Of a DNA stretch of 57,155 nt, positions 1 through 57,155 are shown in pieces. The stretch is from Bacillota bacterium (GTDB lineage: Bacteria; Bacillota; UBA994; UBA5500): assembly GCA_041686915.1 (NCBI GenBank), contig JAWLDB010000003.1:1-57155 (forward strand), in the 5' to 3' direction. How positions within the stretch are numbered: position 1 is the first letter of the stretch; the number at the start of each line of letters is the position of its first letter. A program made the position numbers and the translations under genes. Under the pieces are notes generated by a model. It saw nothing but the letters and a program-made list of their open reading frames with translations. It did no database searches and was not told the DNA's origin.

Positions 1-949
1 CTTGATAGTATAGTGCACCCAATGTCCCTTCACCTGAGTTGTCTATTTGCAGCAGTATGGCGTCGTGACCAGAGGCCCGTATTTTTTCAGCAGCCCCCAT
101 GGCCCTGTGGTCGCCTGCATCCAGTACAAACGTAAGCGGGAGTTCGCTTAAGAGCCAGTCGGTCCAAGTGGCTAGAGTAAGATTAGGCTTAACCAATACA
201 GCCAAGCTGCCCTCAAGCTGCGGTTCAGGCTCGGGCGCAGGCAAGCGCCGCCAATCAGCGATACCCATGCTGACTGAATGCGCCAGGGACTTCTGAAACT
301 GTTTGCTTAGCAGAAGACGCAGGTCAATCCAATTGCTCAAGTAACCGGCCTCCAGCAAGATGCCAGGGCCACGGGTATTGCGCAGCACAAAATAATCTGC
401 CCCTACCGCTGCATGTGGACGTACAGTGGCGTCAAAGCTGGACAGGTTCATGTTGTTCAGTCTGTCCTGCACGCTTTCTGCCATCTGTTTGCTGATAGGA
501 GAAACCTTCGCGTAGTAGACGATGGCTCCTCTGGCGCCTGGATACTCGGGACAGGCGTTGCAATGGACACTAATGAACAGGTCCGCGTCGTTTTCATGGA
601 TAATTTCAACCCGGTGAGCTAAGTCTTCCCGGTGACGGCCGGGATAGACTTTATCCTGTTTGCTGAGGGATGTATCAGTCTCGCGAGTCATTATCACCTG
701 GGCCCCCAAACGCTCTAGAGCGTCCCGTAAAGCAAAGCCCAGTTGCAGGTTAACATCCTTCTCCAGATGGCGCCCTCCTGCCCTGGTACCATCATCAATC
801 CCGCCGTGGCCGGGATCAACGGCTATAGTCAAGCCGCGTAAGGGGCGATCGAAATGCGACCATACGGTAATTGCCGCTCCAGGTAGCGCAGATACGGTGA
901 GTACTAGCAGCAGTAGCCAGCCTAATGCACGCAGGTTGTTGTTACGGAT
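1..949 (-). CDS. N-acetylmuramoyl-L-alanine amidase (Amidase_3, CwlD-like), membrane anchored; 3' end lies outside the window
   Basis: Absent from the ORF track (no canonical start, runs off the left edge). My reverse-strand translation reads IRNNNLRALGWLLLLVLTVSALPGAAITVW...GLTIAVDPGHGGIDDGTRAGG...DLFISVHCNACPEYPGARGAIVYY...GILLEAGYLSN, then an extra C-terminal region. GGAGGTG SD at 956-962. Confidence 0.8.
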   Translation of the reverse strand, partial: MRNNNLRALGWLLLLVLTVSALPGAAITVWSHFDRPLRGLTIAVDPGHGGIDDGTRAGGRHLEKDVNLQLGFALRDALERLGAQVIMTRETDTSLSKQDKVYPGRHREDLAHRVEIIHENDADLFISVHCNACPEYPGARGAIVYYAKVSPISKQMAESVQDRLNNMNLSSFDATVRPHAAVGADYFVLRNTRGPGILLEAGYLSNWIDLRLLLSKQFQKSLAHSVSMGIADWRRLPAPEPEPQLEGSLAVLVKPNLTLATWTDWLLSELPLTFVLDAGDHRAMGAAEKIRASGHDAILLQIDNSGEGTLGALYYQ

Positions 950-1110
950 CTATCTCACCTCCACGGGCGTAGTCATTCAATCATATGCCTTCGAGGTCAA
1001 GCCTATGTGGAGTGAAGTAGTAACTGGTAAATCCTGTGGGTTGCATTGCGGGAAGGTTCTGCATATAATTGCAATCAGAAACTGAATAACGCATACCTCA
1101 TCCCCTTTTG

Positions 1111-1298
1111 GATGAGGTAGAGGAGCGAAGCGTGATCAGTAACGTGGTTGAGGCAGGCAAGCCTACGACGCCATGTGAAAGGCACAAATTCGCCGAAACG
1201 TACCCCTTGCCAAAGGGTGGCGTTGGGACGCCGGGTGAAAGCCCGTCGCACTGTCACTTCCTGGTACACCTGCCAGGAAAGTGGAGCACTATCTCATG
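1111..1298 (+). promoter_or_regulatory. Lysine riboswitch (L-box) aptamer
   Basis: Conserved L-box blocks in order: GTAGAGGAGCGAAG, AGTAAC, GTGAAAGG, CGCCGAAAC, CACTGTCAC, AAGTGGAGCACTATCTCA. P1 pairing of TGAGGTAG (1113-1120) with CTATCTCA (1289-1296). Confidence 0.85.
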
Positions 1299-1332
1299 GA
1301 GGGTGGGGAAGGAGGATGACATTTTGCCGTCA

Positions 1333-1360
1333 AGCCAGCCTTTGCTGGCTTTTTTGTTTT
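1333..1360 (+). terminator. Intrinsic terminator (expression platform of the L-box)
   Basis: AGCCAGC-cttt-GCTGGCT followed by TTTTTGTTTT, about 40 nt upstream of the NhaC-family start. Confidence 0.8.
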
Positions 1361-1400
1361 CTGAGATTACCTGAAATCACAGTTTAGGAGGTACATCATT

Positions 1401-2816
1401 ATGCAAAGAACTTTAAGTGGGCGCCAAGCTGGTTTGGTTGCACTTTTAGGTGCTGCGTGGATTTTATACGGTTTGATGGTGCTTAAGGCACCAACATCAA
1501 TAGTACTTACCGTTGCGGCTGCCATGACAGCGGTTGGAGCAGGGTTGTGTGGCATCTCGTGGGAGCGTATTGAGGGCGGAATCTATCAATCGGTTCGGTC
1601 GGTTGTGCCCGCAATTCTGATTTTGTTCGTTGTAGGTATGCTGGTTGGTGTGTGGATGCTCGCCGGCACTGTTCCTACCATGGTCCATTACGGTCTGAGC
1701 TTCCTCCCACCAGGTCTATTCCTTGTAGCCGCTACACTCCTCGCTTGCATCGTTTCGCTTGCGACCGGTACTTCCTGGGGGACTCTCAGTACAGTCGGTA
1801 TTGCTCTCATGGGGATAGGTGGAGGCTTGGGCATTCCACTTCCGGCAGTTGCAGGTGCCATCGTTGTAGGCGGCTTCTTTGGTGACAAACTTTCGCCCCT
1901 GTCCGACACTACCAATCTGGCAGCTGCCGTTACCGATACAGACTTGTTCAGGCATATCAAGCATATGATGTGGACAACAGTTCCAGCACTTTTGATCTCT
2001 TTGATTGTCTTTGGTTGGATGGGTGCCGGTTATGCAGGAAATAGTGCCAACCTAGCCGATATCAGCTTAATGCAGAACACACTGCAATCGCAGTTCAACA
2101 TTTCTCCTTTGCTGTTGCTCCCGCCGGCACTCGTCATCGCTTTGATCATCATGAAGAAGCCGGTGCTTCCTTCACTCTTTGCTGGCGTGGCGGCCGGTGG
2201 GCTGCTGGCAGTTGCAACGCAAGGGGCTTCGCTCGCAGCTGTACTAAGTGCCATGAACAAGGGCTACGCGAGCACGACTGGCGTCGCCTTGGTCGATAGT
2301 TTGCTTAACAGGGGTGGACTGAGCAGTATGCTGGGAACAACAGCCCTTGTCATCGCTGCCAGTGCTTTTGGCGGTGTAATGCGGGGAGCAGGCATGCTGG
2401 AAGCGCTGGTTGCTTTCCTGGGGCGTCGAGTCACACATTCTGGCCAGTTGGTGCTCTCAACGGTTATTGCGAATGTTGGTATCGTACTGCTCACCGGTAG
2501 TTGCTATGTATCCATGTCAGTCTTGGGCCCTGTCTTTGCTCCGCTCTACCGTCACCTGGGGCTGCGTAGCGAGAATCTGTCACGTACCCTGGAAGATACC
2601 GGTACGGTGGTTGTGCCGCTGGTGCCTTGGAGTATTACTGGCTTGTTTGTGGCCGAGACACTAGGAGTACCGGTACTCTCTTACCTCCCATTCGCCATCA
2701 TGTGTTATATGAGCGGTATCATCGCTCTCGTTTATGCCTTTACCGGAATAGGCATTTCCCGCCTGTCTAACGAAGAAGCTGCAGCATCTCCTGCGTTGGC
2801 TGTAGTCGCAGACTAG
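1401..2816 (+). CDS. NhaC-family Na+/H+ antiporter-type transporter (possible lysine-related transporter)
   Basis: 471-aa polytopic membrane ORF. AGGAGG SD 8 nt upstream of the ATG. Resembles the NhaC family by eye. Directly downstream of the L-box. Confidence 0.8.
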   Translation: MQRTLSGRQAGLVALLGAAWILYGLMVLKAPTSIVLTVAAAMTAVGAGLCGISWERIEGGIYQSVRSVVPAILILFVVGMLVGVWMLAGTVPTMVHYGLSFLPPGLFLVAATLLACIVSLATGTSWGTLSTVGIALMGIGGGLGIPLPAVAGAIVVGGFFGDKLSPLSDTTNLAAAVTDTDLFRHIKHMMWTTVPALLISLIVFGWMGAGYAGNSANLADISLMQNTLQSQFNISPLLLLPPALVIALIIMKKPVLPSLFAGVAAGGLLAVATQGASLAAVLSAMNKGYASTTGVALVDSLLNRGGLSSMLGTTALVIAASAFGGVMRGAGMLEALVAFLGRRVTHSGQLVLSTVIANVGIVLLTGSCYVSMSVLGPVFAPLYRHLGLRSENLSRTLEDTGTVVVPLVPWSITGLFVAETLGVPVLSYLPFAIMCYMSGIIALVYAFTGIGISRLSNEEAAASPALAVVAD

Positions 2817-2999
2817 TTCAAAACGACGTCGTCGCAATGTCAAGAGCTAACCCTGGTAAACCCCATCCGAGATAAAAAATTGTGAGCCTGCACATAAATT
2901 GGTACTGGTTGATGAAAACTAGAAGACCCCCCTTATTTTTTATAACATGCTAACCGACCTTAGCGGGAAGCATAACTAGTGAAAGGGGGAATTCACAAA

Positions 3000-3233
3000 A
3001 TGGCTAAGGGTAGTGATACCAGTAACAAACAGTTGGTGCCGCAGGCTCACAAGGCTCTAGACGACATGAAGTATGAAATTGCAGCAGAATTGGGTTTGCC
3101 GGTTTACCAGGGGTCTGAGGACTACTGGGGCAACTTGACTTCCCGCGACTGTGGTGCGGTCGGCGGTAAGATGGTCAAACGAATGATTGAAATGGCTGAG
3201 CAGGCTTTGGCCAACAGTACACAGCAGTCGTAA
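3000..3233 (+). CDS. Small acid-soluble spore protein, alpha/beta type
   Basis: MAKGSDTSNKQLVPQA...KYEIAAELGL...RDCGAVGGKMVKRMIEMAE matches the two conserved SASP blocks. AAAGGGGGA SD ahead of ATG 3000, so the track start at 2979 is probably too long. Confidence 0.9.
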   Translation: MAKGSDTSNKQLVPQAHKALDDMKYEIAAELGLPVYQGSEDYWGNLTSRDCGAVGGKMVKRMIEMAEQALANSTQQS

Positions 3234-3243
3234 CAACCGACAA

Positions 3244-3267
3244 AGAGGGCTTCGTGCCCTCTTTTTA
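3244..3267 (+). terminator. Intrinsic terminator after the SASP gene
   Basis: AGAGGGC-ttcgt-GCCCTCT followed by TTTTT. Confidence 0.8.
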
Positions 3268-3303
3268 TTTATGACCTGTTAAGTCGTGTTTTATATGCAA
3301 AAA

Positions 3304-3335
3304 CAAAAAAGCAGCGGCTCCAGTCGCTGCTTTTT
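3304..3335. terminator. Bidirectional terminator hairpin
   Basis: A-run, GCAGCG-gctccagt-CGCTGC, T-run. Sits between convergent genes. Confidence 0.7.
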
Positions 3336-3342
3336 GCGTTGA

Positions 3343-4269
3343 TCACTGTCCTGTCACTGCTGCTTCTTTCGATACTGAGAGATCTTCCATGCGCGGCATG
3401 TAGTTCATCTCATCAAGAATTTTGTTGTATTCGTCCCGGGTAAGCGCGCGTCCCTTACCTGATAAGGCGACTAAAACAGCTTCCAACGCGTTAGTAGCGT
3501 AAGACCTTCCGCCAATCTCTGGAGAGCCGGTAACTAACATCCGCGCATTGCGTTCACGCAGCAGCTCGACGTCCGCTGAAGTAACAGTGTTAGTCACGAT
3601 AATTTTGCCATCAAGGCGTTCTGGCATGTAGCGGCGGATATAATGGAAGTCGCCGCAAACAATTTTGGCCCAATCGTAATAACTGCCATAGCGCGGTGTA
3701 ATTTTTTCCTGTTCTTTGCCGACCGGGTACAACCATTCAAACGGAATGAACTTTAGTATTGGTCCAATTGCCCTGCCGTAAAGCCAGACCGTTTTGAGAT
3801 TGCGAATGGGTAGAGGCAGGTTCAGGCCGAACATGAAGTCGCCATAAACCACATCGGCCCCTAGTTCATCCAGCGTCTCCGCCATACCGAAACGGTCTAT
3901 TGCTGACATCAAAAGGGTAGGAGTACTCTTGATAGGAATATTGTTTTGCTCCATAATATGAAAGGTGCGTCGTTCTATAGTATCCTTTAAACCACTACCG
4001 TCGACTAAAGGAGTTTGCTTCACGGCTGCCGCCACCCGGTCTGAACCGCGCAGAGTATACGCCCTGCCAGCCGTATGAACATGCAGTTTGATGCCACCGA
4101 CTCCAATCGCATCTACATTTCCGTCAAGATCTCGCATTGTCTGTAAGAGTCTGTCCCAGTCGCCGTCCGTACCGATACGCTCCATGCGTATCTTCTGACC
4201 GAGGAACTCCGTCTCAGCCGCGCTGTTGCGTGTGGAGGAACCCAAGCTCACACTTACAACTCTTAACAC
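3343..4269 (-). CDS. Conserved protein of unknown function (family often auto-annotated quinate 5-dehydrogenase-like)
   Basis: Long ORF. GTG at 4269 lies 8 nt after AGGAGG; the track start at 4278 overlaps the SD. The family assignment is from memory only. Confidence 0.7.
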   Translation of the reverse strand: MLRVVSVSLGSSTRNSAAETEFLGQKIRMERIGTDGDWDRLLQTMRDLDGNVDAIGVGGIKLHVHTAGRAYTLRGSDRVAAAVKQTPLVDGSGLKDTIERRTFHIMEQNNIPIKSTPTLLMSAIDRFGMAETLDELGADVVYGDFMFGLNLPLPIRNLKTVWLYGRAIGPILKFIPFEWLYPVGKEQEKITPRYGSYYDWAKIVCGDFHYIRRYMPERLDGKIIVTNTVTSADVELLRERNARMLVTGSPEIGGRSYATNALEAVLVALSGKGRALTRDEYNKILDEMNYMPRMEDLSVSKEAAVTGQ

Positions 4270-4407
4270 GGGAAACACCTCCTTCTGTGCACAATTACGT
4301 GTCCATACTTAATTTTATTCTAGCGCGCTAAATTTTGCCTGTCAAACATATGGCGTCAGTTTTCACGGTTTAGATCTGAAGATATAAGTCTGGAGAGGGA
4401 TGATAAA

Positions 4408-4908
4408 TTGTTATGTTCAGCTTTGCGGCTGCGCGAGTTGGTGCAAGAGGATCTAGGCCTCTTGGCTCGTCTAACTGATGATCCGGAAGTAGCACTGTTT
4501 GACGGAGAGAGTGTTCACGGAAACTGGCACCAGGCCGGTGTCGCTAGGCAGGTGCTGGTGGTCGAGCTAGTAGGAGACTCCGATGAGCTGGCAATTGGAA
4601 CGGTGATCTGCCGGGAACTTGCGGCTCTGCCACGCGTATTCTCCTTGGGAATATGCCTGGATGCTCCCTTTAGGGGGCAGGGGTTGGGAAAGCAAATCAT
4701 GCGCAGGGTGTTGCATTGGCTGTTCACCGAACAGCAAGCTGACAGGGTTGAACTAGTGGTGAGGGACTATAACGTCCGTGCCATTCGTTGTTACCAGGCA
4801 GTTGGCTTCCGTCATGAGGGCCTGCGCAGGAATTGCGGTTTGGCCAATGGCATAGTGTATGGGGAGATATTAATGGGTATTTTGCGTAACGAGTATTTGG
4901 GAGGCTAG
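4408..4908 (+). CDS. GNAT family N-acetyltransferase
   Basis: FRGQGLGKQIMRRVLHWLF... acetyl-CoA-binding Q/RxxGxG motif. TTG start with GGAGAGGG SD. Confidence 0.8.
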   Translation: MLCSALRLRELVQEDLGLLARLTDDPEVALFDGESVHGNWHQAGVARQVLVVELVGDSDELAIGTVICRELAALPRVFSLGICLDAPFRGQGLGKQIMRRVLHWLFTEQQADRVELVVRDYNVRAIRCYQAVGFRHEGLRRNCGLANGIVYGEILMGILRNEYLGG

Positions 4909-4919
4909 GAGGGATCGGA

Positions 4920-5339
4920 TTGATAAAACGTTTAATTGCGCCTGTTATTGCATTGCTGCTGTTAGCTGGGCTAGCCTTTGGCTGGTATTGGACTAACAAC
5001 AACCTCCTCGCTGTGGTCGACAAGCAGTTCCTGCTTGTGCCCCGCCAGGAGCAGGTCATTGGAGAGGATGACAGCTTTTTTGACTCAAACATCCTGCTCT
5101 CGGTAGAGCGAGAGGGAAGTAAGATCACCCGCTTGGTCTATGCTTCCGTCAACCCGGATGTTGAGGTGCTGTTAACGACCACTCAGGGTTCGCCCTTCAG
5201 TAGAAGCACTGCCTGGATGCTGCAGGGCACGGGATCACAGACCATAACTGCAGTGGATTTGCCGGAACAAGCAGTATTGGCTGTTTACAAGCAGGGCGGA
5301 AGCCGGCCGGAGCCGCTCTACCTCATCCGGTTAAAATAG
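4920..5339 (+). CDS. Membrane-anchored hypothetical protein
   Basis: N-terminal hydrophobic helix IAPVIALLLLAGLAFGWYW. TTG start after AGGAGGG. Tightly packed between two GNAT genes. Confidence 0.6.
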   Translation: MIKRLIAPVIALLLLAGLAFGWYWTNNNLLAVVDKQFLLVPRQEQVIGEDDSFFDSNILLSVEREGSKITRLVYASVNPDVEVLLTTTQGSPFSRSTAWMLQGTGSQTITAVDLPEQAVLAVYKQGGSRPEPLYLIRLK

Positions 5340-5340
5340 C

Positions 5341-6639
5341 ATGTCTGTAACAGTAAATAGTGCAGAACGCGCACCTTTGTCTCTGCTGACGCTCCTCTGG
5401 AACGAAGGTTTTAGTGATTACTACGTCCCCATGCAATTAAGGCCTGATCGCTTTGGTGCCCTGATTGAGCGGGAGAGCATTTCCTTGGCGGATTCGTTTG
5501 TGGCTCTGGATGAAGGTGAACCGGTGGGCTTTGTGTTGACCGGTCTTCGCTTCCAAGCTGGGAGGGTGGTTGGATTCGACGGCGGCACTGCAATCTTGCC
5601 TTCTGCTCGTGGCAAGGGCATTGGCAAACTGCTAATGCAGCGGTTTGTGGATCACCTGCAAACAGTCGGTGTAGAACTCGCAGTTTTGACAGTGGTCTCC
5701 AAGAATCAGAATGCGATTGGGCTTTACAAGCGGCTGGGCTTCAGTTCTATACGTGAGTTGGTCTGCATGCGCTCTATCATGGTAGATCCGCTCGTTCGGT
5801 CAGGCGTTCCGGGGCTGCTGATCAGGAAGGTACTCCCAATAGAGGTCGGTCATCTGGCCACAGACTGTTACTTGCGCCGGCCGGAATGGCAGAATGACGA
5901 GAGTAGCTACAAACTGCAGCATGCCAGTGCATTGGTAGCAGAGTTAGGTGGAAGAACAGTGGGATATGCCATTTATCAGGAGGCCCAGCCTGTCCTGCTA
6001 CATCAACTGGGTGTACTACCAGAGTACCGCAAACGTGGTATTGGCAGCCATCTCCTGCAAGCAGTACTCAGGGAGTCTGAGACAGCTAAAGTTAGCTATC
6101 TGAATCACCCCAGAGAAGAGATAGCCGGAACCAAGTTTCTGCATCATAGAGGCTTTGAGCCCTTTCTGGAACAAGTGGAAATGCATAGAGAGTTAGAGCC
6201 CAAGTGGCGTCCACGCCAGGCGGATCAGCGGGATGTCAGCCTCATCAAACAGGCATTGCAGGCTGCTCATTTGCCGATTGCAGGGGTGGACGAGTACTAC
6301 CCTAACTTCTGGATATTGGAGGATGGCGAAGAATCATTGCAAGGAACAGTAGGGGCAGAGGTGCATGGCGAAGCTGCACTGCTGCGCTCGCTAACAGTGC
6401 GGGAGGATGTGCGTGGTCAGGGCCTTGGCAAACGCCTGGCATCACACGCCGAGCGATATCTCTACAGCCAGGGAGTGCGTGATGTCTACATCGTCACTAC
6501 TACAGCAGACGCAATGTTTAGCCGCCTCGGGTATATGCGCGTCACGCGGTCCGATGTGCCGGCCGAAGTGTTCACGTCCAGCCAGTTTCAGGGCGCTTGC
6601 CCGTTAACTGCAGTCGTGATGCACAAACCGTTGGTATAG
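5341..6639 (+). CDS. Multi-domain GNAT acetyltransferase (three GNAT-like modules)
   Basis: Three separate acetyl-CoA-loop-like motifs: ARGKGIGKLLMQ, YRKRGIGSHLLQ and VRGQGLGKRLAS, spaced about 140 aa apart. Confidence 0.75.
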   Translation: MSVTVNSAERAPLSLLTLLWNEGFSDYYVPMQLRPDRFGALIERESISLADSFVALDEGEPVGFVLTGLRFQAGRVVGFDGGTAILPSARGKGIGKLLMQRFVDHLQTVGVELAVLTVVSKNQNAIGLYKRLGFSSIRELVCMRSIMVDPLVRSGVPGLLIRKVLPIEVGHLATDCYLRRPEWQNDESSYKLQHASALVAELGGRTVGYAIYQEAQPVLLHQLGVLPEYRKRGIGSHLLQAVLRESETAKVSYLNHPREEIAGTKFLHHRGFEPFLEQVEMHRELEPKWRPRQADQRDVSLIKQALQAAHLPIAGVDEYYPNFWILEDGEESLQGTVGAEVHGEAALLRSLTVREDVRGQGLGKRLASHAERYLYSQGVRDVYIVTTTADAMFSRLGYMRVTRSDVPAEVFTSSQFQGACPLTAVVMHKPLV

Positions 6640-6656
6640 CGTAATAAGATACCGAA

Positions 6657-6686
6657 ATAAAAAAGCAGCCAGGCGGCTGCTTTTTT
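6657..6686. terminator. Bidirectional terminator hairpin
   Basis: A-run, GCAGCC-aggc-GGCTGC, TTTTTT. Between convergent genes. Confidence 0.8.
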
Positions 6687-6701
6687 GCACGTTGTGTTGT
6701 T

Positions 6702-7199
6702 TTACTGGTCTTGAGCCCCAGGATGGTTGGCTTTGGCTCTTTCGACTGCCTGCAAGGCTTCTTCCCGGCCCGCCCAGCCCCTCACGGCCACAGCTTTGCC
6801 TTCCAATTGTTTGTACTGGGAGAAGAAATGCTCGAACTCCTTCTTCAGGTGTGAGCCCATATCGCTGATTTCCTTCATATCGGCAAACCGAGGGTCATTC
6901 AGCGGAACAGCGATGATTTTCTCGTCGTTACCCTTCTCGTCAGACATCAAGAACATGCCAATCACCCGGCAGCGGATTACGCAGCCTGGAAAGGTGGGGT
7001 TGGCCATCAGCACCATGATATCCAACGGATCTCCGTCATCGGCTAAGGTATCCGGGACAAACCCATAATCTGCCGGATAAAACATGGGGGAGAACAGTGG
7101 GCGGTCAAGCACGAAAACCTTGCGTTCTTTATCATACTCATACTTGTTACTGCTCCCTTTGGGTATTTCCACGAACGCCTCTACATAGCCAGTGTTCAT
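6702..7199 (-). CDS. ppa: Inorganic pyrophosphatase, family I
   Basis: EIPKGSSNKYEYDKE and DGDPLD signature blocks. ATG at 7199 lies 8 nt after AAGGTGG. Confidence 0.9.
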   Translation of the reverse strand: MNTGYVEAFVEIPKGSSNKYEYDKERKVFVLDRPLFSPMFYPADYGFVPDTLADDGDPLDIMVLMANPTFPGCVIRCRVIGMFLMSDEKGNDEKIIAVPLNDPRFADMKEISDMGSHLKKEFEHFFSQYKQLEGKAVAVRGWAGREEALQAVERAKANHPGAQDQ

Positions 7200-7220
7200 C
7201 ACTGTTACCACCTTTCAGGC

Positions 7221-7640
7221 TTAGGATAGCTGGCTGGCGATGTCCCTGAGCTTAAGCTCTGCTTCGTCTGTGATGGGGGCAAGCTCCAGGTTGTGTGGCT
7301 TTGGCTTTCCTTGCTCATCCACAAAGACGAAGGTGATGAAGCCATCAGCCAGCACGTCATTGTTATTATTCCTGGTAGTGCGGCCATAAATAACAAAGCT
7401 CGTGCGTCCTGCCTTGACCAGTTTTGTTTCGATAGTGACTATATCACCTTTATCAGCGGGAGTGTTAAAGCGCAGGCCATGCATCTTCAGGCAGACGATA
7501 GACTCTGGATGTTCTGTCATTTTGGCTCCACAAATAAAACATGCTTCCACGAACCATTCAGCCATCCGGCCGGCGAAGAGTGTACCATGGTGATTGAGGT
7601 CTTCAGCTTTAACGAGATGGGCAACCTGTGCACGATTCAT
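7221..7640 (-). CDS. Acyl-CoA thioesterase (hotdog fold)
   Basis: LNHHGTLFAGRMAEW...GDIVTIETKLVKAGRTS pattern. ATG at 7640 has a GGGAGG SD 9 nt upstream; the track start at 7667 has none. Confidence 0.75.
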   Translation of the reverse strand: MNRAQVAHLVKAEDLNHHGTLFAGRMAEWFVEACFICGAKMTEHPESIVCLKMHGLRFNTPADKGDIVTIETKLVKAGRTSFVIYGRTTRNNNNDVLADGFITFVFVDEQGKPKPHNLELAPITDEAELKLRDIASQLS

Positions 7641-7827
7641 CGATTTTGGCCTCCCTGTAGTAAGCATATTGTATACAGTATACTATGTTTGATATCTTTC
7701 CACTAGTGGCTATGACTACTTTGTCACCATTCGGCTAAGTCTTGGCAGTCAACCTTAGTCTAAGCATGGTCCTTCGCCTACGGAAATGTTATTATGGATA
7801 TAGAGAGAATTATATGGGAGGAAGATA

Positions 7828-9033
7828 ATGTTACCTCAGTGGAAGAAGAACCTTTATGTATTATGGTTTGGGACTTTCATCGCCGGCATGAGCTTTTCTC
7901 TAGTCAGCCCATTCATGCCTACTCTGCTCAAACAAGTGGGGGTGGGGGAAGGGTTAAAGTTCTGGTCCGGCGTTGCCTTTTCTTTGAGCTTTCTGGTCAG
8001 TGCCATTATGGCCCCAATCTGGGGTTCACTGGCTGACCGGTATGGGCGCAAGGTGATGATTCTGCGCTCCGGTTTTGGCATGGCTATTGTGTATGTAATT
8101 ATGGCGTTTTCAACTGAGCTCTGGCACATTCTTGCCCTGCGCTTGATCAACGGACTATTGAGTGGTTTCATTCCGGCTTCCACAGCCCTGGTAGCCTGTA
8201 ATACGCCGGATGATGAGCTTGGGGGATCGCTTGGGTTGTTGCAGACGGGCAGTGCCGTGGGTAACATCATGGGACCACTGATAGGTGGAGTGATGAGTTA
8301 TTTTTTAGGCATCCAACAAACTCTGCTGCTGGCGGGCGTGGTACTGATAACTGGTACCTCTGTGGTCGTATTAGGCGTTAAGGAGACGACACTGCCGGAT
8401 CCCAGCTTAAGGACAGATTTGGTTGCTGATGTGCGCCGAGCTACCGGCAACCGTATGTTGGTAATCATGTTGTTCACTGTGATGTTGTTCCAGGCATCAG
8501 TGATGATCTTGCAGCCAATTTTGCCTCTATACATTGAGCATTTTACCGGTGAAGGAAATGCATCCCTGGCCACCGGTATCATCTTCTCTCTGGTTGGTAT
8601 CGCCACGGTGCTCGCAGCTCCCCGGTGGGGTAAGTGGGGCGAAAAGGTTGGCTTCGGGAAGGTCCTGGTGATTGGCCTGGTAGGTGCAGGTTTGCTTAGC
8701 CTACCTCATGCCTTTGCCGGCAACCTATGGGTGCTGGGAACGTTGCGTTTCTGTTTTGGGCTATTCCTTGCAGCTCTAATGCCTGCCAGTAACGCCATTA
8801 TTGCCAGATCCGTCAGTCTGGACTTCAGAGGGAGAGCTTTTGGCTTTAGTGCCAGTACGGCTCAGCTAGGCCTGTTTGTGGGACCGCTGATGGGCGGATT
8901 CATTGGCGAGAACTGGGGCATGCCAGTCGTCTTCGTGATAACTTCCGCAATGTTGCTGCTGAGCGCTTTGTGGGTGAGAAGCCAAAGCGTTGACCGAAGT
9001 GATCGGTTGGGGGCAGGAGTCGCAGCCGACTAG
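7828..9033 (+). CDS. MFS transporter (DHA1-type efflux-like)
   Basis: 401 aa, roughly 12 hydrophobic segments, GSLADRYGRK motif A-like loop, GGGAGG SD. Confidence 0.85.
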   Translation: MLPQWKKNLYVLWFGTFIAGMSFSLVSPFMPTLLKQVGVGEGLKFWSGVAFSLSFLVSAIMAPIWGSLADRYGRKVMILRSGFGMAIVYVIMAFSTELWHILALRLINGLLSGFIPASTALVACNTPDDELGGSLGLLQTGSAVGNIMGPLIGGVMSYFLGIQQTLLLAGVVLITGTSVVVLGVKETTLPDPSLRTDLVADVRRATGNRMLVIMLFTVMLFQASVMILQPILPLYIEHFTGEGNASLATGIIFSLVGIATVLAAPRWGKWGEKVGFGKVLVIGLVGAGLLSLPHAFAGNLWVLGTLRFCFGLFLAALMPASNAIIARSVSLDFRGRAFGFSASTAQLGLFVGPLMGGFIGENWGMPVVFVITSAMLLLSALWVRSQSVDRSDRLGAGVAAD

Positions 9034-9133
9034 TAGGTGCTTGTAAAGAACCTGTTCGACGGATACTTTGCCTTGCCCTACAACATGCAAGTTTGGTTCA
9101 CTGAGGATAAGAGCAAACGAGGGGGCGATCAGC

Positions 9134-9676
9134 ATGGAGTTCTGGAAAGGACAACGGGTGAGGTTACGGGCAGTGGAGCCTAATGACTGGGAAATCTTCG
9201 CCAAGTGGAATAGAGATAGTGAGGTTGCGAGGATGAGCTATGCAATTCCCTTTCCTAAGTCAGGGGTACTTGAGAGAAAGCACCGGGAAGAGAATGCTCT
9301 AAGTGTACCAGCAGAGGATGTCTTCCGGTTTGTGATTGAGAACCTGGAGGGTGAGCCAGTGGGTACCGTAAACACTCACTCCTGCGACCAGCGCAATGGG
9401 ACATTTAAGTACGGCTTGGCTATTGGTCGCGACCATTGGCGCAAAGGATATGCACGGGAAGCGATAACCCTTGTACTTAAGTACTTCTTCCAGGAACTAC
9501 GCTATCAGAAGGCTACGGTACATGTATACGAGTTTAATCCAGGGTCAGTCAAGCTGCATGAGTCCTTAGGCTTTCAACTAGAGGGGCGGCTGCGGCGCAT
9601 GGTCTACACACAGGGCGAGTATCACGACGAGCTGGTCTATGGCCTGACCGTGGATGAGTTCTCCAAATCAACGTAG
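9134..9676 (+). CDS. GNAT family N-acetyltransferase (RimJ/RimL-like)
   Basis: HWRKGYAREAITLVLKYFF and NPGSVKLHESLGF blocks. ATG 9134 preceded by GAGGGGG. Confidence 0.8.
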   Translation: MEFWKGQRVRLRAVEPNDWEIFAKWNRDSEVARMSYAIPFPKSGVLERKHREENALSVPAEDVFRFVIENLEGEPVGTVNTHSCDQRNGTFKYGLAIGRDHWRKGYAREAITLVLKYFFQELRYQKATVHVYEFNPGSVKLHESLGFQLEGRLRRMVYTQGEYHDELVYGLTVDEFSKST

Positions 9677-9698
9677 TGGCAGGGTGCCATCCTGCTAA

Positions 9699-9728
9699 GC
9701 CATTCCACTCAACTGGAATGGCTTTTTT
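9699..9728 (+). terminator. Intrinsic terminator
   Basis: GCCATTCCA-ctcaac-TGGAATGGC followed by TTTTTT. Confidence 0.85.
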
Positions 9729-9746
9729 GTATTTTGGAAAACACGC

Positions 9747-9790
9747 TTGCATCAATCACAGCCTGGTGCTATAGTAACAGTATACTGTTA
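9747..9790 (+). promoter_or_regulatory. Sigma-A-type promoter plus a perfect 16-bp palindromic operator
   Basis: TTGCAT (9747-9752), 17-nt spacer, TATAGT (9770-9775). TAACAGTATACTGTTA (9775-9790) is a perfect palindrome overlapping the -10/+1 region. Confidence 0.65.
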
Positions 9791-9828
9791 CGGTGCCACA
9801 TGACTGTTAGCGAGGGAGGTAAGACGGT

Positions 9829-10248
9829 TTGGATGAGAGGACCTATACTGCCGATGAAATTGCAGAAACCCTGCGCAAAGAGGGTGACGAAAACATCTCA
9901 CTCAGAACTGTGCGCTATTACACCCAAGAACGGATAATCCCGCCGCTCAAGCAGGTGGGAAACAGACTCGCCTATACAGAGGAGCACCTGCTCGCTATGC
10001 GAGCCGCACGCCGTCTGGCAAAAAGCGGTCGTAAACTGGACGAGGTGCGGGACTTCCTGGAGAATGCAGAGCAGACCCTAGTCTACAGTGTTGCTGCAAA
10101 ACCAGACCTGCTCGCGGAGATCGCCACAGAACAAGAGGGGCAAAGCAGCATCAGGGTTGGAGTGCTGACGCTCTACTACCCCAACTCGTTTGACCGCGAA
10201 AAGCTGACCGAGTTGGTACGGACCATGGATGAAGTTCAGAAAGCTTAG
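9829..10248 (+). CDS. MerR-family transcriptional regulator
   Basis: YTADEIAETL...ISLRTVRYYTQERIIPP...LAYTEEHLLAMRAARRL is an N-terminal MerR-type wHTH. TTG start 9 nt after GAGGGAGG. Confidence 0.75.
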   Translation: MDERTYTADEIAETLRKEGDENISLRTVRYYTQERIIPPLKQVGNRLAYTEEHLLAMRAARRLAKSGRKLDEVRDFLENAEQTLVYSVAAKPDLLAEIATEQEGQSSIRVGVLTLYYPNSFDREKLTELVRTMDEVQKA

Positions 10249-10263
10249 TAAGGAGGCCGTAAA

Positions 10264-11550
10264 GTGGAATTACAGGTGCGTTTCGCCCGCCAAGTGATTG
10301 GTAAAGTCGATGGCAAGAATCACATGGTTGTCAAGCTCATTCCACCAAATACCGGTCGCAGGCAACCCGTGGCCTGCGTGGCCGTAATTGACCGAAGCGG
10401 CAGCATGGATGAGTACGCCGGCTCTGTACCGCTCTTCCTTGGGCGTCGTAGGGGAGATGCAGCAACCAAACTGGCCTATGCCAAGATTGCTTTGAACAGG
10501 TTAATCGAACACATGGGTGATGGTGACTACTTCGGCCTTGTCTCTTTCTCAGACGTGGCACGAGTGGAAGTGCCACTGACCATTATCGGCAGCCAAAGCA
10601 GGCAACAGATCTCCCGTGATATCGACCGCATCTACGCAGGGGGTAGCACCAACATTGAGGATGGCATGAAGACAGCTATGCTGGAGCTGCTGACTCAGCG
10701 CTTGGCCAACCATAACCGTAAGTTGGTACTGCTCAGTGACGGTGAGGCAAACGTGGGGGAAACCGGTGAGGATGCACTGGCTAGCCTGGTACACCGTTGG
10801 CACAAACAGGGTGTCACCTTCACTACCTTGGGGGTGGGGGCAGCTTTTAATAGCCAGCTAATGGATAGCATAGCCCGCTCTGGTGGCGGCGACTTCCATT
10901 ACGTACATAACCTGCAGTTGTTGCCAGAAATCATGCGCAATGAGTTTGAGGCGTCGGCTTTTGCCTTCGCCCGTAACACAGAGCTGACCGTCGCTGTGGC
11001 TTCTATGGTCGCTCTAGGGAAGAATCTGAACGACTATCCAGAGCGGCATGTCCCAGGAGGCGTCCAGATCAGCCTGGGCGACTTAACCCGCGCCAAGTCT
11101 GTAGTCTTTGAGGTTAGCACCCCGCTGGCAGTGCATGAGGTAGCATTTAAGGTGCAGGCCGAGTTTCTTGCTGCTGACGACGTACCCGATAGACTCTCGA
11201 CCGACGCGTCCTTACAGGTTGTCGATCCAGACAAGGTATCTTCCTACCCGGCTGACCCCGAAGTGACCGAGTTAGTGTTCAGCCTGATTGCGGCTCAAGG
11301 GGTTGCCCAGGCTTCTCAAGCCTACGATCAGGGCAATCTGCATGACAGCAGCTTGGCAATGAGCAGTGCCAGGCAGGCCTTCTGCATGATGGCTGACGTA
11401 TACAACGAAGCAGAGAGCGCGGTATATCTCGAGGAAATTGACGCCCTGGCCAACAAGATGGAGCGGGGTAACTTGAGCGCCGAGGAAAGCAAGGCGGCCT
11501 ATGCCCGTAGCGCGCGGGTACGCAGCAGCCGACCGCGAGATAACGCATAA
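10264..11550 (+). CDS. von Willebrand factor A domain protein (cytoplasmic, no signal peptide)
   Basis: MIDAS-like DRSGSM, GGSTN and LLSDGEAN blocks. GTG start after AAGGAGG. 16 nt downstream of the MerR gene. Confidence 0.8.
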   Translation: MELQVRFARQVIGKVDGKNHMVVKLIPPNTGRRQPVACVAVIDRSGSMDEYAGSVPLFLGRRRGDAATKLAYAKIALNRLIEHMGDGDYFGLVSFSDVARVEVPLTIIGSQSRQQISRDIDRIYAGGSTNIEDGMKTAMLELLTQRLANHNRKLVLLSDGEANVGETGEDALASLVHRWHKQGVTFTTLGVGAAFNSQLMDSIARSGGGDFHYVHNLQLLPEIMRNEFEASAFAFARNTELTVAVASMVALGKNLNDYPERHVPGGVQISLGDLTRAKSVVFEVSTPLAVHEVAFKVQAEFLAADDVPDRLSTDASLQVVDPDKVSSYPADPEVTELVFSLIAAQGVAQASQAYDQGNLHDSSLAMSSARQAFCMMADVYNEAESAVYLEEIDALANKMERGNLSAEESKAAYARSARVRSSRPRDNA

Positions 11551-11577
11551 CCAAGGTATTCACTTCATTCTAACAGG

Positions 11578-11607
11578 ACACCCTCTCCTAAGAAGAGAGG
11601 GTGTTTT
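11578..11607 (+). terminator. Intrinsic terminator overlapping the next gene's ribosome-binding region
   Basis: ACACCCTCTC-ctaagaa-GAGAGGGTGT followed by TTTT. The next ATG is at 11610. Confidence 0.7.
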
Positions 11608-11609
11608 AT

Positions 11610-12224
11610 ATGGCAACGTTTTCACATCGGCACTCGCAACTGTTCTTTAAACTGGTTGCACCAATCTATGACCTGGCTGTTGGTGCAGGGATCAGCTCCC
11701 GGGCCCGTCAAGCTTTGCAGCTGCTTGGGGATATCAGAGGCAAGACGGCTTTGGATGTCTGCACCGGCACCGGGCTGATGGCTATGGAGTTGGCCAGCGC
11801 AGGGGCATGCGTCACAGGGGTAGATGCATCTTTGGCAATGCTGCAGCAGGCTGAAAGCAAGCTGGATGCGCTTAATGTTAGGCTGCTACAGGCAAGCGCA
11901 GCCGACCTACCTTTCCCTGACTCATCTTTTGATGTTGTCACTGTATCCATGGGCTTGCATGAGCTTCCGGCCACCTTGCTCGCCCAGGCAGTTAGCGAGC
12001 TGCGGCGTGTAGCACGCGAACACGTGTTGGTAATAGATTGGATTAGCCGGCCTAGGGGGCGGTTGGCACGCTGGGGAGTGGCGTTGGTGGAAAGAGTCGA
12101 AGGGAGTAACTATCAGGAGTTTGTGGATACTGACCTGCCAATGCTACTGCAAAAGTCAGGGCTAACACCCGTTCACTCGCAGAGTATGGACACTATTGGG
12201 GCAGTGCTTTGCAGAAAGCACTAG
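11610..12224 (+). CDS. Class I SAM-dependent methyltransferase
   Basis: Motif I ALDVCTGTG, then VTGVDAS and FDVVTVSMGLHE (UbiE/Methyltransf_11-like). Confidence 0.8.
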   Translation: MATFSHRHSQLFFKLVAPIYDLAVGAGISSRARQALQLLGDIRGKTALDVCTGTGLMAMELASAGACVTGVDASLAMLQQAESKLDALNVRLLQASAADLPFPDSSFDVVTVSMGLHELPATLLAQAVSELRRVAREHVLVIDWISRPRGRLARWGVALVERVEGSNYQEFVDTDLPMLLQKSGLTPVHSQSMDTIGAVLCRKH

Positions 12225-12231
12225 TGCACAC

Positions 12232-12321
12232 TTCCTCCGAGCTATCATTGACCTGCGCTATAACGGCGGTGGGAGCTTCAGCGAGTACGGCACGCGCGTT
12301 CTGAGCTACCTGATTGACCAG
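12232..12321 (+). pseudogene. Remnant of an S41-family (C-terminal processing/tricorn-like) peptidase gene
   Basis: The short ORF encodes FLRAIIDLRYNGGGSFSEYGTRVLSYLIDQ. This resembles the xIIDLRxNGGG block of S41 peptidases but has no N- or C-terminal remainder. Confidence 0.4.
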
Positions 12322-12373
12322 ACCCGGTTACCACCGCCATTAAGCTGCTCACGCAACGATAAATATAAGCAAA

Positions 12374-12401
12374 GGGTGGAAGGTACTCAATCCTTCCACC
12401 C
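12374..12401. terminator. Terminator hairpin between convergent genes
   Basis: GGGTGGAAGG-tactcaat-CCTTCCACCC flanked by AAA and TTT. Confidence 0.7.
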
Positions 12402-12411
12402 TTTAGTGTCT

Positions 12412-12930
12412 TCAGACTTTGCGCTGCCGTAGGTGCCGCAGGAACCGCCTAACTTCCGCTGCAGAACGCAGTGTAATCAGTTCTTGGCCTGGAGCTAACT
12501 GATGCAGCTTCGTTAATACATTAGGCCTGCTACGTTTTGGATAGTTCCAAATCCAACGCGCAAACTCCAGATCCATCTTTTCCGGGCAACCTGGGGCCAT
12601 GTCGGGCCGTGTCTGGTTGCGATACATGAAGCGGCGCTTCACGGCACGCCAAAGGCAAACAGCTCTTGGAAGATCCAGAAAAATTACTGTATCCGCAGCC
12701 TTCAAGCGAAGCTCCAAGGTGCCACTGTAATTCCCATCTATTATCCAGGATGGCCTTTTGGTCAACTGCTCGAGCAGGGCACAGAACTCTTCCCGATCGG
12801 TCTGCACCCACCCTGCGTTCCAAAAGAGGCTGTCCAAATGGATTACCTCTAAACCCAATATCTCTCCGATCTGTCTAGCGAGTGTTGACTTCCCGGATCC
12901 TGCCGAGCCGATAATAGCTATGCGCTGCAC
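12412..12930 (-). CDS. P-loop NTPase, adenylate-kinase-like (topology modulation/FlaR-like family)
   Basis: Walker A IIGSAGSGKSTLARQ. 172 aa. GTG start 7 nt after AGGAGGTG. Confidence 0.75.
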   Translation of the reverse strand: MQRIAIIGSAGSGKSTLARQIGEILGLEVIHLDSLFWNAGWVQTDREEFCALLEQLTKRPSWIIDGNYSGTLELRLKAADTVIFLDLPRAVCLWRAVKRRFMYRNQTRPDMAPGCPEKMDLEFARWIWNYPKRSRPNVLTKLHQLAPGQELITLRSAAEVRRFLRHLRQRKV

Positions 12931-13204
12931 CAGTGCTCACCTCCTGGCAACTATCGTGGAAGAGCATCATAACATGCCATGCAGTCATTGACAATACATT
13001 CCATAGACTTATTGTAAAGGCACTGAAAGATCGCCGCTAGCCGCTTTGGAATACGTCCTACAATGACGTAATATGCATGATGTGAGGGTTGTCCATCAAG
13101 CTTTATGTTCTTGTTACTTTTCCCGGGAAGGAAGGGCGATGCTGTAGACCGAATTTATGAAGGTAGCAAAAGTAGTGGCTGTTCTCACTAGAAGGAGGGT
13201 CCAT

Positions 13205-15292
13205 ATGGATAAACGTGTACTGAATCCAGATGATCTCTATCAGATCAAAACGGTAGGAGCAGCTGAGCTGTCGCCGGACGGCAAGCTGGTTGCCTACGTA
13301 GTGCAGCGCATCGACAAAGACAAGGACCGTGGGTTCACGGACATCTATCTGGCGGAAGTGGAGACCGGCAAAGTGCGCCGGCTGACCAGCTCGGGTAAGG
13401 ACTCTTCTCCAAGTTTCTCGCCTGACGGTAAGTGTTTGGCTTTCGTCTCCAGCCGCAGCGAAAAGGGTCAGATCTATATCCTTGATCTGAGTGGTGGAGA
13501 GGCATGGTGCATTCCCACCGAGGAAGCCGTCAGCGGTGCGCTTGTTTGGTTCCCCGACGGCAAGCAGATTGCCTACATATCTGACGTCTTCAGCAAACCG
13601 GAAGATTGGGTTCCCTATCCGGGAGCACCTGAGTGGGATAGGCAGAGGATGCAGGATAACGCCAAGCGTAAACCTGGTAAGAAAGACAATGAAGATAAAC
13701 AGCGCAATGAAGTAAAGGTCATAACCCGGTTGCGTTTCCGTATTGATGGGGCTGGCTACTTCGGGGAAACAAGGCGGCAGGTGTTTGTCACAGCTGTCCC
13801 GGATGCTGCACCGCTAGGTGATTTGAAGGCGCAGAGCAGACAGGTCACTTCGGGCGACTATGACCATGGCAGCCCGACTATTTCTCCCTGTGGGCGTTAT
13901 CTCGTCAGCAGTGTACGCCGCAGTGAGACGGCAGACTATGATTTGAAGAGCGACCTCTGGCTATATGAAGTTGAGAGCGGCAAAGAGCATCTGTTGTATG
14001 ACGCGCCCGGTCCCGCCAGCAACCCGCTGTGGATGCCCGGTGGTAACTACATAGCCTTTGCGGGGCATGATTCATCTTTCAACGTATCTACTACCACAGA
14101 TTTACTGCTACTGGATATCAGCTGCTTTATACATGCATTGCTGGCTGGCAATGAGCCTGCGCCGCTTTCTGCTGAGCATGCAATCAACGTTACCCGCCCC
14201 TTCGACCTGCCGTACGGGGCCCATACCGGGTCAGAACTGCGTTACGGCTCAGGCCATTCGGCCTTTTGGGTCGGCGCGGAACTTCATTTTATGATGTCTC
14301 ATCGCGGAGCAGGCGGGGTATACAAGACAGATACTTGCGGCAAGGTCACCCCTATACTGGTAGATGAGCACCGGGCTATTACCAGCGCCCATGGCAACGG
14401 GCAAGTCCTGGTCTTTACTGCCTCCCAGGTGGATACTTTGGAGAACCTCTACGTGCTGGATGCTCAGGGCGAGCGGCCATTGTTCCATCTGAACGATGAG
14501 TTCATCTCAGGAACTAGCCTAGGTAAATGGGAGCGCATGACCTACCCGAGCACCGATGACCAGCAGATCGACGGGTGGATTATCTACCCTGTCGACTACG
14601 AGGCAGGCAAGCAGTACCCGTTGCTGCTGCTCATCCATGGTGGCCCGCATGGGGCCTATGGTCCTGGTTTCACGTTCCTCGGGCAGATCTTTGCCGGTCA
14701 GGGCTATGTAGTGCTGTACACCAACCCGCGTGGCAGCACGAGCTACAGCCAGGCGTTTACCACCGCCATCGATAAGAACTGGGGCGTTGTTGACTACCAA
14801 GACATCATGGCTGGGGTTGACCAGATGCTGGAGCGTGGGCTGGTTGATCAAGACCGCATGTTTGTGCATGGCTGGTCTTTCGGCGGTTATATGACCTGCT
14901 GGCTGGTTACCCAGACTAACCGGTTCCGCGCTGCCTGTGGCGGAGCCAACGTCACTAATCTGCTCAGCGACTACGGTACGGCAGATATCATGTGGGCCGA
15001 TGAGTATGAATACGGTGGGCAGCCGTGGAAGGACGCAGAGCATTTGCTTGCGCATTCGCCCATCAGTCACGTAGAGAACGTGGAGACGCCTATTCTGCTA
15101 ATGCATGGAGAAAGCGATCTGAGGGTACCCCCGGGACAAACAGAGGAATTCTATACGGCTCTTAGGCGCCTCGGCAAACATGCCGTAATGGTTCGTTATC
15201 CCGGCGAATTCCATGGCCCACGCAGGCCGGTTCACCGCATTGACCGGTACGAGCGCCTGTTATCCTGGTTCGACTATTACCGCAAACAATAG
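13205..15292 (+). CDS. S9 family serine peptidase (prolyl oligopeptidase/acylaminoacyl peptidase type) with N-terminal beta-propeller
   Basis: Repeated SPDGK propeller motifs. Catalytic GWSFGGYM (Ser), HGESDLRV (Asp) and GEFHG (His). ATG 13205 follows GAAGGAGGG. Confidence 0.85.
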   Translation: MDKRVLNPDDLYQIKTVGAAELSPDGKLVAYVVQRIDKDKDRGFTDIYLAEVETGKVRRLTSSGKDSSPSFSPDGKCLAFVSSRSEKGQIYILDLSGGEAWCIPTEEAVSGALVWFPDGKQIAYISDVFSKPEDWVPYPGAPEWDRQRMQDNAKRKPGKKDNEDKQRNEVKVITRLRFRIDGAGYFGETRRQVFVTAVPDAAPLGDLKAQSRQVTSGDYDHGSPTISPCGRYLVSSVRRSETADYDLKSDLWLYEVESGKEHLLYDAPGPASNPLWMPGGNYIAFAGHDSSFNVSTTTDLLLLDISCFIHALLAGNEPAPLSAEHAINVTRPFDLPYGAHTGSELRYGSGHSAFWVGAELHFMMSHRGAGGVYKTDTCGKVTPILVDEHRAITSAHGNGQVLVFTASQVDTLENLYVLDAQGERPLFHLNDEFISGTSLGKWERMTYPSTDDQQIDGWIIYPVDYEAGKQYPLLLLIHGGPHGAYGPGFTFLGQIFAGQGYVVLYTNPRGSTSYSQAFTTAIDKNWGVVDYQDIMAGVDQMLERGLVDQDRMFVHGWSFGGYMTCWLVTQTNRFRAACGGANVTNLLSDYGTADIMWADEYEYGGQPWKDAEHLLAHSPISHVENVETPILLMHGESDLRVPPGQTEEFYTALRRLGKHAVMVRYPGEFHGPRRPVHRIDRYERLLSWFDYYRKQ

Positions 15293-15302
15293 TCTGGAAA
15301 CT

Positions 15303-15334
15303 AAAGAGCCCTGCGCGTATACGCAGGGCTCTTT
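15303..15334. terminator. Bidirectional terminator hairpin
   Basis: AGAGCCCTGCG-cgtata-CGCAGGGCTCT flanked by AAA and TTT. Confidence 0.8.
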
Positions 15335-15347
15335 ACTCTACTATTAG

Positions 15348-16742
15348 TTAGTTGTCGTCTCCGGGTGTGGCGGGTATATCAGGCTCGATGCCCATGACAC
15401 CAATCTCCTCAGACCAAACTCTTACGGTCCCATCTATTTTGGCCACAAACTCAGTGTAGGTTAGGCCCCACCAACCAGGCGCGTATGCTACTACTTCACC
15501 CTTCTTCACCCGATCCCCCAGGTGCTTAAAGACAAAGCCTTGAATGTGCCCATCGATGATATCCACCCTGAGGAATTGCCAACCCCTGGCGATCCTGTCT
15601 TCGTAGACCGGGTGGCGCTTGTTCAACCCGGTGACTTGCTTGGATAGCAGCGGAATTGGCTGATCGAACAACAACTGGTTTACGGTTGCGCGCCGCGCCA
15701 GCGCAGCGGGCGCGGCTACAGCGGCAACGTACGCCAAGGTAGTGTAGATCAGCATGCGCGGCAGGTTTTGGATGGTCACCGGCAGGTTCACACCCCGCAT
15801 CATCAGCAATCTGCTGCTGGCGAAGGTGAGGCCAAGTCCGAATGCGACACCGCCTAAAGCGGTTATCATACCGGCTGCAGTGAACAGTCCCCATAGTTCG
15901 CGCGGCGTCAGACCAACACTTTTCAATACTGACAACTCGCGCTTGCTGTCCATGAACGAAAGCAGCAGTGCAGTTAGGACTCCTAAACCCAGGAAAGCAA
16001 ACACTAAGAGTAACACTCTACTCATGCTGCTGTAGGCATCATCAACGGAGTTCTGCGCATGAAGCAGGGGCCATTCCCGGTCAATCACCAAGCCTTCTGG
16101 ATAATAGCGCTTGAGGACGGCTCTGGCATCGGAAGGCCGCAATTCTTGCGGCAAGTTGTGCAAGAAGCGGTCATAGCCGGTCTGACCTAGTTCGCTGTTG
16201 ACCCAGCCAGCATCCATTACTGCTACGGCCGCATAGGGGCTGACAGAATAGCTGTCTGTGACAACAGCTTGCAGGCTATGATTGTATTCACCGAAAAACA
16301 CTGTCAGCTGTTGGCCAATCTGCAAGCCAAGTTGTTGCATCATGGCTTCTGGGACTATCAACTGGCCAGGCTCCGGCCGCGGACCACTGTATCCAGTCTG
16401 CGGAGCAATAGCCATTATTTCCATTTCTCCTAAAGGAGTAGAGGCATTTAATCTGCGGGCGGCTGCCACCAGTTCAGGAAAAGGACGTGAACGCCAAGCA
16501 CCACTCGGCTTCTCCAGGTCAGCTATCTGGCGCAGCTCTGGCAGGTCCAGGTAGATGTCACTCACCATTTCCAGCTTGTCTACCTGCTGGCTGAAGGCAT
16601 TACCAACTTGCTGCAAATAACTCTGATAGAGCAGAAAAGCTGTGCAGGTGAAAGCTGTCAATACCATTGCAGAAAGATGAATGCGCCAACCGTGCTTTAG
16701 GCGCTTTAGGGTCAACTGCCAGACATTCTGTAGTGACCTCAT
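15348..16742 (-). CDS. ABC transporter permease (FtsX/MacB-type) with an additional ~110-aa C-terminal domain
   Basis: TM1, a large extracytoplasmic loop, then three TMs (FtsX topology), followed by a soluble tail containing GDRVKKGEVVAY. ATGA overlap with the upstream ATPase gene. Confidence 0.75.
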   Translation of the reverse strand: MRSLQNVWQLTLKRLKHGWRIHLSAMVLTAFTCTAFLLYQSYLQQVGNAFSQQVDKLEMVSDIYLDLPELRQIADLEKPSGAWRSRPFPELVAAARRLNASTPLGEMEIMAIAPQTGYSGPRPEPGQLIVPEAMMQQLGLQIGQQLTVFFGEYNHSLQAVVTDSYSVSPYAAVAVMDAGWVNSELGQTGYDRFLHNLPQELRPSDARAVLKRYYPEGLVIDREWPLLHAQNSVDDAYSSMSRVLLLVFAFLGLGVLTALLLSFMDSKRELSVLKSVGLTPRELWGLFTAAGMITALGGVAFGLGLTFASSRLLMMRGVNLPVTIQNLPRMLIYTTLAYVAAVAAPAALARRATVNQLLFDQPIPLLSKQVTGLNKRHPVYEDRIARGWQFLRVDIIDGHIQGFVFKHLGDRVKKGEVVAYAPGWWGLTYTEFVAKIDGTVRVWSEEIGVMGIEPDIPATPGDDN

Positions 16743-17416
16743 GACGAAACCACTTCACCGTCTTTCATCGTTACCACGCAATCAGCGCTCTCCGCGAGGC
16801 TCGTATCATGGGTTACCATGATGAAGGTCTGCCCATCGACCCGGTTGAACTCCTGGAACAACTTGACGATCTCATCGCGAGTGCGGGTGTCCAGGTTGCC
16901 GGTCGGTTCATCGGCTAGCACGACGGCTGGCTTATTGGCCAATGCTCGGGCGATAGCAACACGCTGCTGCTCACCGCCAGACAGCTGCAAGGGCAAGTGA
17001 CTGCGCCGCTTGGATAATCCAACGCGCTCTAGCAGCAGCTCGCCACGCTTTAAAGCGTCCTTCTTGTTCATGCCTACAAACTGCATGGGTAGCATGACGT
17101 TTTCCAAGGCAGAAAGGTGGGGTATCAGGTTGAAAAACTGGAACACGTAGCCCAGTTTGTGCCGGCGTAGCAGAGCGAGCCTGTCTTCATTTAGATCTCG
17201 GTAAGACTTGCCTTCCAGGATGATGTCGCCGCTCATCGGTCGGTCCAGACCGCCAAGCAAGCTCAGCAGCGTACTCTTACCACTGCCTGATGCGCCTACA
17301 ATAATATTCATCGTGCCGCGTTTGAACTCGAGATTTACATTATTCACCGCGTAGATGGTCTCACCAAGGGAGAAAGCCTTATTAAGGTTGACTGTGCGCA
17401 GGATTACATCGTTCAT
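16739..17416 (-). CDS. ABC transporter ATP-binding protein (MacB/LolD-like)
   Basis: Walker A GASGSGKST, signature LSGGEQQR, Walker B VVLADEPT. ATG 17416 lies 8 nt after GGAGGTG and overlaps (ATGA) the upstream stop. Confidence 0.9.
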   Translation of the reverse strand: MNDVILRTVNLNKAFSLGETIYAVNNVNLEFKRGTMNIIVGASGSGKSTLLSLLGGLDRPMSGDIILEGKSYRDLNEDRLALLRRHKLGYVFQFFNLIPHLSALENVMLPMQFVGMNKKDALKRGELLLERVGLSKRRSHLPLQLSGGEQQRVAIARALANKPAVVLADEPTGNLDTRTRDEIVKLFQEFNRVDGQTFIMVTHDTSLAESADCVVTMKDGEVVSS

Positions 17417-18840
17417 GAACGGAGCACCTCCATAACTGTCAGTCTGGACATTTTCCATGCTGGGATGAGGCCGAAGATGAGGCCGACGATCAACGTAACT
17501 CCCATGACTAGGCCGTAATTGGAGATTAACTGGGCCAAGATTTCACTCCAAGCCTGTTGGTTGCTTATTTGCTGATGCAAAGCTGCTAAATATACTAGCA
17601 GGAAGCCAATGCTCGATCCGATGATGCTAAGCATCACTGACTCGCTAAGTGCCATCTGCATAATATCTAAGCGGCGTGCGCCCAAGGCCTTCAGCACTCC
17701 AATTTCTTTGCGTCGCTCAGCCATACCGGTTAGCATGCGAGCCGCCATCAGCAGCCCGGCATTAGCGTAGATCAGTATAGCGAGGATTTTGCTCATGTCC
17801 ATTGGTATGCCAGTCTGCAAGCTGCCATCCCGGCGCCAAAGCTGCTCGGGGGCTTGTTCAAAGTGGTCCAAAGCTGCCTGCCTGTCCGCTACCTTTTTCA
17901 AGTTTGGCGCCGAGACGAGTGTCCAGTTCGGCGCTCCCACTTGCAGTTCGCCAACCAAAGCTTCCAAGGTCGAGAGGTCTTTCACTCGCAGCCCATAGCT
18001 GAGGGCAGTTGGTTCTACGCTGTCGGCCGCCGCCTGCCATAATTGTCGCCAGGTTGCCTCCGTCAGCCACACCTCATCGATATCCAGGTAGGCTTGCTCA
18101 AACCTGTCGTTACCAGCCTCGTCGCGCCAAGCTATGTTACGAGTAGGCAAGGCATAGCCGCCTGCCACCCGCACAGTATGCTTGACACTGCGTGATGGGT
18201 CCAATTGAAGAGAACCGTCTGCCGCGAGTAGGATCCTTGGAACAGTGATATCCAGCGTCTGGGGGAGGGATGTGTTATTATCCCTAGCAGACTTCAGATT
18301 AAGCCATACCGCTAGCTCACCATCGAGCGTATCCGGCTGGCTATCGCCCTCGGCAATGTACTCCGACAAAGGGTCATTGGGCAACAAAGCGCGTAGAGCG
18401 ACTCCGTTGTTGATGCTTGGGGTGCCACCAATCCATCCAGGCATCCGGTAAACTGGATTGATTTCTATTACTTCCGGATGCTCCCGCAAGTACTCTATCT
18501 GTTCCGAGGGAAATGGTTCTAATTTGGGTGCATCTGTAGCTAGAAAACCTTCCTTGCTCAGGTGTGGATAGAATAAAGCAAGCGTGGAGAACTCATTCTC
18601 AGGCAAGCGGTAGAGCTGCAGATCACCCAGATCTGAGGGGGTACTGAGGAAACGGAGCGGGTATACCACTATCTCCCCGCTCATCCAGTGGCGATAATTG
18701 CTGTATGCCTGAGCTGGGTAACCTTGTTGGACAGTAAGACTGGTGGTCAGGGCAACAGCCGCAAGCACAAGGCTTATCAGCGCCAGGGTGCTGCGTCCAA
18801 GCTGCCTGATAACGTTGATTATTCCTAGACGTACAAACAC
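17413..18840 (-). CDS. ABC transporter permease (FtsX/MacB-type, large extracytoplasmic domain)
   Basis: N-terminal TM, a ~330-aa loop, then three C-terminal TMs. GTG 18840 lies 5 nt after AGGAGGG. Confidence 0.8.
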   Translation of the reverse strand: MFVRLGIINVIRQLGRSTLALISLVLAAVALTTSLTVQQGYPAQAYSNYRHWMSGEIVVYPLRFLSTPSDLGDLQLYRLPENEFSTLALFYPHLSKEGFLATDAPKLEPFPSEQIEYLREHPEVIEINPVYRMPGWIGGTPSINNGVALRALLPNDPLSEYIAEGDSQPDTLDGELAVWLNLKSARDNNTSLPQTLDITVPRILLAADGSLQLDPSRSVKHTVRVAGGYALPTRNIAWRDEAGNDRFEQAYLDIDEVWLTEATWRQLWQAAADSVEPTALSYGLRVKDLSTLEALVGELQVGAPNWTLVSAPNLKKVADRQAALDHFEQAPEQLWRRDGSLQTGIPMDMSKILAILIYANAGLLMAARMLTGMAERRKEIGVLKALGARRLDIMQMALSESVMLSIIGSSIGFLLVYLAALHQQISNQQAWSEILAQLISNYGLVMGVTLIVGLIFGLIPAWKMSRLTVMEVLRS

Positions 18841-19175
18841 GTTGACCCTCCTCGTTATGCAAAACAAGTGAAGCTACAAAAAGCGTATGCAGATATCTCT
18901 GCATGATAGTTGCATCACTGAATGGGTATTCGAAATACTAAGCTAACGAAAATATTATAACATAGCTGCTTGCCAGTCAGGGGAGAAGATTTTTGAGCTA
19001 ATTCAGCGCACTATCTACTAGGATAATAAAGCTAATGTGCGTATATTGGAGCATTTCAGGGGCTACTCGTGATGGAAGCGGGCAGATGAGGTAAAACTGG
19101 GCGTAATGGCATGGAAAGCTTGTAATCCTAGTTTTACCTGGGGCTTGGTCGCGTGCTAGACTTAATTAACAGGCC

Positions 19176-19300
19176 ATAATCGCCGAATTGTCCGCAGGGG
19201 CAAACGGGGGAAACAACTTTTGGGGTGAAGCCTGCTTGCAGGCGGGGGACTCGGCCCCCAACCCGTCAGCTAACCTCGTAGGCGTTCCGGGAAGGCAGGT
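19176..19300 (+). promoter_or_regulatory. Cyclic-di-AMP riboswitch (ydaO-yuaA class) aptamer
   Basis: Conserved blocks in canonical order: CGCCGAAUU (19181), ACGGGGGAAAC (19204-19214), GGGGUGAAGCC (19222-19232), hairpin GCCUGC-uu-GCAGGC (19230-19243), GGGGGACUC (19244-19252), AACCCGUCAGCUAACCUCGUAGGCGUU (19260-19286). P1 pairs CGCC with GGCG. Confidence 0.85.
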
Positions 19301-19373
19301 GCTTCTTCAGCATGCCCCACCCATGCAATCGGGTTTTCCCATGCCTGTTCATAGCTATCCGGTCTGCCGGAAT

Positions 19374-19637
19374 ATGATGTTGATTGGGGGTTTCATTCGC
19401 GTGTGCTGTGAAGCAATATTCAAGGACAATAACGTACGCAAACAGATTGAGCATCTGCGCGACAACCAGGTTGGAGTCATACTCAGCGACTCCAACGGCA
19501 ACAAGTGCAAGTTTGGCTTGGTAGCTACCTTCTACCCTACCAACGACAAGCGGGAAGTGATCCTGCGTTGTCAAGAGTGCGGTAAACGGTGGATGGTTGT
19601 GTTGGACCGGGGAGATTTCCGGGTCGCCGAGGCCTAG
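19374..19637 (+). CDS. Small hypothetical protein (about 78-87 aa) with CC...CxxC cysteines
   Basis: First open frame after the riboswitch. Start uncertain: ATG 19374 has no SD, while GTG 19401 lies 10 nt after GGGGG. Ends RCQECGKRWMVVLDRGDFRVAEA. No family recognised. Confidence 0.45.
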   Translation: MMLIGGFIRVCCEAIFKDNNVRKQIEHLRDNQVGVILSDSNGNKCKFGLVATFYPTNDKREVILRCQECGKRWMVVLDRGDFRVAEA

Positions 19638-19727
19638 ATGAGTATGCTTGGACAATTTTAAGGCATGTCCAGCCTACCTGGCTGAATATGATGTAACAAA
19701 AGCCAAGGTACAAGGAGGCCCATGCTC

Positions 19728-19973
19728 ATGAAAAGCCAGGCATTCGTGGAACAGGTGAACCTGCACGAAGTTGTAGTCAGGATTAACGGTAAGACGTATT
19801 CGCTCCCGCGTTGCTGCTTGCCAACCGAAGTGCAAGAAGAAGATGTCATAGATTTGGTGGTTTTTGTCAATGAGAAGGCCACACAACGCCATCTCGACCA
19901 AATCCGGCGCTGGCTACGTCTATGCGGCGCATACGCCGGTTTCCGCAAAGCGGAAGAGGAAGCCAGAGTGTAA
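19728..19973 (+). CDS. Small hypothetical protein, DUF3006-like
   Basis: ATG 19728 lies 9 nt after AAGGAGG. The pattern VEQVNLHEVVVRINGKTYSLPRCCLPTEVQEEDVIDL resembles DUF3006 (family recalled from memory). Confidence 0.5.
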   Translation: MKSQAFVEQVNLHEVVVRINGKTYSLPRCCLPTEVQEEDVIDLVVFVNEKATQRHLDQIRRWLRLCGAYAGFRKAEEEARV

Positions 19974-19980
19974 CGAACAC

Positions 19981-20013
19981 AAAAGCTCGGCCAAGAATGT
20001 GCCGAGCTTTTTT
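19981..20013. terminator. Bidirectional terminator hairpin
   Basis: AAAAGCTCGGC-caagaatgt-GCCGAGCTTTT. Between convergent genes. Confidence 0.85.
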
Positions 20014-20020
20014 GTGTGGT

Positions 20021-21676
20021 TTAGTAGCCGAGGCAGCTGCCATCGCCGCGGGGATCGCTGGCGCCCTGTCTCACTCCGGTAACAGGATCGATACGTATCA
20101 GCTGTACAGTGCCGCCGCCGCTCCACGGACCTACCAGTGTGATCTCGTGGCCAAGTTGTTGCAGTTGTTGTCGGATTGCTGGCGAAAAGCGATCTTCCAT
20201 GCGCAGCGTAACCGGTTGATTCATGGATGCCGGATCAGTTCCAGGAGCGCTGGTCCAGCGGGGGGCAGTAACTGCCTCAGAAACCGACATATCAAAGTCA
20301 ATGCAGTTGACGATAGTTTGCATATTCCATTGGGGCTGGCCATCACCTCCGGGAGTGTTGCCCACTAGGTACGGTTTGCCTTGTCTGTTGACCAGATAGG
20401 TGTTTAGCGTATGCATCGTCTTCTTGCCAGGAGCCAAGCAGTTGGGGTGCTGCGGGTCGAGCACAAAACCACGGCCAGCCCGGTTATTGAGCAGTATGCC
20501 CGTGTCCGGGATGGTAACCCCGGAGCCAAAGGCAAGCGAGAGGCTATGGATGAAGGAGACGGCATTGCCTGCTGAGTCAACAACGACAAAGGACGTAGTA
20601 TCACCGTCAGGATCTCCTGCAGTCACATGATTATTGGCACAATGCAAGTCAATATCCTGACGGCGTCTGGCAGTGTATTCCGGCGACAATAGCTTCTGCA
20701 GTGGCATCTTCACGAAATTGGGGTCTCCGGCATAGGCCAACCGGTCGGCATAAGCCAGCTTTTTAGCTTCGACCATCAGGTGGACTGCATCAGCGCTCTC
20801 CGGACCCATTTCTGCTAGATTAAAGCCATTTAAGATAGCGAGCTCTTCCAGCATGATTAGACCTTGAGAAGGGGGAGAAGTTTGATAGACTTCGTAACCT
20901 CGATAATTCACCTTGATAGGGGTGTAGATCTCGGTTGTATGTTCTGTTAGCTCCCGCTCAGTAATCAAGCCACCAGTTTGACGCATATGCTCAATCATTT
21001 TGCTGGCGAGGGAACCTTTGTAGAAGGCATCAGCGCCTTCTTGGGCAAAGGTGCGTAAAGACCTGGCATAGTCAGGCTGTCTGAAGATCTCGCCAGCCTG
21101 GTAGGGAGTACCGTCCTCTTTCAAAAATGTCTTGGCTGTAGCGGGGAAGCGGGCGAGCTTGGCAGCATTGGAACGAAAATGCCCAGCCAGGATTTCGGAA
21201 ACAGGGAAGCCGTGCTCAGCATAGTTGATGGCAGGCTGCATCACCTGCTCCAGGGTCATGCTACCCCAGTGCTTGATGGCTGTATCAAACGCATGGGCTG
21301 AGCCGGGAATCGCCACCGACAGAGGGCCGTCCAGCGGCATCTTGTCACTGTATCCTTGAGCTGAGTAGTGCTCCAGCGTTGCTCCGTAGGGCGCAATGCC
21401 ACTGCCGTTAACTGCCTCGACCTTTCCGGTCCTGGCGTCGTAGACGATCATAAAGGTGTCACCACCGAGGCCGCACATCGAAGGCAGCACTACGCAGGTT
21501 ACGCCGGCAATGGCGATGGCTGCATCAATGGCGTTGCCGCCTTGTTTGAGGATCTCTAGTCCCGCGGCGGTTGCCAGGGGGTGCGCTGTGGCTACCATGC
21601 CTCCTTGGGACATTGCTACGCCGCGCAGTTTGCCGGGAGCTGAAGCCCAAAGGTTGTTATCCGGTTGCTTGCTCAT
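20021..21676 (-). CDS. ggt: Gamma-glutamyltransferase
   Basis: 551 aa. Autoprocessing/nucleophile site GDTTSFVVVD and the GGDGQ block near the C-terminus. GAGGAGG SD. Confidence 0.9.
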   Translation of the reverse strand: MSKQPDNNLWASAPGKLRGVAMSQGGMVATAHPLATAAGLEILKQGGNAIDAAIAIAGVTCVVLPSMCGLGGDTFMIVYDARTGKVEAVNGSGIAPYGATLEHYSAQGYSDKMPLDGPLSVAIPGSAHAFDTAIKHWGSMTLEQVMQPAINYAEHGFPVSEILAGHFRSNAAKLARFPATAKTFLKEDGTPYQAGEIFRQPDYARSLRTFAQEGADAFYKGSLASKMIEHMRQTGGLITERELTEHTTEIYTPIKVNYRGYEVYQTSPPSQGLIMLEELAILNGFNLAEMGPESADAVHLMVEAKKLAYADRLAYAGDPNFVKMPLQKLLSPEYTARRRQDIDLHCANNHVTAGDPDGDTTSFVVVDSAGNAVSFIHSLSLAFGSGVTIPDTGILLNNRAGRGFVLDPQHPNCLAPGKKTMHTLNTYLVNRQGKPYLVGNTPGGDGQPQWNMQTIVNCIDFDMSVSEAVTAPRWTSAPGTDPASMNQPVTLRMEDRFSPAIRQQLQQLGHEITLVGPWSGGGTVQLIRIDPVTGVRQGASDPRGDGSCLGY

Positions 21677-21746
21677 AAAATCATCCTCCTCGTCTGGTGA
21701 TAGATTGCCTAGAGGCTCATACCTAGGCTAGGTAGACTAAGGCTAG

Positions 21747-21773
21747 TAAAAAAGAGCAGCTCGCACTGCTCTT
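21747..21773 (-). terminator. Intrinsic terminator of the HD-GYP gene
   Basis: AGAGCAG-ctcgca-CTGCTCT with the T-run on the minus strand (A-run 21748-21753). Confidence 0.75.
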
Positions 21774-21801
21774 TCAATCTTATAAACTATGTCAAAGGTA
21801 G

Positions 21802-22707
21802 TTATTCTCTAGGAAGCTTACCATCTTCCCGCATAATCTCCATGAAAGCATCTACCACCTCGGGTGAAAACTGTGCCCCGCGTTGGCGGATTATCTCCTC
21901 TATAGCCTGCTGCTCCGTGAGCGCTTTCCGGTAAGGGCGGTCGCTGGTCATGGCGTCATAGGCGTCTGCCACCGCAATGATCTTCGCTTCAATGCTGATT
22001 TCGCGACCTTCCAGTCCCAAAGGGTAACCTTTGCCATCTTCACGCTCGTGGTGTTGTTCGATTATGTACCCGACCTCGGAGATAAATGTATCTTGTAGTA
22101 TCTGACGCCCCTCGGTAGGATGCCTTCGTATGAGCTCCCATTCCTCTTCAGATAACTTAGTAGGCTTCGTTAGAACTTCCTCAGGGATTGCTGTCTTGCC
22201 TAGATCATGAAGGTAAGCTGCGTCAACGAGCCGAACCATTTGGCCACCTGAGAGGCGTAGCTTCTCACCAATCCTGGTAGAAAGCCTTTCGATTCTTTTG
22301 CAGTGTTCCTCAGTATACATGTCCTTGACTTCAATGTCCCTTGCCAGATCAAGCCATTGCTTGATATTTTCACTAACAAACCCAAAGACCGGGGGAGATG
22401 CGACATACATGAAAGTAACGTCTGTAACAGTTCTGAAGTATGCAGTCTGAACCAGATTAGTCGCCACAATGTAGTCACCCTTACTTAGCGTGACTTCTTT
22501 TCCGTTGTCATCCCAGATGAGGGTGCCATCAGTTATAAACGCAAACTCAAAGCCTTGCCATGGTGTTAGTGAAAACGGTTTGGCTGCCTTAACGGTCTGC
22601 AGCATTACTTCTACCTCGCCCGCTCTAGCAAGGAGTTTTATGGCTGTGGTCTTCTTAGCCACACTCTCCAAGCATGCCCCGTCTTGCTCTACCCGCAGAC
22701 CCTTCAC
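21802..22707 (-). CDS. HD-GYP domain c-di-GMP phosphodiesterase with an N-terminal cupin-like domain
   Basis: HDLGK and HHEREDGKGYP motifs. GTG 22707 lies 5 nt after GAAGGTG and avoids overlap with the upstream ORF (the track start 22749 is TTG). Confidence 0.85.
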   Translation of the reverse strand: MKGLRVEQDGACLESVAKKTTAIKLLARAGEVEVMLQTVKAAKPFSLTPWQGFEFAFITDGTLIWDDNGKEVTLSKGDYIVATNLVQTAYFRTVTDVTFMYVASPPVFGFVSENIKQWLDLARDIEVKDMYTEEHCKRIERLSTRIGEKLRLSGGQMVRLVDAAYLHDLGKTAIPEEVLTKPTKLSEEEWELIRRHPTEGRQILQDTFISEVGYIIEQHHEREDGKGYPLGLEGREISIEAKIIAVADAYDAMTSDRPYRKALTEQQAIEEIIRQRGAQFSPEVVDAFMEIMREDGKLPRE

Positions 22708-22726
22708 TTCAGCACCTTCTCTCAGA

Positions 22727-23125
22727 CTAGTCAGCGTTGCCGGAAACAATAATGGGATCGATCAAAACAGTGTACCACCCAATCTGCACTTCTTCATAAA
22801 CACAGATCAGCTTGACGCCCTCTTCTTTTGCAGCATCCATAACATTATCGATGAGTTTCTCCTCTACATCTTTCAATACATCGATAATCTTCGCATAGGC
22901 ATCGTCAGCCTGATCCTTTGTGATGAATCCAGCATCATAAGCTTTCGTCACTATCTCAGACGCGGCCACGGCTGTCTCTATGGCGACTTCAATCGCTTCA
23001 TTAGTCCAGTCTACCAAGGCTATGAGCTCTTCTGATGCCTGTACCGTGCTGTCTGCGAACGCGGGTGTTGCTCCCAAAACCAATGCCAGCAGCATACATA
23101 GCACTGCTATCCTACGTTTTAGCAT
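22727..23125 (-). CDS. Secreted hypothetical protein
   Basis: Signal peptide MLKRRIAVLCMLLALVLGATPAFA. ATG 23125 follows GGAGGGG. Acidic helical mature part. Confidence 0.65.
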   Translation of the reverse strand: MLKRRIAVLCMLLALVLGATPAFADSTVQASEELIALVDWTNEAIEVAIETAVAASEIVTKAYDAGFITKDQADDAYAKIIDVLKDVEEKLIDNVMDAAKEEGVKLICVYEEVQIGWYTVLIDPIIVSGNAD

Positions 23126-23390
23126 TTCATCCCCTCCATTCAACATAAATGTGGCCCACACCCATATCATTTCGCCCGTACCCGAGGTTTTCCTGCCAAT
23201 TACCAAAAAAATCTGCTCCTGTTATTGGCTAGGGGTAATTTGGCGTTGCGTTTGAGTAATGCTATGCTGGGGAATGGCGAGAGAAGCACAGCAGATGTCA
23301 AAGCTGTGACGATGCCCGGTTTATTCTGTTTATGATTCATCAAGATTAGATAAAAAACTTCCATTTACGGCAAACTGTGAATTTCTTCAC

Positions 23391-23419
23391 TTGACGTCAT
23401 ATATATGTTCCCATATATT
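23391..23419 (+). promoter_or_regulatory. Sigma-A-type promoter of the ArsR-family gene
   Basis: TTGACG (23391-23396), 17-nt spacer containing the palindrome CATATATATG, then TATATT (23414-23419). Confidence 0.65.
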
Positions 23420-23438
23420 TAACTTAGGTGGTGAAAAA

Positions 23439-23738
23439 ATGAACAATTCCATGGAGCAGGTGAACCAAGAACGCGGAGTTATAACACAACGTGCAGAGTT
23501 GCTAAAGGTACTTGCACATCCGATGAGGCTGTGCATCGTGCGCGGACTGTTGCAGGAGGGAGCCTGCAATGTCAGCTACATGCAGGACTGCCTGAAAATT
23601 CCTCAGTCTACCATATCTCAGCATCTGGCAAAACTCCGGGCAGCAGGAGTTATCTCAGGATCAAGAGACGGTGTGGAAGTTCATTATACCGTCATTAGCC
23701 AAGATGCTGAGCGTGTTATTAGGGCCCTGTTTGAGTAG
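23439..23738 (+). CDS. ArsR/SmtB-family transcriptional regulator
   Basis: AELLKVLAHPMRLCIVRGLL...STISQHLAKLRAAGVI wHTH. ATG 23439 follows AGGTGGTG. Confidence 0.85.
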   Translation: MNNSMEQVNQERGVITQRAELLKVLAHPMRLCIVRGLLQEGACNVSYMQDCLKIPQSTISQHLAKLRAAGVISGSRDGVEVHYTVISQDAERVIRALFE

Positions 23739-23793
23739 CAAACAAGCGGCCCTCGTTTTTTGCAGCAGGGGTTTAGTTATTCATATGTTCAGA

Positions 23794-24294
23794 TTAATGG
23801 CCCATTGGCCAGCCAGTCAATCTCCCCAATCTGGCGCAAAACTGTTCAAGGCCTACAGCGTCCTGGCTGTCAAAACGCTGCTTGATCGGGCTGTCTATGT
23901 CTAACACCCCTAATAGCTTGCCTTCGCGCACTATAGGCACCACAATCTCGGATTGTGAAGCTGCATCGCAGGCAATGTGTCCTGGGAACTCGTGTACATC
24001 CGGAACTATTAGAGTTTCCAGATTGGCAGCGGATGTGCCGCATACCCCCTTGCCAATCGGTATATGGGTGCAAGCGGGCTTTCCTTGGAACGGCCCGAGT
24101 ACCAACTCGCCCTGTTTATGCAAGTAGAAGCCGACCCAGTTAATCTGGCCCAATTGATGCCCGAGCAGCGCTGCCGCGTTCGACAGGTTGGCCAACCAAT
24201 CAGGCTCCTCTCCAACCAGGGTCTCCAGCAGGTGGTTGACTGCCTGGTAGAATTTAGCCTTGTCATCAGTTTCAATCTTTTTCGCTCGATACAT
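23794..24294 (-). CDS. GAF domain protein (free methionine-R-sulfoxide reductase-like)
   Basis: WVGFYL...GPFQGKPACTHIPIGKGVCG...HIACDAASQSEIVVPI pattern. ATG 24294 follows GGGAGGAG. Confidence 0.8.
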   Translation of the reverse strand: MYRAKKIETDDKAKFYQAVNHLLETLVGEEPDWLANLSNAAALLGHQLGQINWVGFYLHKQGELVLGPFQGKPACTHIPIGKGVCGTSAANLETLIVPDVHEFPGHIACDAASQSEIVVPIVREGKLLGVLDIDSPIKQRFDSQDAVGLEQFCARLGRLTGWPMGH

Positions 24295-24412
24295 AAAGAT
24301 CTCCTCCCTCAGTGTTCTTCCCATGTAATTTGGCTGTTTTGAGCGGATTTCCTCCTGCTGCGCAACTTTTGCCCTATGTGCTCGTATTAAGCTAGTAGAT
24401 GACAGAAGGAAG

Positions 24413-24928
24413 GTGGCTGCTGTGACGTATATTCAGGGCCGTATTGGCGGAGGCATTGTTGGCTTAACCATAGATGGGCGTATGGAAGGCCAGAATATAT
24501 TCGGGCGGATTGGTGGAGAAGTAATCGGTTGGGACATTGCCCTGCATTTTGATGGGTACTCCTTGCGCGGCCGTATGGGGGGAGCCTTTGCCGGTCGCGA
24601 TATCATAGCCACGGTAGATGGGGGATCGGTGCGCGGCAGAATGGGTGGCGGACTTGATGGGCGCGACATGGACCTTGCACTAGGCCATTTTGTTACAGGC
24701 CGGTGTGGGGGAGGGGTATTCGGCTTTGACTTGAATCTGCAATACGAACATGCAACCGGGGTGTTACGGGGTCGAGCAGGGGGCGAGACGTTTGGCAAAG
24801 ACGTAGAGCTGCAGCTTGGCCACGGCTTCCCTTTGGCGGCAGCCCCAGTGTTGGTCTGCGCAACCATCTACTATCAGCAGATTAAATCTCGCAATAACAA
24901 CGGCGGCGGGAACAGTGGCGGAAGATAA
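24413..24928 (+). CDS. Tandem-repeat protein (six ~22-aa GRxGG repeats) with a C-terminal hydrophobic segment
   Basis: The repeats begin GRIGGGIVG, GRIGGEVIG, GRMGGAFAG, GRMGGGLDG, GRCGGGVFG and GRAGGETFG. A predicted TM follows (FPLAAAPVLVCATIYYQQI), then an N/G-rich tail. Start is GTG 24413 or GTG 24422. Confidence 0.65.
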   Translation: MAAVTYIQGRIGGGIVGLTIDGRMEGQNIFGRIGGEVIGWDIALHFDGYSLRGRMGGAFAGRDIIATVDGGSVRGRMGGGLDGRDMDLALGHFVTGRCGGGVFGFDLNLQYEHATGVLRGRAGGETFGKDVELQLGHGFPLAAAPVLVCATIYYQQIKSRNNNGGGNSGGR

Positions 24929-24929
24929 C

Positions 24930-24968
24930 AAAAAAATGGCGCACTTCGTTTAAAGTGCGCCATTTTTT
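24930..24968. terminator. Bidirectional terminator hairpin
   Basis: AAAAAA, ATGGCGCACTT-cgttt-AAGTGCGCCAT, TTTTT. Confidence 0.85.
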
Positions 24969-24987
24969 GTTGATGAGCTTTTAGTCG

Positions 24988-25467
24988 TTAGCGAAGCACT
25001 CGCTTGGCACCAGCGTACTTAGCTGTCAGGTACCTGTTGCTCAGAGAGTCAACAACTACGCCTCTACGCGGGAATGCGTGGATGATGCGATTATTGCCTA
25101 CATAGATACCTACATGTGAGATGCCGAGCTTGTAGGTGTTCTTAAAGAATACGAGATCACCGTAGGACAGCTGGCTCTTGTACACGTAACGCCCAACTGT
25201 TGACTGAGCTGCAGCAGTACGCGGCAGGTAGACGCCATGCTGGCGGTAAACATAGCGTACATAGCTGGAGCAGTCAAACGTGCGCGGGCCATTGGAGCCA
25301 AAGACATATGGTGTTCCAAGGTATCTGTAAGCAGTTCTGACAACGGAGTAACGGTTGGCAAAGCTGGTTGCCGCAGAGGCTTCCTTTGCCGGAACGGCAG
25401 AAAAGACAACAGCTACTAACATCAAAGCAGTAATAGCTTTCGCAGTGATTTTTGCGAACTTGTTCAT
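24988..25467 (-). CDS. NlpC/P60 (C40) peptidoglycan endopeptidase, secreted
   Basis: Signal peptide. Catalytic FDCSSYVRYVY (Cys) and ISHVGIYVG (His) blocks. Confidence 0.9.
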   Translation of the reverse strand: MNKFAKITAKAITALMLVAVVFSAVPAKEASAATSFANRYSVVRTAYRYLGTPYVFGSNGPRTFDCSSYVRYVYRQHGVYLPRTAAAQSTVGRYVYKSQLSYGDLVFFKNTYKLGISHVGIYVGNNRIIHAFPRRGVVVDSLSNRYLTAKYAGAKRVLR

Positions 25468-25546
25468 TGGACTTTCATCCCCTTTCTTAACGTGGTGCAG
25501 AGAAGGTGGTGCAGTCTCTCTCTAGTTGACCAAGCATGTACGTTTG

Positions 25547-25575
25547 ATTATAGACTGGTTGACCATAACACTCAA
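25547..25575 (-). promoter_or_regulatory. Sigma-A-type promoter of the NlpC/P60 gene
   Basis: On the minus strand: TTGAGT, 17-nt spacer, TATAAT (plus-strand attata 25547-25552, actcaa 25570-25575). Confidence 0.7.
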
Positions 25576-25757
25576 AGGAAAATTGCAGCAGAGTGCCTAA
25601 TATAGTGCAATGCTGATGAATGGATATGCGATGAGGTTGAGTGCTTAACGATAACCAGAGACTGGTGATGCCTGCTGCTACAGCTGTTACCTAGTTTACA
25701 TAAATATGCGACGGCATTTCGGCTGTCATAAAAATTCCCAAAGAGGAGCGTGCATAG

Positions 25758-26519
25758 ATGCAGAGCAAAGTCGTAGTTATTACTGGTGGAGGGCAAGGCA
25801 TTGGCCGGGCCACGGCATACGCATTCGCCGATGCTGGAGCGCAGGTGGTCATTGCTGAGATTGACGTGGAAGCAGGAGACGAAGCAATTCGGGAGATTCG
25901 CATGCGCGGAGGCAAGGCCGAGTTCATCCCCATAGACGTGGCTGCCGAACCACAGATTGAACAGTTAGCAAATGATCTATTTGCAAGACATGGCCGCGTG
26001 GATGTACTGGTCAACAATGCCGCGATTAGCAGCAACGCCTCGATTGAACATCGACTAACAGCAGAGTGGGACCATGTGCTAAATGTCAACCTGCGGGCAC
26101 CCTATCTGATGACTAAGTACTTGCTGCCTCTGTTTCGTCAAGCTGGTAAAGCCGCAATCATTAACGTAGCTTCTACTCGGGCCTTCATGTCGGAAGCAAA
26201 CACTGAGCCATATTCGGCGTCGAAAGGAGGGCTGATTGCGCTTACCCATAGCTTGGCCATCAGTCTTGCTCAAGACAGCGTTCGCGTCAATGCCATTTCT
26301 CCTGGATGGATAGATGTAACTGGTTGGCAGAAACTATCGGTGCGCGAACAGGCTGAACTCAGTCACGCTGACCATGCACAGCATCCAGTGGGGCGTGTGG
26401 GCAAGCCGGAGGATGTCGCGCAAGCTTGCCTGTACCTCGCTTCTGAACAGGCAGGTTTCATCACCGGCGTCAATTTGACAGTTGATGGCGGGATGACAGC
26501 CAAGATGATTTACGTGTAA
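25758..26519 (+). CDS. SDR family oxidoreductase
   Basis: TGGGQGIG Rossmann motif, NNAA, catalytic YSASK. Confidence 0.9.
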   Translation: MQSKVVVITGGGQGIGRATAYAFADAGAQVVIAEIDVEAGDEAIREIRMRGGKAEFIPIDVAAEPQIEQLANDLFARHGRVDVLVNNAAISSNASIEHRLTAEWDHVLNVNLRAPYLMTKYLLPLFRQAGKAAIINVASTRAFMSEANTEPYSASKGGLIALTHSLAISLAQDSVRVNAISPGWIDVTGWQKLSVREQAELSHADHAQHPVGRVGKPEDVAQACLYLASEQAGFITGVNLTVDGGMTAKMIYV

Positions 26520-26645
26520 CTGGATTTGACTTATTTCGATTGACTAAGCAGGAGCATACTGGACTGCGTCGAATACCAACGTGTATGTTGTATGCACGAT
26601 TTAGGCAATGAGTTGTTAACTCAGTTAAAAGGGAGGTTTCATCAA

Positions 26646-27818
26646 ATGCCAAGTAAAGAATTACTGTTGATCCCTGGCCCGACTCCGGTAGTGGACGAGA
26701 TTCTCGAGGCTCTGTCCGCTGAGACGTGGTCACATACAGACCCACGTTTTGTCGAAATCCAGAAAGAAAGCCTGCAAATGACCCGTCAGCTGCTGAACAA
26801 TCAGGACGGCGAAGTGCTGTTGGTTGCCGGAACAGGCACCTTAGCCATGGAAATGGCCCTGGTTAATACAGTTGCCCCTGGAGAGCGCATTCTCGTGCTT
26901 AGCCAAGGGTACTTCGGCGACCGCTTTGTGCAACTAGCTGCAGCATTCGGTATAGAGGCAGACGTTATCAAGAGCGAATGGGGTAAACGCGTCTATTCCA
27001 AGGCAGTAGCAGAGCAGCTTGCTCAAAAGCAGTACAAGGCAGTCACTGTCACCCATGTAGATACATCTACTGGTGTGGAAGCTGATTTGGAAACTCTAGT
27101 TCCTCTGGTTAAGCAACATGGCGCTCTATTCATCCTGGATGGCGTTTGCGCTACAGCTGGCGTGGCTGAAGACATGGGCAAGGCGTATGACGATAATCCG
27201 GATTACCACATTGACGTGGTGCTGACAGGTAGCCAGAAAGCTATCGGCGTTCCTCCGGGACTGCTGGTCCTTGGCTTCAGCAAAGAGGCACTAGCAGCCC
27301 GCGATGCAATGGATCGTATCCCCGCTTACTACGGTGACATCAAGAATTGGCTTCCGATCATGCATAACCCTGGCAAGTACTTTGCCACCCCGGCCGTCAA
27401 CATGGTTTACGCGTACCACAAAGCCATGCAGATAATCATGGCTGAAGGCATTGAAAACCGCTTCCGCCGCAATCGCGCTATGGGCAAAGCTATGCGCGCT
27501 GCGCTAGCCGAGTTTGGCATGTCAGCGCTGGCTGTTGAAGAGGTAGCTGCGCCGACTCTCTCCTGCGTGCTCTATCCAGAGGGTGTAGAGGATGCTGCCT
27601 TCCGGGCTGCACTAGGCAAGCGGGGAGTTGTCTTTGCAGGCGCCTTGGCTGCTTTGGCTGGAAAAGCCTTCCGCGTAGGTCATATGGGTAATGTTACGGT
27701 TGATGAGCTGCAAAAAGCGTTGCGCCTCGTGGCAGAAGTGCTGACAGAGCTCGGTCACAAGGTTGACGCTGATGCAGCGGTTGCTGCGTTTGACCGCGTT
27801 TACGCTGAGAATAAGTAA
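26646..27818 (+). CDS. Class V PLP-dependent aminotransferase (serine/alanine-glyoxylate type)
   Basis: LLIPGPTPV N-terminus and PLP-lysine block TGSQKAIGVPPG. ATG 26646 follows GGGAGG. Confidence 0.85.
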   Translation: MPSKELLLIPGPTPVVDEILEALSAETWSHTDPRFVEIQKESLQMTRQLLNNQDGEVLLVAGTGTLAMEMALVNTVAPGERILVLSQGYFGDRFVQLAAAFGIEADVIKSEWGKRVYSKAVAEQLAQKQYKAVTVTHVDTSTGVEADLETLVPLVKQHGALFILDGVCATAGVAEDMGKAYDDNPDYHIDVVLTGSQKAIGVPPGLLVLGFSKEALAARDAMDRIPAYYGDIKNWLPIMHNPGKYFATPAVNMVYAYHKAMQIIMAEGIENRFRRNRAMGKAMRAALAEFGMSALAVEEVAAPTLSCVLYPEGVEDAAFRAALGKRGVVFAGALAALAGKAFRVGHMGNVTVDELQKALRLVAEVLTELGHKVDADAAVAAFDRVYAENK

Positions 27819-27831
27819 CGGAGGCTTACAG

Positions 27832-28710
27832 ATGTTTACAGGCATTTATGCACCGATTGCGACACCGTTTCTTTCAGACGAGATCAACTATGATGCGCTG
27901 AAGCCAAATCTCGAACGCTATTCTCAAACTAGGCTGGCTGGTCTGGTGGTGCTCGGCTCCAACGGTGAGTTTGCGTTGATGGACATGGATGAGAAGATGG
28001 CACTGATTGAGTTCGTCCGCCAGCATACTGACGCAAACAAACGCATCATCGCCGGGACCGGCTGTGAATCTACTAAAGACACTATCCGTCTTTCCCGCTA
28101 TGCAGCCACCGTAGGTGCGGACGCTGCTCTGGTCTTGACTCCAAATTATTACAAAGGCAGCATGACCGACGCTGCGCTAGAACGCTTCTTCCTAGACGTA
28201 GCAGAAGCATCACCAATCCCGGTGATGCTGTACAACATGCCGCGCAACACCGGCATCAACATGTCAGCTGCGCTGGTGGCTAAGCTGGCGAAACATGAGA
28301 ACATTGTTGGCGTGAAGGACAGTGGTGGCAATATTGTGCAAATCGCAGAAATCGTTGCCAGCACTCCGGACGACTTCTCTGTCTTTGCCGGATCCGGCAG
28401 TTTCCTCTATGCAACCCTCGCTCTCGGCGGAGTAGGTGGCACGCTTGCCGTGGCTAACATCATGCCGGAAGAATGTGTGCAACTGTTTGATGCAGTGAAA
28501 GCAGGGCAAAATGACAAAGCTGTAGCACTGCAGCAACTGCTGCTGGCGCCAAATGCTGCTGTCACCTCCCGTTGGGGCATCAGTGGCCTGAAAGCTGCGA
28601 TGGAACTGCTTGGGTATAACGGCGGAGAAACCAGGCGTCCGCTGTTACCACTCGATGAGCGTAATCTGCCAGAGCTCAAACAGATCCTTCAGACTGCTGG
28701 AGCACTCTAG
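27832..28710 (+). CDS. DapA/HpaI-type class I aldolase (dihydrodipicolinate synthase family)
   Basis: GSNGEF, Schiff-base lysine context VGVKDSGG, 292 aa. ATG 27832 follows ACGGAGG. Confidence 0.85.
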   Translation: MFTGIYAPIATPFLSDEINYDALKPNLERYSQTRLAGLVVLGSNGEFALMDMDEKMALIEFVRQHTDANKRIIAGTGCESTKDTIRLSRYAATVGADAALVLTPNYYKGSMTDAALERFFLDVAEASPIPVMLYNMPRNTGINMSAALVAKLAKHENIVGVKDSGGNIVQIAEIVASTPDDFSVFAGSGSFLYATLALGGVGGTLAVANIMPEECVQLFDAVKAGQNDKAVALQQLLLAPNAAVTSRWGISGLKAAMELLGYNGGETRRPLLPLDERNLPELKQILQTAGAL

Positions 28711-28727
28711 ACTAACTTAAAAAAATA

Positions 28728-28755
28728 CAGGGACCGCAATGCGGTCCCTGTTTTA
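28728..28755. terminator. Bidirectional terminator hairpin
   Basis: CAGGGACCGC-aat-GCGGTCCCTG flanked by an A-run and TTTT. Confidence 0.85.
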
Positions 28756-28762
28756 CTTTGAT

Positions 28763-29143
28763 TTACCGAACGATACCGTCCACCGGCGATTTATCTTTGC
28801 TGCTCCGGATACTAACCACCAGGCGATGGGGCAGGCAGACTAAAGACTCATGTGGAGCGGATATCCACCCTTGGCGGACATCTACCTGCTCAGGGCAATT
28901 TGCTTCCAACACGCGGATTCGGCCACGCTCAACTTCAATGATATTAAAACCGCCTTGGCCATCGTCCACCCTAAACTGAAACGGCTCTTCCACAGCGGTA
29001 AGATTGATCTCCCTGATTACTTTGCCGTCCTGCGATACCACGGCCGTCAAATTATCCCGGCTGAGCTGTGTAATATAAAGCCAGCTGCCCGCGAGAGCTA
29101 CTAGCAGTACCAAAGCCAAAACCAAATCGCCACGCTTTTTCAT
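28763..29143 (-). CDS. NusG domain II-containing membrane-anchored protein (DUF1312-like)
   Basis: N-terminal TM, then ...IEVERGRIRVLEANCPEQVDVRQGWIS...LVCLPHRLVVSI, as in the NusG_II family (recalled from memory). Confidence 0.6.
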   Translation of the reverse strand: MKKRGDLVLALVLLVALAGSWLYITQLSRDNLTAVVSQDGKVIREINLTAVEEPFQFRVDDGQGGFNIIEVERGRIRVLEANCPEQVDVRQGWISAPHESLVCLPHRLVVSIRSSKDKSPVDGIVR

Positions 29144-29216
29144 CTTGTCATACCTTCTTTCAGTTAGCGGGTGTCATTTTAGTATAACACAAGCCCCGCA
29201 TATATGACCTGAGAAA

Positions 29217-29248
29217 CACAAAACGGGGGTCCACGTGGGACCCCCGTT
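29217..29248 (-). terminator. Intrinsic terminator of the ior operon
   Basis: AACGGGGGTCC-acgtg-GGACCCCCGTT with the T-run on the minus strand. Confidence 0.8.
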
Positions 29249-29259
29249 GATACTTTGAA

Positions 29260-29835
29260 CTAGGCCTGGTATCCAGCCTCAAAAGCTTTGAGGTTCAGGT
29301 CCAGGAAGCGGGCCGGTACGGTTTTTTCCAAAGCAGTCAGCCATTGCTGCTTGGCAATCTTCATGCCCTTGGCCAAGGCACCGAGCAGGACTACGTTAAC
29401 TGCACGAGTGTTACCCAGGTCGCGCGCGATACTTAGTGCATCAAGTACGACAACGTTCTTGGCAGAAGACTGCACTTTCTCCAGCACATCTCCAGGGTAT
29501 TGCGCAGCCCCGGTGATGACGGACATCGGATTGATCTTCTGGCTGTTTACTACTGCAGTGCCTTCCTCAGTGAGGAAGTGCAGGTAGCGCAGAGCCTCCA
29601 GTTGCTCAAAGGCGATGATATAGTCAGCCTGGCCAGGCTCGATCAGGGGAGAGTAGACCTTCTGGCCCATGCGTACCTGGGTCACAACGCTACCGCCGCG
29701 CTGGGCCATGCCGTGAATTTCAGTCATCTTTACGTCGTAGCCCTCCATCTGAGCTACTTCAGCGAGAATCTTACTGGCCAGGATAGTTCCCTGACCGCCA
29801 ACGCCAACCAGCAGAATGTTCAAGTTATTGCTCAT
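29260..29835 (-). CDS. iorB: Indolepyruvate:ferredoxin oxidoreductase, beta subunit
   Basis: 191 aa, VGGQGTILASKIL motif. Start overlaps the iorA stop by 1 nt. Confidence 0.85.
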   Translation of the reverse strand: MSNNLNILLVGVGGQGTILASKILAEVAQMEGYDVKMTEIHGMAQRGGSVVTQVRMGQKVYSPLIEPGQADYIIAFEQLEALRYLHFLTEEGTAVVNSQKINPMSVITGAAQYPGDVLEKVQSSAKNVVVLDALSIARDLGNTRAVNVVLLGALAKGMKIAKQQWLTALEKTVPARFLDLNLKAFEAGYQA

Positions 29836-31571
29836 TATTGAACCCCCTCCGGAACCATGGCATCGAACTTACAGACCTGGACGCAAAGGCCGCAACCTAC
29901 GCAAAGAGCCGGGTCAATCGTGCTCTTCTTATCGGCGTGGCTGATGGCCGGGCAGCCTAAACGCATACACATGCGGCACCCTACGCACTTGTCGTGCTTC
30001 ACGGTGATGCGTGGCTTATCTTGCTTGACGATCAGTGCACAAGGCATCTTGGTGATGATGACAGAAGGCTCGCGCACTGCGGTCTCTTCCTTAATGGCTT
30101 CATCCAATGCCTTCAGATCGCCTGGGTCAATTACACGGACGCGCTTGACGCCGACCGCGCGGCAGAGGCCCTCAATGTCAACTTGCGGAGCCGGGTCGCC
30201 CTGCAGTGTCTGGCCGGTACCAGGATGGTGCTGGTGCCCGGTCATAGCGGTGATGCTGTTGTCCAGGATCATAGTGGTAGTTGTGCCACGGTTGTAAACC
30301 GTATCAATCAAACCAGTGATACCGGAATGCATGAAGGTGGAATCGCCGATGACTGCAACCAGCTTGTCAGCGAGTTCGGGATGCGCCTTCTCCATGCCGA
30401 GGGCGGATGGAATGCTGGCACCCATACAGATGGTTGTGTCCATGGACTCAAGCGGAGCCAAAGCACCTAGGGTGTAGCAACCGATGTCACCGGTAACAAC
30501 TTTGCGGTTCATGCGCAACGCATAGAAGACGCCACGATGCGGACAACCCGGGCAGAGCACAGGAGGACGCATAGCGACAGCTGTAGCTTCTCTGGTTACT
30601 GCAGATGCTTCACCGATGATGGCAGCACGAATCATGCTCGGGGTCAGCTCGCCAATGTTGGTGAGCTGTTCTTTTCCACCATGCACGTTAATGCCGGCAG
30701 CGCGAATCTGCTCTTCCATGAATGGTTCCAGTTCTTCAACCACCCAAAGCTGTTCAACTTCCTTGGCGAAAACTGCAATTTTCTTAAGAGGTAGCGGGTT
30801 GGTGTAACCGAGCTTCAGTATAGAAGCGTTCGGCAAAGCCTCTTTCACATATTGATAAATTATACCGCTGGTGATAATGCCGATCTTCTTATCGGCCCAC
30901 TCAATGCGGTTGAGCTCGGTTTCTTCACTGAAGTCAGCCATGGCCTTCAGCCTCTCCTCGACAACGAGGTGCCTAGCGCGGGCATGAGCGGGGATGGCTA
31001 CAAACTTCGCTGCATCTTTCTTATATGCCTTGGGAGTGCGATCCATAGGCTCGAGCAGATCAACCAAAGTCTTGGAGTGAGAAATGCGGGTAGTAGTACG
31101 CAGCAGCACAGGAACATCAAACCGCTCGCTGATGTCCAAAGCAGCGCCAACCATATCCTTGGCTTCCTGGCTATCGGCCGGTTCGAGCAGGCCTATTTTG
31201 GCAAAACGGGCATACAGGCGATTGTCCTGTTCGTTCTGCGAGCTATGCATGCCTGGGTCATCTGCAGAAATTAGCACTAGGCCCCCATTAACTCCAGTGT
31301 AGGAGAAAGTAAAGAGGGGGTCAGCTGCCACGTTGACACCGACGTGCTTCATTGCGCAAAGAGTGCGCGCTCCGCCGATGGCAGCGCCGACTGCTGCTTC
31401 CAATGCTACCTTTTCGTTAGGTGACCATTGGGCTTTGATCTCTTTGTAATTAGCCACGTTTTCCAGGATCTCGGTGCTGGGAGTACCAGGGTAAGCTGTG
31501 GCTACCAGTACCCCGTATTCATAGGCACCGCGGGCAATAGCCTCGTTGCCTGTGAGTAGAGCTTTGCTCAT
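29835..31571 (-). CDS. iorA: Indolepyruvate:ferredoxin oxidoreductase, alpha subunit
   Basis: 578 aa. TPP-binding GDSTFMHSG and two C-terminal CxxCxxCxxxC ferredoxin motifs (CVGCRMCMRLGCP, CVGCGLCVQVC). Confidence 0.9.
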   Translation of the reverse strand: MSKALLTGNEAIARGAYEYGVLVATAYPGTPSTEILENVANYKEIKAQWSPNEKVALEAAVGAAIGGARTLCAMKHVGVNVAADPLFTFSYTGVNGGLVLISADDPGMHSSQNEQDNRLYARFAKIGLLEPADSQEAKDMVGAALDISERFDVPVLLRTTTRISHSKTLVDLLEPMDRTPKAYKKDAAKFVAIPAHARARHLVVEERLKAMADFSEETELNRIEWADKKIGIITSGIIYQYVKEALPNASILKLGYTNPLPLKKIAVFAKEVEQLWVVEELEPFMEEQIRAAGINVHGGKEQLTNIGELTPSMIRAAIIGEASAVTREATAVAMRPPVLCPGCPHRGVFYALRMNRKVVTGDIGCYTLGALAPLESMDTTICMGASIPSALGMEKAHPELADKLVAVIGDSTFMHSGITGLIDTVYNRGTTTTMILDNSITAMTGHQHHPGTGQTLQGDPAPQVDIEGLCRAVGVKRVRVIDPGDLKALDEAIKEETAVREPSVIITKMPCALIVKQDKPRITVKHDKCVGCRMCMRLGCPAISHADKKSTIDPALCVGCGLCVQVCKFDAMVPEGVQ

Positions 31572-31665
31572 GGCTCATCCTCCATTTCTTGTTTGGTTTG
31601 ACTGACGTAACCGTACACATTATACCATAGCAATTTGATTCAGGTTATAGTATTGGAAAGTATGT

Positions 31666-31699
31666 AAAGAAAACCCGGCAGACCTCATGGTCTGCCGGG
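31666..31699 (-). terminator. Intrinsic terminator of the carboxypeptidase gene
   Basis: CCCGGCAGACC-tcat-GGTCTGCCGGG with the T-run on the minus strand. Confidence 0.8.
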
Positions 31700-31735
31700 A
31701 GGACGTTGCCAATACGCTCAGAGCTTCCCAGGGGA

Positions 31736-33409
31736 TCACCGTGCCGTCCCAAAGAGCGTGCTAACGTCAGGAGGCGCTGGCATGTCATCCAGCCCCTCAA
31801 TTATGCCGTGTGCAACTTGGAAGCTAAGTAACAGCTCTTGGGGTTGGCGCTGTCTGATCTTGATGTCTGGCTGGCTGACAAGCACCAACTGGTATGCCCC
31901 GTCACGTGCAAGTGGGATGGTCACATTATGCTTTGCTTGGCTGACTGCAGTCCAGGTGCTGCTGAACACCCGCGTATTTCCCATAAAGAGCGTAAGGCGC
32001 AGATTGCAGCCAATTAAGCCGGAATTACCTACTTCAAGCCTAAGTTTTTGGTTCGCCAAGCGAATGTTGGCCATATAGGGATCCGGCAACGCAGACAGCA
32101 GGTAGGGCGCAATCTGCTGCCAACGCTCAGCATGCTGCTTTATCTCCCGTGGCGGAGGATTAAATTGCTGAGCAGACGAGCCATAAGCTATGTAGTAGTT
32201 CGTGGGCCACAGCCGCCTCACGCCACTATAGTAGGGTCCGCGGTAGACTTCAGGCACAAGTGTGAGGATACCCTGGTCATACAACCAATCTTTGATAGTG
32301 CCATATGCCAGATATAGACCCTGGCTTGCCACAGTATGCTGAGATTTAGTCAACTGGCTACTTTTGCGGGCCAAGAGGTCCAGTATATGATATTCGGGTG
32401 GCAGCTCATCCCGAGTCTTGCTCCAAGGCATCAGGATGACGTCCGCTCCTGAGTGGTACTCAGCAGCAGCGAAAATGTTCGGGTGCGCCAACACAAAGTC
32501 TCTGATTGCAGCGGCTTCAGGCTCGCTAAAAGGTTTGCTGCCTCTATATGTCAGAGATTTGGGGTCGGAGATGCCCTGCTCCCACTCGAGGTCCCAATTG
32601 CGGTTTAGGTCTACGCCTACTAAATCATCTTCATTGACCTTGCCGTCGCCGTCGTTATCCAACTGCTTTATCGCAGTACCGCGCTCATTAACATATCCGA
32701 GCGTCCAGTAGCCTCTGGCATGCTTGTATTTGCCGTTCTCATCGCGCTCGCTCCAGTTATCCGAAAAGACGTTGCCAGCAGTCTGGCTGATCCACTCATC
32801 GGTGAACTTGACTATATGCCTGCCGAATGTTCCTGCCCCCGCTGCATCACGGCTATCCTCACTAAACTCCCCATCACTGTCCAGGTCTGCTGTACGGGCA
32901 TTTCCACGGTGAGTAGAGTCGCTGGTCAGGAAGATGTCATTCCCATCAGGATTGGCTTGAGGAACATAATAGATCGTACGGCTGCTTAGCAGGTGCTTGA
33001 CCACGGGATTCGAAACATATTCTCGCAGCAAAGCTTCCATGGAATAGAGGGCAACCTGGTTGGCAATAGCCTCCCGGCCATGCTGTTGGGCAATCACCAG
33101 TAGTGCCGGACGGGAGTCTGCTGGCTGTGTTCCCGGGGCAGCAATGCTCACCCCAAGCAACGGTTTACCTTGCAGGGTCGTGCCAATTTCATGCACGGTT
33201 ATCAGCTCTGGGTATTTGCTAGCCAGTGCCTGGACCCTATCAGAGAGTTGGGCGGCAGTTGGGTAGAAGGAATAGGGTTCGTCCCCTGAGCCCCGTCCCC
33301 ACGTGCTAATCCCGGTACGCATAACCAAGAAGTATGCAGCTATCAAGCCTGCAAGCAGGATTAGCATTACCAGCCTAGCCATGCGGGAAAACCGCTTGAG
33401 TCTGCTCAT
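31736..33409 (-). CDS. M14 family zinc carboxypeptidase, membrane anchored
   Basis: N-terminal TM, zinc site QQHGREAI (HxxE), DLNRNW block, internal DNDGDGKVNEDD Ca-binding-like insert. ATG 33409 lies 6 nt after GGGGGG (alternative start 33415). Confidence 0.8.
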   Translation of the reverse strand: MSRLKRFSRMARLVMLILLAGLIAAYFLVMRTGISTWGRGSGDEPYSFYPTAAQLSDRVQALASKYPELITVHEIGTTLQGKPLLGVSIAAPGTQPADSRPALLVIAQQHGREAIANQVALYSMEALLREYVSNPVVKHLLSSRTIYYVPQANPDGNDIFLTSDSTHRGNARTADLDSDGEFSEDSRDAAGAGTFGRHIVKFTDEWISQTAGNVFSDNWSERDENGKYKHARGYWTLGYVNERGTAIKQLDNDGDGKVNEDDLVGVDLNRNWDLEWEQGISDPKSLTYRGSKPFSEPEAAAIRDFVLAHPNIFAAAEYHSGADVILMPWSKTRDELPPEYHILDLLARKSSQLTKSQHTVASQGLYLAYGTIKDWLYDQGILTLVPEVYRGPYYSGVRRLWPTNYYIAYGSSAQQFNPPPREIKQHAERWQQIAPYLLSALPDPYMANIRLANQKLRLEVGNSGLIGCNLRLTLFMGNTRVFSSTWTAVSQAKHNVTIPLARDGAYQLVLVSQPDIKIRQRQPQELLLSFQVAHGIIEGLDDMPAPPDVSTLFGTAR

Positions 33410-33630
33410 CTCCATCCCCCCTTGCTATAAAGTGTTAGGCGTCATGAACGGGCTTTCCTGTATACAGACTGCTGACTTTCATACTAATCTATGACAAAAG
33501 TAACAAATTGCATGACCTGGAGCGAAACCATCATGACGAAAGTCGAAACTGCTTACAACCATTATATGTAAAACGTTATACTACGGTATTGCATATACTG
33601 ATATAACAGACTGAGGAAAGGGGGTTTACC

Positions 33631-34380
33631 ATGAGAGTAATGTTCGATGTTGGACATGGCGGAGGAGATAGTGGCGCTGTAGGCAATGGCTTGGTGGAAA
33701 AGGAGCTCAATCTGTATACTGCCAGGCGAGCGCAAGATCTACTGAGAGCGAAAGCCCGCGCTGCCGGCATATCAATGCAGGTGGCACTTAGTCGCGAATC
33801 AGATGTCTCCTTGTCGAGGTCTGCACGCCTGCGGCGGATCGCCAGCTTCAACCCGCATATCTGTATCTCCATTCACTATAACTCTGCGAGCACCAATTTA
33901 GCCCGTGGGACAGAAGTGTACCACTCTGCTAATAATCACCGCGATGACGCATTAGCCAAGTTTATGATAGAGCGATTGGCAGCAACTGGCATGCCTTCCC
34001 GAGGGACTAAGACGCGCATATTGCGGAGTGGAGCCGACTACTACTATATAATACGGGACGTAATGGATGAGGATACAGTCGCTGTGCTCTACGAGGGAGC
34101 CTTCGTCAGCAGCCCCGAAGATGCCGATATGATCAAATCAGGCTGGATGGATCAGGCGGCTGAGGCTATTGCGCAAGCAGTAATGCAATTCATCGCTGAA
34201 GGCAAATGGCCCGAAGAGCCACGCGAGGTCGAAGGTCCGCGCTTGCTAATCGAGGGCTATGAGCTTCCACTGCAGATCATCGACGGCAGGTCATACGCAC
34301 CCGTGCGTCAGCTGCTGGAGTCGCTTGGCTATACTGTCACCTGGGATGGCGAGACCGATACAGTAACTGCACATAAATAG
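33631..34380 (+). CDS. N-acetylmuramoyl-L-alanine amidase (Amidase_3) with a C-terminal copper-amine-oxidase-N-like stalk domain
   Basis: FDVGHGGGDSGAVG, ISIHYNS and YEGAFVSS blocks. C-terminal DGRSYAPVRQLLESLGYTVTWD. Confidence 0.85.
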   Translation: MRVMFDVGHGGGDSGAVGNGLVEKELNLYTARRAQDLLRAKARAAGISMQVALSRESDVSLSRSARLRRIASFNPHICISIHYNSASTNLARGTEVYHSANNHRDDALAKFMIERLAATGMPSRGTKTRILRSGADYYYIIRDVMDEDTVAVLYEGAFVSSPEDADMIKSGWMDQAAEAIAQAVMQFIAEGKWPEEPREVEGPRLLIEGYELPLQIIDGRSYAPVRQLLESLGYTVTWDGETDTVTAHK

Positions 34381-34388
34381 GCAAAGAG

Positions 34389-34412
34389 AAACCGCGCTGA
34401 TGCGCGGTTTTT
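34389..34412 (+). terminator. Intrinsic terminator
   Basis: AACCGCGC-tgat-GCGCGGTT followed by TTTT. Confidence 0.8.
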
Positions 34413-34504
34413 GTTCGTTCTAGAAATAACTACTGAAACTTGCTTGACTAGAAGCTATAGGTGAGTAGATAATATATATGACGCATGCATATAGCGAGGT
34501 GAAA

Positions 34505-34903
34505 ATGATGGTGAAGCAGGGAAAGGGCCCCGGTCATTGCCGCTGCATCAATACTAAGATGGAACGCTTTCTTGAGCCATGTCTGCTAGTATTGTTGGCT
34601 GAACAGCCCTCTTATGGCTACCAGCTGATGGAGCAGCTTGCCGAAAGCAGTATGGCAGAAGAAGCCCCCGATGCCGGCCTTGTCTACCGAACCTTGAGAA
34701 GGTTGGAGGAAGCTGGCGTCATAGAGTCCACCTGGGACACAGGAGGCGCTGGACCAGCTCGCAGGCAGTATACACTGACTGACGGAGGTCGCGACTATTT
34801 GGCTGCATGGGAAGTCAACGTTCAGAGGACAATTGCCAAGCTACAGGGCTTCCTAAATCGCTATGACAAGGTTAAACAAGCCTTTCAAACAGAGAGAGAA
34901 TAG
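34505..34903 (+). CDS. PadR-family transcriptional regulator
   Basis: LEPCLLVLLAEQPSYGYQLMEQL...GLVYRTLRRLEEAGVIES wHTH. GAGGTG SD. TTGACT -35 at 34444. Confidence 0.85.
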   Translation: MMVKQGKGPGHCRCINTKMERFLEPCLLVLLAEQPSYGYQLMEQLAESSMAEEAPDAGLVYRTLRRLEEAGVIESTWDTGGAGPARRQYTLTDGGRDYLAAWEVNVQRTIAKLQGFLNRYDKVKQAFQTERE

Positions 34904-34933
34904 GCTATATCAAACTGGAAGGAGCAGCTAAAG

Positions 34934-35413
34934 ATGTTTTCAATAATCATGTACCTATTGGCGGCCGTAGGCCTCGTTGCTTCCGCCATCGCTGATCGCA
35001 AAAAAACCAAACAAGCATTGGTGAAGGCTTGGAAGTCTTTCAGCAATCTATTACCCGATTTCTCCGGAGTGCTTGCCCTAGTTGGCCTGGTGCTGACCAT
35101 CTTGTCTCCTGAGGTGATTTCATCCGTAATTGGTGGCAGGTCGGGCGTGTTGGGTATGGTTATAGCATCAATCGTTGGAGCAATCACCCTCATACCTGGC
35201 TTTGTGTCATTCCCCCTGGCTGCTTCACTTCTTGAGCGCGGGGCCGGTGTTATGCAGGTGGCAGTATTCGTTTCCACGCTAATGATGGTTGGCTTTGTTA
35301 CTATGCCGCTTGAACGCAAGCACTTTGGAGCGAAAGCAGCATACCTGCGTAACGGACTGAGCTATGTCTACTCTTTCCTGGTAGCTTTCCTTTTGGGGGT
35401 GGTGGTCAGATGA
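34934..35413 (+). CDS. Permease subunit (split DUF318/ArsP-like permease, part 1)
   Basis: 159-aa, four-helix hydrophobic protein. AAGGAG SD. ATGA overlap with the next gene. Confidence 0.55.
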   Translation: MFSIIMYLLAAVGLVASAIADRKKTKQALVKAWKSFSNLLPDFSGVLALVGLVLTILSPEVISSVIGGRSGVLGMVIASIVGAITLIPGFVSFPLAASLLERGAGVMQVAVFVSTLMMVGFVTMPLERKHFGAKAAYLRNGLSYVYSFLVAFLLGVVVR

Positions 35414-35940
35414 AGCTTATGAAGCGTTATTGGTTGTTCATCGCTATTGTCTTGATTGATATCGCGATCCTAATCTGGCAGCCGGCTATCGGGCAGAAAA
35501 TCACCAATTACACCGTGTCCAACTTCCGCGAGATGCTGTTTGTCATTCCACCTATATTCATCCTGCTAGGTTTAATGGATGTATGGGTGCCAAGACAGCT
35601 GATGATTAAACTGATGGGTGAAGGATCGGGTATTAGGGGAACCCTTATCAGCATAGGCTTGGGAGCTGCCTCCGCCGGTCCGCTATATGGAGCGTTTCCG
35701 GTGGCTGTCGTGATGATGCAGAAAGGCGCATCCATGCGCAATGTTTTTACCTTTTTGAGCGCATGGGCGACACTTAAGATACCTATGTTTTTGTTTGAGA
35801 CCGCCGCTCTCGGGCCAGTTTGGAGCATGACGCGCTGGGCTGCCAGCGTTGTCGGAACCGTTGCAATTGCAGCCGTTATGGACAGGATGATTAGCGGGGC
35901 AGAGCGCAAGCTTATGCTGGAAAGCCTGCCGCATGACTAG
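35410..35940 (+). CDS. Permease subunit (split permease, part 2)
   Basis: 176-aa hydrophobic protein, translationally coupled to the preceding ORF. Confidence 0.55.
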   Translation: MKLMKRYWLFIAIVLIDIAILIWQPAIGQKITNYTVSNFREMLFVIPPIFILLGLMDVWVPRQLMIKLMGEGSGIRGTLISIGLGAASAGPLYGAFPVAVVMMQKGASMRNVFTFLSAWATLKIPMFLFETAALGPVWSMTRWAASVVGTVAIAAVMDRMISGAERKLMLESLPHD

Positions 35941-35945
35941 GCCAC

Positions 35946-35970
35946 AGAGCCACCCGATGGTGGCTCTTTT
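35946..35970 (+). terminator. Intrinsic terminator
   Basis: AGAGCCACC-cgat-GGTGGCTCT followed by TTT. Confidence 0.8.
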
Positions 35971-36044
35971 GGCGCGTTCGCGTACTGTTGACGGTAGTGC
36001 AACCTGACCGTATTATCGGTATAGAGAAATGACGGAGGTGCACT

Positions 36045-36899
36045 ATGGACTTCATCCTCTGGCTGCAGAGCTATAGCACGCCTTGGCTGGATCGGTTCTT
36101 CATCGCGGTTACCCTGTTCGGTATGGAAGAGTTCTACCTGTTGGCTATTCCCCTGATTTACTGGTGTTATAACAAGAGCGAGGGTATGCGCCTGGCTACC
36201 GTCTTTCTGCTTAGCATGTACCTGAACTCATTGTTAAAAGATACCTTGCGGGCTCCACGGCCCACTATGGCAGAGGGTGCGCGCATCTTGTTTGCCGAGT
36301 CAGGCCCTGGCTACTCTTTCCCTAGCGGCCATGCGCAGGGTACCGTAACCTTCTGGGGCTTCGTCGCGACCAACCGAAAGCGCTTCTGGTTTTGGGTGCT
36401 GGCCGGGATGATTACCGTGTTGGTTGCAGTTTCTCGTCCTTATTTGGGGTTGCATTTCCCGGTGGATATCATCGCCGGGGCCCTGATTGGCGCTTTGGTG
36501 CTACTACTCTTCTTTCGGCTGGAATCCCGTACTAGTCTAATACCAGGCAGTATACGGCAAGCTCTGTTGATTGCTGTAGCGCCGCTTTGTACCCTACCAA
36601 TCTACCGAAATGATACTGCCGGGAAGCTGCTTGGTTTTTTCGCCGGTTTTACGATTGGCGCGGCTCTTGAGAGACAATATGTGCAGTTTAGAGAGCAGGG
36701 GGCACTGATCACTCAGGCTACCAAGCTCTTGGTAGGGCTAGGATTGGTTGCCGCATTGCGGATAGGGTTGAAAGTGATCCTGCCGGCCGACTTTTGGGGG
36801 AGTTGGTTACGCTATGCTTTGTTAGGTTTGTCAGGAACATGTTTGGTCCCCATGTTGTTCATTCGGTTAAGACTTGCGAACACCGACGAAACAATATGA
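36045..36899 (+). CDS. PAP2-family phosphatase (undecaprenyl-diphosphatase BcrC-like)
   Basis: KDTLRAPRP, PSGHAQG and SRPYLGLHFPVD acid-phosphatase motifs within a polytopic protein. Confidence 0.85.
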   Translation: MDFILWLQSYSTPWLDRFFIAVTLFGMEEFYLLAIPLIYWCYNKSEGMRLATVFLLSMYLNSLLKDTLRAPRPTMAEGARILFAESGPGYSFPSGHAQGTVTFWGFVATNRKRFWFWVLAGMITVLVAVSRPYLGLHFPVDIIAGALIGALVLLLFFRLESRTSLIPGSIRQALLIAVAPLCTLPIYRNDTAGKLLGFFAGFTIGAALERQYVQFREQGALITQATKLLVGLGLVAALRIGLKVILPADFWGSWLRYALLGLSGTCLVPMLFIRLRLANTDETI

Positions 36900-36902
36900 T
36901 AT

Positions 36903-36935
36903 AAGGCCTTCTACCTGCCTGGTAGAAGGCCTTTT
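36903..36935. terminator. Terminator hairpin between convergent genes
   Basis: 13-bp stem AAGGCCTTCTACC-tgcct-GGTAGAAGGCCTT followed by TT. Confidence 0.8.
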
Positions 36936-36941
36936 GCAAGT

Positions 36942-37130
36942 CTAGGTTATCTTCTTGTGCATGCCAATTTTGTAGTCCTTGCGTGTACCATGCTTATGTC
37001 CGCTGCGGAGTTGAGCCTTCTGTGACTTTGCTTCCCGTGGATGCGGGTGGTCAACAGGGATGTTCAACTCAGCTGCCATTTCCGACTGTCCGTAAACGCG
37101 TTTTTGATACATCTTGGCTTTTCCACCCAT
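36942..37130 (-). CDS. Small basic hypothetical protein (62 aa)
   Basis: AAGGAGG SD 10 nt upstream of the ATG. Lys/His-rich. No family recognised. Confidence 0.5.
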   Translation of the reverse strand: MGGKAKMYQKRVYGQSEMAAELNIPVDHPHPREAKSQKAQLRSGHKHGTRKDYKIGMHKKIT

Positions 37131-37363
37131 CGAATGATAACCTCCTTTGCTTACTTAGTGTCTCCCGCATCGTGGTCTAGGATGGTAGGAAAAAATTACC
37201 GCAAATAATCTGAGCGTTTTGAGTATATTCAGTAGTATCTGGACAAAATTTACTCAAACAAATCGGGCGACGGAAGCAGGAAATCTCTTGGCTGTAAAGT
37301 AATAAGTATATTAAGAAAAATGATTTGCGGTTAAGGGAGTTCCAAGGTCATTAAATTTAGGGG

Positions 37364-37648
37364 GTGATGTCGATCAGCGTTCAAGTTAGTCCGGAGATGC
37401 AGGCAGCGACGATTATTCAGTCCTTCCAGTTCGTGTCGGACGCAGATCTACTAAAGCGGTTTGAAGGCAAGACAATCAGTGGCATCCAGGTAACCGAAGC
37501 TACCTCCCAGGGAATTGATCCCATGGTCATCCGTTTGAAGTTCAGTTTCACTGACGGCTCTTTCCTGGAAATCGACCGCAAGAGTACCAGATTGGGAGAC
37601 CAAGACCGCAAGGTTGTTCATCTCGATTTGGTCTACCAGGCAAGGTAA
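37364..37648 (+). CDS. Hypothetical protein (94 aa)
   Basis: Open frame followed by a strong terminator. Start uncertain (GTG 37364 or ATG 37367 abut the SD). Confidence 0.5.
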   Translation: MMSISVQVSPEMQAATIIQSFQFVSDADLLKRFEGKTISGIQVTEATSQGIDPMVIRLKFSFTDGSFLEIDRKSTRLGDQDRKVVHLDLVYQAR

Positions 37649-37669
37649 TCAACAGAACTGTGAATAAGG

Positions 37670-37706
37670 AATAGACCTGACACCTCGTGTCAGGTCTATT
37701 CTCTTC
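37670..37706 (+). terminator. Intrinsic terminator
   Basis: ATAGACCTGACA-cctcg-TGTCAGGTCTAT followed by a T-rich tract. Confidence 0.8.
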
Positions 37707-37797
37707 TTCTCCTCATCGCAATTGTCAGCATCTGCTAGCAAGTATTCGTCACTGCGTGGTAGAATATTGATACCACGTCTTTGGAAGGAGACACTGC

Positions 37798-38481
37798 ATG
37801 CTGAACGTTCTAGTCTTAGCCACTGCACCGGTGTGGGCCCTGCTCACATTTTTTTATGTGCGGGACAAGTACGATAGGGAACCTAGAGGCTTGCTAGTGC
37901 GCGTGTTCATTTACGGAATGGCAGTTACACTCGTAGCTGCTATCACGGGCGTACTGGCCATCAACTTCTTAGGTTCCATACTTAATCCCGAGTCACTGAG
38001 TTATCTGGTGATTGAGAACTTCTTGATAATCGCCCTGGTGGAAGAGGGTCTTAAATACTGGGTAGTGCAGCGACAAACCTACAACCATCCAGCGTTCAAT
38101 GAGCCATACGATGGAATGATTTATGCTGTCACTGCTTCGCTGGGTTTCGCTGCTTTGGAGAATATTCTTTACGTGGCTCAGGGAGGGCTGCAGGTAGCCG
38201 TATTGCGCGCCGTGCTTGCTGTTCCAGGGCATGCCTTATTTGCCGCCGCAATGGGATACTATTTCGGTCGGGCCAAGTTTGCCCGCACCGCCGAACGAGA
38301 GGCCCACCATTTGCGTATGGCCTTATTGGTCCCCACTATCTTGCATGGAGTCTATGACCTGTTGCTTTCCACAGGTCAGTCAGCGCTAGCCCTGGGCGTG
38401 ATACCCCTGTCCATCGGCATGTGGATCATGGCGTTGCGACAAGTGCGGCTCTCCCAAATGCGGTCGCCGTTTCGTCCATAA
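37798..38481 (+). CDS. prsW: PrsW-family intramembrane glutamic protease
   Basis: EEGLKYW, ASLGFAALENILY and VPGHALFAAAMGYYFG motifs in a polytopic protein. Confidence 0.85.
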   Translation: MLNVLVLATAPVWALLTFFYVRDKYDREPRGLLVRVFIYGMAVTLVAAITGVLAINFLGSILNPESLSYLVIENFLIIALVEEGLKYWVVQRQTYNHPAFNEPYDGMIYAVTASLGFAALENILYVAQGGLQVAVLRAVLAVPGHALFAAAMGYYFGRAKFARTAEREAHHLRMALLVPTILHGVYDLLLSTGQSALALGVIPLSIGMWIMALRQVRLSQMRSPFRP

Positions 38482-38501
38482 ATTGGAATAGAGATGTTCT
38501 T

Positions 38502-38532
38502 GCAGCCCGGGATACCCGGGCTGCTTGTTTTT
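38502..38532 (+). terminator. Intrinsic terminator
   Basis: GCAGCCCGGG-ata-CCCGGGCTGC followed by TTGTTTTT. Confidence 0.85.
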
Positions 38533-38647
38533 AATCTTTTCTATAGTGGCAAAAAGAGGACATTTCTGTATCTTCAGCGAAATATTTAGATTATAATCGG
38601 GGTCTTTTTGCAGAGGTCCCTTGACTGAAGTTTAGGAGGTGTCTTAT

Positions 38648-39055
38648 TTGCGTCTGCAAGCGATTAGCTCCAACTGTTCCGGCTGCAAAGTCTGCCAGAT
38701 GCTCTGCTCTCTCGTGCATTTCAAGGAGAACAACCCCAAGAAAGCAGCTCTGAAAATTGCGGGCCGTTTTCCGGCTCCCGGTGACTATGAGCTGACAGTC
38801 TGCACACAATGCGGTGTCTGTGTTGACGTATGCCCGACTGGAGCGATTCAGGAAAAGGACGGCGCTTATGTGCTCAACCGTGAAGAATGTATCGGTTGCC
38901 AGGCTTGCGTAGAGGCCTGCCCGGAAAACGCATTTGTTGTCCATGCCGATGAAACCGCTCCTATCAAATGTGACGCTTGTGGTGAATGCATTAAATACTG
39001 CCCGCGTGGCGCCTTGGTTGATGCCGATGGCGTACTGCAGCGGGTAGCTAAATAG
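38648..39055 (+). CDS. Four-cluster [4Fe-4S] ferredoxin-like electron-transfer subunit of AOR
   Basis: Four Cys motifs: CSGCKVCQMLC, CTQCGVCVDVCP, CIGCQACVEACP, CDACGECIKYCP. TTG 38648 lies 8 nt after AGGAGG (the track GTG 38639 overlaps the SD). Confidence 0.85.
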   Translation: MRLQAISSNCSGCKVCQMLCSLVHFKENNPKKAALKIAGRFPAPGDYELTVCTQCGVCVDVCPTGAIQEKDGAYVLNREECIGCQACVEACPENAFVVHADETAPIKCDACGECIKYCPRGALVDADGVLQRVAK

Positions 39056-39066
39056 GAGGTGTCTGC

Positions 39067-40929
39067 ATGTACGGCCATGCTGGTAACATTCTGCGCGTAA
39101 ACCTGACCGATGGGACACACAGCATCACGCCTTTGCCTGAAGACCTGGCCCGTGAGTATTTGGGCGGCCGCGGCTTTGTGGCTAAGCTGCTCTGGGACGA
39201 AGTCAGCTCGGGGGTAGATCCCCTTGGTCCCGACAACAAGATCGTGGCTGCGCCAGGTCCCTTGACCGGCGTATTTCTTCCTGGCAGCGGCAAGCTGCAC
39301 TTCGGAGCCAAGTCTCCAGCCACCGGCGGCTACGGCGACAGCAACGTGGGCGGACATATTTCGCCAGAGATTAAGTTCGCCGGTTACGATGCCATCATCA
39401 TCGAGGGCAAGGCAGACAAACCGGTCTATCTTTTCATTGAAAACGACACGATCGAAGTCAGGGACGCTGAAAAGTACTGGGGCAAGGGCGCTATTGAGTC
39501 TGAGACGATGCTTAAGCACGACCTCGGTGAAGAATTCCAGATTGCCACCATCGGCCCAGCCGGTGAAAACATGGTTTACTTTGCCTGTATCAGCCATGAC
39601 TTCGGCCGCCAGGCGGGGCGTACCGGGGTTGGAGCTGTTATGGGTTCCAAGAACCTGAAAGCGATTGCAGTCCGCGGTACTAAGTCCATTCCGCTGGCTA
39701 ATCCGGATGCAGTGCTCGAGGTTGGTAAGGCCATGTTCGAAGGCTGCTTCAGCAAGCCGGGCTTTGAAGAATGGACACCTCAGGGAACAGCTGGCGTTAC
39801 AGACTGGGTGAACGAAGTCGGTGCTTTCCCGACCCACAATTTCATGACCAGTTATTTCCCCAAACATAGCCAAATCAATGGAGAGCAGATTGTAAACAAA
39901 CTGAAGATCACTGATAAGGGTTGTTACTCCTGCCCGATCCCCTGTGGCAAGTACGGCAGGGCCAAGACTCCGAAATACGATGTTTACGTGGAAGGCCCTG
40001 AGTACGAAACAGTGGCGCTGATCGGCGGAAACACCGAAATGGAGACCATCGAAGACGTCGCTTACGCCAACTATGTGTGCGATGAGCTAGGGCTCGATTC
40101 CATCTCCGGTGGTAACGTAGTAGGCTTTGCTATGGAGTGTTACGAGAACGGAGTAATCACCAAGGAACAGCTTGACGGTCAGGAACTGCGGTTTGGTAGC
40201 GTGCATGACTTCGTTTGGTTGTGCAACCAGATTGCGACCCGTCAGGGCATAGGCGATGCATTGGCTAACGGCGTACGCTACGCTTCCGAAAAATGGGGTA
40301 AAGGCACCGAGCGTTACGCCATCCAGGTTAAAGGTTTGGAGTGGTCTGGATACGAAGGACGCTATGCTCCTGCCATGATGTTGTCTTATATGACTTGCGA
40401 TGTAGGAGCGCATCATAACCGTTCTTGGGCGATCACCTATGACGTACAGGCCGGCCGCGAGCAATTGGAAGGCAAGGCTGCTAAGGTAATTGAACTACAG
40501 CACGTACGCCCAATGTTTGATCTGCTCTGTCTCTGCCGCTTGCAGTGGGTGGAACTTGGCTTCGAACTCGACTGGTATCCGAAGGTCTTCCAGGCTGTCA
40601 CCGGTGAAGAGTATACGTGGGATGACCTGATGAAAGTCTCAGAGCGTGTTTGGAACCTGACTCGCAGTTTCTGGGTGCGTGAGATTCCTGGCTTCGGACG
40701 CTCCATGGATTATCCGCCCGCTCGGTTCAGCGAGGAGCCGATTCCGACTGGCCCTGCAGAAGGCAAGTATATACCCATGGAAGGGCTTGACCAACTGCTG
40801 GACGACTACTACCGTCTGCGTGGTTGGGACCTAAACGGCATTCCATCTACTGATAAGCTGGAACAGCTGAATCTCGGCTTCGCGGAGAAAGTGGTTGCCG
40901 AGAGGAGGAGCAAGGGCGTTGCCAATTAG
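39067..40929 (+). CDS. aor: Aldehyde:ferredoxin oxidoreductase (tungstopterin enzyme family)
   Basis: 620 aa. N-terminus MYGHAGNILRVNLTDG, then the GGRG, DSNVGGH and CYSCPIPCGK cluster-binding region typical of the AOR family. Confidence 0.9.
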   Translation: MYGHAGNILRVNLTDGTHSITPLPEDLAREYLGGRGFVAKLLWDEVSSGVDPLGPDNKIVAAPGPLTGVFLPGSGKLHFGAKSPATGGYGDSNVGGHISPEIKFAGYDAIIIEGKADKPVYLFIENDTIEVRDAEKYWGKGAIESETMLKHDLGEEFQIATIGPAGENMVYFACISHDFGRQAGRTGVGAVMGSKNLKAIAVRGTKSIPLANPDAVLEVGKAMFEGCFSKPGFEEWTPQGTAGVTDWVNEVGAFPTHNFMTSYFPKHSQINGEQIVNKLKITDKGCYSCPIPCGKYGRAKTPKYDVYVEGPEYETVALIGGNTEMETIEDVAYANYVCDELGLDSISGGNVVGFAMECYENGVITKEQLDGQELRFGSVHDFVWLCNQIATRQGIGDALANGVRYASEKWGKGTERYAIQVKGLEWSGYEGRYAPAMMLSYMTCDVGAHHNRSWAITYDVQAGREQLEGKAAKVIELQHVRPMFDLLCLCRLQWVELGFELDWYPKVFQAVTGEEYTWDDLMKVSERVWNLTRSFWVREIPGFGRSMDYPPARFSEEPIPTGPAEGKYIPMEGLDQLLDDYYRLRGWDLNGIPSTDKLEQLNLGFAEKVVAERRSKGVAN

Positions 40930-40930
40930 T

Positions 40931-41152
40931 GTGCTAGTTAGAGGGCACACTGCCAGCTACTTCCCAGAGGGTAAGGATGAACTGGAGGTTGTCTGGTCTG
41001 GACCTATCACCGTTAGACAGCTACTTGCCGACCTGGGTGTTGACTCTCTTCTGGTGATGCGAGTTAACGTAAACGGCATGAAAGTAACCAAAGAACACAT
41101 ATTGGCTGACGGGGATGAAGTACTCTTCTTCTCACCGCCCGCTGGAGGTTAG
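40931..41152 (+). CDS. MoaD/ThiS-family ubiquitin-like sulfur carrier (C-terminal Gly-Gly)
   Basis: Ends ...GDEVLFFSPPAGG-stop. Small beta-grasp-size protein immediately after aor. Start uncertain (GTG 40931 or TTG 40895). Confidence 0.7.
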   Translation: MLVRGHTASYFPEGKDELEVVWSGPITVRQLLADLGVDSLLVMRVNVNGMKVTKEHILADGDEVLFFSPPAGG

Positions 41153-41159
41153 TCTCTAT

Positions 41160-41190
41160 AAACCGCCTGCTCGTCAGGCGGTTTGTTTTG
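41160..41190 (+). terminator. Intrinsic terminator of the AOR operon
   Basis: AAACCGCCTG-ctcgt-CAGGCGGTTT followed by GTTTTG. Confidence 0.8.
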
Positions 41191-41308
41191 CTTTTGAGCG
41201 CGGGCGTAACGGGCACTTTTGGACTTTACGTGGTAGAATAGGAATGTCGCCAATATGTCGTGCGTAAGGGGTTGCACGGTAAATATACGACGGTTGGGAG
41301 TGGCAGCT

Positions 41309-43525
41309 ATGAATGTCCCGACAATAACAGATACGACTTACAAGGGCTATATCCTCGACCCGTTCCAACGACAAGCTTTGGACTACATCGAGGCTGGCCG
41401 GTCGGTAATAGTCAGTGCTCCGACGGGTGTTGGTAAGACCCTGATCGCTGATTACCTAATAGAAAAAGCCGTCAAGGAGAATAAGCGTATCATCTATACT
41501 GCGCCCCTTAAGGCGCTTAGTAACCAGAAATACAGACAGTTCAAAGCCAGCCTCGGGGAGGAACTGGTTGGGATCATCACCGGAGATGTTGTTTACAACA
41601 GCGAAGCTCCGGTAGTGATGATGACAACTGAAATCTACCGCAACATGGTATTAACCGAACCCGAGCGGGCAGCAGATATTCACTATCTGATCTTCGATGA
41701 AATCCACTACATTGACTCAGACCGGGGAGTTGCCTGGGAAGAAAGCTTGATCTTTGCTCCACCGCATGTAAAGTTCCTCGGCCTGAGCGCTACCATCGGC
41801 AACTTGCAGCAGTTCATCGGTTGGCTGTCAGAGATCCGGCATGAGGACGTGGCCTTGGTAGTTGAGACAAAGCGGGTAGTGCCGCTCGCTCACCGGTATT
41901 TCAACCTGGGGACAGGTATTGTACGTCTGCCCGAGATGGCTAAGGCGGTAGAGCAGGATAAGCTGAAACTAACAGAGCACCGCGACCTGGTGCGGGCCTT
42001 GCGCTCACACTATTTGCCGGCCTTGATGTTTGTCTTTAGCCGCAGGCAATGTGTTGAGAAAGCCATGGAGACGATGAAGGAGCGTAGCTTCCTCACACGT
42101 GAAGAACATCAGGCAGTCCAACAGGCGCTCGATGCCTACCGGGATCGTTACGCCTTGACAAGCAACTCGGGCTTCCAGCTCTTGGCGCGCATGCTGCTAA
42201 AGGGCGTTGGTTACCATCACGCCGGTCTGTTACCTGCGCTTAAAGACTTGGTGGAAGAACTGTTCGAGAAGAAACTGGTAAAGGTGCTTTATTGTACCGA
42301 GACCTTCTCGGTTGGCGTTAACTATCCGGTGCAAAGCGTTTGCTTCCTCGAGCAGCGCAAGTATGATGGCAAATCGACGCGACCATTGACCACCCAGGAA
42401 TACATGCAGATGGCTGGTCGAGCAGGTCGGCGTGGCATCGATGAACAGGGGTACGTGTTCACACTCATTAGCGGCAATGGCAGGGGGCCTGTCATTCTTG
42501 AGGATTACGCCAACAAGGCTGTTGAGGACATTGGCAGCCAGTTCAGGCTGAGCTGTAATTCCATCTTGAACCTGCTCCGCCGGGATGAACCAGAGCAGAT
42601 AGTCACTGCATACAATTCCAGCTTCGCACACTATCTAAATGAGTCTATGCGTCGCATGTTGGAAACACAGTTGCATAGTTTACAAGACAAGCAGGCAGGG
42701 GTAGCCGGTGCAGTCTGTGGAGATTTCGGAGAACTGGCCTGTCCTATCAACTACCGTAGGGCCAAGTCTCGCCTCGGGGGCATGGAGCGTGACGTTCGGA
42801 AAGGGAAACGCTTCTTAAGGAAACGCTGCGCTGAACTGCGCCAGCAGATTGCCCAAGTCGTCCCTAGGGAATGCACCCGACAAAAGATGGATGCCTGCCG
42901 ACGCGGGCAGCGTGACGCAGTTTCACTGCGTGAGCGGGCTGTTGCAATGGAAGCGCAGCTCCAGAGTCTGCCCACCGAAGCCGACTGGCACAATCGCTTC
43001 CGGTTGATCACGCAGCGTCTCGACCAGTTAGGCTACATTGATGGCGATAAAATCCTCCCCAGAGGTGAACTGGCCAGCGAAATTAACTTTCAGGAGATTC
43101 TGATCACCGAGTTCGTCTTTGCTGGCATGCTGGATGAACTCAGTGTACAGGAGTTGTGCGGTCTGCTGTGTGGCGTAGATTTTGAGGGTCGCTTCAACGA
43201 CTTCACCCACAAGGATCGCCTGCCGGCATTGCGCAAGTACTGGCGCATCGCTGATGACCTGAAGAAGGACCGCGTGCTAGGACCAGACATCATCTACTCG
43301 CCACAGGTAGCGCCGATAGGTTATCGCTGGGCTACCGGGGCGTCTCTGCCTGACCTGCTTGAAATCACTACTATAGAAGAAGGTGACGTAGTCAGTCTGC
43401 TTCGCCGCACCGTCGATGTGCTAAGACAACTGCGTAAGGCGCTCGGGCGCGAGCCGTTCTGGGGTAACAAGCTTGCCGAGTGCATGGAGCTAATGGAGCG
43501 GGACATGGTGAAGGTCGAGCTGTAA
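41309..43525 (+). CDS. Ski2-like superfamily 2 DEAD/DEAH-box helicase
   Basis: Motif I SAPTGVGKT, motif II FDEIHY, motif III LSATIGN, later HHAGLLP and QMAGRAGRRG, plus a long C-terminal helical region. ATG 41309 follows GGGAGTGG. Confidence 0.85.
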   Translation: MNVPTITDTTYKGYILDPFQRQALDYIEAGRSVIVSAPTGVGKTLIADYLIEKAVKENKRIIYTAPLKALSNQKYRQFKASLGEELVGIITGDVVYNSEAPVVMMTTEIYRNMVLTEPERAADIHYLIFDEIHYIDSDRGVAWEESLIFAPPHVKFLGLSATIGNLQQFIGWLSEIRHEDVALVVETKRVVPLAHRYFNLGTGIVRLPEMAKAVEQDKLKLTEHRDLVRALRSHYLPALMFVFSRRQCVEKAMETMKERSFLTREEHQAVQQALDAYRDRYALTSNSGFQLLARMLLKGVGYHHAGLLPALKDLVEELFEKKLVKVLYCTETFSVGVNYPVQSVCFLEQRKYDGKSTRPLTTQEYMQMAGRAGRRGIDEQGYVFTLISGNGRGPVILEDYANKAVEDIGSQFRLSCNSILNLLRRDEPEQIVTAYNSSFAHYLNESMRRMLETQLHSLQDKQAGVAGAVCGDFGELACPINYRRAKSRLGGMERDVRKGKRFLRKRCAELRQQIAQVVPRECTRQKMDACRRGQRDAVSLRERAVAMEAQLQSLPTEADWHNRFRLITQRLDQLGYIDGDKILPRGELASEINFQEILITEFVFAGMLDELSVQELCGLLCGVDFEGRFNDFTHKDRLPALRKYWRIADDLKKDRVLGPDIIYSPQVAPIGYRWATGASLPDLLEITTIEEGDVVSLLRRTVDVLRQLRKALGREPFWGNKLAECMELMERDMVKVEL

Positions 43526-43615
43526 CTTACGTGTGTACATTGTATACTTGTCGGTCAATTCCGGCCTGTGTTAAACTGAGAGAGAAACTTTAGACAATGG
43601 AAATGTAGATGGGGG

Positions 43616-44449
43616 GTGCAAAACAGAGTGCATCAGAAATATGAACAGGTACTGCAACTGCTACGCGAGCAGCAGCGTGTGGTAGTAGCATTTTCTGGCG
43701 GTGTGGATAGTACCCTGCTCCTGCATGCTGCTGTGGAAGCGCTTGGGCACAACCAAGTGCTGGCCATCACCGCGGCAGGCGACCTTTACCCCCAAGGCGA
43801 AATCGCGGCTACCCGTGAGCTTGCTCAAGTAATGTGTGTAGAACTGCTCGAGATTAACCCAGTCGAGCTGGACGCTCCGGCATTTCGCGACAATCCGCCT
43901 GACCGGTGCTATCATTGCAAGAAGGCCATTTTTGGACAAATGCAAGAGATTGCAGAGGCGCGAGGCTACTCCGTAGTAGTCGATGGCTCCAACTTTGATG
44001 ACTTAAGTGACTACCGCCCTGGCCATAAAGCCAGTCAGGAGCTCGGCATCGTCAGCCCGCTGCAAGCAGCAGGCCTGACGAAAGCAGAAATCCGTCAGCT
44101 ATCCAAAGATTTTGGTTTGCCAACATGGAATAAGCCCAGCTTTGCCTGTCTCGCCTCGCGCATCCCGTACGGCTCGGCTGTCGACAGTCTCAAACTGAGG
44201 CAGATCGAACAGGCGGAAGATCTGCTGCGAGAGTCCGGATTCAGGCAATATCGTGTCAGGCATCACGGCAATCTGGCACGGCTTGAGGTCCTGCCAGAGG
44301 ACATGCAGCAACTGCTTAGCCTACGTGAGACTATTGTCCGGGATTTGCAGCTGCTTGGCTTTACCTATGTAGCCATGGACTTGCTCGGGTACCGCACTGG
44401 AGCTATGAATGAGACCTTACAAGGCGTAGGAGGTAAGGCGGGTGTTTGA
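43616..44449 (+). CDS. PP-loop ATP pyrophosphatase, LarE-like (TIGR00268-type) with three conserved Cys
   Basis: PP-loop AFSGGVDST. DRCYHCKK and SFACLASRIPYG align with the positions I recall for LarE (SWYYAKK and ASCSVSSRFPYG). Start uncertain (GTG 43616 or 43628). Confidence 0.75.
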   Translation: MQNRVHQKYEQVLQLLREQQRVVVAFSGGVDSTLLLHAAVEALGHNQVLAITAAGDLYPQGEIAATRELAQVMCVELLEINPVELDAPAFRDNPPDRCYHCKKAIFGQMQEIAEARGYSVVVDGSNFDDLSDYRPGHKASQELGIVSPLQAAGLTKAEIRQLSKDFGLPTWNKPSFACLASRIPYGSAVDSLKLRQIEQAEDLLRESGFRQYRVRHHGNLARLEVLPEDMQQLLSLRETIVRDLQLLGFTYVAMDLLGYRTGAMNETLQGVGGKAGV

Positions 44450-45461
44450 GCGCTATGCCAGACAGGTCGTATTACCGGAAATCGGTGAAAGTGGTCAGCG
44501 CAAACTCTCGCTAGCTACAGTAGCAATTGTCGGTGCAGGCGCGCTAGGCTCTGTTGCCGCCGAAATTCTTATTCGCGCTGGCATAGGGCAGCTCAGTATC
44601 TTTGACCGTGATCTGCTGGAACTCAGCAACCTCCAGCGGCAATTCTTATATACTGAGGGGGACGTGCAGGCCGGCTTGCCTAAAGCGCAGGCTCTGGCTA
44701 ACCATCTGAAGCAGATCAACCGTATTGTCACCGTTTCTGCACAGGTTGTAGATATTAATCATCGCAACGCTACCGCCCTACTCCGGGGACATGATCTGAT
44801 CATTGACGCTACAGACAACTTCCTGGTACGCATGCTGATCAATGATGTTGCTCTGGAGCAAGGCATTCCGTGGGTTTACGGGGGGGCTTTAGGCATGACG
44901 GGGATGGTATTGCCCATTATGCCGGACAAATCAGCCTGTTTCCGCTGCATGGTGCCCGAGATGCCGGCAGCCGGCAGCATGGATACATGTGATCTGGTGG
45001 GGGTGCTGGGCAGTGTAACAGCCATTGTGGCTGCTAACCAGGCTGCAGAGGCAATCAAGCTGATAGTTAACCCTGAGGCTGTCCGTCAGGATTTGCTTGA
45101 GTTCAATATTTGGACAGGGAAGTTTCGTACGCTGCCTTTGCCTAAGGATCCCGATTGCCCAGCTTGCGGGGCTGGAAGCAGGGAGTTTCTTGAGGGCCGC
45201 TACAGCAGGGAAGCGGCATCCCTCTGCGGGCGCAACGCTGTGCAGGTGCAGCCTTCAGAGCAGGCGTTTCCTGACTTTGATCAGCTGGTTAAGCGCCTGG
45301 AGACCGCGGGAAGTGCAAAGGTCAACCGGTTCACTCTCAAGTTTTACCCGACTGAACTGCCAGATGTCGAGTTCACCATCTTCACAGATGGTAGAGCGCT
45401 AATCAAGGGCACCGACGACGTTAACCACGCTCTGTCGTTATATGCAAGGTACATGGGTTAA
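44442..45461 (+). CDS. ThiF/MoeB-family E1-like adenylyltransferase with a C-terminal extension
   Basis: YARQVVLPEIG, GAGALGS, LSNLQRQ, and the zinc pairs CFRC and CPAC. 8-nt overlap with the preceding gene. GTG lies 8 nt after AGGAGG. Confidence 0.85.
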   Translation: MFERYARQVVLPEIGESGQRKLSLATVAIVGAGALGSVAAEILIRAGIGQLSIFDRDLLELSNLQRQFLYTEGDVQAGLPKAQALANHLKQINRIVTVSAQVVDINHRNATALLRGHDLIIDATDNFLVRMLINDVALEQGIPWVYGGALGMTGMVLPIMPDKSACFRCMVPEMPAAGSMDTCDLVGVLGSVTAIVAANQAAEAIKLIVNPEAVRQDLLEFNIWTGKFRTLPLPKDPDCPACGAGSREFLEGRYSREAASLCGRNAVQVQPSEQAFPDFDQLVKRLETAGSAKVNRFTLKFYPTELPDVEFTIFTDGRALIKGTDDVNHALSLYARYMG

Positions 45462-45522
45462 GTGGGCGCATATGGCAACCCATAGAGTAACCAAATAATC
45501 GTAGGTTTGGGGGAACAGGGAA

Positions 45523-46089
45523 ATGCTAAAAATCTTGTGGGAATTGTTTATAGGTTTTACCCGTATTGGCCTGTTGGGGTTTGGTGGTGGACCGTCGTTC
45601 ATACCACTGGTCAAGATAGAGGCCGTTGAGAACTTCAACTGGATGACTGCTGAGGAGTTCGCTGAAGCCTTCGCAATTGGTAACACGCTGCCAGGCCCCA
45701 TCGCCACCAAAATGTCCGGATACATTGGCTACAGAGCAGCAGGTATAATAGGCGCGATAGTTAGCACTACCGCCATGATCCTACCTTCCATATTGGCTCT
45801 GGTCATCATGCTTACCTTGCTAAGCAAGTACAAGGACCTGCCAGCCCTGAAGGGTATGATTAAAGCAATTAAACCGGTTGTTGTCATTCTACTGGCGCAG
45901 GTCGTTATAGATTTCTTCCCTGGCGCCATTCTCAAGGTCGGAATGCCCGCCTGGATCATCGCCGGAATCGCTTTGGTCCTCCTGCAATTTATGAAGGTCC
46001 ATCCCGTATATGTCATCCTTGGAACTCTGGCCTACGGAGCTATCCAGGGGACTTATGCCGAGGCGATTGCCGGGTTCTTCCGCAAATAG
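45523..46089 (+). CDS. Chromate-transporter (CHR) family protein, short single-domain form
   Basis: FGGGPSFIPL and GNTLPGPIATK motifs. 188 aa. Confidence 0.8.
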   Translation: MLKILWELFIGFTRIGLLGFGGGPSFIPLVKIEAVENFNWMTAEEFAEAFAIGNTLPGPIATKMSGYIGYRAAGIIGAIVSTTAMILPSILALVIMLTLLSKYKDLPALKGMIKAIKPVVVILLAQVVIDFFPGAILKVGMPAWIIAGIALVLLQFMKVHPVYVILGTLAYGAIQGTYAEAIAGFFRK

Positions 46090-46092
46090 GCG

Positions 46093-46123
46093 AAAAAAGA
46101 CGCGCCCGACTAGGGCGCGTTTC
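46093..46123. terminator. Probable terminator hairpin
   Basis: A-run, ACGCGCCC-gacta-GGGCGCGT, then a short T tract. Confidence 0.55.
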
Positions 46124-46359
46124 AACTTATAGGGGGAGGAGTATAAGAGAGCAGTTATCCCTCCTGCATTTAGACGTCATGGCTTGTCTGTAAGTTCCCA
46201 ACTTTTCGCGAAAAATCATAAAAACTTTGTGGATTTGAGAGGGAAATTGCTTTCTCATGGTGAACAGCAATTTGTCAGGGGTAATCTGCTCGAGGTAGGC
46301 GACGGTAGCTCTGCAGTTTGAGCTGGCAATTTTGCGATGCCTGATGGAGGAGTGGCAGC

Positions 46360-47703
46360 TTGGCTACAGAAACCAAGAAGATTTTGGTCGTGGACGATAA
46401 CAGACTGACGTTAAACATCCTGCGCAAGAGCCTGCAGGAAGCAGGCTATCAAGTTGTGAGTGCCACTAGTGGACTGGATGCTCTCAAGCAGGTTGAGAAG
46501 GAAGTTATTCATCTCATTTTGCTTGATGTTGTTATGCCCGATATGGACGGTTACGAAGTCATCCGGCAGTTACGCAATAATACCCGTACCAGCCATATCC
46601 CGATTATCCTGGTTAGTTCACGAGCCAGCTTGGCTGATAAGGTGCAAGGCTTTGAAGCGGGAGCAGACGATTATATTACCAAGCCTTTTGAGCTGCTTGA
46701 GCTCTTGGCCAGAGTGATGGCTCATATGCGCAGTGCGCGCCGAGCCCGTTCGATTAGTCCGCTTACTGGTTTGCCGGGGAATATCCGCATTGAAGACGAG
46801 TTAAAAGAGCGTGTGGAGAGTGGTGAGAAGTTCGCCGTTCTCTATGTTGATATGGACAACTTTAAGGCCTACAACGATGCCTACGGTTTTTTGCAGGGAG
46901 ACGAAGCCATTAAGCTGTTAGCCCGTACGATGGAGGACGTTGCCAGGCAATTTGGTCACAGCGATGACCTGATAGGCCACATCGGTGGAGACGATTTCGT
47001 CGTAGTAACCAGGCCTGAGGTAGTCGATGCTGTTTGCGGTGAAGTCATCACCAGGTTCGACCGCGCGATTAAGTTGATGTATGACCCGGAAGACAGAGAA
47101 CGCAACGGCGTCCTCGTTCTCGACCGCGCAGGCAGGGAAGTCCGCTATCCCGTCATTTCGCTGTCAATCGGTGTTATCAGCAACGAACACCGTGTTATCA
47201 ACAGTCATTGGGAAGTTGGGGAGATTGCGGCTGGAATAAAACACAAAGCCAAGAGTTTGCCTGGCAGTGTGTATGTGAAAGATGAACGACCACCTATAGG
47301 TAGCGTCGTTAACGGTTCTGGTTGTCGTGTGCTGGTGGTCGAAGACGATCGGCTGATTAGTGCATTGCTGCGTGGCAATCTTGAACACTGCGGATATGAG
47401 GTGGACGTTGCTGGTAGTGCCATGGCTGCTCTACAGTCGATCAAGGAACGGGTACCCGATTTGCTGGTTCTGGATGTAGTCCTACCTGGTACCTCAGGAT
47501 ACATGCTCTGCCGCAAACTAAAAGGCGACCCGCATACCAGCCAAGTCGCAGTTCTTATGGTCAGTTCCAGCGGAAATCCTGAGACCGCTGCGGAGGCAGG
47601 GGCAGACGCTTTCTTGGCCAAGCCCTTTGATATTAGAAAGCTATTGCAGGTTGTCTATGACCTTTTGCGGGAGCAAAAGCAAAAATCTGCCAACAATAAC
47701 TGA
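46360..47703 (+). CDS. Response regulator, REC-GGDEF-REC architecture (GGDDF variant)
   Basis: N-terminal REC (VVDDN...LLDVVMPDMDG...KPF). GGDEF domain (LTGLPGN, VDMDNFKAYNDAYGFLQGD, HIGGDDFVV). Second REC (VVEDD...LDVVLPGTSG...KPF). TTG start 9 nt after GGAGG. Confidence 0.85.
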   Translation: MATETKKILVVDDNRLTLNILRKSLQEAGYQVVSATSGLDALKQVEKEVIHLILLDVVMPDMDGYEVIRQLRNNTRTSHIPIILVSSRASLADKVQGFEAGADDYITKPFELLELLARVMAHMRSARRARSISPLTGLPGNIRIEDELKERVESGEKFAVLYVDMDNFKAYNDAYGFLQGDEAIKLLARTMEDVARQFGHSDDLIGHIGGDDFVVVTRPEVVDAVCGEVITRFDRAIKLMYDPEDRERNGVLVLDRAGREVRYPVISLSIGVISNEHRVINSHWEVGEIAAGIKHKAKSLPGSVYVKDERPPIGSVVNGSGCRVLVVEDDRLISALLRGNLEHCGYEVDVAGSAMAALQSIKERVPDLLVLDVVLPGTSGYMLCRKLKGDPHTSQVAVLMVSSSGNPETAAEAGADAFLAKPFDIRKLLQVVYDLLREQKQKSANNN

Positions 47704-47726
47704 TGGGTGTCAACAACTCCATACAC

Positions 47727-47758
47727 AAAACCTGCCCCAATGGGCAGGTTTGTTTTTG
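47727..47758. terminator. Bidirectional terminator hairpin
   Basis: AAAACCTGCCC-caat-GGGCAGGTTT followed by GTTTTT. Confidence 0.85.
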
Positions 47759-47795
47759 CCTCTGTTCGCATAGATATGGCACACTGATGCACTGC

Positions 47796-48239
47796 TCATT
47801 CGGGTTCCTCAAATGAGGTGGTAGCCCCCTTCGGACTTGCTCGATGGCCGCCAAACAGCGACAGTATGTAATCGTCTGATCCCGCAGGTAGCTGCAAGGC
47901 TCTTGTATATGGCGGAAAACAGATCAGATTGGAAGCTGCATTGTAGTAACAGGCTATCTCACCTTGTTCAGTAGTCAGTGTGATACAGTATTCCCAAGGA
48001 ATATCCCTGATCTCAGTATAGGGCTTTGATTGTCTAAGTATGCGGATGATGCTACCCATCTCCATAGCTGATAACCAGCGGGCGGTTTCGTCTGCCATGC
48101 GGGTTATGCAGACAGCTTCCAGAGACAACCCGGGTTTCGACTTGGACATTGCATCTGCAACTACCTGTTCTGGGATACCACATAATACTACCACCGCTAG
48201 TGTTACTACTAACAAGGCTCTGTGCGCTTGCATCATCAT
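47796..48239 (-). CDS. Secreted/lipoprotein-like hypothetical protein
   Basis: N-terminal signal-like segment ALLVVTLAVVVLCG. AAGGAGGGAG SD. Confidence 0.6.
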   Translation of the reverse strand: MMMQAHRALLVVTLAVVVLCGIPEQVVADAMSKSKPGLSLEAVCITRMADETARWLSAMEMGSIIRILRQSKPYTEIRDIPWEYCITLTTEQGEIACYYNAASNLICFPPYTRALQLPAGSDDYILSLFGGHRASPKGATTSFEEPE

Positions 48240-48375
48240 CTGAACTCCCTCCTTTTCAACAGCATCTGAAGCCAGGTACTTTCTTATACTCAGTTCCCTG
48301 TGCTGAGCCTTAAAGGGAATATCACCCAGAAAGTCGAATTAGTTGCATGTGCGGAGAGTTTGGAGGCGATTACAG

Positions 48376-50211
48376 ATGAGTATTTCAAAAATGCTCTTTC
48401 CTATGCAAATAACCCGTCGCATCTATATTTGGATTTGTCTTCTGGTAATCTGCACCACGGCTGTACAGGTAGTGGTAGTGCGCGGCAGCTTCCTCAGTGC
48501 GGAAAAAGTAGAGCGTGAGAAAGTGCTCTTGCGGGTCGCAAGCTCCCTCGAAAGACATCTGCAGAATGATGTCATCAGTCAGTTATTGGCACTAGATGCT
48601 GCAGAACTCCCGGTTGACGCGCAGGTTTCAACCTTGAACCGGGAACTTCAGCCTGTATTGGATAGGACTGCGCTGAACCATCCGGACCTTGGTATTGGCG
48701 TTTACTCAATCAAGCTTGACAGCGTGCTCGCAATTTGGCCCTTTGACTCTCAGCTTTTGACGAGTGTATCCAAGGACCTTCCATATTTTAACTGTTATCA
48801 GACCGGAGAACCGGATGTCATTCAAACTACCACTTCTCTATCGAGGGATGGATCAGCTATCATGGCTGTCACTTATCCCATCAAGCTGCATGGGGAAGTC
48901 ATCGGCCATACCTGGGCTAACGTGAAGATGAACGACGTCTATGCAGCAGCCTGGCAGAACGCTGCCCGTACCGTTCTGACCGGGACGATGCTTCTGATAA
49001 TCATTCTGCTAGCCACCTGGTGGTTCTTCTTGCGTTTTCAGCAGGAACTGCAAAACTTTGCTTCGGCTGTTGCTCAAGGTGAGTCGGGCCTACCCAAGGG
49101 GCTTCTGCCAGAGTTGAACCCATTGCTGGATGCCATTCAAGACCATACGCATCGCTTGGAGGAGGAGATTGCTGCTAAGAACCGCACACAGCGCGAGTTG
49201 AACAGCTTCTTCAACGCTTCTCCCGACTTGATCACGGTCTCTTCCATTCAGGGAAAGCTACAGCGGGTTAACCCGGCTGTCAAACAGATTCTGGGATATG
49301 AACCGGAAGAATACGTTAGCATCCCTTTGCTAGAGCGCACACACCCGGATGATGTTCAGTCTCTGCAAGAGACCGTCTGCTCTATTGGTAAAGGGCAAAG
49401 TGTGACACACTACGAAACCAGATACCGTTGTAAGGATGGATCCTACAAGTGGATTGCCTGGTCAGCAGTCTCCATTCTGGATGAAGGTTTGATTGTCGCA
49501 GTTGGCCGGGACATGACATCGCAGAAGCAATGGGAGAAGGACATGTTGCGCCTGGACAGGCTCAACCTGGCCGCACAGATGGCAGCGAGCATCAGCCATG
49601 AGATCAGGAATCCGATGACTACGGTTCGTGGTTATTTGCAGCTGTTTGGCAAGAAAGATGAATACCGGGCATATCGCGAGCATTTTGAACTGATGATTGA
49701 CGAACTGGACAGAGCTAATTCCATCATCAGTGAGTTCCTTTCAGTTGCTCGCAACCGTGCTACAGATTTGAAGTCGCATGACCTAAACCACCTGATCAGG
49801 TTACTGCATCCTCTGCTCCAGGCTGACGCCAATCTGGCCAAAGCTCAGACTGTGTTGCGCTTGTCGCCAGTCTCGCGGCTGCAGCTGGACGAAAAGGAGA
49901 TCAGGCAGCTTTTGCTGAACTTGGTGCGCAATGCCGTTGAAGCGATGCCTAAGGGAGGGACGGTTACTATCAGCACCTGGGAGCGGGATGGCCGCGTACT
50001 ATTGGAAGTGAAGGATGAGGGGACTGGCATACCTGAGGAAATCCAGGACAGGATCGGATCGCCGTTCTTTAGCACCAAGGACAATGGTACCGGCCTGGGG
50101 TTGGCAGTATGCTATAGAATAGTCGAGGAACACCGGGCACAAATCAGCTTTGAGAGTAGCCAACAAGGCACTGCCTTTAGGGTTTGTTTTCTATCTGATG
50201 CGCCAGACTAG
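48376..50211 (+). CDS. Sensor histidine kinase (extracytoplasmic sensor, PAS, HisKA, HATPase)
   Basis: Two TMs flank a ~190-aa loop. PAS region. H-box SHEIRNPMTTVRGY, then LVRNAVEAM, DEGTGI and GTGLGLAV. ATG 48376 lies 9 nt after GGAGG. Confidence 0.85.
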   Translation: MSISKMLFPMQITRRIYIWICLLVICTTAVQVVVVRGSFLSAEKVEREKVLLRVASSLERHLQNDVISQLLALDAAELPVDAQVSTLNRELQPVLDRTALNHPDLGIGVYSIKLDSVLAIWPFDSQLLTSVSKDLPYFNCYQTGEPDVIQTTTSLSRDGSAIMAVTYPIKLHGEVIGHTWANVKMNDVYAAAWQNAARTVLTGTMLLIIILLATWWFFLRFQQELQNFASAVAQGESGLPKGLLPELNPLLDAIQDHTHRLEEEIAAKNRTQRELNSFFNASPDLITVSSIQGKLQRVNPAVKQILGYEPEEYVSIPLLERTHPDDVQSLQETVCSIGKGQSVTHYETRYRCKDGSYKWIAWSAVSILDEGLIVAVGRDMTSQKQWEKDMLRLDRLNLAAQMAASISHEIRNPMTTVRGYLQLFGKKDEYRAYREHFELMIDELDRANSIISEFLSVARNRATDLKSHDLNHLIRLLHPLLQADANLAKAQTVLRLSPVSRLQLDEKEIRQLLLNLVRNAVEAMPKGGTVTISTWERDGRVLLEVKDEGTGIPEEIQDRIGSPFFSTKDNGTGLGLAVCYRIVEEHRAQISFESSQQGTAFRVCFLSDAPD

Positions 50212-50306
50212 TGGAGCCTGAGCCAGGAATATGATACAGTTTAATGAGAGCCTACATAGGGGATAATCGAAGGCAAGAAAGCCTTGTCGGGAAAGTTGGT
50301 GCGAAT

Positions 50307-50768
50307 GTGAAAAAGACAGTAGCTGATGTCAGGGAAATATTGAAGGAGCGTGACCTCAGACTGACTCCACAACGGGAAGCAATTCTGAGGATACTACTGC
50401 GGGGCCAAGATGACCATATGACTGCAGAGGATATATATGATCGTACACGTGATGAAGCACCTGACATAGGGTTGGCTACTATTTACCGGACCCTTGACCT
50501 CTTTGAGGAGTTAGGATTGGTTTCCCGCTTGGAGTTTGGGGCCGGCGGTCGCCGTTATGAGTTTAGTCTCGACAGGGACAAGCATTATCACCACCATTTG
50601 CTGTGTCTGGGTTGTGGGAATATCCTCGAGTTTAATGAGGATCTGCTGGATACCTTGGAGGAGACGATAGGCAAGGAGAGCGGCTTTCAGATTGTAGACC
50701 ACAGCCTGCGTTTCTTTGGTTATTGTGCCAAGTGTCAAAGTAAGAGGCGTGAAGCAAAGCATGAGTAG
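50307..50768 (+). CDS. Fur-family metalloregulator (Fur/PerR/Zur not distinguishable by eye)
   Basis: LRLTPQREAILRIL wHTH, HYHHHLLCLGCG and CAKC zinc motifs. Start at GTG 50307 gives a typical N-terminus (track start is 50244). Confidence 0.8.
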   Translation: MKKTVADVREILKERDLRLTPQREAILRILLRGQDDHMTAEDIYDRTRDEAPDIGLATIYRTLDLFEELGLVSRLEFGAGGRRYEFSLDRDKHYHHHLLCLGCGNILEFNEDLLDTLEETIGKESGFQIVDHSLRFFGYCAKCQSKRREAKHE

Positions 50769-51039
50769 CGAAGATTTAGTAAATGACAGGCACGGCCTGA
50801 TTAGACGTCTGAAACGTATTGAAGGCCAGGTGCGTGGTGTGCAGCGGATGCTGGAAGAGGAGCGCTATTGTGTAGATGTACTAGTGCAATTGGCTGCCAT
50901 TCGCGCTGGAATCGACAAGGTTGGTTTGGCCGTGATCGAAGGCCATACTCGTGGTTGCCTGCGCAGTGCTATCACCACCGGTCAAGGTGATGAGGCCATC
51001 GATGAACTGATGGATGTATTGGCTCAGTTCCTTAAATAG
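50761..51039 (+). CDS. csoR: CsoR-family copper-sensing repressor
   Basis: RLKRIEGQVRGVQRM, with the C-H-C ligand pattern (YCVDV ... GHTRGC). ATG 50761 overlaps the fur-family stop by 8 nt. Confidence 0.85.
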   Translation: MSSEDLVNDRHGLIRRLKRIEGQVRGVQRMLEEERYCVDVLVQLAAIRAGIDKVGLAVIEGHTRGCLRSAITTGQGDEAIDELMDVLAQFLK

Positions 51040-51059
51040 ACTTTGAGGGGGAAATATAG

Positions 51060-51269
51060 ATGCAAAATGCAAAGCTTAAGGTTGCCGGAATGACGTGAGG
51101 TCACTGCAAGTCCGTGGTAACGCGGGTACTGTCCGGTTTGGACGGAGTGCAATCTGTTAACATCGACCTCGCTTCCGGCATGGTGGAAGTAAGCTATGAT
51201 GCCGCCAAGGTGACTGTAGAAGCTCTTAAACAGGCAGTTCACGAAGTGGGTTATGATGTCTTAGATTAG
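51060..51269 (+). CDS. copZ: CopZ-like heavy-metal-associated domain protein with an in-frame TGA (candidate selenocysteine) at codon 13
   Basis: Not in the ORF track. ATG 51060 lies 8 nt after GAGGGGG. Translation: MQNAKLKVAGMT-[TGA 51096-51098]-GHCKSVVTRVLSGLDGVQSVNIDLASGMVEVSYDAAKVTVEALKQAVHEVGYDVLD-TAG. It is colinear with the CopZ GMxCxxC fold. selA/selB lie downstream. Confidence 0.7.
51099..51150 (+). promoter_or_regulatory. Candidate SECIS region downstream of the UGA
   Basis: Hairpin A (51109-51130): AGT-CCGTG-[GTAA]-CGCGG-(GT)-ACT. Alternative hairpin B (51128-51148): ACT-GTCC-[GGTTT]-GGAC-(GG)-AGT. Neither was validated against a SECIS model. Confidence 0.35.
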
Positions 51270-51279
51270 TTGCTCACGT

Positions 51280-51306
51280 GCCCGGCAAGCCCGGGCCTTT
51301 ATTTTT
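51280..51306 (+). terminator. Terminator-like hairpin after the CopZ-like gene
   Basis: GCCCGG-caagc-CCGGGC followed by CTTTATTTTT. Confidence 0.6.
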
Positions 51307-51337
51307 GACCAACTCTAACGACTTGGAGGTAGAAAAG

Positions 51338-52267
51338 ATGGCAGAGAATCAATTTGACGTAATCGTAGTAGGGGCCGGCCCGGCCGGGTTAACTGCAGCC
51401 CTTTATGCTGCTCGGGCTAACCTGCGTACAGTCATCTTTGAGCGACTGGCTGCAGGCGGGCAAGCGGCGACCACATTCGACATCGAAAACTATCCCGGCT
51501 TCCCACAGGGTATTGGTGGTTTTGAGTTAAGTTTTTCTATGCTGGAGCAGGCACAGAAGTTTGGAGCGGAGTTGCGTCTGGCAGAGGTGACAGCCATGGA
51601 CCTATCGGGCAACGTAAAAAAGGTAACTACCTATGAGGGTGAGCTGACAGCTACGACGGTAATCCTGGCCACAGGTGCGCGGTCCCGGCTGTTAGGTGTG
51701 CCCGGCGAAGAACGGTTGCGCGGTCGTGGCGTGTCATATTGCGCGGTTTGTGACGGAGCCTTCTTCCGCGACAAAGTTGTTGCTGTGGTAGGCGGTGGTG
51801 ACTCGGCTGTAGAAGAGGCCGTTTATCTGACCCGTTATGCCAGCAACGTTCACCTGTTGGTTCGTCGCGATGCACTGCGTGCTACTCCGGTTGTGCAGGC
51901 CAAGCTTAAAGGCCACCCTAAGATAGAGATTCATTGGAATACTGCCATTGATGACATCCTGGGAGAAGATAGGGTTACCGGGCTTAGGTTAAAGGATACC
52001 GTGTCCGGCGAGTTGCGTACAATGGATGCTGACGGAGTGTTTGTCTACATCGGGCTCCTGCCAAACAATGAAGGGTTTCGTGAACTGGTCAAGCTTGATG
52101 ACCACGGATATATCATCACCGATGAGAATATGCAGACCAGCCTGCCAGGCGTGTTTGCAGCCGGTGATATTCGCCAAAAGAGTCTGCGCCAGGTGGCAAC
52201 AGCCGTTGGCGATGGCGCTATCGCTGGAGTCGCCGTGCAACGCTATCTAGAAGAGCTGGAGCACTAG
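51338..52267 (+). CDS. trxB: Thioredoxin-disulfide reductase
   Basis: GAGPAG FAD motif, redox CAVCDG, GGGDSA NADPH motif. ATG 51338 follows GGAGG. Confidence 0.9.
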   Translation: MAENQFDVIVVGAGPAGLTAALYAARANLRTVIFERLAAGGQAATTFDIENYPGFPQGIGGFELSFSMLEQAQKFGAELRLAEVTAMDLSGNVKKVTTYEGELTATTVILATGARSRLLGVPGEERLRGRGVSYCAVCDGAFFRDKVVAVVGGGDSAVEEAVYLTRYASNVHLLVRRDALRATPVVQAKLKGHPKIEIHWNTAIDDILGEDRVTGLRLKDTVSGELRTMDADGVFVYIGLLPNNEGFRELVKLDDHGYIITDENMQTSLPGVFAAGDIRQKSLRQVATAVGDGAIAGVAVQRYLEELEH

Positions 52268-52282
52268 AGGAGGGTGGTCTGC

Positions 52283-53707
52283 ATGTCCAAACAGGAACAG
52301 CAGATGCTGTTGCGCAGGCTGCCTGCCGTCGACACAGTGCTACGCATGAGCGAGACTGATCGGATAATTGCACAGTACGGTAGCACTCAGGTGACACAGC
52401 AACTGCGCCAGCTGACGGATGATTGGAGAAAGCAAATCTTGTCAGGAGAGCTAAACGGTACAGCTTTCGACGCACAACTAGCTGCGCTCCATCAGCAGCT
52501 GACACAGCGCCTGTTGCGTGCTAACCGTTCTAGCTTGCGTCCGGTAATCAATGCTACCGGCATCATCATCCATACCAACTTAGGCCGTTCGCTGCTACCT
52601 GATGTCGCTCGCGAACAGATTAATGCAGTCGCCAGTGCCTACTCTACTTTGGAAGTGGACGTGGAAACTGGTGATCGCGGCTCGCGCTACTCGCATGTAG
52701 TGGATCTGCTGACAGAGTTGACCGGCGCAGAAGATGCCATCGTAGTCAATAACAATGCTGGGGCAGTGCTGCTGGTGCTAGGCGCGCTAGCCCAAGGACA
52801 GCAAGTAATCGTCTCGAGAGGGCAGCTGGTGGAAATCGGCGGTTCATTCCGCATTCCGGAAGTGATGGAGCAGAGCGGCTGTCAATTGGTAGAGGTGGGA
52901 GCCACAAATAAGACACATTTGTTTGACTATGAGCGTGCCATCCGGCCTGAGACTGCTGCCCTGCTGAAAGTGCACACCAGCAATTACCGCATGGTGGGTT
53001 TCACTCAGGAAGTGTCGAGTGAGGATATGGTCAAACTAGCCCATGAGCGAGGCTTGCTAGCTCTCGAGGATTTGGGTAGCGGAGTGCTGATCAACCTTGA
53101 GAAGCTCGGGCACATTCATGAGCCGACAGTGCAGGAAGCACTGCAGGCAGGGATGGACATCGTTACGTTCAGCGGAGATAAACTCTTGGGCGGCCCGCAA
53201 GCAGGGGTTATTGTCGGAAAGGCTGACCTGATTAGGCGCATCCGCAAGCACCCGCTCACCAGAGCGCTTCGCATAGATAAGCTTACACTGGCAGGCTTGG
53301 AGGCTACACTGCGCCTGTATAGAGATGAAGCGAACGCAGTGCACCAAATCCCTACACTACGCATGCTCGCTGCAACGGCGGAAGAACTGATGTGTAAAGC
53401 CAGGCAGCTGCAGACGGAGTTAGCGGAACTGATTGGTGACCTGGCAAAGGTTGATGCGGTGGACAGCGTGGCCCAAGTGGGCGGAGGATCACTCCCTGGT
53501 TATGAGTTTCCCAGCGCAGCCGTAGCCATAGTGCCGAAAGAGATGAGTGCCAATAGTCTTGAGGCAGCGTTACGGTTGGGTAATGCCGCGGTATTTAGCC
53601 GTATCTACCGGGAACAAGTACTGCTCGACGTTCGTACCTTGCAACCCGGCGAGGACACGATTGTGCGCGATGCAGTTGTCGCTGCGTTACAGGGGGTAGG
53701 GGTATGA
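52283..53707 (+). CDS. selA: L-seryl-tRNA(Sec) selenium transferase
   Basis: 474 aa. N-terminus LLRRLPAVDTVL and PLP-lysine block FSGDKLLGGPQAG. ATG 52283 follows GGAGGG. Confidence 0.9.
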   Translation: MSKQEQQMLLRRLPAVDTVLRMSETDRIIAQYGSTQVTQQLRQLTDDWRKQILSGELNGTAFDAQLAALHQQLTQRLLRANRSSLRPVINATGIIIHTNLGRSLLPDVAREQINAVASAYSTLEVDVETGDRGSRYSHVVDLLTELTGAEDAIVVNNNAGAVLLVLGALAQGQQVIVSRGQLVEIGGSFRIPEVMEQSGCQLVEVGATNKTHLFDYERAIRPETAALLKVHTSNYRMVGFTQEVSSEDMVKLAHERGLLALEDLGSGVLINLEKLGHIHEPTVQEALQAGMDIVTFSGDKLLGGPQAGVIVGKADLIRRIRKHPLTRALRIDKLTLAGLEATLRLYRDEANAVHQIPTLRMLAATAEELMCKARQLQTELAELIGDLAKVDAVDSVAQVGGGSLPGYEFPSAAVAIVPKEMSANSLEAALRLGNAAVFSRIYREQVLLDVRTLQPGEDTIVRDAVVAALQGVGV

Positions 53708-55626
53708 AACACGTGATCGTTGGTACTGCCGGTCATATAGACCATGGTAAGACAACGCTGGTTAAGGCCTTGACCGGCATAGATACGGACCGGTGGAAGG
53801 AAGAAAAAGAGCGGGGCATAACCATTGACTTGGGCTTTGCCTATTTTGACTTGCCAGGCGGACGCCGGGCGGGAATTGTTGATGTACCGGGTCACGAGAA
53901 ATTCATCAAGAACATGCTTGCAGGCGCGGGCGGGATAGATATTGTGGTGCTCGTGGTAGCAGCTGATGAAGGCATCATGCCGCAAACCCTTGAGCATCTG
54001 AACATACTGTCCTTGCTTGAGACCAAGCAGGGCATCGTCGCCCTGACCAAGGTAGATATGGTAGATCCTGACTGGCTGGAGCTGGTGATGGACGACGTGC
54101 ACGATCGCCTGCAGGGCACATTTTTGGAGGATGCACCCATAATCCCAGTCTCAGCCGTCACCCGTCAGGGATTAGACGACTTGGTTGCAGCTATTGATCA
54201 GCTGACCGAGGAAGTGCAAGCTAGGGACGAGCACTTGCCTTTTCGTTTGCCAATTGACCGGGTCTTCAGCATCACCGGTTTTGGCACGGTAGTCACAGGC
54301 ACCTTGCTTTCGGGAATTGTTAACGTGGGGGACAGGGCGGAGGTGCACCCAAGTAACCAGGAAACCCGTGTTCGCTCGGTGCAAGTGCATGGCAAGAAAG
54401 CAGATCAGGGCTTCGCCGGGCAACGTGTAGCAATGAATGTAACCGGCCTTGAAGTCAGCGACCTCAAGCGTGGCGATGTGTTGGTCTCGCCTGGGTTGAT
54501 TAGCCCGACACTGATGCTGGATGTCCGATTGCAGCTTTTGAAAGATACAGATAAGCCTCTGGAAAACAGGGAGCGCCTAAGGTTATATACCGGTACCAGT
54601 GAGGTATTCTGCCGGGCAGTGCTGTTGGACGCTGAACTGTTGATGCCTGGTGAGACTGCTTTGGTGCAGCTCAGGTTGGAAGAACCGGTAGCGGTACTTT
54701 CTGGCGACCGGTTTGTTGTCCGTACCTATTCCCCAATGTTTACTATTGGGGGGGGCACCATTCTGGACGCGCACCCTAAGAAACGTAAGCGGTTTAAGCA
54801 AGAAGGGCTCGACGAACTGATGCGGCGAGAAAGCGGGGGAGACATCGAGATCCTCAATCAGACACTGCTGCAGCATAGTGACGAATTCCCCGCAGAAGAC
54901 GAGCTCTTCCGCCTGGCTGGACGGCCAGCTGAGGATTTGGCTGAGGCGCTTGAACAACTGCAGGCGGATGATCTGGCAGTCGCTTTGACGGTAGATGGCA
55001 AACCTACGTATATACATGCTGACTATCTGCAGAAGCTGGGAGAACGAGCGCAGAAAGCTCTAAACGATTTTCACGGCCGCTACCCACTGCGTCCTGGCAT
55101 GCCCAAGGAAGAGTTGCGTAGCCGGGTCTTCCGCAACGCATCCAGTAAGCTCTTTAACAGCCTTCTCACCTTGCTGAGTGGGGAAGGTAAGCTGGTAGTA
55201 AAGGGTGGTGTGATCACTGCCCCCGCTTTTCAGGTTGAGTTCAAGGGACAAAGCGCTGTTCTGCGTGGCAAGCTACTGGATGCGCTAACGTCCAATCAGT
55301 TCAGCCCTCCCGACCTGAGTGAATTGTCTGATCTACTGCGCGAGAGCCCAGACCGGTTGAGCGAACTGGTGAATGCCTTAGATAACTTGGGCGAAGTAGT
55401 GAAGGTGAGTGGCGAAATCACCCTCGCTACTGAGGCTTACCTGGCAGCCAAAGAGAAGGTGGTTGCAACCATCCGTGAGAAGGGTAGCCTGGCTTTGGCT
55501 GACCTGCGTGATGCGTTGCAGACCAGTCGCAAGTACGCCCTGCCCATTCTGGAGTATCTCGATGCACAGAAGGTTACCGTACGCAAGGGCGACGTCAGGG
55601 TACTGCACTCCCAGTACTCGGAATAA
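53704..55626 (+). CDS. selB: Selenocysteine-specific translation elongation factor
   Basis: GTPase motifs [18 protein letters not shown] and TKVD, plus long C-terminal winged-helix SECIS-binding domains. ATGA overlap with selA. Confidence 0.9.
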
Positions 55627-55642
55627 TGGTTTCAGGCACACA

Positions 55643-55675
55643 AAAGCACCTGTCCGACTCGACAGGTGCTTTTTG
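55643..55675. terminator. Terminator hairpin after selB
   Basis: AAAGCACCTGTC-cgactc-GACAGGTGCTTT followed by TT. Confidence 0.85.
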
Positions 55676-55747
55676 CTGTCATACTGAGACCTATGGTGGT
55701 ATAGGGGTCGAACATGTTCCGCCGCCTGGCGAGTCATCGCGTCGCGC

Positions 55748-57037
55748 CTACCTGCTGACAGCTAGCGCGCCCGTTTCATTGGCCATCATGTCCTGCTCAA
55801 CCTTAGTGAAGTGCTTGCGGTAGTAGACCGTCGCAATAAAGTAGAGTACTGCAGTCACTATATAGGGTGATGAGTTGCCAAAGCTGTCCATCATGAATCC
55901 GCCAATGGCGCCAGCTATGGCACGAGTTATCTGGTTGGTCATATTAAACAGGCTGTTGGCTGTTGCTCTTTGCCGTCCCTCAAGCATTTCCATGGCAAAC
56001 GTGCCAGAGATAGGTGACGACATGTTCATCAGAGCGTTCCTGATCCAAAATGCTACCGCGACGACTGCCAAGCTGGGCACATACCCTGCTGTTAGCAAGA
56101 AGGGGATTGATATCATCTGCGTCATGGAGACTGCACGTACCTTCCCAAAGCGCTGCGCCAGGAGCGGGCTGGCTAATACGGCCACGGTAAGTATCACCCG
56201 GGATATTGACATAATTGAACCAACCTGGGCCGTGGTTGCACCTAGCTGATCTCGCAAAAAGACGTTGAAGAAAGGAACAACCATGCCTGCACCCATGCCG
56301 ATAAAACCGTTGAAAATCGCCAGACGGCGAATGTTCTCTGACTTGAGCGCCGCACCTAGTTCAGTCAGTGCAGGACGTTGCTTATACTCGCGCTTGACCT
56401 CTTTGATGAAGAATACCGGAATGGCTGCCACCAGGTAGAAACCGATAGATAAGGCCAGTGTCCAACGTAGAGCGTTTATTTCCAGTCCATCGATGAACGA
56501 TTGGCTCATCAGTAGAGCGGGCAATGCGCCACCCATAGCACTACCTACTACTGATGCCATGGTAGATAGAGCCTGGTTGGTGGAGAACAGATGCACGCGC
56601 TCTTCCGGCTCGCTGTTCTCCATCAGGAAGGGTGCCTGGGAGATAGTCTTAAACGTATTGGATGCGCCGCGCATGAAGTTGAAGAACAGTAGCATCGGTA
56701 ATGCTTGCGTGAAACTGATCTGCCCGAAAGCTGCCATACCACTTAGGATGATGGCATAGTATAGACTTTTGCGCCGGCCGATCCTATCGCTGATTATACC
56801 GGCTGGCAGTGATGCTAAACCAGCTGCCAAGGTCTCTACAAACACCAAAATGCCAATGGTGGAAGTTGAGTAGTTTAGCGCCCTGAGGTAGAGGTTGTAA
56901 GTTACCTGGTAAGCTCCTAAGCTGATCTGACCTAGTGCGATGCAAGCCAGGTAGAGTTGCGCGTTTCTGCGGAACCGTTTGATGCGGCCTAGATAGCCGC
57001 TATCCAGTTTTTCTCTAAGGTAATGTATCTTATCCAT
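55748..57037 (-). CDS. MFS transporter
   Basis: 429 aa, about 12 hydrophobic segments, ISDRIGRRK motif A loop. GGAGAAG SD. Confidence 0.85.
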   Translation of the reverse strand: MDKIHYLREKLDSGYLGRIKRFRRNAQLYLACIALGQISLGAYQVTYNLYLRALNYSTSTIGILVFVETLAAGLASLPAGIISDRIGRRKSLYYAIILSGMAAFGQISFTQALPMLLFFNFMRGASNTFKTISQAPFLMENSEPEERVHLFSTNQALSTMASVVGSAMGGALPALLMSQSFIDGLEINALRWTLALSIGFYLVAAIPVFFIKEVKREYKQRPALTELGAALKSENIRRLAIFNGFIGMGAGMVVPFFNVFLRDQLGATTAQVGSIMSISRVILTVAVLASPLLAQRFGKVRAVSMTQMISIPFLLTAGYVPSLAVVAVAFWIRNALMNMSSPISGTFAMEMLEGRQRATANSLFNMTNQITRAIAGAIGGFMMDSFGNSSPYIVTAVLYFIATVYYRKHFTKVEQDMMANETGALAVSR

Positions 57038-57110
57038 TGCTTCTCCTGCTCTCTCATATTACTGTCCTCAAATCAATTAAACAGCAGGGTGCGTTTTTCC
57101 TGCCTTGGCT

Positions 57111-57140
57111 ATGATAGCGGCAATAGTTTGATAATGTCAA
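57111..57140 (-). promoter_or_regulatory. Sigma-A-type promoter of the MFS gene
   Basis: On the minus strand: TTGACA (57135-57140), 18-nt spacer, TATCAT (57111-57116). Confidence 0.6.
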
Positions 57141-57155
57141 GGACGATAAGAGGCC

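Follow-up and report, generated by a model that had tools for sequence, protein, structure and literature searches.

Within the window, by which we mean the whole stretch of 57,155 nucleotides that was analysed, a riboswitch lies within the 5' leader of a short transcription unit. This unit starts with a promoter at about 19133-19162, ends with a terminator at 19977-20017 and holds two small genes, here called ORF1 and ORF2. The features of this unit, as needed for the description of the aptamer and of the two genes, are the following:

19133-19162, + strand: promoter-like site, recognised from the sequence, with TTTACC (19133-38) as the -35 element and, after a spacer of 18 nt, TGCTAGACT (19154-62) as the extended -10 element
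19171-19299, + strand: c-di-AMP (ydaO/yuaA) riboswitch aptamer, RF00379, identified by its covariance-model score and by compensatory pairs in homologues
19250-19254, + strand: predicted 5' strand of the pseudoknot, CUCGG, located in the loop that caps the GGGGG/CCCCC hairpin, complementary to 19287-91
19287-19291, + strand: predicted 3' strand of the pseudoknot, CCGGG, which opens the conserved G-rich tail CCGGGAAGGCAGG, complementary to 19250-54
19386-19390, + strand: putative Shine-Dalgarno (SD) sequence of ORF1, GGGGG within UUGGGGGU, conserved in 6/6 leaders
19401-19637, + strand: ORF1, 78 aa, starting MCCE, with its start assigned by comparison of lineages and its coding nature by pN/pS
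19684-19688, + strand: GAATA box 5' of ORF2, with a CATGTCC (CTTGTCC-like) motif ca. 30 nt 5' of the box; a candidate for a promoter or operator specific to ORF2
19712-19973, + strand: ORF2, 81 aa, coding region 19728-19973 and SD AAGGAGG at 19712-18; a probable divergent DUF3006 member
19977-20017, not assigned to one strand: strong bidirectional intrinsic terminator (stem of -22.6 kcal/mol and a U-run), which serves as the end of the ORF1-ORF2 unit and also of the gamma-glutamyltranspeptidase gene that converges on it

The promoter-like sequence TTTACC-N18-TGCTAGACT ends 9 nt 5' of the aptamer and has a predicted transcript start at about A19168/A19169; in the alignment, GTGCTAGACT was invariant in four lineages. 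The start of ORF1 lies 102 nt 3' of the aptamer. Relative to the gene whose 5' leader contains it, the aptamer is in sense, and it lies 3' of the promoter-like site; this is the placement that characterises the class.

The aptamer and its pseudoknot

A search of the whole window with cmscan (Rfam 15) yielded a full-length match to RF00379 (c-di-AMP/ydaO) at 19171-19299 on the + strand, covering model positions 1-134 of 134 with E = 6.6e-19; the match was not truncated, and zero non-canonical pairs were flagged. This is the same element that a preliminary description of the DNA, made from the sequence alone, had placed at 19176-19300 and assigned to the ydaO class. The check proposed there, a comparison of the covariance-model score with the gathering threshold of the family, gave 86.7 bits against 38. 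It was also the single match to this family in the 57 kb. The NlpC/P60 (24988-25467), Amidase_3 (33631-34380) and ABC/FtsX (15348-18867) genes of the window had been described as lacking the aptamer, and they do lack it, the sole RF00379 match being located elsewhere. The only other Rfam match in the window was to a lysine riboswitch, at 1110-1299.

The helices of the aptamer comprise 34 predicted pairs; in a comparison of five sequences, 5 of these pairs were changed on both sides with pairing kept, and almost none were broken. Homologous aptamers, with scores of 69-86 bits, were found in relatives from four further lineages. Across the lineages about 78% of the aptamer DNA is kept identical, and the synonymous sites of the adjacent genes are saturated. 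The regulatory pseudoknot of the class has been defined as a pairing of the terminal loop of the 3' half with the 3' tail (PMC11963983). Loop-tail complementarity of 4-6 bp was observed in all six leaders compared, which represent the five ORF1-bearing lineages; at locus L011, where both strands are changed, CUCGAA can pair with UUUCGGG. The G-rich tail is conserved in all lineages as YGGG(R)AGGC. In this small sample, the complementarities give moderate confidence that the predicted pseudoknot is that of the class. Judged by its sequence and conservation, the element is a genuine, conserved class-I c-di-AMP (ydaO-type) riboswitch, which would be expected to bind this ligand.

ORF1, ORF2 and the target of the riboswitch

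As described earlier, only tiny open reading frames, of 78 and 81 aa, are found downstream of the aptamer. In every lineage the start codon of ORF1 is GTG, TTG or ATG and stands directly before an invariant Cys-Cys, and in 6/6 leaders of the five lineages it is preceded, at a distance of 7-10 nt, by the SD-like sequence GGGGGU(G) or GGAGGUG. From this conservation, the start of ORF1 in the window is most likely GTG 19401. Two other candidates, ATG 19377, which was the choice of the gene caller (P0001, 86 aa), and ATG 19374, were rejected: conservation is lacking for both, and in L001 the frame is broken by a 1-nt indel. ORF1 is often missed by gene callers, and in L001 it is uncalled. Between lineages, pN was 0.06-0.25 for ORF1 and 0.07-0.34 for ORF2, as compared to a pS of 0.69-0.95, the synonymous differences being saturated. 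Saturated synonymous change combined with low non-synonymous change indicates that ORF1 and ORF2 are really protein-coding.

ORF1 is a rare cysteine-rich cytoplasmic protein. Cysteines 2, 3, 36, 57 and 60 are invariant, among them the Cys2/Cys3 pair and Cys57-x2-Cys60, and a distant homologue, P0007, keeps an N-terminal CxC as well as a CxxC; matches to zinc ribbons were sub-threshold only. The protein probably binds metal. Sequence searches of Pfam, NCBIfam and the PDB with ORF1 gave nothing above noise. Its AlphaFold model, which is confident (pLDDT 84.9), displays two short helices and a five-stranded sheet, for which a fold match in the PDB at E < 0.1 was not found. A search of 5.8 billion sequences recovered relatives of ORF1 in three other clusters, and a profile search of 1.84 billion representatives added one further distant relative, the above-mentioned P0007. 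A scan of the GTDB species representatives gave no real relative, and two scans of JGI metagenomes, the first for peptide patterns of ORF1 and the second for a DNA pattern of the aptamer tail, returned no matches. A match in Acetobacterium malicum (L012) was discarded: it is an unrelated protein of 106 aa which has only the motif CQECGKRW in common with ORF1, and no riboswitch lies close to it.

ORF2 is likely to be distantly related to DUF3006 (PF11213). All five of the homologues tested (5/5) matched this family, with a best E of 4e-6, while the window ORF2 itself scored 20.0-20.1 bits, below the 32.3-bit gathering cut-off. The two are alike in size (ca. 80 aa) and in having a fold of a small beta-barrel plus helix; in the model of ORF2 (pLDDT 74.5) a small beta-barrel is followed by a long helix. 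ORF2 has 22 related clusters. Weak similarities of ORF2 to HypC, RsgI-N and S1-like proteins were not significant and were set aside, and for both ORF1 and ORF2, sequence searches of PDB chains and Foldseek gave no match at E < 0.01. To our knowledge, DUF3006 is a family without a known function, and no mention of it was found in the literature searched. The GAATA box upstream of ORF2 is invariant in nine lineages, those without ORF1 or the aptamer included. The CTTGTCC-like motif likewise precedes ORF2 in all lineages, whether they carry ORF1 or not, and ORF2 probably has a promoter or control of its own.

The distribution of the aptamer was compared with that of ORF1. In all ORF1-bearing loci for which upstream DNA was present (11/11, five lineages) the aptamer was found, with scores of 79-86 bits in L001-L005, 71 bits in L006-L008 and 69 bits in L009, and with truncated copies in L010 (53 bits) and L011 (41 bits). 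A further nine syntenic loci, from seven lineages (L013, L014/L015, L016/L017, L018/L019, L020 and L021), carry ORF2 only, and there is not enough room for ORF1 in their intergenic regions. In the Rfam scan, which covered eight of these ORF2-only loci (all but L015), RF00379 was not found at the gathering score in six and not at E <= 0.01 in L020 and L021; by tblastn and blastn, no trace of ORF1 or the aptamer was detected in any of the nine (9/9). L020 does carry a scar, composed of the last codons of ORF1 and the spacer, 25/28 nt of which are identical to L009 1068-1095, and this remainder of the ORF1 3' end indicates that the aptamer and ORF1 were deleted together there. Remnants of ORF1 or of the aptamer were not found in L013-L019 and L021. 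The synteny common to the loci consists of a divergent FtsX-ABC-FtsX set on the upstream side; on the downstream side there is a convergent GGT and/or cupin-HD_5 gene and, beyond it, ArsR, GAF and NlpC/P60.

The presence of the aptamer with ORF1, and its absence where ORF1 is absent, indicate that the riboswitch and ORF1 are one unit. On the strength of this comparison we conclude that ORF1 would be the specific target of the riboswitch, with ORF2 at most co-regulated via read-through. The usual regulon of the class includes K+ and amino-acid transporters, osmoprotection and cell-wall remodelling (PMC7266159, PMC3766115). The genes downstream of the present aptamer fall outside it, ORF1 belonging to no family and ORF2 being DUF3006-like. 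The target had been called atypical in the preliminary description, and this view is borne out, as ORF1 is none of the known targets of the class. The usual regulon is, in any case, a typical association of this RNA class and not a feature that defines it.

A proposed expression platform

Between the aptamer and the SD sequence of ORF1, four further features bear on the mode of action of the riboswitch:

19289-19322, + strand: predicted tail hairpin that competes with the pseudoknot, GGG..GGCA..UGCU / AGCA UGCC..CCC, from stepwise folding
19310-19326, + strand: hairpin GCAUG-CCCCACC-CAUGC, an alternative fold of the C-rich strand, read from the sequence
19319-19339, + strand: degenerate terminator-like hairpin ACCC/GGGU followed by UUU(U)CC, at a position homologous to that of the L001/L005 terminator
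19342-19348, + strand: conserved UGCCUGU motif, present in the window, L006 and L009 (UGCCUUU in L001)

A clean intrinsic terminator had been reported as missing after the aptamer. In agreement with this, a scan for consensus promoters and terminators found no intrinsic terminator on the + strand between 18500 and 21500. The best candidate in the window, ACCC 19319-22 / GGGU 19331-34 followed by a U-run and CC, reaches only -4.9 kcal/mol; its stem has 4 bp and an 8-nt loop, and its U-tract consists of UUUU and then CC. The hairpin at 19310-19326 that had been pointed out before is present in the sequence and is absent from the minimum-energy folds. In the sister lineage L001/L005 a true terminator occupies the homologous alignment position, with a 7-bp stem of -11.9 kcal/mol and U6; the 5' strand of this stem shares sequence with the C-run, the alternative partner of the pseudoknot GGG. 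In L006, L009 and L011 the U-tract is absent. It is already documented that a missing terminator is not unusual for the class: c-di-AMP riboswitches that are terminator-less or translational have been described for Corynebacterium glutamicum nlpC (PMC9960051) and in Thermoanaerobacter (PMC11963983), and PMC9960051 cites Streptomyces rpfA as a further such case.

On balance, and with a little more confidence than doubt, we favour a model in which the riboswitch has ORF1 as its specific target and acts as an OFF switch on translation initiation via strand exchange. Without ligand, the G-rich tail of the aptamer, CCGGGAAGGCAGGUGCU (from 19287), would pair locally with the C-rich strand AGCAUGCCCCACCC (19308-19322), and both the ORF1 SD (19386-90) and GTG 19401 would be accessible. 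Once two c-di-AMP molecules were bound, the CCGGG of the tail would enter the pseudoknot with the loop CUCGG (19250-54); the tail hairpin would then be weakened and the C-rich strand freed, and this strand could pair with the SD and start codon of ORF1, so that no ribosome would be loaded. The leader RNA left untranslated may then go to Rho or decay. We infer that the ligand binds, that the logic is OFF and that the strands are exchanged; for the OFF logic there are precedents in the class (PMC9960051, PMC11963983, PMC6488665), the first two of these papers also being precedents for action on translation.

Several observations are consistent with this strand-exchange model. The tail hairpin of the window has a predicted energy of about -11 to -12.5 kcal/mol, and the strand proposed to act as anti-RBS is its 3' arm (19308-19322). 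Equivalent hairpins that use the GGG of the pseudoknot were found in L001, L006, L009 and L011, the energies across the five lineages being -10 to -15 kcal/mol. The C-rich strand is complementary to the SD of ORF1 in all five lineages, and in the window, L001 and L011 also to the start codon; the anti-RBS:RBS duplex, at -13 to -18 kcal/mol, falls within the top 0.2-5.8% of genomic k-mers per lineage. Control at the level of translation, as suggested in the preliminary description, would fit such a pseudoknot-competing hairpin with a 3' strand complementary to the ORF1 RBS in five lineages. Since L006, L009 and L011 have no U-tract, translational control would be the sole option common to the five lineages, with termination as a lineage-specific addition.

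Other results limit how far the model can be taken. In equilibrium folding, clear switching of the SD was seen in L009 only, where its unpaired probability dropped from 0.39 to 0.00 when the pseudoknot strand was blocked; in the window the corresponding values were 0.19 versus 0.18 for the apo and holo constraint sets, the SD being mostly paired in both. As equilibrium folding is barely state-dependent, either the ligand dependence is kinetic or the model is incomplete. Dinucleotide shuffles reached the energy observed in the window in 213/500 cases for the RBS and 264/500 for the anti-RBS strand, and in the other lineages the excess over shuffles was only weak, so that enrichment is seen only against the genomic k-mer null. 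That shuffled sequences pair comparably indicates that the complementarity is largely one of C-run versus G-run composition; any strand able to pair with the SD-like tail will by that fact also be complementary to an SD. The inner part of the window hairpin (GGCA..UGCC) lies outside the pseudoknot and would survive ligand binding. The switching helices displayed no true covariation, in a comparison limited to five lineages and with an invariant G-run. An additional helix, ACAGGC (19169-74) with UGCCUGU (19342-48), was considered and rejected: the two strands are complementary, yet none of the constrained minimum-energy folds contains the helix, and clean covariation is absent too.

Three other modes of action were weighed against translational strand exchange. 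Transcription attenuation, in which the ligand would free the C-rich strand and the ACCC/GGGU hairpin with its U-run would terminate transcription, perhaps with the help of NusA/NusG, would match the Bacillus ydaO/kimA and kdp riboswitches. Termination is established for Bacillus members of the class (PMC6488665, PMC9960051), and the real terminator of L001/L005, at the homologous position and with its 5' strand overlapping the C-run, speaks for the same mechanism. We nevertheless regard it as unlikely here: the stem of the window is short and weak with an interrupted U-tract, the scan finds no terminator on the + strand, and without a U-tract in L006, L009 and L011 termination cannot be the common mechanism of the group. 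Rho-dependent termination or faster decay of the leader could also be the main outcome, whether or not ribosome binding is affected as well. The segment 19300-19359 is rich in C and poor in G (18 C versus 9 G per 50 nt), it would be untranslated whenever the ribosome site was occluded, and the leader has ca. 100 nt; but the C-rich zone is short and lies largely within predicted helices, and the terminator-less Streptomyces member is reported, as cited in PMC9960051, to be Rho-independent, which makes such an output improbable. For direct occlusion of the Thermoanaerobacter type, the SD-like GGGAAGG (19289-95) would serve GTG 19299 and be hidden by the pseudoknot. This GTG is in frame with ORF1 in the window (the frame is open over 19299-19637, for a 112-codon product), the succession of pseudoknot strand, SD-like run and GUG is that of the T. 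pseudethanolicus riboCdA (PMC11963983), and in L001/L005 and L011, too, there is a GUG after the tail. However, only 3 nt separate the SD-like run from the GUG, the GUG of L001/L005 and L011 opens a uORF of 8-9 codons, L006 and L009 have none, and a 1-nt indel upstream of MCCE shifts the frame between the window and L001. With an SD and start codon conserved at MCCE in all lineages, direct occlusion appears quite improbable.

An aptamer that is an evolutionary relic and regulates nothing any more would account for the fact that a clean expression platform is not demonstrable by equilibrium folding, and the riboswitch-ORF1 unit has indeed been lost in several related lineages. Against this, the score is far above the threshold with zero broken pairs; the aptamer, its tail, the promoter -10 and the SD have stayed conserved between lineages in which synonymous sites have reached saturation; and loss is always joint with ORF1, as expected of a working unit. 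We find a relic hardly credible.

Host context and comparison with known systems

The window has a G+C content of about 52% and contains genes for ferredoxin oxidoreductases, a tungsten-type aldehyde oxidoreductase, SelA/SelB and PrsW, as well as an Amidase_3 that carries a copper-amine-oxidase-like domain. One relative of ORF2 is labelled as a Firmicutes MAG. This gene content, along with the label, points to an uncultured anaerobic member of the Bacillota as the host. A diadenylate cyclase gene was not seen within the window.

Repeatedly, genes preceded by a riboswitch have led to unrecognised aspects of the physiology of a signal. Here the RNA class and its operation without a terminator were already known, the target is new, and the advance is incremental. 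Two points deserve notice: the gene to which the riboswitch would be dedicated encodes a small, cysteine-rich protein that is very rare and has not been characterised, and a terminator is carried by some orthologues and not by others. ORF1 is in this respect a specific candidate for a function, so far not linked to c-di-AMP, that this signal would control in anaerobic Bacillota, and the orthologous riboswitches, which precede the same gene with or without a terminator, offer a natural comparison for the interconversion of expression platforms. A more speculative and rather doubtful scenario is that the riboswitch and ORF1 form a self-contained cassette, gained and lost as a unit, in which ORF1 would be an unrecognised small metal- or thiol-binding effector of c-di-AMP, possibly acting with the adjacent DUF3006 protein or on the divergent FtsX-ABC-FtsX transporter. 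If true, the regulon of c-di-AMP would gain a new functional branch in addition to wall hydrolases and the transport of ions and osmolytes.

Compared with the riboswitches of Bacillus subtilis ydaO/kimA and B. thuringiensis kdpFABC, the present one has the same aptamer consensus, helices, pseudoknot and position in the 5' leader, and the same OFF logic would be expected; those members, however, have a canonical intrinsic terminator and K+ transporters as targets, whereas the window has no usable terminator and a protein of 78 aa. The riboCdA of Thermoanaerobacter pseudethanolicus and T. tengcongensis (PMC11963983) resembles the proposed switch in being terminator-less, in its regulatory 3'-tail pseudoknot and in translational OFF control, the pseudoknot of the Thermoanaerobacter member having been found to repress translation (PMC11963983). 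In riboCdA the SD is itself part of the pseudoknot strand and is masked directly, whereas in the window it lies ca. 95 nt downstream, with the C-rich strand as the proposed relay. C. glutamicum nlpC (PMC9960051) and Streptomyces coelicolor rpfA, the latter as cited in the same paper, have no canonical terminator either. For nlpC, control was deduced to act on translation, and genes of the operon after the first were unaffected (PMC9960051), a restriction to the first gene that parallels the role of ORF1 as the putative specific target here. The targets of the nlpC and rpfA riboswitches are cell-wall hydrolases of the classical regulon in actinobacterial hosts, whereas the riboswitch described here precedes ORF1 in an anaerobic, Bacillota-like genome.

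Leader and terminator variants among orthologous riboswitches

The leader of ORF1 contains a conserved UGCCUGU motif (window 19342-19348) which is complementary to the conserved 5' end of the transcript, ACAGGC (19169-19174); the helix that these two segments would form was absent from the folding predictions. Shortly 3' of the pseudoknot strand, with its SD-like run, lies a GTG (19299) which in the window shares the frame of ORF1 and opens a reading frame of 112 codons. In the related loci L001/L005 and L011 the corresponding GTG opens uORFs of 8-9 codons, and no counterpart of it was found in L006 and L009. The orthologous riboswitch in the sister lineage L001 is followed by a canonical intrinsic terminator, and the same segment is found in L005:

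L001 9573-9603: CCCCGUU-UUCUAU-AGCGGGG followed by U6, -11.9 kcal/mol

The expression platforms thus differ among orthologous riboswitches that front the same gene.

Motifs preceding the DUF3006-like gene

Two motifs were identified upstream of ORF2, the DUF3006-like gene:

19684-19688: invariant GAATA box
about 19664-19670: (C/T)TGTCC motif, ~30 nt upstream of the GAATA box

Both precede the DUF3006-like gene in all lineages, whether the riboswitch is present or not (including L013, L014, L016, L018 and L020, which carry only the ORF2 homologue). As their spacing is a poor match to a sigma-70 promoter, the pair may represent another promoter type or an operator.

Presence, loss and annotation at the locus

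In L020, which lacks both ORF1 and the aptamer, the last ORF1 codons and the following spacer persist (2889-2917; 25/28 nt identical to L009 1068-1095), and this segment is a deletion scar. Downstream of ORF2 the window contains:

20021-21676 (-): gene for gamma-glutamyltranspeptidase, flanked by ORF2 and the cupin-HD_5 gene
21802-22749 (-): cupin-HD_5 (HD-GYP-like) protein gene, convergent with the ORF1-ORF2 operon

The gamma-glutamyltranspeptidase gene occupies this position in the window, L009, L013, L014 and L016/L017, and is missing from it in L001-L008; it is a presence/absence polymorphism against a background of conserved synteny.

ORF1 was left uncalled in L001, L002 and L004, and its family is therefore under-counted in protein databases. 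P0011, the 84-aa ORF2 homologue of L009 (1175-1429), carries the JGI label 'tRNA U55 pseudouridine synthase TruB', evidently a mis-annotation.

Other elements of the window

Further features of the window are:

46360-47703 (+): gene for a GGDEF-domain response regulator
52274-55626 (+): SelA and SelB genes (selenocysteine machinery)
1110-1299 (+): lysine riboswitch (RF00168) scoring 85.2 bits (gathering score 30)
1401-2816 (+): Na+/H+-antiporter-family (NhaC-type) gene, downstream of the lysine riboswitch

The cupin-HD_5 and GGDEF response-regulator genes belong to another cyclic-dinucleotide system and are encoded nearby. Despite the presence of SelA/SelB, no tRNA genes were found by ARAGORN across the whole window. 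An NhaC-type antiporter gene behind a lysine riboswitch is a usual pairing for that class.

Follow-up and report, generated by a model that had tools for sequence, protein, structure and literature searches.

Does a TGA in the middle of a copper chaperone gene stand for selenocysteine (Sec), or does it mark a gene that is broken, wrongly sequenced or decoded in some other way? The question arises at positions 51060–51269 of the 57,155-nucleotide stretch of Bacillota DNA analysed here (the window), where a copZ-like reading frame carries the TGA in place of the codon for its first metal-binding cysteine. A sequence-only reading of the window had taken the gene to encode a CopZ-like protein with Sec at that position. 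This proposal is supported by the TGA or TGC found at the same column in orthologues, by selection on the codons of the frame, by a hairpin associated with the TGA forms, by the neighbouring selA and selB genes and by the ordinary use of TGA as a stop codon in the window. We consider it very probable that the locus encodes a 69-residue CopZ-type Cu(I) metallochaperone with Sec as its first metal ligand.

The copZ-like reading frame and its genomic setting

Translation of the frame from ATG 51060 to TAG 51267–51269 gives MQNAKLKVAGMT, then the in-frame stop, then GHCKSVVTRVLSGLDGVQSVNIDLASGMVEVSYDAAKVTVEALKQAVHEVGYDVLD and the terminal stop. The TGA at 51096–51098 is the sole internal stop and is followed by 56 open codons. 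When the sequence and its translation were read again, the coordinates assigned in the sequence-only reading were all correct, and so were the Shine-Dalgarno sequence with its 8 nt spacing, the coincidence of the TGA with the first-Cys column and the length of the open frame beyond it (Table 1). Orthologues of copZ have GAGGAGG or GGAGG at the equivalent Shine-Dalgarno position. Where the earlier reading went wrong was in describing the list of open reading frames as empty on the + strand between csoR and trxB; the mechanical list in fact includes a 51-aa frame with a GTG start (51114–51269, +), which is the part of the copZ-like gene that follows the TGA. Exact look-ups of this 51-aa frame and of the window CsoR in the gene index returned no record.

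Table 1. Positions of the copZ-like gene, its signals and its neighbours in the window
Feature	Position	Strand	Evidence or remarks
Fur-family regulator	50310..50768	+	PF01475 126.6 bits; first gene of the fur-csoR-copZ unit
csoR-family metal-sensing repressor	50761..51039	+	PF02583 102.5 bits; overlaps the end of fur
Shine-Dalgarno GAGGGGG	51045..51051	+	read from sequence; 8 nt 5' of ATG 51060
copZ-like gene, predicted selenoprotein	51060..51269	+	69 codons, HMA domain, loop M-T-U-G-H-C
In-frame UGA, proposed Sec codon	51096..51098	+	residue 13, first metal ligand
TGC, second metal-ligand Cys	51105..51107	+	residue 16 of the UxxC site; sequence and translation
SECIS-like hairpin GUCCGUG-GUAA-CGCGGGU	51110..51127	+	stem-loop energy -6.2 kcal/mol
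Intrinsic terminator GCCCGG-CAAGC-CCGGGC + T-run	51280..51305	+	terminator scan; just after the copZ stop
trxB, thioredoxin-disulfide reductase	51338..52267	+	TIGR01292 392.5 bits (cutoff 343); first gene after the terminator
selA, L-seryl-tRNA(Sec) selenium transferase	52274..53707	+	TIGR00474 606 bits (cutoff 268); PF03841 520 bits
selB, Sec-specific elongation factor	53704..55626	+	TIGR00475 393 bits (cutoff 242)

When Cys is put in for the stop, the translation matches the HMA domain PF00403 at 74.1 bits (E = 1.2e-20, cutoff 24.8). Residues 6–66 align with profile positions 2–62 of 62, which is a full domain above the curated threshold, and the match is far above chance. In alignment A1 the TGA coincides with an invariant column, the first Cys of HMA motif GMTCxxC, and the column of the Cys at residue 16 is likewise invariant. 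Among NCBIfam models CopZ_Bs (NF033795) scores best, at 83.8 bits, marginally short of its cutoff of 91, and TIGR00003 is also marginally missed (61.3 against a cutoff of 62). Other Sec forms do score above the CopZ cutoffs, namely L063 (CopZ_Bs 99.2, TIGR00003 78.1) and, for TIGR00003, L015 and L137. The identification of the product as a CopZ-like HMA protein in the sequence-only reading stands, with Bacillus CopZ as the nearest curated family.

A search of genome contigs with the U-to-C protein found only seven distant Cys homologues (35–51% identity) and no syntenic orthologue, and a word-indexed protein search with the single window protein gave 7 matches. Among the best 120 database relatives, every named entry is a 'copper chaperone CopZ' or a copper-binding protein; MTCGHC is present in 118 of the 121 best relatives, and all 121 have Cys at the first-ligand column. 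The nearest solved stand-alone proteins are CopZ structures (6ff2, 2qif and 1k0v), the solved relatives overall being CopZ plus the N-terminal domains of CopA and ATP7B. For the Cys homologue P0002 (51% identical), rather than for the window protein itself, the predicted fold is beta-alpha-beta-beta-alpha-beta, with a pLDDT of 84 and the metal loop at residues 11–14.

Profile matches bear out the neighbours named in the sequence-only reading, with CsoR upstream and TrxB, SelA and SelB downstream on the + strand. The fur gene is likely to start at GTG 50310 (the mechanical ORF begins at 50244), its orthologues being 148–155 aa long, and the nearest NCBIfam model for its product is Bacillus-type Fur (168 bits, under the cutoff of 220). 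For the csoR product the best NCBIfam match is copper-sensing RicR, at 72 bits and again under cutoff. This CsoR-family protein carries a Cys (in RYC), a His and a further Cys (in GHTRGC), which we take to be the C-H-C pattern of a Cu(I) sensor, and its gene lies immediately 5' of copZ in the window and in all syntenic loci. An equivalent of the terminator after copZ (CCCGGG...CCCGGG and a T-run) is found in L008, L010, L012, L015, L137 and L140.

Beyond the terminator, TrxB has orthologues of 309–314 aa, and SelB ends in winged-helix SECIS-binding domains (Pfam SelB-wing_2 and SelB-wing_3). Both selA and selB are intact. Their proximity indicates that the organism decodes Sec; it is no proof of a functional operon link, because the terminator divides copZ from trxB and because the trxB-selA-selB block follows in all sampled loci, including those of lineages with a Cys-type CopZ or with no copZ. 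In the window we found no tRNA with ARAGORN, no tRNA-Sec with Rfam and no selD; copA was not among the window ORFs examined, and scanning the DNA 5' of fur with a simple CsoR-operator pattern gave nothing convincing. A conserved palindrome, a possible target of CsoR or Fur, lies at 50270–50285.

Orthologues and selection on either side of the TGA

Whether orthologues carry TGA or Cys at the first-ligand column was a check suggested in the sequence-only reading. Among ten related lineages picked only through the similarity of their adjacent TrxB, the syntenic copZ has TGA at this column in six and TGC in two, and the gene is absent from the other two; the common order of the locus is fur-csoR-copZ-trxB-selA-selB. 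The TGA forms are at L008/9, L012, L015/16, L137 and L140, and the Cys forms are the syntenic orthologues L010/11 and L139.

The codons past the TGA are under purifying selection. Every Sec orthologue has exactly 56 open codons there, with no other stop and no frameshift, and pairwise dN/dS in this part is 0.11–0.37 (dS 0.6–2.5); for the 12 codons upstream of the TGA it is 0.07–0.67. It had been argued from the window alone that a chance premature stop would not leave the frame preserved, and both the low downstream dN/dS and the recurrence of TGA in orthologues agree with that argument. The contrary outcome named at the time, that all close orthologues would be truncated pseudogenes, is the opposite of what we see, as the 56-codon frame is kept in every Sec orthologue.

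The TGA form is not confined to this synteny. A scan of metagenomes for the pattern G-M-T-TGA-G-H/R-C, which covered these motifs only and gives gene counts that are lower bounds, found at least 18 intact HMA genes among the 120 matches listed. Sequenced samples with the locus include SRR27230258, SRR32815363, SRR13347280 and SRR31066179. In L062 and L075 the Sec-CopZ gene comes directly after that of a CopA-type ATPase, and in L063 and L108 it adjoins CsoR. Relatives with GMT-U-GRC belong to a cluster resembling mer, whose other members are MerR, a MerT-HMA fusion, zf_CopZ and a pyridine-nucleotide disulfide oxidoreductase.

A pseudogene formed by nonsense mutation (TGC or TGT to TGA), or a one-base error of sequencing or assembly, would fit with TGA and TGC being one base apart, with gene callers leaving the copZ locus empty in related assemblies and with the window protein having no record in the gene index, but TGA recurs at the identical column in six or more diverged lineages, each assembled independently, as well as in the metagenomic genes, no TGA orthologue has a further stop or frameshift, and the downstream dN/dS, at near-saturated dS, is incompatible with an untranslated remnant; this explanation is effectively refuted and we leave it next to no probability. 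Judged from these comparisons, the locus is a real selenoprotein gene, and neither a pseudogene nor a sequencing error.

A candidate SECIS hairpin and the reading of the UGA

A SECIS element downstream of the UGA had been raised in the sequence-only reading as a further check, and here the outcome is divided: a compatible hairpin is present at 51110–51127, but it has no match in Rfam and its covariation is weak. The bacterial consensus (bSECIS, said to go back to Zhang and Gladyshev in 2005 and to E. coli fdhF) reportedly has its apical loop about 16–37 nt from the UGA, and this loop opens with G (GU). The window hairpin is compatible with this consensus both in loop distance and in the GU at the loop start; its GUAA apical loop (51117–51120) begins 21 nt downstream of the U of the UGA.

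By energy the window hairpin ranks only within the top 7% when compared with synonymous resamples. Across lineages, a hairpin with a stem of 4 bp or more, whose apical loop contains G and begins at +20/+21, is found in 7 of 12 Sec lineages, compared with 1.5 expected from synonymous-codon resampling, and in none of the 8 Cys forms; the remaining 5 of the 12 Sec lineages have no hairpin at this exact place. The P value for the enrichment is about 2–5e-5, to be discounted approximately 10–20-fold because the +20/+21 position was picked after the data had been seen. Two Cys forms provide natural controls, L007 with the same peptide, CGHCKSVVTR, and L010 with KAAVTR as in the Sec form L015, and in both of these the codons are non-pairing; L007 has ACC CGC, for example, where the stem has ACG CGG. 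In the hairpin's own register 78–83% of cells are paired, compared with 10–50% when the register is slid.

Other measures of the hairpin are negative. Covariation amounts to one compensatory pair in each of two register subgroups, which is equalled by 167/500 and 80/500 shuffles respectively and is not significant, and synonymous-site conservation shows no excess in the hairpin region (0.45, compared with 0.43 elsewhere). Rfam searches over 50900–51400, at the gathering threshold and at E <= 10, gave no SECIS or other relevant RNA. Neither the folding energy of the whole region 51090–51160 (z = -1.23) nor the mean folding z under synonymous resampling (-0.6 for Sec forms, -0.3 for Cys forms) is distinctive, and combining the hairpin energies of the separate lineages by Fisher's method, calculated by hand, gave approximately 0.08, which was judged non-significant. 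We regard the hairpin at 51110–51127 as a putative SECIS. A second hairpin at 51129–51146 (GUCC-GGUUU-GGAC) was considered for this role and rejected, being kept only in the window's subclade and having its loop beyond the usual distance.

A hairpin that is weak thermodynamically and by covariation, in a window where neither selC nor selD is seen, might suggest that the UGA is read as something other than Sec, such as Trp, Cys or Arg by near-cognate or suppressor decoding or under a reassigned code, or that the product is just the 51-aa fragment from GTG 51114. We consider this very unlikely. TGA is a normal stop in the window, ending 8 of its 29 long ORFs, selA included, and the genetic code is therefore not reassigned; codes 4 and 25 are ruled out by this stop-codon usage. 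The UGA column is that of an invariant metal-ligand Cys, a textbook position for exchange between Sec and Cys, at which Trp or Arg would destroy the site. In addition, selA and selB are intact and their synteny is conserved, and the +20/+21 hairpin occurs among TGA forms but in no Cys form. As for the fragment, the 12 codons 5' of the UGA have their own Shine-Dalgarno sequence and start and are conserved as protein, which argues against a fragment-only product.

The reading that we prefer is that Sec is inserted at UGA 51096–51098, presumably in the following way. A ribosome arriving at the UGA would encounter SelB-GTP with Sec-tRNA(Sec), bound to the hairpin 14 nt downstream of the UGA, the G and U of the GUAA loop being 21–22 nt after the U of the UGA. 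SelB would then insert Sec in place of termination, and the 56 further codons would be translated. In this scheme copZ would close the fur-csoR-copZ transcription unit, which would end at the intrinsic terminator before trxB-selA-selB.

Metal, function and significance

If the protein is made in this way, Cu(I) would presumably be held between the U13 selenolate and the C16 thiolate and buffered, and might then be passed on to a P1B-ATPase of the CopA type, to CsoR or to both, as it is by Cys-type CopZ. Copper is the probable metal, an assignment that rests on family and neighbourhood because the ORFs examined include no copA and the pattern search upstream of fur revealed no CsoR operator. 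If Sec has a chemical advantage over Cys in CopZ, it would presumably come from a selenolate that is more acidic, more polarisable and more easily re-reduced, which would change the affinity for Cu(I), the rate of its exchange and the resistance to over-oxidation.

The best surviving alternative accepts a UxxC HMA selenoprotein and gives it a role other than copper transfer, either with Hg, Ag or Cd or as a small redox or selenium-handling partner of TrxB-SelA-SelB. The relatives with GMT-U-GRC do occur in a mer-like cluster, and the annotations of known HMA-type selenoproteins point to mercury or heavy metals; against this, the window protein, like its syntenic orthologues, is nearer to the Cu(I) CopZ models than to MerP (83.8 and 48.7 bits respectively for the window protein), and the adjacent CsoR-family regulator has the Cu(I)-type Cys/His/Cys residues. 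While copA is not seen nearby, other Sec-CopZ genes directly follow CopA. A redox or selenium-handling role might be suspected from UxxC, which is also typical of redox selenoproteins, and from trxB-selA-selB being invariably next in the clade, but a conserved terminator lies between copZ and trxB, and the trxB-selA-selB block is kept where copZ is of the Cys type or absent. Taking these together, we think a non-copper role unlikely and favour the copper chaperone.

To our knowledge, the role of Sec in nearly all characterised selenoproteins is redox catalysis. Sec that serves purely to bind metal in trafficking proteins has so far been a matter of predictions only. If the present reading is correct, a 7-kDa protein would offer an unusually clean test of selenium in metal binding as distinct from redox catalysis, because natural Sec and Cys orthologues share one genomic setting, and the Sec/Cys pair of CopZ proteins would be a tractable means of measuring the effect of selenium on Cu(I) affinity, transfer kinetics and resistance to oxidation. 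A wider claim, that CopZ of the stand-alone UxxC kind makes up a subfamily not yet catalogued but fairly widespread, the first soluble metallochaperone known with a selenolate metal ligand and the main form in one clade of uncultured Bacillota (6 Sec : 2 Cys : 2 absent), with repeated switches between Sec and Cys in a fixed locus, seems to us evenly balanced between right and wrong. More speculatively, Sec-CopZ might be functionally tied to TrxB, SelA and SelB, with TrxB re-reducing an Se-S bond or with copper stress coupled to the use of selenium.

Standard gene callers leave the copZ locus empty, apparently also in the deposited annotations of related MAGs. As the locus is empty in annotation and is missed by the HMMs, a recurrent copper-homeostasis gene is systematically overlooked, and a dedicated profile model would recover the Sec-CopZ genes.

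Relation to known copper chaperones and selenoproteins

The closest known system is CopZ of the Bacillus subtilis type (NF033795/TIGR00003; PDB 1K0V, 2QIF and 3I9Z, also 6FF2). The two have in common a length of about 69 aa made up of a full-length HMA domain, a loop of the form G-M-T/S-x-x-H-C (MTCGHC in the Cys relatives, MTUGHC in the window protein) and a stand-alone gene next to csoR, comparable to csoR-copZA operons. They differ in the first Cu ligand, which in the window is encoded by UGA (Sec) and not by a Cys codon, and in the absence of an adjacent copA, the window having a terminator and then trxB-selA-selB.

The sequence-only reading had been unsure whether Sec-containing HMA proteins were already catalogued. 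Other architectures are, but the stand-alone UxxC CopZ fits none of their models: we found no description of it in the literature, and no curated selenoprotein HMM captures the window protein or the Sec forms tested. NF041115 (UxxU_metal_bind, listed as 'putative mercuric reductase') is also a small stand-alone protein of the HMA fold (about 74 aa) whose metal loop contains Sec; it has two Sec residues (UxxU), whereas the second ligand in the window protein is Cys (TGC 51105–51107). The window protein scores 62.8 against its cutoff of 95, and eight other Sec-CopZ forms score 44–70, none reaching the cutoff. The MerT/CopZ fusion-like selenoprotein NF045683, and the 'MerP' and 'putative mercuric transport protein' entries of the GOS and C. 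hydrogenoformans lists, similarly combine Sec with heavy-metal trafficking and a relationship to HMA or CopZ. These are membrane or periplasmic proteins of the mercury type, with a 235-aa model and C/SxxU or CU motifs, whereas the context in the window is cytosolic and cop-type; the window protein scores 33.8 against the NF045683 cutoff of 375, matching the CopZ-like C-terminal part only and having no MerT domain.

The UxxC heavy-metal P-type ATPase selenoprotein (TIGR01525/PF00122) shares the UxxC motif, and the N-terminal metal-binding domains of its family are HMA domains. It is a membrane protein of more than 700 aa, whereas the window protein is soluble, has 69 aa and lacks an ATPase domain; no E1-E2 ATPase or HAD region follows the HMA domain, as the ORF ends at TAG 51267–51269 and is followed by the terminator and trxB. 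This ATPase would appear to be a precedent for Sec as the first Cys of an HMA-type CxxC, and for Sec in an HMA domain. With such precedents, and with Sec decoding and HMA metal binding both standard, no new mechanism is involved. The predicted Sec-CopZ arrangement recurs in related uncultured bacteria and is, on the comparisons made here, a real but not unprecedented type of selenoprotein.

A CopZ-type gene with an in-frame TGA

A sequence-only reading had proposed an unannotated CopZ-like gene between csoR and trxB. Its Shine-Dalgarno sequence, ATG, 69-codon frame, lone TGA and TAG stop are all present, and the neighbours csoR, trxB, selA and selB were confirmed (Table). With TGA read as Cys, the product matches PF00403 (Pfam HMA) end to end (74.1 bits, E = 1.2e-20), bearing out its claimed CopZ-like HMA character; its top curated family is Bacillus-type CopZ (NF033795; 83.8 bits, slightly under the cutoff of 91), and the nearest solved stand-alone proteins are the CopZ structures 6FF2, 2QIF/3I9Z and 1K0V.

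Table. Features of the window and of the copZ locus
Feature	Position	Strand	Remarks
Lysine riboswitch	1110-1299	+	85.2 bits, Rfam
c-di-AMP (ydaO/yuaA) riboswitch	19171-19299	+	86.7 bits, Rfam
Fur-family regulator	about 50310-50768	+	profile match
CsoR-family repressor	50761-51039	+	profile match
Shine-Dalgarno GAGGGGG	51045-51051	+	read from sequence, 8 nt 5′ of ATG 51060
CopZ-like gene	51060-51269	+	69-codon frame; ATG 51060, stop TAG 51267-69
In-frame TGA	51096-98	+	sole internal stop of frame; context G-M-T-*-G-H-C
Hairpin GUCCGUG-GUAA-CGCGGGU	51110-51127	+	begins 14 nt after UGA; loop G, U 21-22 nt after U of UGA
G+C-rich hairpin and T-run (terminator)	51280-51305	+	directly after copZ stop; conserved in orthologues
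TrxB	51338-52267	+	profile match
SelA	52274-53707	+	above NCBIfam equivalog cutoff
SelB	53704-55626	+	above NCBIfam equivalog cutoff

Because the window's own proteins were not indexed and a protein search found no close full-length relatives of the CopZ-like protein, the adjacent TrxB was taken as anchor. Ten lineages, the window included, were picked by TrxB similarity without regard to TGA; the TrxB relatives used are 63-81% identical and all from uncultured Bacillota, the closest named relatives being Moorella-like at about 59% identity. The order fur-csoR-[gap]-trxB-selA-selB is conserved across these lineages. In six of the ten, the gap, which carries no called gene, holds an intact 69-codon HMA gene with TGA exactly at the first-Cys column (the window, L008/9, L012, L015/16, L137 and L140; L-numbers are related loci, a slash joining those of one lineage; three of them, L016, L137 and L140, come from MAG assemblies deposited at NCBI). 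Two others have TGC there, in genes of 68-69 aa that are called as ordinary HMA genes (L010/11, GMSCNHC; L139, GMACEHC). The orthologues present are intact and not the truncated pseudogenes that would have told against the sequence-only reading. The last two lineages lack copZ, with csoR abutting trxB, so CsoR persists without a neighbouring chaperone; csoR ends 12-17 nt before trxB in L013/L014 (3709-4001) and L138 (2214-2501).

The 56 codons after TGA have dN/dS of 0.11-0.37 at dS of 0.6-2.5 (window, L008, L012, L015 and L010), so the region 3′ of TGA is translated, and the 12 codons 5′ of it are likewise conserved as protein. TGA is also the stop of 8 of the 29 long ORFs in the window, selA among them, so the code in use is the standard one. 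Together, the orthologue, selection and stop-usage results rule out genome-wide UGA reassignment, a pseudogene and a sequencing error. The TGA and Cys orthologues, the selected codons and the standard code together support the reading of the window gene as a candidate CopZ-type copper chaperone with selenocysteine (Sec, U) as first metal ligand.

A candidate SECIS hairpin

In the bacterial SECIS consensus the apical loop lies 16-37 nt from UGA, with G opening the loop. The spacing and loop GU of the hairpin at 51110-51127 fit this consensus and are like those of the E. coli fdhF and Moorella elements. To this extent a SECIS-compatible structure, as the sequence-only reading would require, is present, but the findings point both ways. 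Against a SECIS, an Rfam search of the region gave no family match, and each of two register groups shows a single compensatory pair. Overall folding energies do not stand out, synonymous sites in the region show no unusual conservation, and the window hairpin is only within the top 7% of synonymous resamples.

In its favour, hairpins with varied stems (CCGUG/CGCGG, CGCA/UGCG, CGAC/GUCG, GCGAG/CUCGC) occur at the same place, and 78-83% of cells pair in their own register against 10-50% in slid registers. A hairpin of 4 bp or more whose loop contains G and starts at +20/+21 occurs in seven of 12 Sec lineages, against 1.5 predicted by synonymous resampling (P about 2-5e-5, from which a roughly 10-20-fold discount is due as the position was picked after seeing the data); none of eight Cys forms has an equivalent. 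Two Cys forms are telling natural controls: L007 encodes CGHCKSVVTR identically to the window and L010 encodes KAAVTR like the Sec form L015, yet their codons are unpaired. The 51110-51127 hairpin is therefore likely the SECIS, judged from these comparisons of sequence. A second stable hairpin, GUCC-GGUUU-GGAC (51129-51146, codons L-S-G-L-D-G), lies 3′ of it; this is kept in the window's subclade (L008, L012, L015 and L140) and not in L137 or remoter Sec forms, and might extend or stabilise the SECIS there.

Transcription units and the metal

The terminator after copZ indicates that fur-csoR-copZ is the transcription unit and trxB-selA-selB a separate one. As the trxB-selAB block stays put in lineages with Sec copZ, Cys copZ or none, the nearness of selA and selB speaks for Sec decoding by the organism and is no evidence of a single operon. 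The mechanical trxB ORF begins at GTG 51278, and its extension (51278-51337) takes in the copZ terminator; the true start is almost certainly ATG 51338, with GGAGGT before it, giving 309 aa as in orthologues.

A conserved GGGRAYAAT followed by a palindrome or hairpin lies 5′ of GTG 50310, where fur probably starts (50259-50300; equivalents in L008, L010, L012 and L015). The palindrome halves vary jointly (window AAGGC-aagaaa-GCCTT, 50270-50285; L008 AAGGCG-agat-CGCCTT; L010 and L012 ACAGGC-agNa-GCCTGT), GGAAAG(C/T)TGGTG comes after, and the element is missing in L013 and L138, both without copZ, and in L139. It might serve fur-csoR-copZ as an operator or form a hairpin in a leader RNA; a pattern search upstream of fur recognised no CsoR operator.

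The window CsoR bears Cys (RYC), His and Cys (GHTRGC), the residue pattern by which CsoR-family Cu(I) sensors are recognised; this pattern, the match to CopZ families and the relatives next to CopA described below support copper as the metal that Sec-CopZ would handle. Coordination may be linear Se-Cu(I)-S, and a Sec ligand could alter Cu(I) affinity, exchange and oxidation behaviour. No copA was found among the ORFs of 39067-50211 or of the window's 36-57 kb part. The 39067-50211 neighbourhood, partly syntenic with related loci, encodes an aldehyde:ferredoxin oxidoreductase, DEAD/DSHCT helicase, ThiF, chromate transporter, response regulator-GGDEF protein and PAS histidine kinase, a content consistent with an anaerobic Bacillota genome.

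Wider occurrence and known HMA-type selenoproteins

Metagenome contigs were scanned for GGN ATG ACN TGA GGN CRY TGY, giving at least 120 matches, and the read-through translations were scored against an HMA profile. Among the 120 matches listed are at least 18 intact HMA domains with in-frame TGA; most stand alone as genes of about 70 aa, and in these U is followed by exactly 56 residues. The fur-csoR-copZ-trxB-selA-selB locus recurs among the matches listed (L018, L021, L042, L064, L074, L090 and L102); elsewhere Sec-CopZ lies directly 3′ of CopA-type P1B-ATPases carrying Cys-HMA domains (L062, L075) or adjoins CsoR (L063, L108). These genes and their neighbours indicate that the Sec form is recurrent in metal-homeostasis settings, mostly copper-type. 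The predicted Sec-CopZ, overlooked by current annotation, is conserved and predominant in one uncultured Bacillota clade and is found elsewhere in cop operons.

A GMT-U-GRC variant (L070, L087, L125 and L126) represents a second Sec-HMA type with longer N- and C-terminal extensions; its top NCBIfam match is NF041115 (69.7 bits vs a cutoff of 95). Its mer-like cluster (e.g. L087 457-4201, minus strand) also encodes MerR, a Cys-form MerT-HMA fusion, a zf_CopZ-domain protein and a pyridine-nucleotide disulfide oxidoreductase of 450 aa.

HMA-type metal sites with Sec are already on record: NCBIfam has models for a UxxU small metal-binding protein (NF041115) and a MerT/CopZ fusion (NF045683), the 2022 and 2026 prokaryotic selenoprotein catalogues include a UxxC heavy-metal P-type ATPase, a putative mercuric transport protein and a UxxU metal-binding protein, and the GOS paper lists MerP. 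The two catalogues have no PF00403 entry and no stand-alone UxxC entry, the best 121 relatives in a collection of 5.8 billion proteins are all Cys forms with U in none, and the full-text literature, with subscription-only papers and supplementary lists partly covered, gave no description of a Sec-containing CopZ/HMA copper chaperone. Sec-CopZ matters mainly in two ways: it fills an annotation gap and offers a compact natural Sec/Cys pair for study of selenium as a metal ligand. In mechanism it joins SelB/SECIS recoding to HMA metal binding, both of them standard systems, and it has close precedents. The window protein, like eight other Sec-CopZ forms, nevertheless falls short of both NF041115 (44-70 bits vs 95) and NF045683 (34-44 bits vs 375); all of these forms sit instead with ordinary CopZ and TIGR00003.
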